Source: Paragordius varius (lineage: Eukaryota > Animalia > Nematomorpha). From it: DNA of 64,000 nucleotides. Of the stretch, positions 1 to 64,000 are shown in pieces (position 1 is the first letter of the stretch; each line of letters opens with the position of its first letter). The stretch spans positions 3,472,001 through 3,536,000 of the forward strand of contig OZ176050.1 in assembly GCA_964247055.1 (NCBI GenBank), read 5' to 3'. The notes beneath the pieces are model-generated. The model was not told the DNA's origin. It saw only the letters and a list, made by a program, of their open reading frames with translations, and did not search any database. The translations under genes and the position numbers were made by a program.

Positions 1-1689
1 CTTATATTATTCTTCAATCTATATGATCATCATGAACGCACACCGCATCGTACATCATTTGTGTAAACAAATCAGCTGTATTAAAATCAATAAGAAGAAT
101 GTTAATTTGAAACATAATATGAATATTTTGTATAATTATACATTTATAATTTAAATAAATTTATTTATATTTATTCAGATACTTTAAAAGATGTTTTATA
201 TATCTTGATCTTATTTTCAATCTTTGGTGACATAAGGTGTTTGTTAAAATACAAATAGTTTTGGAAAATAAAATGGCAAACATAAAAGCGTAACATGCAT
301 TTTTACCTACTCAGATATGTTAACTATATTAATTATATATCAAAGTAAATCAAAAAAAATATTTTAAAAAATTCAAAAAACCGCAAGTCATAGTAATTTT
401 TACCTGTATATATCAATGTATCACAAATATATAATGATAAATAAATTAGCAAGGTTGAACAAAAAATAAAATTTTACTAATTTATTAAAAACCGCAATTT
501 ACACCAGTTTTTTAAATGTCCAAAATATTTAGTAATTAATTAAATAACAATGATACAAGATACAAAAAATGTTACATTTGAAATTTGTTAAAAACCGCCA
601 TTTTCACCTGTATTTATTAAAATTTCCAAATATGTAGTAATTAATTACAATTAACAATATTAAAAAAAAAAACAAGAAAAAATTAAATTTTCTAAATATA
701 AAAACAACCTGATTTTTTACCTTTATTAATTAAAATGTCCAAAATTAATTAATTACAATTAACAATGAAAATCCTATAAAACAAAAAAATTAAATTTTTA
801 CTAAATTTGTTAAAAACCGCAATTTTTACCTGTAATTATTAAAATGTCCAAAATATGTAGTAGTTAGTTACAATTAACAATGCAAAACCTAAAAAAACAA
901 AAAAACTAAATTTTTACTAAATTTGTTAAAAACCGCAATTTTTACCTGTAATTATTAAAATGTCCAAAATATGTAGTAGTTAATTACAATTAACAATGCA
1001 AAACCTAAAAAAACAAAAAAAAACTAAATTTTTACTAAATTTGTTAAAAAACCGCAATTTTTACCTGTAATTATTAAAATGTCCAAAATATGTAGTAGTT
1101 AATTACAATTAACAATGCAAAACCTAAAAAACTAAAAAAAACTATATTTTTACTAAATGTGTTAAAAACCGCAATTTTTACCTGATTAAAATGTCTGAAA
1201 TACTTAAAAATTATTAATAATTAACAATGCAAAACATAAAAGACAAAAATCTAAAATCTACTTAAATTTTCACAAATATATGTTTACCTGTTAGTAATAA
1301 CAACTAAATAAAATTATAATACCAATATTAATTAATACAGGTATTTAGCATGTTGAAAAATATATATTATTAAATTTGGGAAACATAAAAAATCTTAAAA
1401 TACGTATTTTACTATTTATTAGTTTATCAAAGATAAAAACCCATAAAATTCCGCATCTAAATACGTAACAACAATATTACAAATGTTAACATAAATTGCT
1501 ATAATATTCTCAAAATTTAACATTACAAAATATCCATCAAATTAAAGCCTATGTTAATTCTCACGTCTATCCTCTTTCATATGTGTACTACGAAATAATT
1601 TTGTGGGTCAGTATTTTACGCATTTGATAAACCATTTATGTTATTTGGCAGGCAATAAAATTACTTAACATACATTAAAATGCATACTG
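1..1689. mobile_element. Right arm of a foldback (long-TIR) non-autonomous DNA transposon, same family as 27200-31699; runs off the window start
   Basis: Colinear with 29820-31699. Contains ~116-119 bp tandem units (AAAAACCGCAATTTTTACCTG core at 817, 933, 1052, 1169). Ends ...ATGCATACTG at 1689 followed by a (TA)n run. Lies upstream of the first visible DDX54 exon, so it is intronic. Confidence 0.9.
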
Positions 1690-1749
1690 TATATATATAT
1701 ATATATATAACTATACAATCCAAGCTAAAAATATTTTTACCTCTTTTAG

Positions 1750-4700
1750 GCTGTTAGAGATGGGATTTGCACCTCAATTAACCGCTATAGTTTCTAATCA
1801 TTTACCCAAACCCATACAAACTCTTCTATTTTCAGCAACATTAAGTTCAAATATGACTTCCTATTTTTTGGATCAAGCCAGTGACGCATCAATGCACAAT
1901 GGTATAAATTAAAAAAAATATTTTATAAAAAAAGTTTTAATTAATGGATATCCATTATAAGACCTCTTTCTTGGTGATTTTTTATATAAATGTAAAATTG
2001 TAACTACAACATTTATTTAACACTTGGATACAACACATTCATTTTAGTCCTTTGATTCAAATTGGGGTAGTTGGATACCCCAGGCCTTAAAACTTTAAAA
2101 ATTATAGAAGGAATAGAGCCCTGGCTAAATTTTGCACTTATGTAACATTAATAAACTGGAATATAGAAAAAACTTTTTTCAAAAATACTTGATATTACTT
2201 TTTTTAAGGTAAAACCCAAATGTAAAAATTTAGTCCACATGACATGTGTGAATTGGCTAAATTATAAAATAATACAAAATAAACCACTTTTTCCTTTTTA
2301 TATCAATGTTAGAGATTTAGATAAAAAATTTAATTATACCCTAAATGAACACGATATGAAGTAGTTGACATGGAACTTTTTTTTTCTAAACGAAATTTTA
2401 TTAAGATATTTTATTTATTTATATAATTTTTATTAGGATAGAAGCATAAATTTAAATAAGGACCGTTTCCTTCAGTAGTTTTTTAAAAATTTTAACTTTA
2501 ATTTAATATGGAGTGAGATACCCCAAATTTAATTGAAGTGTTAAATTATAATAAAATAAATCTTTTTTAAAAAAGATATTATAAAATACGGGAATTATTT
2601 GAAAAAAATAGCAATGACTTAATATCACCTCTTTATTATACATATCCAAATTAAGGTTCTTCTTTATGCTTTTGTTTTCAATCAATATCGTTTACTATTT
2701 ATTGTTTATACTGCAGAGTCTAATGGTTTCTAATAATGACCAAATTTGCATGAATCTTATCTGCATCATGACCCTTTAATAATACAAATAAATTTTTTGT
2801 TTAAAATTCATTTGTTTGATATTAGCGAAAACGGCTACTAACGACTTTTTATTAAAATTATTCGTAATGGATATAATCATCAGAATAAGCTAAATAATTT
2901 GTCGACGCGGGTTTTTTAAAATCTCACCGTATTGAGATCATTATAAAGGGGTCATTTTGTGTGAATACTCAACTATACACGATTTTAACTAAAAACTAAG
3001 CCCTTATTTCAAAATCTTAGAAGATCATGATGTATTTGATTATTAATATTATTATATATCTTTTCCCTTTAAAGGTGGTGCTACCGAATCACAATCCATA
3101 TTTAATCATTGGACGGACATGGGAGAATTTGTCTTTGCCAAATGTCACGCTGAATATAAAATGAGCCCAGATCTTAGCCTACAATTTATAGCTTGTAAGG
3201 GGGATAACACTATATCATCCACACCGTTTACCAATGATAAATTGGATGCATTGCTATACCTCATTGATCAATTGATTGTTCAACCATCGTATAACATGGT
3301 AAGTTTTTTAAAAAATTGACTGAAATTAGAATATTAAAAGCTATTGTGGGGGGAAATTTGAAATATCGTGGGTTTTAAATAATATGGATAATAAATTGAC
3401 TAGTTAATGCAAATTTTCACTGTGATCAATTGATTGTTCAACCATCGTATAACATGGTAAGTTTAAAAAAGTTACTTTTTAAAAAAAGTTTCAGTGAAAT
3501 TAGAAAATTAGAAGCTATTATGTGGGGGTTATAAATAATATGGATATTAAATTGATTAGTTAGTAATATAATATAGCAAATTTTTATTTTTTTATATATT
3601 GTTTTTAATTATTATTTATCTATACTATTTCTTTTGTTATAATTTATTCATTGAAAAAAAATATTTTACCCTTTACAGGAAATTTTGGATATACTATTTA
3701 ATAAATATTACGCGTATCATTTTCTAATTTATAATGTAAAACAAGACTAACTTAATTCAGAAAGTATAAATTATTTTAATTTTTTGGTTTATCCATAAAA
3801 AATGCGCTATTTTAAATTTAATTAATAATATGAAACCTTTTTTGCTATATGATATTTATTGCCAATTATTTGCAAGTAATTGCTTAAGTTTCTTATATAG
3901 CAAGCGTTTTAAATTAGATTTTTATTGATTTTAGACAAAAATTAACAAAGATAAAACAGTTGAACCAAGTGAATCCATTTTCCCCAACAGATTACAATTG
4001 CAAAAGGAAGTGACAAACCATACAAAACCTACAATCAGTCATGACAAGAAAGAAAAATTTACATCATTCAATAATATAACAAATAATATTAATACTACAA
4101 TTGGAAAAACGCTTATATTTTTACCTACGAAATATCATGTGGATTACGTTAAAGAAGTACATTTGCTTTTTTATTTTGATTAACTATATTACAAAAATTA
4201 TTGAGATATGTTTTTTTGGATAATAATTGAATAAATATTTTTAAAGTTAATGTATAAGAAAATTTGAATATGGTATGCAAAATAAATAGTATATGGATGG
4301 ATGGATCTCTGTTGTCAAGTGTCCCTTGGCATCCCGTCGTGACGGGGTTTAGGTGTTTGATCATTGCATTGAAGGATTTTTTGTTTAACCAGTCCCCGGC
4401 TTTTATGTTTTTGGACTGTAGGTCTTGGGTAATGTTTTTGTCCCATGTTATTGCTGGACGACCAACTCTGTTTTGTTTGTTTGGCTTAAGGTTTGTTATA
4501 TTTTTAATCCAATTATCGTTATCTAATCTTTGAATGTGACCGTAATAGCCAAGTCTACAGATTTGAATATATTTTGAGATTGGTAGGATTTGTTTATCAT
4601 GAGAGATTGTTCGCTTAAATGTATTTATCATTCTTTGTTCCATATTATCCAGCATATTTTCCTGTGTTTTACTTATTTGCCATGTTTCGCAAGCATAAGT

Positions 4701-7700
4701 TATAGTGGGTCTAACGCCAATTAGGTATATTTTGTTTTTTGTTTTTGTAGATATGTGTTTATTGGTAAATATGTATTTATATTGGTTGTATCTACCCCAA
4801 CCAATTCTTATGCGATTTTCGATGGCTTCAGATGAACCTCCTTGAGCGGAAATGGTATCACCAAGGTAGGTAAACTTTTGTACTTTTTGAATTTCGCTGT
4901 CACCTATTTTAATGTAGGTTTCAGCTTCTATGGGTGGAATATATTGTTTGGATAGAGTACAGGGTGGGCATATATAATTATTATTATTTTTTAAAGTTCC
5001 ATTTAATCCCGAACATGGTTTGTGTAACCAGTATTGACACTTAGTGCATTGGATGGAGTTTAGTCCTACATTTTTTAGGCATGCGCGGCATGGGTATTTA
5101 ATTTGATCGGTCTTTTCGTCGCCTGTTATCATAACCTTAGTTATTTGAATGTTGATTGTGAGACCATGTCGCCCAAGGCATTCCAGAGTTTGAACTTTTG
5201 ACTGAGTTCGTTTAGATTTTCTGACGTTAACAATAATCATCAGCGTAGATGAGCTCCCAAGGAAGACCAGTACCATCACTGATGGTGTCTATTATTATGG
5301 TGAATAGAAGGGGGCTAAGAACAGAACCTTGGTGTAGTCCTGTTGTGATGTGGAATGGAATTGTGTACCCGAAATGTGTGTTAACACAGGTTTTACTGTT
5401 ATCATATAATAACTTTATTGCATCTATGATCCATTTGTCTACTCCTTTTTTTTGAAGACACCAGAAAATAAGCGTTCGAGGGATTTTATCGAACGCTTTC
5501 TCCATGTCAATAAATAGATGGTATAATTGGCTTCCTTTAGAAAGATAGTTTTCTTGAAAGCGCCTTAATATAAATATGGGGTCTGTTGTGCTGCAGCCTT
5601 GACGGAAGGCAAACTGCATGTTGTCAATATTAACTATGTCCCTTATTTTCTGAGCTAAGATTGATTCAAAAACTTTCATAGTATGTTTTAGTAGTTTAAT
5701 TGGACGATATGACGCGCAATTAAGTTTATTTCCTTTGTTTTTATAGATTGGAATGGTTATATATTTTAATTATGCAAAATTTTTGTTTTTATATAATTCG
5801 TTCTTAATAAAAACATCTACGCAAACCGAAACAATATTGGGGATTTAATATATTTATATATATTATTATCACTTTTGACTGTTTCTTATTTATTACTAAT
5901 AATAACATTCATTAGTTGCCTGTTAGAATTGCTTATGATATTGTAATAATTATTGGAATTTCGCTAATATTTTTTTCTAATGAATAATATTAATAATCAT
6001 TTATATTTGACATTATATTAAAATGTTTCACCTAGTCTTTTATGTAATTTTATTAGAAACGTTAGTGCACATCTATTATTATTTATTTTTTTAATCAAAT
6101 ATTTCCATATTTAATAGTTACTTGCCTGTAAATTGGGTTTGGATGTGTGTTACGTTTATAGCTCCTTGGATGCATCTGCACGCAAAAGTATGATTGCTCG
6201 ATTTAGAGGGGAAACAACATTGCGAAATTCTGCAGAAAACAGCCATCATCATTATTACAACTCAAATGATAAAAATTATAATGGGATGCATGAAAGAATA
6301 GATTCCCAAATAATGTTAGTTACTGATATAGCAGCCCGTGGTTTAGATATTCCCTTCCTGGACAATGTTATAAATTTTTGTTTTCCAACCACACCCAAGC
6401 TATTTATCCATAGGATAGGTAAGCTTTTATGTTACTTTTTGGGGATAAAAATGATAAATTTATAATTTACTTAATATGAGTGCGAACTCCAAAAATATCT
6501 ATTTTTTATAATGTATGAAAAACTGGCCAACCAAGTCCTATTGCCACCTCCCGCGGTTTTCGCTGGGGCATAATCCGCTAACCGTAAAGGTCAGTTTCTA
6601 ATGATCATCTATAAAATTATTAGTTGTACACAAGGGTATGTGTTAAGCAAAAAATCGCCTCGGATTACCACGAGGTATAAATATTATGAATATGAATTAC
6701 TTCACTCCGAATCCGGAGTCCTACCCTTTATGATGAATGTATAAAATAATTCGTTAGGTCAGTATATATATACCCTGTGAATATATATATAGAAATTTAA
6801 AAGTTGGGAAATTTATATTTTTTACCGCTTAAAGAAAAAATTTATCTATATAAATGTTAATTTTTTTTTTAATTTATTTTAAGGCCGTGTTGCTCGCGCT
6901 GGAAAACCTGGGACTGCATATTCCCTCATTTGCCATAAAGAATTACCACATTTATTGGATTTCATGAATTACATTGGTCATGATTTGATCTTTTTACGTG
7001 CTGGTGTCCCATTTGATCAACAAAAAATTGCTCAGCAAAGGAAAAATGAGTTTATATTAATATTTTCTAAGTTATGAGTATTTTAAATAGGCTAGAGTGG
7101 TGGATATAAATTTTAAATGGAATTTCGCATTTAGAATAATTTGTATAGATATATGGTTATTGATCGTTTGTTATCAGATTATTATTTTAACCATTCATAT
7201 TATATATTGGGATTATATGAAAAATGGTTTTATGCGCTTCAATAATATATTTTTATAAAAAAAATTTAAGGCGTTTGTTGATAAGTACTCTTTATTTGAG
7301 CTACTTAAAGTATATATACATATGTAATCTTTAATATGTTTAGAGAAAATAATACCCGACCCTTTGAGGTGTTTGGTAAAGTTCCGGATGATTTAAAAAC
7401 TGGCATTCATTCAAGTGATTTGAATCAAAATAAAGACCTTCTTACCCCAAATTCTGAATTAAGTAATAGTTTAGTATCGCTGGCTCAGGTTTGTGATAGA
7501 GCCATTGCTAAATTCACACGATCACAAACGAAACCCAGTAAAGCATCCATTCTAAGGGTCAAAACTGAATTCCTAAAGTCTGGAGGAATATTAACGCTAA
7601 AACCGCATCCCTTGTTTTTGACTTTATGCTCTAATGGTATTATATCGATAAATTTTGACTGCAACTCAATTTGTTTTCACCATAATAGTATAAATGTATT

Positions 7701-10700
7701 AGTTTTAAGTGATTACAAATCTTAATTAATTAGATTTCATTACGCAAAATAAGCATGCATTGTTATATAGAGTAAAACGGTGTAAAGATTAGTCAGTATT
7801 AACATAAAATGATTAAAATCTTATAAGGATTACTATTTAACTATAACCAAAACAACATTATCAAAAAATTTCCATATTACCATGATTTGAGACTCAATAT
7901 AGGTTTAAAATTGCTTTGTAAATTTTAATCTTGTGAAAAAGGATAAAAATAATTAAATTGTTAAAAATATAGCATGTAAAAAAATCATTAGTTTAATAAA
8001 ATCATGTTTTGTTTTTTCAATTACCGCATGTTTGAAAAAATGATTATTAGCTTTAATTTTGTTTAAAATGGTACTGAGATAAAAAACATAAATTAAGCAA
8101 TTATTCCATATATATATATATATATATATACATACCATAGTTCGAATTCACCCTAAAAATAAATTTTGTGTTTCGAACTAATATAACTCATTAATATGAA
8201 ATATATCTTTATGGCATAGTTTATTATTTTTTCAGTATTATATTTAAATCAAAATTTTAATTTTTTAAAATATAGATTTTTAATCTTAAAAAACATATAT
8301 TTTATTTGAGGGTGAATTTGAATTGTTTAAGGGTAAATTTATTGTAAATTATATATATATATATATATATATGTATTAGAAAAAGCTGAAACACTTGATG
8401 CAAATTTTGAGTATCTTGAACGCATAAAAAATTACAAAAACCAAGATTTGGTGAATCGAACATTCCTTAAGAAATTGGGGAACACATCATCAAGTGCATC
8501 TGCAGATAACTCAAAAACCTCAAAGAATAATCGATTGCTTGCCGCCTCGCAAAATAAAACAGGGATTGGTCGGACAGTAAACAATCGTTTTATTGGTAGA
8601 TTTTATATATATTTTTTCTAAATACTAAATTTTTTCACCATATTTTTATTTTTAGAAATGGTATTAAATTGAAAAAAAATTATAATTTATTTTTTTGTTG
8701 ACAGAGCATATAAATCTTCTATTTTTGGATGTAAATAGCACTTTGAAAAACTCCAAGTGCTCATTTATTTATATTATATATATATATATCTTTAATGCGC
8801 CGATCTTTTCGAATTATTTTTTAAATATTACTTTATAGTAATACCATGTTGAAATATGTTTTATAATTATACAAACGAAAAATTCTTTAGTGGTTTCCTT
8901 GTTTAGGAATATTAACTATGGTTACCTGAAACATTACTTGCATATTTTATTTTTTAGGTCAAACTTTTGACCGTGAAGATTACATTCAAAAGCTGGAGGA
9001 GAAATTAGGTCCAAATGTTAGTATCAAAAAATCGGCAAAGCTTTTCACTCAATTATCACAAACCAATACAAATAATAATTTATTAGTGTCTCGTTTTGCC
9101 GACAATAAGTGCTTTATTCCATATGGTCCTCCTCAAGATACAGATTATGTAAATATATTATATACATTACTTTCTTTAGAGTCAACATATTGTTGGGAAA
9201 TATATGGTTAAATATATGTAAATTAATTTGATTAATTAGTAAATATTATTTCGTATCTACTTAAAAATATAATTGTTTTATAATTTTTAGCTGTTTGGCA
9301 CGAAAAATACCCATCAACTAAAATTTAACTAATGTTTCGCATTTTTTATCTAAAATGATTATATAGGAAGTTAAAGCTTAAACCTTAATCTGCCATTTAT
9401 ATTATTTAGTAATTAAAATAATATTAATAAATAAAAAGTTTTTTTATGATTTGTCTTTGTATATTTGTACTCGCCTAAAATAATAATAGAATGAGAAATC
9501 TACAGATCAAGGCGATATATTTAATGCTGAAATGGATATTTTGGATTTCAATGAGGATGATGGGAATCTCATACGATCAAAGGATAGCAAATCGACAGGA
9601 ATAACGAAAAAGAGATTGGTTTGGGATCCGAAACGAAAACGTTTTGTTAACCCAAGTTTGTTCAATTTTACAATTATATATCTAATTTCGTTAAATTTTA
9701 GGAATTTAATTCAACAAAATTTGGCTAATCTTTAGAAATAGTAACAATAGTCCATTAAAAATTATCCATATAAAAAATATTGATAACTGTTTTGGTTTTG
9801 GATGGATAATATTAGGAAGCCATATTCGGAGTTTTGTGTCCACGAAGTAATTCCCGCCATAAATTACGATCTTTACATTGTTCTGTGGAAAGGTTACGTT
9901 GATTCAAGTCCATTTTTATTTTATCATTATATGAAAAGAGTGGTCGCTTTCTACTTTTGCCATCAACAATAATGTCAACAGTTTTTAAAGGATAGGTGGC
10001 GCCCCTTCTCTGAGTATGACCGTAGAGACGCAATCTATTAGTTTGGATGATATTATCGGTTTTTTTTAATGAAAGTTGGTATTTCTGGTGTACGAAAGCA
10101 GCTTTTGTATATTCGGCTCTCACTAGTTAGGAGTTTTGTTTGGTTAGTTTTGTTTAATGTCCAAGTTTAAGAACCATAGGTAAGAGCTGGTCTTATTCCT
10201 GCTTTGTAATATTTATTATGATTGTTAACATTTTTGTTTTGGAAAACATATTTTAACTGATTGCATTTTATCCAACCTTGTTGTATTCTTCTTTTAATAG
10301 CTTTTTGTAGGCTTCCCTGAGATGATATGACATCTCCTAGGTAAACAAAAAAGTCTACCTATTCGATATTATGACCATCAATTTTAAGTAACTTTAGTGG
10401 ATTAAAATATTTATTACTGGGGTCTAAACCATTTAAACATTTAAAATTTATTGCATTTGTTAACTTGCCTTTTATTTTAGAGCACTTTTTGTGTACCCAC
10501 ATTTGACATGATATGCATTTAATGGAATTTGCACATATTTGTTTACTGCAAATGGAATAGGGGTATCTAGGTGTTTCACTTTCATCCGTCATCATTATTT
10601 TGTTTTTGTCGGTTTATAATCATTCCATATTGTTCGAGGCATTTTTTCCACTTGGTATAGTTACAGTTGATCCCACGATCGTGTCGTTATCACGAGGTCG

Positions 10701-13700
10701 TCGGCGAATAACATTTTTCAAGGGCACTCGGTTCTTATGTCTTGCGTGGCCGCATCCATTATAGTAATGAAAAGGAGTGGGCTTCTTAGGACTGAACCTT
10801 GATGTAGTCCAGCGTTAGTTGGGAAATTGCTTGTATTGCCGATATTGGTTCTAATGTTGGTTTTTGTATTTTTACATAGTAGTAATAGGATTTGTATGGT
10901 ATGTTCCTCTATTCCGTTTTTACGCAGTGCCCATTGAATTTTGGAGTGTGGTATTTGATCAAACGCACGTTCCAGATCTACAAAGACATGGTATAGCTTT
11001 TGTTTCTTTTCCAGATATTTTTCTTGTAAGCGTCTTAGCACAAACAAGGGATCTTTTGTGCTACTGTTTGGGTGGAAAACTGATTTGAATCTATGTTTAT
11101 ATGTTTTCTCAGTCTGTTTAATATAATTTCGAATAATTTAAATGTATGTTCTAGAAGTTTCAGAGGTCTGTAGGATGATGCTTTTAGTCGATCACCTTAT
11201 TTCTATAAATAAGGATTATTATGCTGTTTTTTCAATCGCTGGGAGTTTGGTTTGTAATTATTATTTGGTTAAAGAGTTTCAGATACTCTGCAGTGTTTTT
11301 GATGGGTCGACTGAAAGGCTGCTTGAACCGGGAGCTTTGTTGCTTTTTAATTTATTGATTACAGTTGTGACTTCATCTATGGTGATTTCTTGTATGGGAC
11401 CAGCTACTGGTGAAACCGTGCTAAATTGTTTGGTCGGGTTTACTTGGTTGAGTTGTTTTTCCAAGTTCGTTTTCCAAATTTCTTCGACTTTCGAGGGATT
11501 CGTTATTATATTATCATTCTCATCTTTAATACATTTTATGGTTTTAACATCTTTATTACTATTGTTAAGGTTTTTGAGTCTTTTAAAGATAATTTGGTTT
11601 ATAAAGTCTTTTTCTATCTGCGATTTTAACAGATTTTTCGTTCATAGCGCGTCCAATGGCCTTTTGGACCTCTCGTTTTTTATCATCATTATTTTTGGAA
11701 CTTTTCCTTTTATAAGCTTCGCATTTTTCGCGCAACAATGGTTTTATATCATTTTTCCACAACTAACTTTTCCGTTGTCTCATAGGTTTAGTAAAGCCGC
11801 AATGTTTTTTGGCAGATATTAGAATTGTGGACTTATTTTGCCATAAAATTTCGACATTGTTTTGTTCCAGTAAATGTAAATCTGTGTTTTAAGTATATGT
11901 TGTTAGCTTGTGTTGATAAGAGGATTGATAGTCAGTTTTGATGTTTGTTAGTCCTAATGTTTTTCGTAATCAATATGAAGTATATCATAGATGAGTGGTT
12001 ACCAGAATTAATGTTATATGCTGGTTGGTTTTTTTTTTAAAATGGGTATTTGCAACTATAAGTTGATTTGCATTACAAAAATCTAATAAACTCTTACCCA
12101 TCTTATCGAGAGTTCCAACGCCATTTCCGCCATGAACGCCATGGTATTCATTACTATCATTATTAATATGGCAATTAAAATCACCACAAAATAGAAGAAG
12201 TTTTGTTCATCAAATTATAAAGGTCTTCCCAATATTCGTTTTTTAATGTTTCGCTTAGACCAGATTGAGGTGCTTAAGTTGAAACTATATTTATTACATT
12301 ATCATTCATCAAAATTTTTATTTGAATCATTCTTGGATTATGTCTTTGTAGTAAATCGAGAAACCGTAAAACAATAAGATTTATTGAGATAAAATACTTG
12401 ATACTTGATGGTTTTTTGACTTCATTGAAGGTTTCCATTAACGGTCTTATTCCAAAGGTCCTTATCTAGACATTTAGTAATGTAGAGGTTTAGTATTTTT
12501 ATGTCATTTTTAATGTTGTCGCTCCAGGAATGTGTTGGGCGCCCTTTGCGGTTGTTTCCAAAGGGTTGTATGTGCTTAATGGTTTGGAGTGGATGGTCGG
12601 TTTGTCTTCTTTCAATGTAACCCAAGTATTTAAGTCTGCTTCTTTGTTTAAATTCTACTGTGTCATTTTTGTGTTTAAGTTGAAATCTTATTTTACGGTT
12701 TCTCGATTTACTACAAAGACACAATCCAAGAATGATTCAAATAGAAATTTTGATGAATGATAATGTAATAAATATAGTTTTAACTTAAGCACCTCAATCT
12801 GGTCTAAGCGAAACATTAAAAAACGTTTTCTGAATATAATATTTACATGTTAAACCAAGGTAAAATAACGTGTGCAGGTTAAATACAAAATTGATACAAT
12901 AGTTTAACACATATATAAAAGGTCATCAAAATGTATTCAAATCTAATATTAACTAACTTAATTTATTCTAATCTATCAGTCTTATTACATCATTATGTTA
13001 TCACGATAGTTGTTTTTTATTAAAATCCTCAAACAACTAATTAAGAACTTTTTGTAGGTAAGGATTATTTCCAAATCTATGAAACTTTTGATAGTTTATA
13101 TATATATATGCTACAGTAATAAAATATTAGTTTTATCAACTTAAAGCTTTTTTTAATGCAAAAGTCTACTGTCAACAGTTTGTTTGCTAACTTAAATTTA
13201 ATTGTTTATATTATTTTTTCTATATTTTGACGATTGTTAGATGATTTGTTGGGTCGTAAAAAGGCAAAATCCATTTCGACACCCTTTTACAATGAAAGTG
13301 GCGTTAAGATTAAGGATGCTTACAAAACACGTGTTTATGCGGAATGGTTAAAGAAAACACATGGTGGCACAATTAGAGATTCGGTCGCTGGCTCTGCCCT
13401 ATCCTTCCAAAATAATGATGATGTGTCTGATGACGAAAATACAGGAAATAAAACGCATATAGCCAATAATAATTGTTTAGGTCAGGATTGGCGATTCAAA
13501 AAATCGAAGTCAAGACAACAATCTTTAAATAATAATATAAAGGATGGAAGGATGAGTATTGGGAACAGAAAAAATATTAAAACAATAAAAAAACAAAAAG
13601 TTAATATGCGAGCCTTGGGATTAAAACCGACAGAAAAAGCCTTTAAACTCAAATATCGAAAAGAGGAAAAACAAGCGTTTGAGGCTAGTCGTAGAAAAGA

Positions 13701-13731
13701 GAAAGCACCAAGACGGAAAAAACAACGTTGA
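1750..13731 (+). CDS. DDX54: DEAD-box RNA helicase DDX54/DBP10, 5'-partial, multi-exon
   Basis: Phase-compatible GT-AG exons 1750-1901, 3075-3298, 3935-4156, 6118-6418, 6884-7049, 7344-7636, 8380-8595, 8958-9148, 9490-9655, 13241-13731. Motifs: LLEMGFAPQL after motif II, FSATL (III), TLIFLPTKYHVDY (IV), YSSLDASARK, DIAARGLDIP (V), HRIGRVARAG (VI). C-terminal DBP10CT-like WDPKRKRFV and ESGVKIKDAYK..YAEW, then a basic tail. Motifs Q, I and II lie upstream of the window. Confidence 0.9.
2021..2540 (+). mobile_element. piggyBac-like MITE, copy 1
   Basis: Flanked by TTAA on both sides (2017-2020, 2541-2544). Ends CACTT..AAGTG with an asymmetrically spaced internal inverted repeat (GATTCAAATTGGGGTA / TACCCCAAATTTAATT). 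Second copy at 57841-58413 on the other strand. Confidence 0.75.
3265..3560 (+). repeat. Tandem duplication (158-bp period) of a DDX54 exon end plus its splice donor
   Basis: TGATCAATTGATTGTTCAACCATCGTATAACATGGTAAGTTT at 3265 and again at 3423; the following ~100 bp are also similar. Confidence 0.85.
4291..5763 (-). mobile_element. 5'-truncated, frameshifted RTE-like non-LTR retrotransposon (RT plus PHD finger) in a DDX54 intron
   Basis: RT motifs QFAFRQGCSTTD, LFIDMEKAFD, GLHQGSVLSPLLF, YADD, FTYLG. PHD-type CxxC..CxxC..HxxC..CxxC lies between the KVM and FTYLG segments. Frameshifts near YADD. 3' end is (CCAT)n short repeats at 4291-4305, as expected for RTE-clade tails. Confidence 0.85.
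6480..6720 (+). other. GC-richer structured intronic island with a degenerate HDV-like ribozyme core
   Basis: ACC-UCCCGC-GGU-UUUCGCU-GG-GGCAUAAUCC-GCUAA at 6546-6581 mirrors the HDV P3/L3/P1/P1.1/P4/J4-2 layout, but P1 and P2 partners are imperfect. Extra hairpins CCTCG/CGAGG (~6658-6675) and ACTCCG/CGGAGT (6704-6719). Confidence 0.3.
8133..8352 (+). mobile_element. ~265-bp MITE family (TACCATTT termini), decayed copy between (TA)n runs
   Basis: Similar to 14514-14776, 39004-39267 and 56103-56366; shares subterminal AATTCACCC / GGGTGAATT inverted motifs. Confidence 0.7.
9800..11900 (-). mobile_element. Decayed RTE-like LINE (RT, PHD finger, thumb region) in a DDX54 intron
   Basis: Fragmented ORFs: KLKSNKAPGS, VFVDLERAFDQIP, GLHQGSVLRSPLLF, stop-interrupted MLFADDL at ~10680-10715, CSICSK..CISC..HKKC..CLN PHD, NRLRLYGH. 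GGATGGAT tail at 9800-9807. 5' boundary approximate. Confidence 0.85.
12238..12826. mobile_element. Inverted repeat (~140-bp arms) enclosing a LINE 3' fragment
   Basis: 12238-12380 is the reverse complement of 12687-12826. The middle (about 12400-12680, minus strand) translates to QRSRLKYLGYIERR..GRPTHSWSDNIKND..DKDLW, the same LINE C-terminus as at 4300-4600 and 9812-10100. Confidence 0.75.
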
Positions 13732-14282
13732 AATTTTATATTTTAACCTATGATATATATTTAGCAATAAATTAGAATATTTTGTTGGTAATCTAAAAAA
13801 GGATATTTTTTGATGTCACAAATCAAACAAAACAATATATTCCTTACCAATAAGGCTTTAATTTTAAATTGTAAAATTATTATGCAAAACAACGAACATA
13901 TAGATAAATTTTCATAAAATACATATAAATAATAAAATTAAATCACTTATTTATGATATGATAGGGTTATTAATGTTCAACAAAGACTTATCATTTAACC
14001 GATATTTGCGCTCCAATTTTATATGAAGTCCAAAAATTAGTTAATTATCTGGCACAAACTTTAAAATTTACCCAATATTCTTTTCGAATGTAAAGATTCC
14101 GATCAAATAATTTTACTGTAATGTCGAACAAAGTCTGAAAGACCCCAGGGGAAATGATATTAACTTTTTTAAAAAATAATTTCCCTCTTTTTTTAAAAAA
14201 AAATACAGTGTAACTATGCATTGTTAGTTTTTTAATATACAGAAAAGGCGCAAATAATTTCGAGTTATAATTCTCTTTATTG

Positions 14283-14843
14283 CAGGGGTGTTCAACACAA
14301 ACGGCTTTTCCAGTCGCATTTTTAACTCTAAAAACACGCCGGGCCGCTTCCGAAATATATATGAGTGTTTAGAAGGAATTTATTAGATTTCAAACATCAA
14401 ACTGTAAAATGCACCTACAACATAGCATTTTTTTCTAGTTTTTGCCAATCAAATTGACTTATTTAAAAAATTGTTTAGCAATCAAATGAAGATTTTGTGA
14501 GTACATTTTTATATACCATTTTCATTCAAAATTCACCCTCAAAATAAATTATATGTTATTTAAGATTAAAAATTACTTTAGTTTTTATATATTTTAAAAA
14601 AATAAAATTTTGTTTTAAATTAAAATAATACTGAAAAAATAATAAACTATGTCATAAAGATATATTTCATATTAATGAGTTATGTTCGAAAACACATATT
14701 TATTTTTAAGATGAATTTGAATAGCTCAAAGGGTGAATTTTAATTGTTCGAGGGTGAATTTGAACTGTAAATGGTATAATTTATGGATTATCAAAGCGGG
14801 CCTCACATAAAGTCTTGGAGGGCCCTCATGTTGGCCATTTCTG
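14283..14843. mobile_element. hAT-superfamily MITE with a nested second MITE
   Basis: Perfect 8-bp duplication CTTTATTG at 14275-14282 and 14844-14851. Ends CAGGGGTGTTCAAC and (degenerate) GTTGGCCATTTCTG with subterminal CGGGCC motifs. Confidence 0.8.
14514..14776 (-). mobile_element. ~265-bp MITE (TACCATTT..AAATGGTA, TA-flanked), nested in the hAT MITE
   Basis: TA on both sides; homologous to 8133, 39004 and 56103 copies in opposite orientation. Confidence 0.8.
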
Positions 14844-17800
14844 CTTTATTGTATATGCACTCTGGCATTAATCAATGAAAAACTAGCAGTTTACGATTAA
14901 TCATACTGTACTTAAAAATCAAATAATAATTTAATATGTTTTTGTCTTATTTCGGCAATTAGTTAAATAGTGAGCAGCTATACAACCTTTAACGCTTATA
15001 TCTAAAAAACTTAAACCTTGTTTTCAAATCGGAAAAGGTGATAATTAGTTTATAAGCGCTGTTTATATAATGAACCTCGTATTTGGAGATTTCTCTGTGT
15101 GTATTAAATATATTTGAGTGGTTTTAACAATGTTACAATAATAGCAACAGTATTTAAACAACCTTTTGTTAACATATAGTTTTGCTAAAAAATCAACATT
15201 GGTTTTTTATTTCTGATGGGAACTGACAAAACTCCAACCAACAATAGCTTACAAAGGCTGAAATTTTCCCTTGGAGTTTCAATATTGGTAAATAAAATTC
15301 GATAAGTTATTTAAAAACATTCAATATCATTGTGTAAACAAGCAATCTATTGTTAAAATTTACAAATACTATTTTTTTAATATCAAAAATATATTTGAAG
15401 TTCATCTAACATTTTTTGATATGAACATCTTCCTGTTCATCTTAAATCTTAAAATTCGGTGTTGATTTTATCATAATGACAATATGAACTTTAATATGCC
15501 AAACAAATAATGTTAAGTTATATAGGTGGAATATTTGATTAAGATTGTCACACCCGATAACGATCGTAAAAATCTTGTTTATTAAAAATATTAACTTTTA
15601 GTCACATAAGTTTTTTTTGAAACAAAATTTTTTTTAATATTTTCTTTATTAATAATATTAAACATAGTAATTTACTTAAACGGTCATTTCTATTACAACT
15701 ATTATTGTCCACATTATTTGAAGGGGTATTTTATACCATTTAGGTTACAAAATATTGCTTTTTGATGACACACAAAGAAGTATTATCAATGTTTTGTTTT
15801 GATACTTCAAATATACAGGTAAATTTAAATTTTGTAAAGAAAATAATGTAGAGTAATGTCCCCTTTTATTATGATTAAATACTTGATAATCGCATTTCCT
15901 GTCTCTTATCACAAAAGTTTGTAAAAATATTTTTTTCGAAATTTAAAATTGGCCCACATTGTTATTTTTGATTTAAGGTTGCCTTTTGTTATTTTAATTA
16001 AAAATATCATTATTAAAATTTTTTATTAAGTCTACTTAATATTTATTAGATATCAAGATAAGATTTTTGGTTTTAAAAAATAAAAATATAAAAGTCCATT
16101 TGACACTAAATTATACATTCTTTTACATACGTGATTCAAATTCAATAAATAGTTCTTACATAAACACATAACGATACATCCATAAGTACCTTTAGAATAT
16201 ATACCAAAGCAAAACATAAAATGGTTGAAATTAAACACTATTTTTCCTTTTATTAATATTTTGTTATATTTAATTATAGACAAAATTTGTTTTATATCAC
16301 ACGCTACTGTATAAGATTTAGAGTAGACACTCGACTGGATTTTGGTACCCCTTAAGCCACGCATAAATCTTTCGTGATTGATTTGTGTTTTATCGATAAC
16401 AGATTTTTACTACATTTAATTCTATATATTATCAGAATCCCTCACTTAATACTCTAAGTATAAATTCCACTTCACCACAAAATGACCATATATAACCATA
16501 AAAATGATTAAAACTTTCTACCAATCATGACATGTATGAAGGTTTTAAAAAGCACTTATGATTTTTATATCTTGATAATATCCATAAATCTTTGAGTTTT
16601 AAATAAGCGTATATATAAATGAACCTAATAAATCAATTTATATATAGATTTTTTTTACATTTACATAAATGTTTTTTTATGATTCCAATCAATAAACTTA
16701 TAATGAATATAAAATGATTTGTTATAATAGCTGGTGACTTGTAATTATTAAAACGAAACCGATCAACAATTTGTTAATTAAAAAAATATAATATAAGCGG
16801 TACCTGAACATGTGATCATAATATTATCAAAAGAATTTTAAACAGAAATTTATTAATTAATACCATCATTTAAAATTTATCGGTAATGATGAATTACTTA
16901 ATGTGTAAAAGACACGAGATGTATGATCAAAAAATTAATATATTCTAAAGCTTCCAGAGAAACCTCTTTTATACTACATAAATTAGCCTAGATAAATGCT
17001 TTAACTTAATATGTATTAATTTATTAAAAAAACCAAATTAATTTATTCGACTTTTACATGTATAAAAGAAATCCTAATTGAATTATTTTGTTTTATATAT
17101 TGAAATTGATATTTAAAGTCGACCCTTGGAAAAGTCATGAGGCTTTTTTGCAAAAGGGCATTATCCTTCAACCATTATTTATTATATTATTTAATGGCGA
17201 TATAAACAGGTAATATTTAAATGAAAATATAAATACAATCGTTTTAAAACAACAATATTTTTAAAGGGAAAATGTAATATGATTCGATCGGGTGCCATGA
17301 AATCGCCTGATGAAGAATTAAAATATATGTGGCATTATAATTACATTTATATTATTTTGTAAAATCAATTAAAATATATAATATTAATTATGTTTTGTAC
17401 TTTTTAGCATGGAACGAAAAATTTATTACATATCTAATTGATGAATCACAATGGGGAAGAAAGAAAATAACTAAACGCGTTTTTATCGAATAAAAATACA
17501 TTTTTGAGGGCCAAAATGTTTATACTTTACCACTATTGCATAATTGTATTAATTTTTTAACATTCTTTTAAGCCTTTTATTTAATAAAATTATATATAAT
17601 AATGAGACAGGTAAAATTATAAAATAATTTAAGTGTAATAGAAAAAAATTGTTGTGTTTAGGTGTGGTAGTATGAAATCTTTATATGTATATATCTTTGA
17701 TAAATAAATATTTAATTTTGCTTTTTATACTTTTATACTTTACCAGCAATGCGCTTTTTTAATATGTGCGTATATTTTTGTTTACTTATACTATTTTTGT

Positions 17801-18307
17801 GTTTGTTATTGTTTTTATGTTGTGCTGTGTGAGAATTTAACATTGTAATAAATGATAAAAAACGCAAATCTTCCTTATTTTGCGTTCACAATAAAAAAAA
17901 CATAAATACTTTTTCCGCATTTTATATCATCATATGTTTAAATCTGTTTTTTACATACTATAAATAAAAACTTCCTTGTTTTCAATGCATTCTTTAAAAT
18001 ACACATGTATGCATAAGCTTTTTTCCTTTTGAGAGTTTGTATTGTAAAAAAATGAAATAATTCACATACGGTTTTCTTCGGTTCATTTTTCATAGATGTA
18101 AATTTGCGCGATTATATGGTTAAATTTAATTTTATCCCACCACATACATTATACAAATTACAAATCAAAATTATATAATTTTTTGGGAAAACATTTTACT
18201 TAATGTTAGAATTCTTTGGAATCTTGGTAATATTTATATACATATATGTTAAAATGGGATAAAAAAATTTAATTTTAAACTTATTTTAACTTAGTTATTA
18301 TTATGCT

Positions 18308-18311
<4 letters not shown>

Positions 18312-18346
<35 letters not shown>
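18312..18346. repeat. (TA)n microsatellite
   Basis: Pure dinucleotide run. Confidence 0.95.
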
Positions 18347-18348
<2 letters not shown>

Positions 18349-19288
18349 TCGAGAATTTTTTAATGAAAAATACTTAAAAATGTTTTAATTGTAAATTTGG
18401 ATTGCTCGATAACCAGCATGTGATAACAAACTGCCAAGCGTAAAATGCGTTATAAATAATTCTTTGTGTACTTCTAAATTTAATATCCTGTTCCTACTTT
18501 ATAAGATTTGAATTAACCATAATTATAACTAAAAAATATTAATTAAATTAATTTTTTAGCTAAAATTTATGACAAATACAATGTACTATAATGACAGATA
18601 TACACCTCTTATTACATAAATTAAGCGATATACATATAAAATAGATCAAGGTTAATTTTTGGTCGATTTATTATTTAAATATATGCATGTATCTATAGGC
18701 TTGACATCAATATCCTTTTCATATTGTATATTATACAGGTTTCTATTTATTTGAATAATATGGGGTCGGTCGATCTTTGGTTATACGAATGATACCAATG
18801 TCACCTTATTTGTATAAATATTAGTTTACGTGTATTTTCAATTCAAACGTTTTACAAGGTTTGATAATATATATATATACATATGTTAATATTTAACCCT
18901 TAATTTGACATTTTTTGAAAATGGCTGGCTGCTTGCTATATTTTATAAGTGGTAATTAATAAAAAGTGACTCACAAAATTATATCGATTTTCGCAATAAA
19001 ACTGATATAGTTCATACTCTTGACAATTGTATAATTATTCTCACACCCGAAAATCATTAAATATTGGTTTAAATGACATGGCATTTTTTCTTCAAATAAA
19101 TAAAACTCCGGGTTATCAATTTACTTAGTATATAGATAAAATATATTGTTGATATCTAAAAATGTATGCGTATAATGGGAATTTTTAAAACAATGGTTGA
19201 TTGGTGTGGGATATTTTTAAATATTATATATATACTTTTATTGAAATATTGTAATTGTTTAAAAATGTTAATTAGGCATTATTAATTT

Positions 19289-19292
<4 letters not shown>

Positions 19293-19345
<53 letters not shown>
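19293..19345. repeat. (TA)n microsatellite
   Basis: Pure dinucleotide run of about 26 units, ~1 kb upstream of the ETS gene. Confidence 0.95.
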
Positions 19346-19347
<2 letters not shown>

Positions 19348-20283
19348 GTAGTATTAATATTCATAGAATATCTTTAAATAATATTATTATTTTTTTGAAA
19401 TAAGCCTAATAGAAAATTAAAATCGGTTTCCTTATTCTTTTAAATGCCTACCTGCCTCCTCTGCCTTTTAGAAATCGACTAAATACTTTTTCTTTTGATC
19501 ATCAATCGAACGATTGTAAATGCATATATATAATTATGCGCATTTTAATTAAAAATTTATACTAATTAGAATAGTAATTCCTCGAACATATATTTATATA
19601 AAAACATGCATAAAACTAAAGTTTTAAAAGTTCAAATTTTACTGTTGATTTATACATAAAACAGATATCAATCACTTGAATACATGTAAATGTAAAAAAA
19701 ACTTGGCCCTCATGAACCTTTTTTCCCTAATTTTTTCCAGTATTAATTAAAAACAATAAATATATTAATTTTTTTTTGAATAATCAGAAATATATTAATT
19801 TTTTGCATTAAGGTCCCATATAAACTTAAAATGGAATTATCGTTCCTTAACTTTGGTTTTTTGAAAATTAAAAATTCTTTTTGTTTATTGCCATCATAGA
19901 GTAAACTACTTGTATAAAGTAATACGCTTTTTCCATTTGTAATTATTCATTCTAACCATAAACTAATATATAAGATAACATAATTGGTTTGACAATATTA
20001 TGGAACCTTTTTTTTATTTTACAAGTTGTCATTAGTTTTTTTATTGAGCAATTGTGTTACATTTTACGCATTATTTAATGAGTTACATAAGTGTTATAAC
20101 ATGTAATAATTACAATATTTAAGCATGAAATCAAATATGTTTTCTGTATAGCCTATACGTTTCGTTCTTCCCATTCTTTAATGCAAATCAGAAAGACTTA
20201 CAAAGGATCTAACTGTCCAAAACATCATTCATAAATGTTAATATATATTTCTCCCTTTGACACGATATTTGTCCTTTGAGACT

Positions 20284-23200
20284 ATGATTGAAAATTGTAA
20301 TGTCATACCACCATCTTTAATAAAACACGAACGAAATCAAAGCACCTCAAAAATGACCATTTCAGTTTTGTCACCTCAAATAAACGCTGTACAATCTAAT
20401 GTGCCATCACCCGCCATAATTACATCTAATGGTACAAACTCAGCACCTAATGACCCTTTGATAACACTTTGGCAATTCCTATTGGAACTTTTGTTTGATG
20501 CCCGCTTCAAAGAAATCATAACTTGGACTAATATACAGGGTATATTATTTTTAAATGCTTTTTTCTAAAATTAATTATAAATTAATTTAATTAATTACGC
20601 AATATTTATATTGTATATAGGTGAATTCAAGCTTATAAATGCGGAAGAAGTGGCCAAGTTATGGGGTATGCGAAAAAATAAACGTAATATGAATTACGAT
20701 AAACTTTCAAGGGCTCTCCGCTATTATTACGATAAACACATTATTAAAAAAGTGTTGGGTAAAAAATATGTTTACAGATTCGTCAATATTCCTCCCAATC
20801 ATAGTGCATCGTTAGGGGGTCTCCTAGGTTTATCACGTTCAGACAATCAATCGTGCGGAAGTGGGTCTTTAGTACACAACAAAGAATTCGTCAATAACAA
20901 AAATTCAAACACAAATAATTTGAATAATGTCACAAAGATACCGCAATTTGCTCAAACTAATACATCATCGTACAACTCTAACCATTCAATGCCCGCGGCA
21001 AAGAAAAGGCAAAAATCTGTCATTAAGCAAGAATTTATAACATCTCCTGATTCATCCGTCGTTCTTCCTAATAGCAATAGCAGCAACGCAAAAAATTGTG
21101 ATATTTATAAATACGAAGATGAGATGACCGACAATGCATCTTTCGTACCCAAAAATGGGACTTTAAAACAACATTTGGGTATGTTAGTATATTTATATAT
21201 GTTTGAATTTTGGAATTTAGTTTAATTTTATGTTTGTTCAATTTTCGGTGGTAAGGTTTTTTAGTTGAATTATCCCCCTCAATGTAAATTCAGGATTGCA
21301 CTCTAAATAATCCTTATTAAACGTTAAATTATCTATTTATTTCCAAAGTACACATACCTATATATGCTTTTATAAATGTTTTGCGTAATAGGATAATAAA
21401 ATGGTAGAGATAAATATTCTTTATAGAGGAGGTTATCGCGTTCAGGAACGCGGAACCTATAAAATTTTGATTTTAATGAACTTCTTAGGCTTAAAAAATA
21501 ACATGGTATTAACAAACATTTTTTTACATGTGTTAGATGGAAATACAAATGGCGGAATGCGACCTCAACAGCAGAATTATTACGAACATTTTAGTATGGA
21601 AAAATTTTATCAACATTTCCATCATTGTTCAAACATGGAAACGGTCCCACCCAACACTTGTAACTCAAAACGACCACCTTATAACACGGCAAGTGATATC
21701 CTTACGAACCATTATAATGAACTTTACAATAATATCAGCGTGAAGGACAAATCTTCAACAATAAACTTTTTGGGCCATAATCCAAACCCATATATGATTC
21801 ATCCCCCGCCGTCAGAATTATCGCCCCCAGACTCAAATGAAACCATTGAGAATCATGGATCCTCATCACACATTATTTCACCTTCAATCGTTTCAAATTA
21901 TGGGAATGCCTTTAATTTTGTGTCGTCCTCTTGCAAAAAGGAAACACATAACAGCCCGAATCATACAACCACTAGGTAGGTCTTGTGGATACGGTTAATT
22001 TTAATAACATTAGGTTTTTTTAACACCTTAAAAACGAAATGCGTTTGTTTCAATTAAAAATATGTTTCACGGCGTTTTTCGGAATTTCCAGAATGTAAGA
22101 AGTAGAAAATGAGTGGAATGTATATAGGGGCAATCTTACTCATTAACACAGTAAAATGTGCAATTGTTTTACTATCATACCATTATTTTATTTTATTTTC
22201 AAAATTATTTTCTTATGCTTTGCTAAATTTTATACTGCACTATGCTGTATATAAGCTAGCTGGCAATATTTGAGAAAAAAATCTAACTATGTATATTTAC
22301 TCATACTATATTTTGATTGCAACAATTAATAGACACCGTTTGAATATGATTTGGGTTTTGTAAAATTTTATCAGTTATATTTTCTAATCGCATATTTTTC
22401 TCTAGGGTTCAACATGATCAATCATCAAGTTATAATCACCAATCTGCACCTCAAACTCAAAATAGGATGGAACAAATCGCTAATAGCAGCTCAAGTATTT
22501 CACAATCCCAGCAACAAAAGATTATGCATGATTCAAAACAACGCAATAATTTCACCTTTACTAATCATTACAATGATTACTATCAACACTTTTGTAATTT
22601 ATTGGCCGCATCTTCGCCCAAGAACCCTTCAACTTCTCTCCCTTTGGGAGGGAGTGGACCCCAATATTTACCCTATCCTATAACACCAAACGTGTTGAAC
22701 AGTAACACCAATACAAATAAATATTTTAATATGAACAATAATGATAACAACACCATCGATAATAAAGAGAATAGTGGTGGCTTCATCAATTCCCCCCAAG
22801 CTGGTAATATGTCATTCGGATCGGCGGCCAATATGTTTTCACATTTCAATTATATGCATACACCGTTACCCCCACTGACACCCTTTAATCTTAGCATGTA
22901 TTTAGCGGTTTCGCCCCTATTTTCGCCCCTTCTAATGCCAACACCTTTTATTTTCCCTCCTCCGACAACTTCGATTTCCGCCTCAAATTATTCTGTAGTG
23001 CCACCAAACAAATCTGAAACTCATATTGACGAAAACAATATTATTTCAAAGGACACATCAATAACTGACAAGAACGAAGTATCAGAAATATCAGAAACGC
23101 ATCAACAACCATGTAATGCAACCAGGGAACCTGTAATACGAAAGAGCCAAATTTCTGAACCCGAGCCTGACAGTAAACGACTCAAGATTGATAATCATAA

Positions 23201-24047
23201 AACTTTGGTTAAATCAGAAAATAATATCACGCCTCCTATCTCACAAACAATGATGAATGTTGGAATAGCCACTACCAGTACAACCATAATAAATGGCGGT
23301 TTAAACAATAGTGTAGCAAAACGGAGCATAGCAAAAGTCAATGGGATAAAACCTAAGAAAAAACCTGCCCCGTTATCCTTGAACAATAATAATACGCCCA
23401 CGCAAAATAATTTTAAAAATATGCCTCCGCTGTATTCACACTTTGCTTCCCACTTGAATAACACTTACAACAATAATTTTGGTAGTAGTAATAACAATAA
23501 TAGTGCTGCTTTTAGCCCATTCATGAATGTCTTTCCAAACACACCATTTAACAACTTTTTTTCCTCGTTAAATACGCCGTTTCCTCCCAATCTAGGCCTT
23601 AATAATGGTAATGGTAGTGCTAATTTGTTCAAGAGTGATGCCTTGCAAACACCGGTTTTAACGTTGCGATCTCCTATGCATTTTTCTCCATCGTCTGCTT
23701 CGATTGCTCCAGTGCGGACCGAGGCAGATGTTAGCAAATCCGATTCGGACAATACATTCGAGGTAGCCGGGGGAGGTGGTAACCCAATTATATGCCCACG
23801 ATCTCAAGAATCGGATAGTTTGCAAGGTGGGATGGCAGATGACTCTACTTGCTCCTCCTCAAGAGTTTTGGAACAACAAACAAACCACAAAGCGAAAAAT
23901 AGTTTGTGTCTACTTACTACGCATGGTTGCGTTGAAGAACCTGAAGCCTTAAATCTTTCCTACAAAGTTGATGGCGGAAAGCACATACTGAAAAAATCCC
24001 AAAGTGTCATAACATTAAACAAACGGAGTGTGGGAGAAATAGCTTAA
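20284..24047 (+). CDS. Elk: ETS-domain transcription factor, Elk/TCF (ELK1/3/4, lin-1) subfamily, 964 aa, 4 exons
   Basis: Exons 20284-20539, 20621-21178, 21537-21975, 22406-24047 join in frame (2895 nt). N-terminal ETS domain [53 protein letters not shown] is Elk-type. D-domain-like [11 protein letters not shown] and C-domain-like [17 protein letters not shown]. Start codon inferred; an upstream exon is possible. No vertebrate paralog can be assigned. Confidence 0.85.
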
Positions 24048-26083
24048 ATCATTTTAACTAGGGTATAATATTTAATATTTGTTTCAAATTATGAAATATG
24101 ATTAAATTTTTAAGCATATGATATTTTGAGTTTTTCAATTTCGGTGCAAGATATTTAATTTTTTTACTATATAGGTATGCCAAGAATATAAATCTTTTTT
24201 GCACCAGCCGAAATACACCCAATTACGGACATTATTCCCCTATATAAAAACTTAAATATGCACTGGATAATTTTCAAAAAACAAAATTAATCACAACTAT
24301 GCAACTTTCTTCCAACATTTATTTTGTTTTCATGTTTTATGATAAAATTTGACATATTATGGGCCAATCATTGTTTTTAAAATATTAAAAATACCTGAAA
24401 ATTGTTTCACGCTTCAAATATATTTTGGATAAAGAAAACGATCAATCTTAATTGTGATACTTTATTTAAATTTGATTAATTAATTAGATAGATAGATGGA
24501 TAGATATATTTTTTTAATGAATGCCATACTTTTAAATACAGCAACTTTATTTTTTCCGCCAATTTTTTTATAATATTATGCATGCATTTATAGAAAGCAT
24601 ATTTTATATAGTGTTTTATGATAATTATGAGTTAATTTAAATGCACCATTTTACCTATTGTCTCTTTAATAATAGTGTTTTTACAAAATCAAACTACAAA
24701 TTTAGTGATATTAAATTTGATATTATTCTCCATTTTTTTATTATTTATATTTTATTTATAAACAAATGTTTCAGAAATATAGTTATCTCTGTTTAAGTTG
24801 GGCCATAACCCATATATTATGATTCATAGTTATTATGACAATATTTTCATTTCACCTATATTATTAATATAATGAATGATATTATTAGATTTTAAATAAA
24901 TAATTTGCTCAAATGTACCACAATCCCCTTTCAAATACACCGTTAATGAAAATTGAAAATTTGCATAAAAACATGCTGTATAAATCTTGAACTACTTTTT
25001 CCACACAGTCCGATACAAAAATTTTTTTTAAAACTAAACCAATTTTAAAGAGGCTATATATTTGGCTGAGTTATTTTTTGAGATGATATGTCGGCATAAA
25101 ATGCTAAAAATGTTATTCGCATAATAACATGGGAAAAACAATAAAATGGTATTTTCACAAACTTTAAGTTTGTTATAATTGTTTTTTTGAGGGATAATAT
25201 AATAAACTTTTTAAAATATTTAGATTTGCAAATGTGGATGAAGAAAATTTGTTTTGTTGAATCAGACCGATCCGATTCAATGGCAGTTAATTCTTTACAC
25301 ACTGTTATATATACATAAATTTTTAATATGCAACAAGAGAAAAAATTGATAAAAATCAATTTTATTTTTTTTGTTAAAAATTAGGATTGCACATACATAG
25401 TCACAAAAGTTCATTTCCCATAAGAAAGGTAAAAATGGTTCAAGTCACAAAAAATACGCTTAAAATTAAATAATTTTAAGAAAGCATCGGTTTAATAAAA
25501 ATATTATTTAGCATGCTTTTTGTTATGTAAGCTTATGTTGGGTTGAATTCCAACCTGTCAGGAATATAACGGGTATAAATGCACATATATGCAATAACCA
25601 GTCATTTAATACCACGAATACAAATATATGAACTGTATGTTTAAGCGGCCATTTATCCCTCTCAGGTACCAAACGGGTCTATCATATGTTTTTACAAAAA
25701 GTTAGAGAAACAATCAATACTGTAAACAAAACGTATATTTTAACTACCACAAACTTAAAAATTTTTGCAAAATATTTTATAAATTTTTACTGATTTTCAG
25801 TCAACCTGATTTTATCATTTAAGACGCTTCACCTTTTTACATGAATATTGTTGATACACCAAATATTTCACTATTTTTATAATATGCAAAGTTTAAACAA
25901 TTTCGTTTCTTACACATTTTATAGTCAAATCTTTTGGGTTTATTTTCCTTTTGTGCATCCCTCGAATTTCGGATGGTTGATAAGATCATCTTTTTAAAAA
26001 ATTCTAACTAAAAATTGCATATATTTATTCTTAATATTTAGTATATGTAATATTTGTATGATTTATTAATTATATTTTGCTAG

Positions 26084-29000
26084 TTATGTGAAGGCACGAT
26101 TCGTGTTATTTATAGGTTGAAGTGTGAAATTTATCAGTCCAGTGTAAATACATGTCAGGTTAATAATTTGATTAGGTTGTACTTCTTGCTTGTTGCTTTT
26201 TAGACTCACAACATGTAATTGTGTAAAATAACTGCCTCCATACTAAAATTAAATGTAAAAAATGTAATAAAAAAATAACCGTAAGGTGAATGTAATCTAT
26301 ATAAATTATATATATGTATAAATAAACTTATTTATATAAAAAAGCGAATACATATATAAAATAATTACAGTAAAATTAAGGGTTCTAAGTATAGATTAAT
26401 AAAATTAAGGTGTATCTTTAAGAATAAGCATTTAGTATATAAATTAAATGACACTAATTATATGTTGCTCCATAGAAAATTATTCAAAACAAAATGTTTC
26501 CATTTATGTCCATTCTAGGTTTTACTGATTTCTTTGATAACCCTCACTAGGAACAAATTAACTGTTTAATTTAGTAAAAAGGGGGTGACCAACATAATTC
26601 GCTTTGCGGACCGTATTTTTGGATCAAAAATCCGAAATATATGGGCATTAACAAATATTTTGTTAGATTTCTTACATACGACTGTAAAAACTATTTATTT
26701 TAACAATTTTTGCTAGTTCTTCCGAAATTAAAAAAAAAGTTATTCAGGAAATTTGTTTAAGAAGATCATTTTTACCTATTATGAACAAAATTTTGTATTT
26801 AAAATTTTCGCGGGTCGCAGAAATATTTTAAACGGCCGCGTGTTGGCCACCCTGTTGTAAAAGGTTTTAATATAATACTTTTGTTAGGTTTAAACAATAT
26901 ATATGAGAAAGGCAGATTGCAAAGGATGGTGAATATCATAGCCTACAAATTAAGAGGGGTAGAATTCGAAGTTATTAATTACATCATTTCCATCATTTGA
27001 AATATTTTTAAAAAACGACTTTTACTCCTTTTCCGAAAAATATTTATAAAGTAATATTAATTAAAACCCTAATAACATACAAAACTTTATGTATAATTTT
27101 AGTCACATATTTTTTTCGGGGCATTAGGGTGTTTATATAAATAGGTTACACCTTCAATCCAACACACTAATAATTAATATTAAATATCATATTGAGATAC
27201 AGTATGCATTTTAATGTATGTTCAGTAATTATATTGCCAGTCAAATAACATAAATGGTTTATCCAATGCGTAAAATACTGACCCACGAAATTATTTCGTA
27301 GTGCACATATGAAAGAGGATTGACGTGAGAATTAACATAGGCTTTAATTTGATGGATATTTAGTAATGTTAAATTTTGAGAATATTATAGCAATTTATGT
27401 TAACATTTGTAATATTGTTGTTACGTATTTAGATGCGGAATTTTGTGGGTTTTTATCTTTGATAAATTAATAAATAGTAAAATACGTATTTTAAGATTTT
27501 TTATGTTAATTATTCCTATTAATAATAAATATTTTTCAACATGCTAAATACCTGTATTAATCAATATTGGTATTATAATTTTATATAGTTGTTATTACTA
27601 ATTAAAAAACACAGGTAAATATTTATTTGTGAAAATTTAAGTAGATTTTAGATTTTTGTCTTTTATGTTTTGCATTTTTAATTATTAATAATTTTTAAGT
27701 ATTTCAGACATTTTAATCAGGTAAAAAATGCGGTTTTTAACAAATTTAGTAAAAATTTAGTTTTTTTTGTATTTTAGGTTTTGTATTGTTAATAGTAATT
27801 AATTACTACATATTTTGGACATTATAATAAATACAGGTAAAAATTGCGGTTTTTAACAAATTTAGTAAAAAATTAGTTTTTTTTTGTTTTTAGGTTTTGC
27901 ATTTTTAATTGTAATTAATTACTACATATTTTGGACATTATAATAATACAGGTAAAAATTGCGGTTTTTATTAAATTTAGTAAAAATTTAGTTTTTTTGT
28001 TTTTATAGGTTTTGCATTGTTCATTGTAATTAATTACTACATATTTTGGACATTATAATAAATACAGGTAAAAATGCGGTTTTTAACAAATTTAGTAAAA
28101 ATTTAGTTTTTCTTTTGTTTTTTTTATTTAATATTGTTAATTGTAATTAATTACTACATATTTTGGACATTATAATAAATACAGGTAAAAATTGCGGTTT
28201 TTAACAAATTTAGTAAAAATTTAGTTTTTTTTATTTAATATTGTTAATTGTAATTAATTACTACATATTTTGGACATTATAATAAATACAGGTAAAAATT
28301 GCGGTTTTTAACAAATTTAGTAAAAATTTAGTTTTTTTTGTTTTTTAGGTTTTACATTTTTAATTGTAATTAATTACTACATATTTTGGACATTTTAATT
28401 AATAGAGGTAAAAAATGAGGTTGTTTTTATATTTAGTAAAAATCTAATTTTTTCTTGTTATTATTTGATGTTAATTGTAATTAATTACTACTTATTTGGA
28501 AAATTTAATAAATACGGTGAAAATGGCGGTTTTTAACAAATTTTAAATGTAACATTTTTTGTATTTTATATCATTGTTATTTAATTAATTACCAAATATT
28601 TTGGACATTTAAAAAACTGGTGTTAATTGCGGTTTTAATAAATTAAAATTTTAAAATTTTTATTCAACCTTGCTAATTTATTTATCACTATATATTTGAA
28701 CATTGATATATACAGGTAAAATTACTATGATTTGCGGTTTTTAAAATTTTTAAACATTATTTTGTTTTACATTGATAACTAATATAATAAATATAGTTAA
28801 CATATCTGAGCAGGTAAAAATGCATGTTACGGTTTTATGTTTGATATTTTATTTTCCAAATCAACTATTTATATTTTAACAAACACCTTATGTCACCAAA
28901 GATTGAAAATAAGATCAAGATATATAAAACATCTTTTAAAGTATTTGAGTATCGCCAAATATAAATATATTTATTTGAATTATAAATGTATATACAAAAT

Positions 29001-32000
29001 ATTCATAATATTATATTTGAAATTAATATTCTTCTTATTGATATTAATACAGGTAATTTGTTTATATAATTGATAAACGATGCAGTGTGCGTTCATGCTG
29101 ATCATATAGATGAAGAATAGTATGAGATGCAATAATTAAATGCAAATAGAAAGTTTCATCACCATCATTTTATGGGTAGATTCTATCAACTAAAATATAA
29201 GATAGTTAATATATTAGAAAATTGATACCTGGATTCTAAAAGTATTTTCAACATAAATTGGGGGCTAAAACGTTCAAAGTTTGAAAGAGAACTAAGTAAG
29301 GTTGACTTGGCTTTTTAACAACTAAATTTGCAAAAAAATATTTTCTTCATGATAAAATATTTAAAAATGATACTTTATGTTTTTTTCGTTCTACCATTCT
29401 AAACTATAAATATGAAAAGGCTTATATGATTTCACCATACCAATGACGTCAAATAGAGAATAGAAACAAATATTTATTTTCAAAAGCTTTGAATGCAACA
29501 GCACTACAAAAACTAAGCAGGTAACACTAACATTGTTTGTTTTGGTGAAGAATAGTTTTTTATATTTATAGTTTAGGATGGTAGAAGGAAAAAAACATAA
29601 AGTATCATTTTTGAATTTTTTATCATGAAGAAAATATTTTTTTGCAAATTTAGTTGTTAAAAAGCCAAGTCAACCTTACTTAGTTCTTTTTCAAACTTTG
29701 AATGTTTTAGCCCCCAATTTATGTTGAAAATACTTTTAGAATCCAGGTATCAATTTTCTAATATATTAATTATCTTATATTTTAGTTGATAGAATCCTAG
29801 AAAATGATGGTGAAGATCGTTTATCAATTATATAAACAAATTACCTGTATTAATATCAATAAGAAGAATGTTAATTTCAAACATAATATTATGAATATTT
29901 TGTATAATTATACATTTATAATTCAAATAAATTTATTTATATTTGGCGATACTCAAATACTTTAAAAGATGTTTTATATATCTTGATCTTATTTTCAATC
30001 TTTGGTGACATAAGGTGTTTGTTAAAATATAAATAGTTGATTTGGAAAATAAAATATCAAGCATAAAACCGTAACATGCATTTTTACCTGCTCAGATATG
30101 TTAACTATATTTATTATATTAGTTATCAATGTAAAACAAAATAATGTTTAAAAAATTTAAAAACCGCAAATCATAGTAATTTTACCTGTATATATCAATG
30201 TTTCACAAATATATAGTGATAAATAAATTAGCAAGGTTGAATAAAAAATTTAAAATTTTACTATATTAAAAACCGCAATTTACACCAGTTTTTAAAATGT
30301 CCAAAATATTTAGTAATTAATTAAATAACAATGATACAAAATACAAAAAATGTTACATTTGAAGTTTGTTAAAAACCGCCATTTTCACCTGTATTTATTA
30401 AAATTTCCAAATAAGTAGTAATTAATTACAATTAACAATATTAAATAAAAAAACAAGAAAAAATTAAATTTTTGCTAACAATAAAAACAACCTCATTTTT
30501 TACCTTAATTAATCAAAATGACCAAAATATGTAGTAATTAATTACAATTAAAAATGCAAAACCTAAAAACAAAAAAAACTAAATTTTTACTAAATTTGTT
30601 AAAAACCGCAATTTTTACCTGTATTTATTATAATGTCTAAAATATGTAGTAAGTAATTGAACTAAAAATGCAAAACCTAAAAACAAAAAAAACTAAATTT
30701 TTACTAAATTTGTTAAAAACCGCAATTTTTACCTGTATTTATTATAATGTCTAAAATATGTAGTAAGTAATTGAACTAAAAATGCAAAACCTAAAAACAA
30801 AAAAAACTAAATTTTTACTAAATTTGTTAAAAACCGCAATTTTTACTTGTATTTATTATAATGTCCAAAATATAGTAAGTAATTACAATTAACAATGCAA
30901 AACCTAAACATAAAAAAACTAAATTTTTACTAAATTAATTAAAAACCGCAATTTTTACCTATATTAATTAAAATGTCCAAAATATGTAGTAATTGATTAT
31001 AACTAACAATGTTACATAAAAAACAAAAAAACTAAATTTTTACTAAATTAATTAAAAACCGCAATTTTTACCTATATTTATTAAAATGTCCAAAATATGT
31101 AGTAATTGATTACACTAACAATGTTACATAAAAAAAACAAAAAAATAAATTTGACTTAATTTAATAACCGAATTTTTACCTGATTAAAATGTCTGAAATA
31201 CTTAAAAATTATTAACAATTAAAAATGCAAAACATAAAAGACAAAAATCTAAAATCTACTTAAATTTTCACAAATAAATATTTACCTGTGTTTTTTTAAT
31301 TAGTAATAACAACTATATAATATTATAATACCAATATTAATTAATACAGGTATTTAGCATGTTGAAAAATATTTATTATTAATAGGAAAAATTAACATAA
31401 AAAATCTTAAAATACGTATTTTACTATTTATTAATTTATCAAAGATAAAAACCCACAAAATTCCGCATCTAAATACGTAACAACAATATTACAAATGTTA
31501 ACATAAATTGCTATAATATTCTCAAAATAACATTACAAAATATCCATCAAATTAAAGCCTATGTTAATTCTCACGTCAATCCTCTTTCATATGTGCACTA
31601 CGAAATAATTTCGTGGGTCAGTATTTTACGCATTGGATAAACCATTTATGTTATTTGACTGGCAATATAATTACTGAACATACATTAAAATGCATACTGT
31701 AAGTTGACTAGATCCATGATAATTGAAGCTAAAAAGATATTCTACCCTTTTAGTCCCACATTCATGGAGTGGAATGTTTAACGTAATATAGCTCTGTAAG
31801 AGTTTAACATTTTGTGAAGATTCATAAACAGTACAGTTTTTATCGTAATTTCCAGCAATAATTTTTCCATCAAAAAATTCCTGCTTAGAAGTAGTCATAA
31901 GAACGACATTCATCGAATCATCGCTGCAAAAATGCCTGACTAATATTAAAAATATGAATCATTCCAAAAAATATTATGATGGTAAGAACATAAGATTAAA

Positions 32001-35000
32001 ATATTACTTTGGTTATTTTCAAAAGTTTTTGTAACTTTCTAAAATGAGATAAATTAAATAAAATCATCAAACTTTTGGTATCACATAATCACATTCAATA
32101 CGTTGATCTATGATTTGTTTAGGAAAATTTAAATGCAATATGTTGGAAAATTGGATGAGGGAATCGTTTAGCACCTAAGATATAGATTTAAAATTTATCA
32201 ACCGTTTTAAAAAGTATTTTTAGAAAAGTATTAAAATTAACTTTTTCATGTGTATCGCATTGATTTAATGGAATAGGTAGGTATAAATCTGAATTGAAAT
32301 AAATTTCGCCTCGATACAAAATACAAGAGTTTGAAGATCCAACATTTATTTCCAAAAAAATTGGTGATGGTTTAACAGATAAATATTTTAGCGTAACTTC
32401 CATTTCATTTTTTAGACAGGAAAGTTTTGCGTCATAATCTAAAACAATAAATAAAAAAACTGAGAATTGATCAAAAGTGTTTTTGATTTGAATTTATTTA
32501 TTTTTTAAAACAAATATCATTGAAATGTGATTTTAAAATAATATGGTCTAAAAAATAACCCTTGAACATGTTATTTTAACCACCTGAAAATTGTGTTCAT
32601 ATACCAAATTAAAAAAAAATTTAGTTTTTTCAGTAATTGTTAATTGAGAAACATGCTATTTTTAAAAATTTGGGAATGACAATCTATATAAATAAATAAA
32701 TAAACAAATCAAAATTTTTAAAATGGCTAACTAAACATACAATTTATATGCTTGGCAAAAAAGCTTTGATATTTATAAAGTCAAGCGCCTATACATACAT
32801 CAAATTTTACATTATAGGAATTTCAAAGTGTGAAAATTTGACTAAAATATCGGTTTTGTGTAATCTTTACTTATACAGTGGCTCACTATCTTTTTTAAAT
32901 TAAAACATAAGATTAACCCAATCGTACCTTAGGATGACATATGAAAAAGTTTGGATAAAATTAACAAAATATTTAATACCGTAACGAGCACTATATAGAC
33001 CATAGCTATAATTTAAGTAATTAAAAGTTTAAAATTTACATGGTAAACCCTTTTAGCCATTTAAAATACAGATATTATTGTCTCCATAAAAGTGCTCGTT
33101 ACTGTATATGTTATTGGGCTGTATAATTAATAAAAAGTAAATTTTAAAAAGATAATTAATTAAAATAATTATTTCATTAACTATGGTACTTAACATTTGT
33201 CATATTTTTACAAATGTTTTGTGAGCAAGTGTATAGCAACTAAGAAATTTAAACAAAATTATAAAATTAATGCAATATTTTAAAAATTGTTTTCTTTCAA
33301 AAAGCTGATTAATTAAAACAAAATTATATAAATTTTGGAATATTATTTATTACAAGCCAAGTTTTAGCAATTTCGATACATCAAAAAATAATAAGCAGTT
33401 AAGAGTCTCTTTTTTACTTTTTTATTAAAGAGTAAGGACTTAAATTATATCCGGACATATAAAGGCTTTAACACTCGCCTGTCCAGGGCTGACTGTGATG
33501 ATGGAAAAATGCGTAGTTTCGGGATTTGAACTCTGGCACGCTGTGTAAGGTTCCGGGGCCTTATTTACTATAACATCAAGCCTCCGATTCATCTAAAAAT
33601 ATATAAGGCATCTTGAAAAACAGCTGACCGCTTAAAACTAATTAGTTTTTAGGTCTCATTTTCCTTATATCCACACTATCCCCGGAAAGCCGCTGATATT
33701 AAATAATTCAAAAATTAAAAAACTCCATTTCAGAATTAAAATTTGGCACACTGCTTTTTATTTTAAAATCCCATATAAAATATAAGCAGTGTCCAGTTAA
33801 AAATATTAATTATGGAAAAAACTTAATATTTACCTGGAATTCTGTCTATATCAGTATTGGATGCCTCTATCTGCCGCTTTTGACGGTAACGATATTGATT
33901 ATTATAGTGCCCATTTCTATTATATTTGTTGTATAGATGAGGATGAGATGGACCCGTGAAATCATAGATAAAATCTTGAAAATATTTTTTGTTTTCCCAA
34001 GATTTAGATTCACATTTAGCCGTGTGAATTGTACGCCCAATTACTAAGGGTAAATCCAAAAAGGTATAATATTCAATCTCGAAGTCCAGTATATAGGTCC
34101 CATCTTTGATCTATTTATGGTGAACGAATTAAAACTAAATATTTCTCATACCTAATTTATGCTACATCATACACGTTTAATAAATGTGCATTTAAAAGCC
34201 AACACTCCAAACATATATGCCCCCTGTTCACACCACAGTGAACAGGAAAATCTATATATTTATAAAAATGGAAAATGCTGGCTTTGTGATCTGTTTCCGG
34301 AAAACCGGTAGACCCATTCAAATCCAAATGTCGAAAAAATATAATCATTAATAAATGCCCCGACAACAGCTTCGCTCTTTTTTTGAATTAGGCCCCCAGT
34401 TCGGGCTTACCCCGTGTAAAAACGGTTTTTTTTGAAAACAGAAGTCCACAAAATCGTGTCTTTGTGACAATTTTCCGGAGATGTTGGACCATTCAATTTC
34501 AAATATGATTTTAGTTTACTTATTTTCGATTGCGCCGAACATAGTCGGCTCGCTTTTTTAATTTAGGCCCCCTTTTTACCCGCTCCCCCCGTAAAATGTC
34601 TTTTTTTTCAAAAAACAAAGTCCACAAAAATAATTTTTTAAACCTATTTTTCGCCCAAGATATGTCTGTTAAAAGGCAAAAATTTTAGTCAAGCGTTTCT
34701 TTGATGATAGCTGCTGGGTAAGGAGATACCCGCTAAAAACTGTCCCGTCATATCGAAATAGCGTGCCTTTGGGGCTAAATTTCAAAAAACCTATCAGGCC
34801 ATATGAGTTTAGTCCGTTCTTAAAATATTACCAGTAAAAAAATTTAAGTCGAGCGGATTTTTTAAATTAGCGGTTAAATAGGCCCTTTACGCCCTAAAAA
34901 ATGCGCCAACATAAAATAATTTTTTAATTTAAGGCCATTTTTCCGAAAACAAATGAGAGCATATGAAATCAATCATGATTCCAGGTTTTCTCCGTGGCAA

Positions 35001-36026
35001 AAATTTTAATCAAGCGCTTTTTTTGTATCTGCCTCTGGGTAGGGAGCTACCCGCCTACAACTGCGCCACCATATTAAAATATCGTTGTTTAGGAGTTAAT
35101 TTTCAGAAAACCTAGGCATAATGGCCTGAAATATTTAATACCCCCTGAAAAACAAATATAGTATAGGGGTTATATCAATGAGTCGATAAGAAAAGTTTTA
35201 CGCCCTGAAAAATTCGCCGCCATAGAACAATTTTTTGGTTTTAAAACAATATATCCAAGAACTTATAGGAACATATGGACATTATAATTGCAGATATTCC
35301 CCATATAAAGACAAAAATTTTGCCCGACGCTTTTTTATACCTGTCTCTGGGTAAGAAGCTACCCGCCAAAAACTGTGCCATTATTAAGAAATTGCGTTGT
35401 TTTGGAACTAATTTAAAACTTATGCCATATGAGCTTAATTAAAGTCGAAATATTACCCGTAACTAGGTAAAAATTAGGACCAGGCGTTTTTTTATTAGGC
35501 GTTAATTTGGGGGCTTTATGCCCTAAAAATACGCCATCACATAACGATTATTTAGTGTTGAGATATTTTTTCGAAATCCCATGAGACGATGGTCTCAAAG
35601 ATGATTCCAAATATTTTCCCTATAATGGCAAAAAATTTAACTTAACGCTTTTCCATATAGGCCTATGGGTAGGGATCTACCAGTTTAAAATTGAGACGGC
35701 ATGCAAAAATGGTGTGGCTTTGGAGCTAATTTTCAAAAAGCTTAAGAAGCCATACGAGTTCAATAAAAGCTTTAAATATTACCCATAAAAAGGTAAAAAT
35801 TATAGTATAGCGGTTTTTCCGTTAGCCGTCGATTTGGGGCTTTTACATTAGTAAACAATATATTAGTATGAATGCACCGTTTTAAAAATCCTATGAGATC
35901 TTAGCTACTAAATAATGTTTCGAAATAATCCACATATAAAAATCATTTTATTGTCCCTTTTTTCAAATACCCCCCCCCCCCCCCCCCCCCAGAAGTCCGA
36001 AGCTCACGTGATTTACGCTAGTAATG

Positions 36027-36064
<38 letters not shown>

Positions 36065-39000
36065 GTATCAAAAAAAATAATTAGGTTAGACTTGAGGCAT
36101 GATTTTAATTTTTTAATGGCCTGAAAAAATAATACTTTTATATTGCATTCCGGAATTTTGATATCAATTGAAACTATATTTGAGGAATTACCCATCCATC
36201 TGCAAGCATTTTTACTATCTTTTATTTTCCCATAAAACTTTTGTGGAAAACTTAACTTTAAATGCATAGTATTGGTGGACTTTGAACAATGAACATTTAT
36301 CTATATATAACATATGTTGAGGGAGAATACATTTAACAACATTCAATTCGATATATAATTTAATATATAGATAACCGATGGTGCCTTAATATCTGAAGGG
36401 ATCCCAGCTTCAATGTTTATAGACAGTGGTGTCACCATTTGTGTCATATCCTTTTTGTCATCTTTTTTCTTGACATAATCTTTATCGTTTTCGCGATTGC
36501 TCGATTCGTGACCTGATGTATTGATATATTCTTTCATAGATAGGGGCAGAAGTTCTTCGGCAAATGTCTTATCGTTTTTAGAAAATTTTTCATTAACATT
36601 ATTTTTTATATGCTTGATTTCTTCATCAACTGTTTGGTGTATATTAGGCTCATTTTCTTTTACAGTTTCTTTCATCAAAATGCCGTAATTGGCAAAATCA
36701 GTGTTTTTTTGGGAATCATACATTAGGTTTTGGGTTGCCTCGTGTTTTGCTTTTGATGCATATGAGGCCTGATTCAAATTTTGCGTATAATGGCCGTTTT
36801 TAATTTTTTCATCTTTTATCTTTGACAAAGTATCAACTACTTTTGACGGTAAATTAGATTTTATGAACCATTTCTTATAATTTTCACCAGATTCTTGTTC
36901 TTTGTGATGTTCAGGAATATTATTATACCTACTGCTTTCCAATTTTATATTATCTTTCAACAACAAACTTTTGTCCCATTGCGTCGTGCCAAGTTTCGTA
37001 ATGTTATTTGATTTTTCACCAAACGCATGTCTGAGAGGAATATTATTTTTATTTTGATTGTTAGTGTATCTGCATAAGAGATTGTGTTTTACAATGAGAT
37101 TCTCTGAGTTAATATGTTGAGATTTTGTAGGATATTCCGCATACAAAGCGGTCCGATATATTTTCGGTGTCTAAGGTAAATAAGTTTTAATAAATAATTC
37201 AATCATAACATATAAAAAATGTAATCAATATGCACATGTTGCGCCAAATTTCCGTTCATTATAATTTTTTATTTTTAGTCTTTAATATCACACCGATTCC
37301 GTAATCCAAAATATTGAGGTGACATTAATGAAAAACCCGAAAAACGATTTTAAGCAGCCAGCTGTAAAACTTTTTTGATGAATACACATGGGCTGAGACA
37401 TATGTTTCTATATCACTAATTTTTGTAAAAATTTATTTACGGAGGCTTTAAGTTTAAATCTGATTAAATCAGTTTTGTATAAAAAAGCTTAGTTAACAAT
37501 GCCTCTTTTGGTTTTTGTAACAAAAATATACCTCGTTCGGTACCTGAGATGGAGGAAGTAAAATAGCTAAGGTATTTATTATCAAAAAACATATTTTTTT
37601 ATATTTATATACCACATTTTTACTTTTCAAATATTATATTTATAAAGCACATTTTTACGTTTCAAATAATAAAATTTCTAAATTTTAATTAAAAAGCTTA
37701 TATATTTTCCTCAGGTACTAAACGGGCCGATCTTATGTATTTTTACAAAAGGTTAAAACCCCCCATATTTAAAATGAGATTTGTAAAGTTACCACATTAA
37801 AACAAATTCAAACGAAATTGTATGATACTGTATGTATATTCCGAAAAATCTAATTTTCAAAGAAAGTTATTCTAATTATTACTTCTTCCCACGTACAATC
37901 TTTCAACGGTATATTTAAGGTTGTTAGGTTTCCAAAAAAATTACGAAAAATTTTGGATGTAAAGTCACATTCGGGGTTATCTCGTTTAGCTATAGAGTTG
38001 CTAAATTTATCTTCAACTCTTTTATTATTTTCTCTAGTGGGAGATGACAATAAGTTAGATGTAGTATAAAGTCGAATAGGAAATCCAGTTCGATATTTTT
38101 CGTTTGCCAGAGTATTATTGATGCTCAAATAAACTTTCATATGTTTTGGATTGCATTTTAATTTAACTGTGGTGCAAAAATATAATATGTGGATATTTTT
38201 AATTACGTGATAGAAATATAATTACAAAAGGACTTACGTTGAGCTGGAATGTAGTCCTAAAAATTAAAAAAAAATCAATAAAAACTTTTCCAACAGTTGT
38301 AATTAATTTTAATTTTGTAATGGTAAACAACGGATTGGTTATGTTTTTGTAATAACAGTTGTTAAAATCCGTAATATTGCATAAAATATTTTTTAGGAAA
38401 TTTAGAGAATATTATGACATACCGATTGTATCATTTCTTGAATCAATGTTCGGTTTAAAGCATCCGTTTTGAAAGGTTTTCTGATATAAAGATTTAATAA
38501 TAATTACAACTTGCATAATATTTTTTGTTTAAACACTACTGGGTTGGCATGCTCAAACGACTTCGGCTTAATGAACAATTCATTGCTGAAAAAGTATTGA
38601 TTCTATGATAAAAAAGATTACGCATTTTTTAAATTAAAATTTGGTCAAAATAAGTCAATTTCAATTTTCCTAAAAAATGGCAATTCTACTTGTGAAGTTC
38701 CACAACTATTGATCGGAATATTCAAAAAACCCGTCCATTCATCCATTATGTTAGAAAAACAATTAGGATCAGAACCCTGATCTTTGGTAAAGATTGTTCC
38801 AGAGAATTTTTCATTAAATTTAACATGAACCTTGACGCCTAAGGATCCGCATTCAACGTTAACTAAATTAAAAAAACATTTAGTATGGAGACAGGAAATA
38901 AAGAGCAAAATAATTATAATTTTACTTGTAGAATTGGAAAAAGATAATTTCTTCGATGGTTGTTTGGTGACATCGTCTAGTTTTTTTACCTAAAATTTAT

Positions 39001-42000
39001 ATATACCATTTACGATCTAAATTCACCCTTCAACAATTTAACATCACCCTAAAAATAAATTATGTGTTTTCGGACTAAATATAATTCATCATTAATATGA
39101 AACATATTATTATAACATAGTTAATTATTTTTTCAGCATTATTTTAATTTTAAACAAAATTTTATTTTTTAAAAATATAAATATGGCTATTTTAATCTTA
39201 AAAAATATATATATTATTTTAAAGTGAATTTGAATTGTTCGAGGGTTAATATCAAATGTGAATGGTGTAATATTGGGTTGTTAATATGTATATTGCTTAC
39301 AAAATAGAAAGGAATGAAAAATTTTTAAAATAAAAAAAAATACCTCTTCGATTTGTCTGTTAGTCACTCTCCAATGATCTGGATTTTTCCAAACAACATC
39401 ATTGAAGGCATTTAATGGTGCCTTTGTAGTTATGCTAAAAGCCTTAGAAGTTATTACGCGCTTGGTGTTAGTAGGTGAAGTTGTTGTAACAAATTTTGTA
39501 TCAGTTTCTTTAGTTGTTACATGTTTTAAGGGTGCATCGTGAGAAAGGGGATTGTTCTTGACTAAAGTCAAAGATACATTATATTCAGGATTTTTACATT
39601 CATACGTTTTCAATGCACTTTTTGCATCATTCAAATTTTCGATATCCCCAGTACCATAGGTAAGATTTAATTGATTGATATATAAGTTCCGTACCTAAAA
39701 TATACAATAGATGATGATAAATTGTAAAATATTTGAAAATAGGGCTTGATTATTAAATCGAAGCATTTAAGGGCATGAAATAATATATATAGTCCAGAGT
39801 CGCATAAAAATAATACTGAAACATCTCTAAAACTCTGCATAATAAAACCAAATTATTGGCATCCTAAAAAAGCTTAATTAATGTATGTTAAAAACATTAT
39901 AGAAAATAAAAAAGGCGACAGTACTGGATAATTTTCAAGTTGTTATTATATTATATAATTCGCGAATCTTGCGTTATATATATTTTAGCCTCCTAAAATA
40001 ACCCATTATTTAGTAGTTTTTTCTTAATAAGGGCAGAATTGTAATATTTATAAACTTTACTTTACTAAATTTATAAGATTACTAGCGTAAATCTTGTGCT
40101 GCTAAGCAGCCCGAGGAAGTCGTTCGGACTTCTTGGGGGGTGTAGAAGGAGGCGCTATTTGAAAAAGGGTTCAACAAAATTGTGATCCATATATGTGGAT
40201 TATTTCGAAACATTATTTAATTATGATCTCATAGAATTTTTAAAACTGTGCACTTATAGTATTATATTGTTTACTTGTGTGAAAGCCCCAAATTGACGGC
40301 CAACGGAATAAACCGCTATACTAAAATTTTTACCTTTTTATGAGTATTATTTAAAGTCTTTATTGAACTCGGATGGCTTAAGTTTTTTGATTAGATCCAA
40401 AACCATGCCATTTTTTATGGCATCTCAGTTTTAAACGGGTAGACACTTACCCATAGACCTATATGGAAAAAGCGCTGAGTTAAATTTTTTGCCTTTACAG
40501 AGCAGCAAATATTTGGAATCATCTTTGATACCATCGTCTTTTGGGTTATTCGATAAAAATACCTTAACACTAAATTACCGTTATATGATGGCGTATTTAA
40601 CATAAAGGCCTCAAATTAACGGCTAAAAAAACGCTTGACCTTAATTACCTAATTACGGGTAATATTTCAAGCTTTTAATGAGCTCATATGGCTTCATATT
40701 CTGTAGATTAGCTCCAAAACAACGCAAATATCTAAATAATGGCGCAGTTTTGGCGGGTAGCTCCTTACACAGAGGCATGTAAAAAAAGCGTCAGGCAAAA
40801 TTTTTGCCTTTATATGGGGAATATCTGTTATCATGGATCCATGTTTTCATATAAATTCTTGGAAATATTACTTCAAAACTAAAAAATTGTTTGATGGCGG
40901 CGCATTTTTCAGGGCGTATAACTTTACTTAGGGACTCATTGAAATAACCCCCTATACTACAATATTTGTTTTTTAAGGGGTAGTAAATATTTTAGGCCCT
41001 TATTAAACTCACGTAGTATTATAGGTTTTCTGACATTTGGCTCCAAAGGCATGCTGTATCAATTTGGAGACGCAGTAGGCGGGTAGCCCCCTAACCAGGG
41101 CGACACAAAAAAACGCCTGATTAAAATTTTTGCTTTGATTTGGGCAATACCTGGAATCATGATTGATTCCATATGCTCTCATTGGAAGAGTTGCCTCAAA
41201 ACTTAAATATCATTCTATTGTGGCGCATTTTTCAAGGCGTAAAAGGCATAATGAACGGCTAATTTTAAAAAACGACACGAACTAAATTTTTGCCTTGTTA
41301 CGGGTATTATTTTAAGCATTAATTGAACTCATATGGCATGAAAGGTTTCTTGAAATTAAACCCCAGCAAGCTATTTCGATATAACGGGGGATTTTTATCG
41401 GGTATCTCCTTACCCAGCAAAATATAAAAGAAACTCACTACTAATTTTTGCCTGTTAACAGGGAATACCTGGAACCTTCATCAAATTTTTAAGGTTTCAT
41501 ACCTTGGGCGAAAAATAGATTCAAAAAATTATTTTTTTTTTTAAAAAAATGGCATTTTACGGGGGAGCGGGTAAAAAGAGGGCCTAAATTAAAATAGCTA
41601 GCCGACTATGTTCGGCACAATCGAAAAAAAGTAAAAACAAATTATATTTTAAATCGAATGGTCCAACACGTTTTCCGAAAAATTGTCTCAAAGACACGAT
41701 TTTTGGGGACTTATGTTTTCAAAAAAAACCGTTTTTTACTCGGGGTGGACCCGAACTGGGATCCTAATTCAAAAAAGGGCGAAGCTATTGTCGGGGCATT
41801 AATGATTATATTTTTTCAACATTTGGATTAAAATGGGTTTACTAGTTTTCCGGAAACAGATCACAAAGCCAGCATTTTCCATTATTTTTAATATATAGAT
41901 GCAAGTTTTTTAAAGTTTTATATTGGAATATTTTATTCGACACAACCGTCAGTAAATAATTTTTTGATTTGCTCCATCATCCTTTTAGGTAGTTTGATAT

Positions 42001-45000
42001 CTAAGAGTATTCGTAATTTAATACCTATAAAAGTATTTAAGCTATTAAGCCGAATATAAAAATATGCTTTTTTAGCATTTTAGGCGCATTATACAATTTT
42101 TTTTTAAAAAAAATAAAAATTGTAAAAAAATCATATCTTTTGTCGCCATTTTTTCTATAGATTTTTTTAAATCGCTAATGCAACAGGCAAATAAGCGCTG
42201 GTCAGAAATTGTAAATAATTTAATTTAAGCTTTCAGGCTTCATTTTATTAGCAAAAACTTGATATATTTTTATTTTAATATTAGCTGATTGTCTCAATCG
42301 TGGTTTAGAGCTGTCCCATTTTGAAACTCTAGAGTTAAAAAACTGTAAATATTAGCTTTTTTTATCTAATACATGAGAACAATGGTCTTTACAAAATTGA
42401 GCTCTTGGATGTAAAACTACCCCAAACGGTATACTAGGACAAAAAAGTGAAAAGTTGATGAATTTTTAATTAAAAATTAATAGTTGTTTGAAATTATTTT
42501 TGCACTGATTCGTTATTAGGTTATGTATTATTCAAATATTAGTATAGATATTATTTTAAACAAGTGTGAAAATTAAACAACCTATATTAATATGTTTTTT
42601 CTGTGTATAATTTCATTAAAATTTGCATATGTCAACCACAAGTCCTTGACAAAAATTGGTTTTATATGACAATATAATTAATTAGTTAAAATGCCTATTC
42701 ATTATGAATAATCATACAGGCTTAAATGTGTCAAATTTTAAATTAATATTACGTGTAATTTTTTTTCAAATACATCCATATGTAAATTTTTGAATTTTTT
42801 TAATAATGTTAGTAAAAAATCCCGTATAAAGAATTTAAGAGTTACAGTTTTTCACAATTTTTCGAAATATGAAACGAAACTTTTGAGTATTTTAAAGTAA
42901 TTATTTCAAATAATCACGTCTATAAGCACGATATCCAGAACAGCTCTCATTTCTGTTGCGCCGTGCAGGAATCCGTGATGGCGCCTTTTAACCCTCCATG
43001 CAACCCCTTGCATTTCAAAATATAATCAATTCCAACCGTACTCAAAAATGGGTGTGTTTTTATGTTTTTTTGTAAACTTTTAGATACCTATTTTTTAAAA
43101 ATAAAATTTTAAAAATCCGGCGCCCCTTTAACTATGGCTCCCGGTGAACAGCTCCCTCGCGCCTTTGACAATATTATTAGCATTTAAAAAATGTTTTAGG
43201 TGCAAATATTTTAAATATGATTGTTTCAACTTAGTTTTTATCCAACAAAAAATAATATGGTAGAGTATGTAAAGCTTCGGACTCTTAAACTGTCTGTGTG
43301 GAGTTAGTTTGAACCCCGAAACTGCACAATCACTGTCAGCCCTGGGCAGGCGTGTTAAGACTTTCAGAAGTCCCGAATTTAAGTCCCTAGCCTTTAAAGG
43401 AAAAAAGATACCCTTAAGTTTGTATAGTTACACTAAATCGACCAATACTAAATATATTATATACAGTGAGACTTTTCCGAATGAAGCTTTTTATGCTTAT
43501 AAAAATGTAATTTTAGAAAAAACGCCATTTTTGCCCTTAGGTCAACTCTATATAAGGCCATGTTCTAAAAATAATTTATAGGTAATCAAATTTTGGTTGA
43601 AATTTAAAAATGCATATAAATATTTTATATTTTGTTAAAAGTTAATAATTTAATATATTCAAGTTAGTGTTAGATAAAAAGCGCGATAGATCAAACGCCA
43701 TAGAAGCAAAATAATGAGAACTACTAAATTGCGTAACACCTGTTTAATTTTTTTTAAACGATTGATAAAAAATCAAAAGAGGCGTTCATGGAGTTTGCAG
43801 TTTGGAACAAAAAAAATATATAAATTTTTAAAGGGTTTACTTAATATTTTTTTCAGACGATATTAATAATAAACATGATAAATCTTTTTTATGATAAAGA
43901 CCATGAAAATAGGTACATATTCAAAATATTTTTCTATTTCTAGTCTTATATGTTACTAAGCACATGTGACATTTAAAAAAAATTAGCCGTATTTTCTAAT
44001 GCCTTAAGTTTCATCCAAATCATCGACTATATCAAATAATTTTTATAGTATAAAATGGACAAAATCCAACATATTTTAATATTATCAAAATTTTACTGTT
44101 TGTGTGGAGCAAGAATCAAACGGTACTGCAAAAGAAAACGAATTGACTGCATGAAATGCGAAAAAGCATTCTCCTACAGCAACTGATCCCGAATAAAGAT
44201 TTCTGAAAGTTACTGAAACGTCGATTCGCTGTTTTTGACATTCAAATCCTATGCTACTTTCTGCATGGTATTCTAAAATTATTTTGAAAAAATATTTTTA
44301 AATATAAATCATGCCTAGTCCGTTAGATATTGGGGTAAATAACGACCCCAGGCGTCGAAATATAAAAATATATACCTTCCACATAACTTGATATTTCTAA
44401 TTTGATAAACCTGAGGGCAAAAATTAAACAATATGACATGTCAACATTAGCTTAATTTAAATATTATACGAATTAAACAATTTTCCGGCCGATATTAATG
44501 TTAAACGGGAAAAAATTTACTCTTATTAAAGTTGGAATCTAAAAAATAAGATATTTTGCTAAAATGTTTTAAAATAAAAATGGCGTCCGTCCAGACAGTT
44601 TAATATAAAGTTCGCAAACTATGGCTCTTATTTTTAAAATATAAGCATAAATAAAATGGCGCTCTTTTTAATGGTTTATTATATCAAATTGGGCGGGGTG
44701 TTCCCATATAACCCAATTTGATCAAGTTAAATATAATAAATTAATTTATATAGAGTCAGCTTAACTGTATTAGTTAAACATGTGCAATTCAATCGAATAA
44801 AATTTTTTGTAACTTTCCACAACTTCTTGATGTTTTATATTGGTATCATACTACTTAAAAATTTGATATATTATGCTTAAAAACTGAATAAATTTATACC
44901 TAATAAATAAATAATAGTTAAAAGTAGCGATTGAATCATTAACCGGAACCGATTTCTACTTTAAGTAAACGGCTTTGGAATTTTATTAAAGAAAAATATT

Positions 45001-46313
45001 GCAACCTATGAATTAAATAAAAAATGGATAGAAATCTAAAGTTTCAAGCTTTTTGTTATAAATGTAATAACAATATTATACTCATTAAAACTTTGCAGAA
45101 ATTATAGGGTGTCTTAAACGGTATTATTTAGAAAAATTAAAATTTACTCGTGTCAAAATTATAAATACACAGTAATTTGCTTACCTGTCCAGGAGATAGT
45201 ATTTTGATAGAATAATGCGCACCACACCTAAAATATTTAGAATGATTGTGGAAAAACTTTTTGATTTTTAAAAAGAGTGGTTAAAAATTTATATAAATAG
45301 TTACCCATAAAAGATATTTATATTTGTCATGAAACATGGATTGGCGATATTTATAATATTATGGTGACAAGAAAGTATTAGCAATAAATATTGAGATCGA
45401 AGGAATAGAGACAATATTTTTAAAGAAATTTAAAGATTGGAATATAAAAAATATTTAGAACGCAAGTTTTTGGATTTTCTTCCCATTTATTTTGATGATT
45501 TCAAAGTACAGCAAAGGCTTTTCTAGTTCCAACACTTTTTAAGTCGTAAAAAGAAATGAAACTAACATTTCATAAAAAAGATATATAATAAAAATGTTAA
45601 TATAATATTTCTTGTCTTGAAATGTATATTATATGCAGGCAGCAATTTTATATATATGTGGTTGTGTATAAAAAAACGTGGTAAAGAAAAATATATTGTA
45701 GTAGAAAATCTTTGTCACACAGAGTGAGTGTAAGCATCTTTTTATTTCATGGCAGTATTAAAGAAGCAGTAAGACCTTGTGTTACAACATTTATTTTAGT
45801 ATTTTTACTGAATAACATATACGACAACTATTTCGTGTTTATATATAAAATTGCATACCAATTTGAATTTTGACATTTCGCCTTTCCTAAAATATGTATG
45901 GTAATGACTGTGAAGCAGTCACCGTTTTTACGACCATCATTGTTAATTATTTTTAAATTATTATAATATTTAAACATTTTTATTCATAGGGAGTGAGTTT
46001 TTAAAAATAAATTTTCCCATATTTATAATAATTTATTATTGTTAAAACTTTTTATCAATATAGAAAATCGGGTTTTATAATTTGGACTGTTTCACTCGAT
46101 GACAGAGGTGAATGTCTTTTTTAATTAGTATAAGCCTTATATTAATATTTTTTAACATATATGTGGTTATTTCCATTAAAAGTATGATATTTAAATTAAT
46201 TTAATAAATTTAATAATTTTAGTCATCATATAGGTATTTATAGATAAATATACGGGGAAATGAATAACAAGTAATTCTATATCATATGCCAGCATAAAAA
46301 GTGAAATTTTCAT
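26084..46313 (-). CDS. Probably secreted protein of six tandem ZP-N domains (cuticlin/ZP-like), about 1080 aa, 18 exons
   Basis: Exons in transcript order: 46313-46254, 45227-45185, 44272-44097, 39694-39344, 38989-38926, 38862-38690, 38602-38508, 38480-38423, 38256-38238, 38166-37883, 37170-36376, 36300-36136, 34110-33834, 32438-32242, 32174-32073, 32038-32008, 31939-31746, 26242-26084. All are GT-AG and phase-compatible, 3243 nt with a single terminal TAA. Six repeats of the four-Cys ZP-N pattern (C..(M)xV; C; IP(L)xxC; C.Y), e.g. VECGSLGVKVHVKFNEKFSGTIF..CF..IPINSCGT|NQYFFSNELF..ILCK. First two exons (signal-peptide-like) are least certain. Confidence 0.8.
26580..26854. mobile_element. Degenerate hAT-type MITE
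   Basis: Ends AGGGGGTGACCAAC and GTTGGCCACCCTG; near-identical 8-bp flanks TAGTAAAA / TTGTAAAA; end motifs resemble 14283-14843. Confidence 0.6.
27200..31699. mobile_element. 4.5-kb palindromic foldback DNA transposon (TA duplication, CAGT..ACTG termini), non-autonomous, in the last intron of the ZP-N gene
   Basis: TA|CAGTATGCATTTTAATG ... CATTAAAATGCATACTG|TA. 27200-29075 is the reverse complement of 29817-31699, and 29160-29412 of 29565-29815, leaving a ~150-bp spacer and a ~90-bp bulge. Arms carry ~113-119 bp tandem arrays. No transposase seen. TA/CAGT ends suggest Tc1/mariner ancestry (inference). Confidence 0.92.
33470..33590 (-). mobile_element. Probable tRNA-derived SINE
   Basis: B-box-like GAGTTCAAATCCCG on the minus strand; body CACAGTCAGCCCTGGACAGGCGAGTGTTAA recurs at ~43330-43358. 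Confidence 0.45.
34251..36021 (+). mobile_element. Non-autonomous Helitron, copy 1 (1771 bp)
   Basis: A|TCTATATATT 5' end and ...TTTACGCTAG|T 3' end, i.e. TC..CTAG between A and T with no duplication. Internal diverged ~315-bp repeats; poly-C run near the 3' end; 3' hairpin partly deleted relative to copy 2. Confidence 0.85.
39004..39267 (+). mobile_element. ~265-bp MITE copy in a ZP-N gene intron
   Basis: TA|TACCATTT..AATGGTG|TA; homologous to the other three copies. Confidence 0.8.
40082..41899 (-). mobile_element. Non-autonomous Helitron, copy 2 (1818 bp)
   Basis: Minus strand reads A|TCTATATATT ... GAAGTC-CGAAC-GACTTC, GCTGC-TTA-GCAGC, ACAAGATTTACGCTAG|T: TC start, subterminal GC hairpins, CTAG end, A-T target. 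Confidence 0.88.
43255..43370 (+). mobile_element. Second, more decayed copy of the probable SINE
   Basis: GTTTGAACCCCGAAACT (B-box-like) then CACTGTCAGCCCTGGGCAGGCGTGTTAA, matching 33470-33590. Confidence 0.4.
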
Positions 46314-49300
46314 TTTTGTAAAAAGGGAAGCAATAATATTTTTATAGTAATGCATCAAATTAATGTTTTTCTCACTCACTCAAATAAATCAAATTGATGA
46401 AAACTATAAAAATATTAATTTTCTTTTTTATATATGAACTTGTAAATATCATATTACGTGTTTTTATTACATATTTAAATTTATTGTTCCCAAATATACC
46501 TCCTATGACTATACACATTGAAATATTAATTTGTCGTTTTGAATGCGAAAATTTGATTCCAGCGCTTATCCAAGAATCAATTTCTTTCAATCTTATGAAT
46601 CATTTGCAACTAATAAATTTATGTAAAAATTAATTGTCACAAAATTTGAAAACTTATTTCAACATAGACTTCAAAGAGTAAGATCTTTATCCAGACAACT
46701 GATGAAAACTAAGTACACTTCAAATAATTTAGGATTGTGACTTATCGCTAATAATAAAAATAGTATTCAGAATTCAATGAAATGAGCGTTTCATTTATTA
46801 CTATGATAAAATAAAGAACAAAGGGTGAGGTTTTATAAAATTTATGTAATTAGTCAAAATGGAATTATGGATCTAATATGAACAATAACTTTAAATATGC
46901 AAGATAATATAAAAATATTAAATAAATATATTATTTTCATTACTAAGGGTCTAATACATCTGGATCACACCTCCAGTACTGACTTTACTATGACCAATTT
47001 TTTTTTTTGTCATTGGTAAAATAGATATGAGCATCGGCGTTTGAATTGACATTAATTTTAGTTGATAATTATTGTTATGATAAAATTTTTTATTTTACCA
47101 ATTTGCCCAATTAGGGGCTTTACATCTTGATGTAGCACATCGTTCGCTAAACAATAAAATCGAGCTGATACTTTTTATTATACGTTTAATCAGTATTTGG
47201 TGCCTTGTGTCAAACCATCCGTCAAAATAGAATTGATATAGCAATTTTTTTTATAAAATTTAACTTTATAAGCAAATTACATCTATTCAAATATTCTGAT
47301 GCTAGTAAGAAAAATTTACGACATCTCGACTTTGCGTTAGAGCCCAATTAATTAAACGATACAAAACTTTAACATGCAGTATGATTAAGTATACATTGCT
47401 AGAAAGTATTGATTATTGCTAAATTGCATATTCAACAAAGGGCAGTATTATTGGCTTATATAATTTTTTATTATTAATAGTCAATAATAATTCTTTTTTC
47501 TGCATAAGCTATTTGGCAATAATTAATATTCTAGCAATATATACTTACTCATATTGTATTTCATAATCTTCACAAATATCTCCATGAAATATATATTTTT
47601 CTTATAGAAAATTGCATCATGATTCTGATGGTGCTTTTTTGGCTTAATAAGAATCATAAAGCATATCTCATACTATTTCCAAGCATGAGTGAAAGGATAA
47701 AAAAGTGCTTTAAAATATTAAAACTCTTTCACATATGATATCATGACGCTGAATGACCATTAAATTCAATAAAGTACACTTTTGTACCACTATAAAATAG
47801 GCTAGTTTTTTTGATTATCACAGTATCGGAAAATATAAAAAATTATACTGACGAATTATATATTCTTATATAAAATATGCAATTATAATGGGGCTTTCGC
47901 TGGGCTTTACGAATTATATTACATTTTCGAGTGCTTCATATCTAAAAGTCGCATTAGCTTTTGGTACAAGCGAGATGCTTGATCCCAAAAAATATCATTG
48001 AAATATCTCACATTACTATAATAACGAAACATGAGACAGTGCACACAAAAATTATGATGACATATATAATTTCTGATGTATCAGAATTCTAATGTTGCTT
48101 TTTGGGTACAACGATGATTTAATTTCGCTTTTGTGGTAATTGCTTTGTAAAAACAAATTTGCGTACATTATGCGAAAAAATTTTGAACAATGCTTCATTC
48201 TAAAAATATTAAATTATATTATTAACTTTAAATAGAAAATTATATACAATAGACAATTTAATAAGTAGCTTCAGAAGTCGAAAATTTTTGGACAATTAAA
48301 TTGTTATTGCCGTTTCGTGATAAGAAATGTTGATAAATACTAGATTAATAAAAAATTTAAAAAATAAATATTCTGCCTTAAAATTAAAAAATTTCAAAAT
48401 TTTATTGAACCTTACTTCTATGTATTTTTAAACTTCATCACCTTATAAGGTAGTATTATATCCCAGGATTCTCAATACAAATCTTTTAAAAGGTATTTAC
48501 GATATAAATGGATAAATGGGAAGACCTCATGAAGTGTTTAGCATGGAAACGATAAAAAATAATTAGATTAACCATAAATTTCTATCATCTCAGAATTTAA
48601 ATAAAAATCGCTTTACCTTTATATTCGATTAATTTTTTTACCAAATTATATTGAAACTTGAAGACAAATATTTTCAATCAAAATTTTGAGGTGGTAGAAA
48701 TATGGCATCATCGATTTATACAGAAAAAGTTTTTTTAAAATATTTAAAAGCGTTTTACCGTTTCCGTTATGCACCATGAATACGCTTCAACTAAATATTA
48801 GATATAAAGTTTTAGTAACCATTTTCCTTTTTTGATATCATAATCTAGCATGTATTATAATTTCTAAATGACCTGGCATCGTTTTTTTAAAAAGCCCATT
48901 TAAGGGAATGAAAATTTACGACTTTCGGGACCTTCGTTAAAAATTTATAATATAAATATTGTTTTGCTTTTCAAACATGATGTAATTCAGTGATATTTTT
49001 TGAAATAAAGCCAGCTTTTACCAAAAAAATTTTTATTTGATATGTGAATTACTAAATATGAAGGAATTACCACAAAAATGCAAATATTTTAACAGTAGTA
49101 AGCCCCAAAACCAAGAGCAACATATGGTCCTTATACAAAATTCTATATAGTTTATCAGAATATTTTTATATCCCCCGAATTTAAGCGTTGTGTTTACTAA
49201 ATTTTATCATTTAGACGTAGTTCGAAAGTCCCAAACTGGCCTGTAAATGGGGTAGTTTTCTTAAAATAATTTGTAGAAAATGATTAAAATATTTCTTAAA

Positions 49301-50779
49301 ATTTTTTTTATATTCACAAAAGTCTCTGATTAAAAAGCAAACAAACCTTTGTATTTAAAGTGATAATTTTCAGAATCATCGAAATATATAGAAAAGTGTT
49401 TTTATATCTTAAGGCGTTTAAACACCGTTTCCATTATGTCTCAAAGTATGAAGTACACTTCAACAAATTTTTCTATAAATTAAAATTTTTAAGCTTATCT
49501 ATGCTTAAATTGAATTATCATAATTTAAAGCCCTAATCTTTATTTTTACCACTAGCATAGATATTTTCATAGTGTGTCGAATTTGGGGTCAATCAGTTAT
49601 TTGATTTTCCTAATACGTAGCGACCCCAATTGAATAATAAATTAACTGCACACTAGTTTTGCTCACCGTAATAAATCTAGTGTATCAACAAAAGTTCTCT
49701 GAATTAAGTAAATTTAAAAACGTTTGTCAATTTAAAAAGCTCCTTTTCAACAACGTTAGATAATCTTCCCAAGATACAGCTTGGTATCATATTTATATGG
49801 ATCATTAAATATAAAAAAATGTAGTAAAACCGAATCTCATAAACTAGAGGTCTAATTTAAAAAGATCTAAGATAATTTTTACTTTTATAGTTCATATTTA
49901 AGACCATTATACATATATCCAAACATGCTAATTAAAAAATAGCGGGGACGAGTTAACCATGGGATATAAAAAAAGCTTTTGACCAAATTTTTGATGTACT
50001 GAAAAAGCTACGCTTTCTGTTCATAGTTGTCACGAATTTTTCCACGTTTTTTTTATGGTGGTGCATTTTAAAAATGAAGATCAACCCAAGAATGAATTCA
50101 AAAAATGGGCTCCAAAATATTGCCTAGGTCGGGCTATATTTGAAAGCAAAACTTGTATAAATTTTCCGATAAAGATGGTGGAGCCCTACCCGGCTTAAAG
50201 GGGTGTAACTAAAGCTTTTGATTAAATATTTCAAGCCAAACTCTTATTTAATCAATGTGTTTCCCAAAATTTGCTTCAAATCCACGGTATTTTTATATGG
50301 TGACGTATTTTACTTTGATTTGGAACAAAGGGGTAATTTAAATAATGCGCGGGGATTCTAAAATCAATAATGATTTCATATAGTCCCATGGTGGTTAAAA
50401 ATAGCTTTATCAATATTTTTGGGTCAAAAGTGCAGCGGAGGGTGATTTAAAAAAGTAGTAGACTAGGTTCGGGCCATTGGTAATATAAATTTTATTTTTA
50501 TTACTGAATAATTTATAAAGGTGGCTAGAAATAATTTCCGGATGGTTAAGTAAATATCCCCAGTTTATATGAGCTTAAACTTTTTAGAAAAAACAGGGGG
50601 CAAATTAGCCATTTTCATTGATTCGTAACAAACGCGCTCCTTAGTTAATTAACGTTAAAAATAATATATGAATATGTTATACTTAAAACGTTAAATTTAG
50701 ATGTATTAGAATTTTAGGATGTAATGGAATTTTATTAATAAACAGTTAATATTATATGGCGTTTAACTTTAAAATGAAA

Positions 50780-51336
50780 ATCATCTTTAAATTTGCTTAT
50801 AATCTCTAATTTAATAAAATATTCAAGAAATATTTGTATAATATCCTTAATGTTTTTTATATGCTCTATTTGAGCATCATATACCTAACTTTATATATCC
50901 TACAAATATTCAAAACCCAATTATTTCAAATAATCTTCAATTATTATGTTTAAGTGTCACAAAGTTATAAAAAACACGTTGTTATCATCGACCAATGCCT
51001 TTGATGGCGATAGGAATGCACAGGCATACTTTTTTTTAATTAATTCAATTTACTTTTACTTTTAATACTCTTTAACCAATGATCACATAATTGGTAAAAG
51101 TTATTAGAGTCTAAAGTTTTTAACAAAACACAGATCCCAGTGAAAAGTTGTAATTCAAAAATTAATTATTGTAAAATATATATTTAATGAACCAGACCCC
51201 ATATTGGTGTGGATATATCAGACGATATAAAGCAATTTTGGGAAATTTAGTGCTATATATGTATATAATATATTATACGGAATTATTTGGGAAACAAATC
51301 CATTTAGAAACTATCAAAGTCCAACAGTATTAGGTA
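50780..51336 (+). repeat. Unclassified dispersed repeat, copy A
   Basis: Colinear with ~58770-59402 (e.g. GAGCATCATATACCTAACTTTATATATCCTACAAA, TGTTTAAGTGTCACAAAGTTATAAAAA). Boundaries approximate. Confidence 0.75.
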
Positions 51337-51929
51337 TATCATTGCACTTCAAGAGTGTCCTTGAACACTTCAAGTACCTTGAACATTTCAAGTTGGTCCT
51401 TGAACATTTCAAGTTAGTTGTTGAACATTACAAGTTGGTCCTAGAACACTTCAAGTTTGTTCTTTATTAACATTTTTGTTTTGTTTTTAACTTTCATCTA
51501 TTTTATTATTTTTAACCTATTTTCTTTATAACACAAACTTTTAAATCAATATCAAATTTTAATCCTTCAGAAACCGTACATCTTTATTACTTTCTTAAAA
51601 AACATTTTTATATTAATAAGATTTTAACATGTAATTAAAAATCTATAAGTTTTCTGGGTTATTTAGTATTTTTTATTAAAAACATTTATAAATTAATAAA
51701 TTGAAATTAAAAAAAAATAGTTTGAAACAAAAAAAGTGGTTTTTGAATAAAAAATTTTATTTTTAAATGAATAAACATAAAAAAGTTAAAATTAACTTAA
51801 AAAACAATAAAATAAAAAAATACAACTAAAAATTATGATTAAATCAAAATTTAAAAATTTTAAGGACCAACTTGAAATGTTAAGGACCAACTTTAAGTGT
51901 TCAAGGACACTCTAGAAGTGCAAATGGTA
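51337..51929. mobile_element. 593-bp TA-flanked MITE whose terminal inverted repeats contain 21-bp tandem units
   Basis: TA|TATCATTGCACTTC..GAAGTGCAAATGGTA|TA. Unit CCTTGAACATTTCAAGTTGGT occurs about 4 times at left and about 3 times inverted at right. A further end fragment lies at ~52090-52160. Confidence 0.8.
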
Positions 51930-52399
51930 TAATTAAATTTTTTATAGAAAATAATAAGGATATACGGTTCTTATGAAAGAAATGGTATTTACCTAAAAGT
52001 TTAGGTTAATAAAAAAAATAGGATAAATGATAGGATAGATGAATATTTTATTACTTCATAAATAAAAGTTAGAATCAAAACAAAATGTTGAGGACCAACT
52101 TGAAGTGTTTTAAACCAACTTTAAATTTTCAAGGACAATCATGAAGCGCAAATTGTATATATTGTTTAGGTAAACTGTTAAAAGAAAAAATAATATAAAT
52201 AAATAATACAATTTATGGGCAAATTTAAATGTTTTATACCATTAAATGATGATGAAAGACAATAAAAATCATAATTCTACGCTAAAATTAAATAACATTA
52301 ACTTTATATTTAATATGTCATAAAATAAAAAAATGGTTTTTAATTTTTTAAAAAATTGTTGTTTTTGCTTGAAAAAATGGTGTTTTTGCAAGAAAAATG

Positions 52400-54072
52400 G
52401 TATATCATCGATTCCATATGTTCATATAATTTCTTGAAAATTTGCTTCAAAACTAAATTGTTCTATCGGCGCATATTTCATGGCAAACTTTACTTAGCAA
52501 CCCAATGAATATATGCTAAAACATATTTTTAAGGGGTAATAAATATTTTAGGCCCTTATTGAACTCACATAGTTTCATAGGTTGTTTAAAATTTTGCTCC
52601 AAAGGCATGCTGCATCGATATGGTGATGCAGTTTTATGCGGGTAGCTCCTTAACCAGGGGCGAAACAAAAAAGCGCTCGATTAAAATTTTGGCCTTAATT
52701 CGGGTAATATCTGGAATCATCATTGACTCCATAACTTCGCGGGATTTTTATAAAATTGCCTCAAAACCAAAAGTCATTATATGGTGGCGCATTTTTTGGG
52801 CAAGGGTCTAATTAAGGGGTAATTTGATAAAACCGCACTGCATAAGTTTTGTCTTTTTACGGGTATTTCAAGTACTTATTAAACTCATAACTGATAAGTT
52901 TACTATAATTTGCCTCTAAAGTCACGCTGTATCAATATGGTGGCGCGGTTGTAGGGGGTAGACCAGAAGCCAATATAAAAAAGGCGTTCGATAAAATATA
53001 TTTGCCTTAATAGAGGAATACCTGGAATCATCATTCATTTCATATGTTCTTAATTGTTTTTGGAAAAATGTCAAAACTAAATAATAGTTCAATGATAGCG
53101 CATTTTTTAGGGCGCAAAGTGCCTAAACGGTTAATTTAAAACAACCGCTCGACTTAAATTTTTGCTTTGTTACGGGTAATTTAAGAAATTATTGAACTAA
53201 TATGGCCTGATGAGTTTTATGAAAATTAACTCCTAAAAAACGCAATTTCGATATGGTGGCGCAGTTTTGGGCGGGCAGCTTCTTACCCAAAGGCTGATAC
53301 AAAAAAGCGCTTGATAAAATATTTTGCCATTTTACGGAAAATACCTGGAAATATAATCCATATGCTCTCATTATTTTTGAAAAAATTGCCTAAAAATTAA
53401 AAAATTATTCTATGGTGGCGCATATTTTAGAGCGTGAAGGGCCTAATCAACGGCTAATTTTAAAAAATCGCACGATCTAAATTTTTGTCTTGTTATGAGT
53501 AATATTTTAAGCAGCTATTGTCATATGGCCTGATAGGTTTTCTGAAATTAAGCCCCAAAGGCACGCTATTTCGATATGACGGGGCAGTTTTTAGCTAGAA
53601 TCTTCTTACCCAGCAGCCAATATAAAAAACGCACAACTAAAATTTTTGCCTTTTAACAGGGAATATCTGGAATCCTCATTAGATTTTTACGGTCTCATAC
53701 CATGGGCAAAAAATAGATTCAAAAAATTATTTTTGTTGACTTAATTTTTTTTATATAATGGCATTTTACGGGGGAGCGGGTAAAAAGAGGGCCTAAATTA
53801 AAAAAGCGAGCCGACTATGTTCGGCGCAATCGATAATAATCATATTAATCGAATGGTCCAACACGTTTTCGGGAAAATTGTCTCAAAGACACGATTTTTG
53901 TGGACTTGTGTTTTAAAAAAACCGTTTTTCACACGGGGGAGCCCGAACTGGGGACCTAATTCAAAAAAAGGCGAAGCTATTGTCGAGGCATTTATTAATG
54001 ATTATATTTTTTTGATTATTGGATTTAAATGGGTCTACCGGTTTTCCGGAAACAGTTTTATAAATATATAGA
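52400..54072 (-). mobile_element. Non-autonomous Helitron, copy 3 (3'-truncated)
   Basis: Same A|TCTATATATT 5' end at 54072 and colinear body with extra ~315-bp units; no CTAG end found. Confidence 0.8.
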
Positions 54073-56102
54073 TAAGGATTGTTGAAATATCATGCATAAA
54101 AAACATTTTAGATATTAGTGTGTCCAATTTTAGTCTGTTCCCAACGCCTTAAAAGTTTTTTTTACTTAAAAAAATATTTAAAATAAAATCTTAAAATTTT
54201 TGATAAAATTTAATTTATTATAATTGAATTACAAATAAATCATCTCAATTTAACAGAGGTATCTACCAGGACTAATGTGGTCCGCTAACCCAGATGACCT
54301 CTGGTGAGACATATGCCCAAAAGAATTTCTCGAGTAGGTTAAGATTTAAAAGATGACAAAGAAGAAACTAAAATCAGCCATGATTCCGAAAATTCAATAA
54401 GTATAATTGTAAACAAGGAACAAATCAAAATGTCGCTTATAAAAAATAAATCATCCTATTCAGTCTCTGGAAACCCAAAGCCAGAATACTTATTATCAAT
54501 CTAAAAACCTGAATAGTTTAATCTCAAAAGTTACCGAGCTTAAAGTATTAAATAATCTACATATTTGAAAACTTGATTAAAATTTAATAATCAAACTGGT
54601 CCTGTATTAGATAAAAATAGCTTAAAATTTTATAAATGCATAATTCCAATGTGAGAAAACCACAAAATACTATTGAAACGAACTGCCGTTATTAAAAATA
54701 GATATCAAAAATTTTCTTATAAATTGCTTGAAAGTTTTCCAAAGTTAATTATTTATATTTTTCACCCATAATATACAGTTATTTGCGTATTTTCACGATT
54801 CAAAAAGATTAAAAAAATGGCGGCGAAAAAGTTTGATACAATTTTAAATAATTTTACATTTAAATTTTTTAAAAATGTTAAAAGAAAGCATGTCCTATGC
54901 TAAAAATGAAAAGCATGAAAAGTTAAACCTTGAAATACCACAGAATAAATATAAAAACCCTTTATTCAATGAAAATATCGATTATAAAATAACAATTAAT
55001 TTGCGCTTTCTTAAACGGTATAGCAAACGAAAATCATAAATTATTTTATTAGTTTTATTCTTATGCTTCTAAAAAATTAAATTCAATATAAATTTTAAAT
55101 TTTTTATTTTTATCCAATTAATATGAGGACTTTTATATAGCTAGTCCTAGTCAAATGTTGAATTTCTTGGTTTGTCATTAATATTTATATAAAAATTTAT
55201 AATAAACTTTAAATCCATGCCAAAATTTCAATAATACAAAGGGCTATATATAATATTATCGATTGAGAGACGTTGGAAGAAAAATTTTGAAAACTGTTTC
55301 AGATTTTTATTTTAAGTTATATGTTATTCTAGATTTCGCTAATCATCTCCTGCCCTCATGACATAACTGCTATGAGACGAGGAGAGTTATATCCAACTAT
55401 TTTTGAGTTAAAATTTTTTTAAAAACATAAAATTTTTATATTAGTATTTCAAATATACAGCATTTTGCCGCTAAATTTCCGAAAACTACCATTTTTGAAT
55501 GATTGAATAACCAATTAAATATAAACGATTTATTCGATTCAGATCTCGCAATTATTTCTTCTTCATCAGTTCTAGGGCGAAGTTTTTAGAGGTCCTGATA
55601 CAATTTAATTAAGTTCTTACCCTTTGATAATATAAGAGAAAATATAAACTGTATATTTTTTTATTAATTATAATTCAACCTACACCCTTAATATCTGAAT
55701 CGGTACTTTCAAAAACCAAAACCGTTTTCATAGCCCCCAAGGTAACAACTAAGCCATTAATCCCAATATCAATGTGGCCCTAGTATGAATTAACTCTCAT
55801 AAACAAGATTAAACCTTTCAAAAATTGTATTTGACGAGTACAAGGTTGTACTTCGATGGAAATCTTTTAGCTTAAAATGGAAATAAATAATTTTTATACA
55901 TCTACATTTTTTAGAAAATGTGGCAACTGGTTGTCAAGTTATTTTGAGGGCCCCAACAATGGTAGTTTCTCAACCAGGTATCCCTTAATATTAATTAATG
56001 ATCGGGTTGCAAAAGTTAATACCAAATCAACCAATACACCAACCGTTTGCTGGTAGTCTTCCTCTTATATCTGATAAATATTGCCATTTAATATCCATAA
56101 TA

Positions 56103-56366
56103 TACCATTTTCAATTCAAATTCACCCTTGAACAATTTGATAATACCATAAAAATAAATTATGTGTTTTCGTGATAACTCATCATTAATATGAAAAATAT
56201 TTTTTACATAGTTTACTATTTTTTCAGCATTATATTAATTTTAAACAGAATTTCATATTTTAAAAATATTATGTAATAAAGGTAAGATTTAATCTTAAAA
56301 AACAAATAATTTATTTTAGAGTGAACTTCAGTTCGAGGGTGATTTGAATATGAACTGTAAATGGTA
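56103..56366 (+). mobile_element. ~265-bp MITE copy
   Basis: TA|TACCATTT..AAATGGTA|TA. Confidence 0.8.
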
Positions 56367-57118
56367 TATGTTAATGAAGGTAAATAAGTACATTTTCAAT
56401 TTTTAATATATGAGTTATATAATCAAATATTTAGATGGCCCTATACAGTATGAAAATTTTATGCTGGCCTATTTACATTGTTGGCCACAATCGGCATCAC
56501 CGTAGTAAGGGTAAAAACAGCTAAATTTTAAAATAAATCAATTTTCCCTTTTTTCTATTTAATTATGGATTTATAACACATTAATATATTACCAAGGACA
56601 AACAATAATGTCATAGCTCAGCATAAATAAACATACTGTAAAGGCAAAATTCAAGGATATTTTTTTAACGTATACATCTTTAATTCGATTATTATTGATT
56701 GCTAATCTATATTAAAAGATTTGAGGGAAAAAAATTGAATATTCCTCAAGTTGATATTTATTTAATACTATTATTATTAATTAGGTGTATTATCACATCT
56801 GTTTCGCCCGTATATGGTCTATTTTTACTAAAATTGCCATCTATTTCTGATAAAAATATTATATTTATGACTTATCTGCACCCTGTTTTGTAACATGTAA
56901 ATCATAAAAAATGTATATTAAACCTTTTTAATTGCTATTGGCTCAATTATGCATTTGAATCGATCTTGCAAAATGTTGTTCAAATAAATAAATTATGAAT
57001 CAAGAGGAGTATAGATAGTTAGTCTACCGAGTTGCATGTTGGATATATTAGTGTATCCTAATTAGCAGCAGAGACTAAGAGAAACCAAATTTTGTGACAG
57101 TGTTTACCACGTGTCATA

Positions 57119-57162
57119 GTGTGAGACGCGTTTCGTCCTTTTTGTGGACTCATCAGTCACAC
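57119..57162 (-). ncRNA. Minimal type I hammerhead ribozyme, intact core
   Basis: Minus strand: GUGUGA-CUGAUGA-GUCC-ACAAAAA-GGAC-GAAA-CGCG-UC-UCACAC. Helix I 6 bp (extendable to ~30 bp over 57095-57188), helix II 4 bp, palindromic ACGCGU helix III, GUC cleavage triplet. Confidence 0.88.
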
Positions 57163-57423
57163 ATAATGAACACGGGTAAACACTGTCAGTTCAGGAATTG
57201 TATATATATTGAGTTTTAGAGAATTTGAAACAAAAAGCTTAATCCTGGCTTAAGGATTATAAAGAGTCATAATATTTGGTTGAATTTTGGTATAATCGGT
57301 TGTCCAATATGGGCTCTAAGCTCTATAATATTCATTTGCCCGACCCTATTCGGTTTCAAATTTTCTAAAACTCAATATATATATACAATTCCTGAACTGA
57401 CACTGTTTACCCGTGTTAATTAT

Positions 57424-57467
57424 GTGTGGCTGATGAGTCCACAAAAAGGACAAAACGCGTCTCACAC
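57424..57467 (+). ncRNA. Minimal type I hammerhead ribozyme, predicted inactive (GAAA changed to AAAA)
   Basis: GUGUGG-CUGAUGA-GUCC-ACAAAAA-GGAC-AAAA-CGCG-UC-UCACAC; catalytic G12 is A at 57452. Confidence 0.8.
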
Positions 57468-57840
57468 TATGACACATGGTAAACACTGTCAACAAAATTT
57501 GGTTTCTTTTAGTCTCTGTTGCTAATTAGGATATACTAATATATCCAACCTGCAACTCGGTAGACCAACTATCTATACTCCTCTTGATTTATAAATTATA
57601 AGGAGATGGCACCTTCGGCCATAAATTTTTTTGATTTTCTAAATAAATTATGTTTGCACAAATTTATACTATGGCTGATATTGTTAGAGCTCTCTCACTC
57701 AAAGCTTAAGGGGCTAAACCAATTTTGGTTTTATATTACAAGTCATTTCCAAGTCTCTTGGGTATTTCGAAAATCGCTTCAAATTTAGGTTATTTCCATA
57801 TGGTGGCGCCTTTCACTGTAAGTGGAACACATGTGTCTAA

Positions 57841-58413
57841 CACTTCGATTCAAATTGGGGTATCTAAATATCCCAGACTGAATTTGAATTGGGATTTTAA
57901 AAAAACTACTGTAGGAAACGGTCCTAATTTAAATTTATGCTTCTATCCTAATAAAAATTATATAAATATACCAAAATATCTCAATAAAATTTTGTTTTGC
58001 AAAAAAAGTTTCATGTACTACTTCGACGCCATTTTGATTTTATAAAATTTATGCAAAATATCGTCTTCATTTAATTTTAAGGGTAATAAAACTTATTTTT
58101 TATTTAAATTACATCTAACATTGATAGAAATGGAAAAATGTGTTTATTTGGTGTTATTTTTCAATTTTACCATTGTAAGCATGTCACGTTGACTAAATTT
58201 TTACCTTTCGGTTTTAGCTTAAAATAAGTAATATCAAGTATTTTTGAATAAATTTTATATATTTTGTGCTTATTAATGTTATATAAATGAAAGATTTGCC
58301 ATGGTTTCGATTCCTTCCATATTTTTTCAAGAATTTAATTTTAAACAGGCCTGGGGTATTTAACTACCCCAATTTGAATCGAAGGACTAAAATGAACGTG
58401 TTGTATCCAAGTG
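57841..58413 (-). mobile_element. piggyBac-like MITE, copy 2
   Basis: CTAA|CACTTCGATTCAAATTGGGG ... GTATCCAAGTG|TTAA; reverse-complement homolog of 2021-2540. Confidence 0.75.
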
Positions 58414-58769
58414 TTAAATGAATAATGTGCTGTAAAACTTTTGGATCCATACTAGTAATAACTAAAACCACTATTAGTCTCAATGGATGAATGGCTTTTA
58501 TAATATTTTTGGGTAGTTTTTCAAAAAATATCTTAATACCGGGAGACGTTAGAATCTGATTAAAAAGCGGCAGACTGTGCTCGGGCAGCTTAACTCAATC
58601 GTAAAAATGACTAGACTAAGGGCTGATTCAAGTTTTTATAAATAATTTTATATTTTTTGCATTAAATATTTTTATTTAATGTACATGATTGGGTTTAAGT
58701 TTGACCTAATAATGTAACATTGATTGTCAAAGCGTTATTTTATTTGAGGTCTCATTATAACAATCATTT

Positions 58770-59402
58770 AATTTTTACAAAATCATTAATTTAATAAAAC
58801 ACTCAAAAAATATTTACATAATATCCTTAATGTTTTATATTTGCTCTAATTGAGCATCATATACCTAACTTTATATATCCTACAAAAAATCTTATATATT
58901 GGTCTCGACCGGAATCCCAATTTGATATTCAAAACACATTTATTACAAATAATCTTCAGTTACTATGTTTAAGTGTCACAAAGTTATAAAAAACACCTTG
59001 TTATCATCTAATCCCATTAGCGATTGCAATGCACAGGCTAACACTTTAGGTTGATTATTTAATTTACTTTTACTTTTAATACTCTTAAACCATGGATGAC
59101 AAATCATACAATACAATTATTTGATTGATAAAATTATATAATAGAAAAATTTATTTGATAAAAATTATTAGATTCTAAAGTTTTTAAGAAAACACAGATC
59201 TAGTCAAAAATTGTAATTCTAAGTGATTTATAAAAAATATTTATTCAATGAAGAAGGCCCTCTTGATATGGATATCCCAGAATTAAAAAATACATTATTT
59301 TGTGGGAAATTCAATATATATATATTTGATATAAAATGTTATACGATTTATTATGGAAAAAATCTACTTAGAAAAACTATAAAACTCCGAAAGAATTAGG
59401 TA
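58770..59402 (+). repeat. Unclassified dispersed repeat, copy B
   Basis: Colinear with 50780-51336; lacks the 593-bp MITE after AGGTA. Confidence 0.75.
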
Positions 59403-59529
59403 TTATGCTAAATTATTTCATAATCCTATTTTTATAAAATTTAATTTATCATAATCATAAAAATACAGTGCACGAATAAGATATTATGGTGCTTTTAGTT
59501 TTGGGTCTCACGAGTCATCTAATTTAATA

Positions 59530-60805
59530 TTTGTGGATTATCTCGATATATTATTTAATAGCTATGATCTCATAGGAATTTCTAAATGTTGCATTCATAC
59601 TAAAATATTGTTTACTGGTGTAAAGGCCCCAAATTGACGGCTAACAGAAAAACCGCTATTCTATAATTTTTACCTTTTTTAATATTTAAATATTGAACTC
59701 CTATGGCTTAAGTTTTTTGAAATTATCTCCAAAGCCTCGCCATTTTTGGACTCCTACCCATGGGCTTATATGGAAAAAGCGCTGAAACCATCGTCTCATG
59801 GGTTATTCGAAAAAATACCTCAACACTAAATAGTATGGCGTATTTTTAGGGCATAAAGGCCTCCAATTAACGTCTAATATAAAAAGGCCTAACCTTAATT
59901 TTTACCTAGTTACGGGTATTTGAACTTTAAATGAGCTCATATGGCATAAGTTTTCTTTAAAATAGTTCCAAAACAACGTAATTTATATATAGTGGCGCCT
60001 TCCAACCCAGAGGCTGATACCAAGAAATCGCCTGATAAAAATTTTTTCCTTTATACGGAGAATACCTGGAATCATGATTGATTCCATATGCTCTTATTAT
60101 TTTTTGGGAAGATTGCCTCAAAATTAATAAATCATTCTATGGTGGCGCATTTTTCAAGGCGTGAAGGGCCTAATTAACGGCTAATTTTAAAAAACCGTAC
60201 GATCTAAATTTTGGACTTTTGATAAAACTTTAAGCAGCTATTTAACCTCATATAGGTTTCCTGAAATTTAGCCCCAAAAGCACGCTATTTCGATATGACG
60301 GGTCACTTTTTCGCGGGTAGCTCCTTACGCAGCAGCTCATCAAAGAAACGCTTGACTAAATTTTTTGCCTGTTAACAGGGAATACGTGGAATCCTTATTG
60401 AATTTTTACGGTCTCATACCTTGGGCGAAAAATAAAATCAAAAAAAATTATTTTTGTGGACTTTGTTTTTTAAAAAAATGGCATTTTACGGGGGAGAGCG
60501 GGTAAAAAGAGGGCCTAAATTAAAAAAGCGAGCCGACTATGTTGGGCGCAATCGAAAATAAGTAAACAAAAGTCATGTTTGAAATTGAATGGTCCCACGC
60601 GTTCTCTGGAAAATTGTATCAAAGACACGATTTTAAAACCCGTTTTTTACACAGGATGGGACCGAACTGGAGGCCTGATTCAAAAAAGGCGAAATTGTGG
60701 GGGCATTCATTAATGATTATATATTTTCGATATTTGGATTTGAATGGGTCTACCGGTTTTCATGAAACAGATCACAAACCACTTTCTATTTTTATAAATA
60801 TATAG
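59530..60805 (-). mobile_element. Non-autonomous Helitron, copy 4 (ends decayed, internal deletion)
   Basis: Colinear with copies 1-3; 5' end reads CTATATATTTATAAAAAT at ~60805; 3' hairpin and CTAG not found. Confidence 0.78.
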
Positions 60806-62747
60806 TAATTTATAAAATCTGTCGATCCTTTTAAAATAAGCAAGTTTTCCCAAAAATGAACGCAAAAAAGGCGAGATTGCTACTGTGACAGTCTCATTAA
60901 CAATATATTTTGATTTCATAAATATTTTATTGAAAAAATTTGGGCGAATTTTACAAGTTATAGATAAGTAACTAAAGAATATATTTTCCTAATTAAAACT
61001 CAAAATCAAAGGCACTTTAAAATCCTTATAGATTTTTTTATCAAAATATATTTTTTTACAACATTTTTTTGTGTGTGCACTGTGTATTTATTTAAGTTTT
61101 ATAATTATTTTGAATCAAAGAAAGAGATGAAAGATATTTAAAATCCATACCTCTTAAATTAATGTGACCAGATATTTTGAACCCTGGCGCAGTACAAAAT
61201 TAAATACTTTGCCTATTTTTTACACCAGATTTTCGGTGCGTTATATTAAATGATATTGTTTGTTACTATTTATAAGCTTATTAATAGAAACAATTAAAAT
61301 CCAACAATAAATTTATTAAAAATTTCATATATATGTATGTGCATATAATTATATCATTTGTCAAATATATGGATATATAAATAATATTATAATGGTATGT
61401 TTTAAAAAATGCTAATTGTCAAAAACAATATTACCAAATTTATGATAACAAAAATAGAGGGAAACAATATATCTGGTTTTTATATTAGGTTGCTGTGCAG
61501 ATAAAATCATTCACACACGATCTTATGAAAGTTCTGTTCCATAGCTTTTTGAAAAAAATGACTATTTAACAGCAGAGAAAACTATGCGTTGAGGAAATAA
61601 ATAGGTGAATGGATAGAAATTTAAATGCCGACTTTGCTACAGTGTAAAATTCAAAAATAATATAAATAGTTCTGAGTCCACCCAGTCAATAGTATATGAC
61701 GTGACATATAATAATAATTATTTTTTTAAGATTTATGTATTTGTGCCAATAATTTATGGTTTTGCGAAATTTTATTTAAAAAAGCTTCACAATTTTTTTC
61801 TGTTTTAGGTTTGACTATTACAATTACTTACAAGGTATCTATTATGAGTTGTGTTTTTTCCGTAGCCATATTATGTTTGTAAGAGAAAAATGAATATGGT
61901 AAAAAACATGTTACCTGTGTTTAAGAATCGTTGGGTTTTATTTTATGGTTTTGTTGATGGTCGCTATTGATTTTGTAACGCCTCATTAAACACAAAGTCA
62001 CGGAAAAAAAAATTAAAATGAAAAGAATTGATAAAAAAATTATGTGTGTGCCAAAATTAAAATAGGTCTATAAATTTGTTCATGCAAAGAATGAAAGGAA
62101 AACTGGCTACAAATTAAAGTTTAGGGGAGCAAAAAATTTAGGAACATACCTCCTACCTAAAACATAAAAAAATATTTTTATCCTACAAGGTTATATAGAA
62201 AAAACAAATTATATGTTACGGAAATAATTTTAAAAATTTTCTGTTTGATATTTATAATTATTAAATTCAAACAAAACTTAATTTAGCTGAAACTTATATG
62301 AAACAAAAATGAATTTTCAAAAGATTAAATTAGTAAAATATTAATTTATTTTGTGTTTATTTTTGAAGTCGCTTTTGCGGAAGCCGTAATTGAAAGGTTG
62401 GCCTAAATCTGGAGTCTGATATTTATAGTTCGGCCACTGCGCGAATGGCTGCACTCATAAGCGATTTGTTCAAAACCCAACTCCATGTATAATTAGAGCA
62501 GAAAATAAAATATTAAAATTAAAAAAGGCCATAGTTTTTTACCGCTAAAGGAATCATTTATTTTTTATTTTAACAAAGGGTACTCTATCAAATTATACAA
62601 AAAAATTGTATAAATAAAAGGTAACATATTTATAAAAAAAATTATTCCAAAGCAGTGCAAAAGTCAGCGCAGTACAGGCGCGGTTTTTTTTCGAAAACCC
62701 AGTACTGTACTGCGAAAAACAGCCTATCTGGTCACTTTATCTTAAAT

Positions 62748-63130
62748 AGATATTCATTATGTTCAGTATATTTCCCAACAAAGCTGTGAGTCATATATTC
62801 CATTTTTCAATCAATAGCAGCATTTTTCAAAATGCGACACTTTTGAAGCAAAAACAACTAAAAAAATGCATCTGCTTAAAAAATTGCTGCGTTGTTTGAA
62901 AAATTGAATATGATCTTTGAATAAATATGTAAACAATTGAATTCATTGACAAGAAAGAGTAACCAAAATTTAATTAAATTAAATAATCTATGATTAGGAA
63001 TTGAAATATAAAATAATTTAAAAAAAAATTTTCATCACAAATGTTTCAAATCGCCAAAAGTATCTTCCTAATAAAATTTTAAACTCTGACTCACAGCTTT
63101 GTTGGGAAATATACTGAATAATGAATATCT
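62748..63130. repeat. Inverted repeat with ~45-bp arms (possible MITE)
   Basis: AGATATTCATTATGTTCAGTATATTTCCCAACAAAGCTGTGAGTCA at 62748-62793 and its reverse complement at 63087-63130. Confidence 0.7.
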
Positions 63131-63473
63131 AACTAAAAGGTATGGATTAATATATTACATCTTCTTAATTCTAATTAATTCTAAACTTAAATAAATACAC
63201 AGGACACAAAAAAAGTATCGTAAAAATATATGCTTTGGTATGAAAATCTATCAAGATTTATATAGTGCTTTTGGTTTTGGGTTTGAATAAGGAATATATT
63301 CCTTTTTGCTGAAAATTTTCTATTAGTCGTAAAATTCGCTCATAAATTTTTAAAGAAAATTACCGGATTATTAGAGATTAATAAAAAACATCCTAAGCAA
63401 TGAATTAAAAGGTTAATTAAGTAAATTATTCGACCTGTTTTGGTACAATTTTATCACAAATTTATAAATTTTT

Positions 63474-64000
63474 AGATAAGAATTTTTCACGGTTAAGACA
63501 AAGAATAGCTTTTAATTATAAATTATCAATATAAAAAATCTAAAGTCTGAAATTTATTTTTTTTTAAATAAATTACATCCAGACTGCGAAATTGAAAGTC
63601 TAGATATATCTTCTCACACGTCTTCCAAAGACAATGGGGGCCGCCAACCCCATATGGCTTCTGGCGAGACAAACAAATTAAGGAATTGTTTCAAGGTTAA
63701 GAAAAACGTAAACCGCGATAACTCGGATTCAACACATGCAACGACGTCAGCGATCACAGGTTTATATTTTTATTTTTTGTTACTGTAGAATGTGTTCCAT
63801 TTATATTTTAATAAATTTTTGGTATTGGATAAGAAATTTCCACGGTTAAGACAAAGAATAGCTTTAAATTTCTAAATTATCAATATAAAAAAATAATGTT
63901 TGCTAATTTTTTATATAAATTACATCCAGACTGCGAAATTGAAAGTCTAGATATACCTTCTCACACGTCCTCCAGATGCAATGGGGGCCGCCAACCCCAT
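63474..64000 (+). repeat. Direct tandem repeat, 353-bp period, running off the window end
   Basis: CACGGTTAAGACAAAGAATAGC at 63488 and 63841; both units contain CATCCAGACTGCGAAATTGAAAGTCTAG and ATGGGGGCCGCCAACCCCAT. Confidence 0.85.

Follow-up and report, generated by a model that had tools for sequence, protein, structure and literature searches.

An inverted pair of non-autonomous Helitrons in two homologous introns of a ZP-N repeat gene from Paragordius varius

Two non-autonomous Helitrons of one family lie in opposite directions in introns 3 and 12 of a minus-strand gene of the nematomorph Paragordius varius, at 34251-36021 (copy 1, plus strand) and 41899-40082 (copy 2, minus strand) of the window, the 64,000-nucleotide stretch of contig OZ176050.1 analysed here. 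The pair probably reflects two independent, old insertions of the dominant Helitron family of the genome, which came to be inverted with respect to each other by chance, are not under selection and give rise to RNA by-products at most. The locus is a real but ordinary candidate for repeat-driven back-splicing and exon skipping, its layout being common and the mechanism already known.

A single blastn alignment of 1840 columns joins 34251-36001 to 41899-40123 at 78.9% identity (E = 0), and repeat finding in the window recovered at least 25 collinear inverted blocks between the two arms. On this alignment the similarity of the arms is homology, not chance. Each copy, read on its own strand, starts with TCTATATATT after a flanking A and ends in ACGCTAG before a flanking T, displaying the 5′ TC (in the TCTATATATT start) and 3′ CTRR (in the CTAG end) of Helitrons. 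In copies 1 and 2 and in others, the base before the 5′ end is A and that after the 3′ end is T, placing the insertions between A and T, often within (TA)n tracts; the same termini, hairpins and A/T target recur in 10 other genomic copies, and neither terminal inverted repeats nor a duplicated flank (target-site duplication) was seen at copies 1 and 2 or at other genomic copies. Two subterminal 3′ hairpins, with stems of 6 and 5 bp and ∼12 nt ahead of CTAG, characterize the family and are both intact in copy 2 (1,818 nt), which lies in intron 3 and is sense in the pre-mRNA. Copy 1 (1,771 nt), located in intron 12 and antisense in the pre-mRNA, has its 3′ hairpins partly deleted, and contains a run of 21 C at 35970-35990 and internal tandem units of ∼320 nt (direct repeats D1 and D2). 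Neither copy holds a long ORF. The inverted pair that a sequence-only reading of this DNA had described at 34251-41899 is thus borne out by the blastn alignment and by canonical Helitron ends. Two further family members are present on the minus strand, copy 3 at 52400-54072, oriented like copy 2 and located 8 kb or more upstream of the candidate ATG exon, and copy 4 at 59527-60806, with a truncated 3′ end.

The host gene is modelled with six tandem ZP-N modules and with GT-AG at all splice sites; all exon coordinates below are on the minus strand. A candidate first coding exon (44376-44439) would encode a short hydrophobic, signal-peptide-like start (KD(9) maximum 2.44); it is open from its ATG, has in-frame stops upstream and ends in a phase-1 GT donor that fits exon 3. 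Exon 3 (44097-44272), bounded by AG and GT, starts in phase 1, ends in phase 0 and carries the first half of module 1, in which three invariant Cys align with those of the other modules. The second half of this module, including the aligned fourth Cys, is followed by a Thr/Ser-rich linker in exon 4 (39344-39694, 351 nt). A putative linker exon 5 (38926-38989, 64 nt), recognized by GT-AG sites and frame continuity, precedes the two halves of module 2 in exon 6 (38690-38862, 173 nt) and exon 7 (38511-38602, 92 nt). A 30-nt intron then leads to two more predicted linker exons, exon 8 (38423-38480, 58 nt) and the 19-nt micro-exon 9 (38238-38256); the linker including exon 9 is 57 residues long compared with 60 in the ortholog from Gordionus sp. 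(XP_065315438.1, P0003), and the two lengths thus agree. Module 3 is split between exon 10 (37883-38166, 284 nt) and exon 11 (36376-37170, 795 nt), the latter continuing into a long Lys/Asn-rich linker. Exon 12 (36136-36300, 165 nt) encodes the first half of module 4, and exon 13 (33834-34110), which starts in phase 0, the second half and a linker. The rest of the gene (26117-32438), placed by sequence reading and tblastn, comprises module 5 (32438-32242 and 32174 to ∼32070), one half, the first, of module 6 (31939-31746), a last intron of 5.5 kb and the last exon (∼26242-26117). This last intron contains a second hairpin that is better than the Helitron pair (93% over 1.9 kb).

Collinearity with the Gordionus protein, a series of tandem four-Cys ZP-N modules, extends from exon 6 to the last exon and includes the linear 10/11, 11/12 and 12/13 junctions. 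Exons 6 and 10 match its residues 125-179 and 240-315, exons 11 and 12 together match residues 316-646 (E = 7e-31), exon 13 is 54% identical to residues 704-752, and the remainder yields collinear tblastn matches to residues 771-986. The two genes differ in module number, six in the window compared with five in the Gordionus model, as module 1 has no Gordionus counterpart. Domain assignment used the Pfam models PF23344 (ZP-N) and PF25057 (cuticlin N-terminal domain). Exon 6 scored 30.5 bits against CUT_N (cut-off 27), and the ortholog scored 54.1 bits against the full ZP-N model (cut-off 24.7) and 34.7 bits against CUT_N. There are four conserved Cys per module, three invariant in 6/6 first-half exons and one in the 5 second halves aligned. 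Neither the exons nor the full-length ortholog matched the ZP-C half or Pfam Zona_pellucida at E ≤ 0.1, which places the product among ZP-N repeat proteins and not among classical ZP-module proteins. Protein searches were made with single exons, which were joined only to count length, stops, Met, Cys and hydropathy. In its own genome exon 6 matched itself alone, a profile of the six first-half exons found no match among PDB sequences, and a word search of a protein collection with exon 4 was likewise negative. An exhaustive search with exon 11 against 1.84 billion representatives returned the Gordionus cluster only (E = 1.3e-4), and the protein collections searched contained no transcript-derived or annotated P. 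varius protein covering exon 4 or 11. The whole window gave no Rfam match at the gathering threshold. If the gene model were wrong, or the gene a decaying pseudogene, the exon arithmetic that follows would be meaningless. Exons 5, 7, 8 and 9 (64, 92, 58 and 19 nt) and the 30-nt intron were drawn from sequence only, two models of the looped exons differ in total by one codon, and module 1 is missing from the Gordionus model. Nevertheless, all nine exons from 4 to 12 are open and bounded by GT-AG sites, the Cys pattern is kept in 6/6 modules and the gene is collinear, from exon 6 to the last, with a RefSeq protein from another genus, which makes such an error very improbable.

The Helitrons are close to the exons that they enclose. 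Copy 2 ends 388 nt before the exon 4 AG acceptor (40082 to 39694) and copy 1 lies 115 nt beyond the exon 12 GT donor (36136 to 36021), exactly the distances given by the sequence-only reading, which was also correct in assigning both boundaries to the mid-domain phase-0 intron. The four boundaries concerned, the end of exon 3 (44097), the start of exon 4 (39694), the end of exon 12 (36136) and the start of exon 13 (34110), are all in phase 0 and occupy the same place in the aligned, repeated ZP-N module. Flanking introns 3 and 12 are 4.4 and 2.0 kb long, compared with 30-712 nt for the introns between exons 4 and 12. The layout is that of repeat-driven circRNA loci, with reverse-complementary sequences in both flanking introns and canonical AG and GT at the splice sites. 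The exon 4 acceptor and exon 12 donor would be the candidate back-splice sites, and the exon 13 acceptor the candidate skip site.

In the minus-strand pre-mRNA the two arms are complementary. Alignment and folding of the two Helitrons, which had been proposed alongside the original description, give the 78.9% identity over 1840 columns reported above and a predicted duplex of −2027 kcal/mol, compared with approximately −500 kcal/mol for shuffled arms and −396 and −418 kcal/mol for the arms folded alone. The predicted inter-arm duplex comprises 1512 bp with 20 helices of at least 20 bp, six of them at least 30 bp, and the longest helix spans 46 bp, or 39 bp when only Watson-Crick pairs are counted. 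The view that divergence of the copies weakens pairing does not hold for these longest helices, as they exceed the 30-40 nt of complementarity that suffices in minigenes. Copy 3, if transcribed together with the gene, would likewise pair with copy 1 (−1501 kcal/mol). Copies 3 and 4, however, are upstream of the likely start, and only a single strong pair is apparent in this transcript. A short SINE-like repeat in intron 3 (43329-43417) is inverted relative to a copy in intron 13 (33399-33499; 73% over 101 nt, duplex −102 kcal/mol), and these two complementary repeats may form a second but weak pair around exons 4-13.

In flies and nematodes, transposon copies in inverted pairs are a classic source of endo-siRNAs. 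The paired introns might act mainly as hairpin dsRNA, processed by Dicer into small RNAs against the Helitrons or subjected to editing or degradation, leading to silencing or reduced host output rather than altered splicing. The 1.5-kb, near-continuous predicted duplex, a Dicer_dimer domain encoded in the genome and the even better hairpin in the last intron of the same gene are consistent with such a fate. The Helitron arms, however, are in different introns ∼4 kb apart, and pairing would need delayed splicing of intron 3; this explanation is unlikely. A search of the genome for an ADAR deaminase domain found no match, although the control was also without a match.

Both skipping and back-splicing would keep the reading frame, in agreement with the sequence-only reading. 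In the nine-exon model exons 4-12 total 2001 nt (667 codons), with no in-frame stop through three laps of frame 0 and ten in-frame AUGs, while stops abound in the other two frames. Length divisible by three, zero in-frame stops and an in-frame AUG are the properties of an endless ORF. The stop-free circle proposed previously, of 2004 nt and 668 codons, is upheld as open and a multiple of three; for its length the independent model gives 2001 nt. This difference of one codon does not affect the frame. Preservation of frame in both outcomes is an automatic consequence of module symmetry, as the two introns are the same phase-0 mid-module intron. Exons 4-12 exclude the candidate signal-peptide exon and, by hydropathy, contain no hydrophobic segment, and it follows that synthesis of a disulfide-bonded ZP-N product from the circle would take place in the cytosol. 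Entry of an endless ZP-N product into the secretory pathway is hardly to be expected, which argues against a useful translated product.

These features bear on the proposal that looping-out of exons 4-12 by the Helitron duplex is regulated or useful, yielding a three-module protein and/or a ∼2-kb circRNA translated round and round. In its favour are strongly complementary arms close to the splice sites, long flanking introns and two outcomes that are both in frame, with ten in-frame AUGs and zero stops. In addition, reverse-complementary matches promote both back-splicing and skipping in Caenorhabditis elegans (PMC8330042), Helitron-derived repeats act likewise in flies (PMC4617980, PMC12404201) and stop-free circles can be translated by a rolling-circle mechanism (PMC4639774). 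By contrast, the preserved frame is automatic for homologous introns of the same phase, the arms are not unusually alike, such a layout recurs often in the genome and the collections searched yielded no transcript-derived protein of the gene. Furthermore, a circle lacking the signal-peptide exon would not deliver a disulfide-dependent ZP-N concatemer to the ER, and the modules that supply the fused halves are only 13-25% identical, the folding of a chimera being unproven. Such regulated or useful looping is thus quite unlikely.

The precedents invoked by the sequence-only reading, that inverted repeats drive back-splicing and that a Helitron-derived repeat does so at Laccase2, are correct (PMC4617980, PMC8330042, PMC12404201), and flies and worms already provide examples of Helitron-derived inverted repeats that drive circRNA formation and skipping. 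The Drosophila laccase2 and PlexA circRNAs are flanked by inverted copies of the Helitron-derived DNAREP1_DM (Kramer et al. 2015, PMC4617980). Laccase2 resembles the window locus in its inverted non-autonomous Helitron-type repeats, near splice sites and within long introns on both sides, with base-pairing as the proposed trigger. At laccase2, however, a single exon circularises, and the circle was demonstrated on Northern blots, by its response to RNase R and through compensatory mutagenesis (PMC4617980), whereas here nine exons (2.0 kb) would be looped out. Complementarity extends over 1.8 kb at 79% in the window, compared with 106 nt at 75% plus 272 nt at 69% at laccase2. The zip-2 gene, from the same nematode/nematomorph lineage, is similar in that one intronic pairing is proposed to yield a circle as well as a linear mRNA produced by skipping. 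In zip-2 this pairing is a conserved, CRISPR-tested match of 13 nt, whereas that of the window locus is predicted between a pair of 1.8-kb transposons. CircRNAs arising from Alu pairs in primates, and the enrichment of Helitrons among complementary matches flanking fly neuronal circRNAs (PMC12404201), offer a further parallel, as abundant interspersed repeats provide chance inverted matches and competition between copies decides which exons are looped; unlike in those cases, only a single strong pair is apparent in the window transcript. The circles translated by Abe et al. (2015, PMC4639774) share with exons 4-12 a length that is a multiple of three, in-frame AUGs and no in-frame stop, but were engineered, while the product here would be a secretory, disulfide-bonded domain repeat without a signal peptide.

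The origin of the pair is illuminated by the rest of the genome, in which the family of copies 1 and 2 is the dominant non-autonomous Helitron and the most abundant mobile element. An exact 15-mer of the 3′ end occurs at least 616 times (303 forward, 313 reverse; a control pattern gave 0), and a first-look genome search returned 2436 candidates for the family. Helitron_like_N matched 16 times in the genome, mostly to stop-containing relics. Among the matches listed for contig 1, neighbouring ends within 10 kb form five inverted and three direct pairs; close inverted pairs are frequent, and chance would often give such a layout in this genome. Local inverted duplication was rejected as the origin of the pair, as the homology of the arms breaks off precisely at the Helitron ends and closer relatives of each arm exist elsewhere. 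Copy 1 is 86% and 83% identical to copies on other contigs (86% being its best genomic relative) compared with 79% to copy 2. Selection for arm similarity is rejected as well, the identity of the pair (78.9%) equalling the family median (79.3%).

The favoured explanation, chance inversion of two unselected insertions, would begin with Helitrons landing in opposite orientation in homologous phase-0 mid-domain introns of the gene for a conserved, secreted six-module ZP-N protein. The arms would pair only if intron 3 were still unspliced when copy 1 is transcribed ∼4 kb later. The linear six-module mRNA would then remain the main product, accompanied at most by by-products, assumed to be of low abundance, in the form of a ∼2.0-kb circle of exons 4-12 and/or an mRNA in which exon 3 is joined to exon 13. 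For many exons, flanking repeats do not lead to circularisation (PMC4617980). Against a low level of these products, the locus unites the two best-known promoters of back-splicing, strong complementarity and long flanking introns. As these features are combined with much shorter internal introns, the circle or the skipped form could exceed trace levels. That both old insertions have persisted fits with neutrality as well as with use, and there is no sign that the arrangement is under selection or has a function.

It is most improbable that the chance pair has been co-opted to change ZP-N module number in this secreted matrix protein through the in-frame three-module skip, perhaps with an abundant 2-kb circRNA of endless frame. 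Were this true, it would be the first description in Nematomorpha, a phylum for which no paper on circRNAs was found, of a circRNA or isoform switch driven by repeats. If the circle or the three-module isoform is real, the locus would provide a clean natural case in which transposons alter how many repeats a modular extracellular protein contains. It is in any event a well-defined candidate with exact junction coordinates, 36136>39694 for the back-splice and 44097>34110 for the skip, and illustrates that in genes built of duplicated, symmetrically split modules, frame-preserving sets of looped-out exons arise automatically.

The minus-strand gene of six ZP-N modules, which hosts two inverted Helitrons, was modelled independently of the sequence-only reading. 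Exon 3 (44272-44097) ends in phase 0, the phase in which exon 13 (34110-33834) begins. Between them, exons 4 (39694-39344), 5 (38989-38926), 6 (38862-38690), 7 (38602-38511), 8 (38480-38423), 9 (38256-38238, 19 nt), 10 (38166-37883), 11 (37170-36376) and 12 (36300-36136) are bounded by AG/GT sites, and the introns separating exons 4-12 span 30-712 nt; the model requires a 30-nt GT-AG intron (38481-38510) and the exon 9 micro-exon, both predicted from the sequence. At 44439-44376 there is a candidate ATG exon, whose peptide would begin with a short hydrophobic segment. The coding sequence is made up of six homologous modules, each displaying four conserved cysteines, a phase-0 intron after the third and a phase-1 intron before the module. 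Single exons were the queries in protein searches, exons being joined solely to count length, stops and hydropathy. Searched by itself, exon 6 matches the Pfam cuticlin N-terminal domain, which is of ZP-N type, above its cut-off.

An exhaustive protein search with exon 11 identified a single cluster, belonging to Gordionus sp. m RMFG-2023, a horsehair worm, and no P. varius protein among representatives of 15 billion proteins; a word search with exon 4 returned no match in the protein collection. The RefSeq protein of this cluster, the Gordionus ortholog XP_065315438.1 (988 aa), matches ZP-N at 54.1 bits and CUT_N at 34.7 bits and has no ZP-C match. Exons 6, 10, 11, 12 and 13 are collinear with it, as are modules 5 and 6 and a last exon (~26242-26117). 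This order backs the linear junctions 10/11, 11/12 and 12/13, and demonstrates that the gene is conserved in a nematomorph relative. A faulty gene model is considered very improbable. With its five ZP-N modules, the ortholog lacks an equivalent of module 1 (exons 3-4), which reflects either a real difference in module number between the genera or a 5'-truncated annotation.

The last intron of the gene wholly contains a 4.5-kb foldback element (27198-31701) with CAGT... ends adjoining TA. The two arms (27198-29081 and 29816-31701) share 93% identity over 1.9 kb, one ending ~45 nt past the donor at 31746, and the element shares 88% identity with a palindromic element at 1-1691. Elsewhere in this AT-rich DNA (GC 21-36%), reverse-transcriptase-type ORFs from non-LTR retrotransposon fragments (4152-5769 and 9815-12736, minus strand) sit amid plus-strand exons resembling a DEAD-box helicase gene, and an ETS-domain gene occupies ~20240-24044 (plus strand). 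Rfam reported no family at the gathering threshold across the whole 64-kb window, 57095-57188 included.

Four Helitron copies of one family lie in the window itself: copy 1 (34251-36021, plus strand, intron 12), recognized by its termini, with the 3' hairpins in part deleted; copy 2 (41899-40082, minus strand, intron 3), recognized by its termini and its blastn match to copy 1; and copies 3 (~54072-52400) and 4 (~60806-59527), both on the minus strand. The element was defined by reading the window sequence and by comparison with ten other genomic copies. Each copy begins with TCTATATATT directly after an A, while the 3' end comprises two short GC-rich hairpins, ~12 nt and a final CTAG before a T; (TA)n tracts are frequent hosts. 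These termini and hairpins, together with the absence of terminal inverted repeats and target duplication, identify the element as a Helitron. The copies contain no long ORF and are therefore non-autonomous; Helitron_like_N relics are present at other sites of the genome. Close to its 3' end, copy 1 carries a C21 run (35970-35990), which would be G21 in the pre-mRNA, ~150 nt past the exon-12 donor, and C runs occur at the corresponding site in other family copies.

The distances from the end of copy 2 to the exon-4 acceptor (388 nt) and from the exon-12 donor to the end of copy 1 (115 nt) are as the sequence-only reading had claimed. Its circle of exons 4-12 is indeed a stop-free multiple of three, but measures 2001 nt in our model rather than 2004, a difference of one codon. 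Over three laps frame 0, which has ten Met codons, contains no stop, compared with 150 and 225 in the other frames. Skipping (44097>34110) and back-splicing (36136>39694) would both stay in frame, each uniting the first half of a ZP-N domain with a second half. Save for that codon the earlier observation is confirmed: the inverted pair around in-frame ZP-N exons is real and precisely described.

A repeat search of the window revealed many densely spaced inverted blocks, in collinear order, that link 34250-35991 with 40134-41900, and blastn aligned copies 1 and 2 in a single alignment of 1840 columns (78.9% identity, E = 0). In the minus-strand pre-mRNA copy 1 is antisense and copy 2 sense. RNAduplex predicts an inter-arm duplex of 1512 pairs in 155 helices at -2027 kcal/mol, against ~-500 kcal/mol for shuffled arms and -396 and -418 kcal/mol for the self-folded arms. 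Twenty predicted helices reach at least 20 bp and six at least 30 bp; the longest has 46 bp, or 39 bp counting Watson-Crick pairs only. In fly laccase2, arms of 75% identity over 106 nt suffice, and in minigenes ~40 nt of arm is enough (PMC4617980). The predicted duplex exceeds these lengths, and divergence, which had been thought to weaken pairing, should therefore be no serious handicap to pairing potential. Internal tandem units of ~160/320 nt in both copies (34675-35744; 40159-41479) would also let the arms pair in shifted registers (off-diagonal matches 65-72%). That the paired arms act as a source of hairpin RNA seems unlikely. Introns of the gene share just one further inverted match, a weak SINE-like pair (33399-33499 in intron 13 and 43329-43417 in intron 3; 73% identity over 101 nt) with a tRNA-like GGTTCAAA(T/C)CC box, a second complementary pair bracketing exons 4-13. 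Copies 3 and 4 are predicted to pair with copy 1 too, yet lie at least 8 kb upstream of the likely gene start.

The mechanism is established: back-splicing as well as skipping is promoted by complementary matches (PMC8330042), among which, in flies, no repeat is more enriched than Helitrons (PMC12404201), and circles lacking a stop can undergo rolling-circle translation (PMC4639774). That looping out exons 4-12 gives a functional circle or isoform is unlikely. The circle would leave out the candidate exon for the signal peptide, and no hydrophobic stretch occurs in its frame (maximum KD19 0.59), so a rolling-circle product of the disulfide-dependent ZP-N modules would be cytosolic. The frame, moreover, is kept automatically because all six mid-module introns are in phase 0. 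Each arm has closer relatives elsewhere than the other arm, and arm-arm identity (78.9%) is level with the median of the family (79.3%), so that nothing points to pairing having been preserved; the arms are two independent old insertions.

The family is the main Helitron of this genome (110.5-Mb assembly), with 2436 candidates in a first-look search and 616 exact 15-mer 3' ends, divided evenly over the two strands (control pattern, 0). In the list of ends for one contig, five of the neighbouring pairs lying within 10 kb were inverted and three direct; such inverted pairs are common in this genome. The arms would meet only if intron 3 stayed unspliced during ~4 kb more transcription, and many repeat-flanked exons fail to circularise (PMC4617980). 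Most likely, the insertions are neutral and would yield at most minor by-products. A literature search found no paper naming both Nematomorpha and circRNA. The inverted pair makes the locus a good candidate for repeat-driven back-splicing or skipping, a further case of a known kind.
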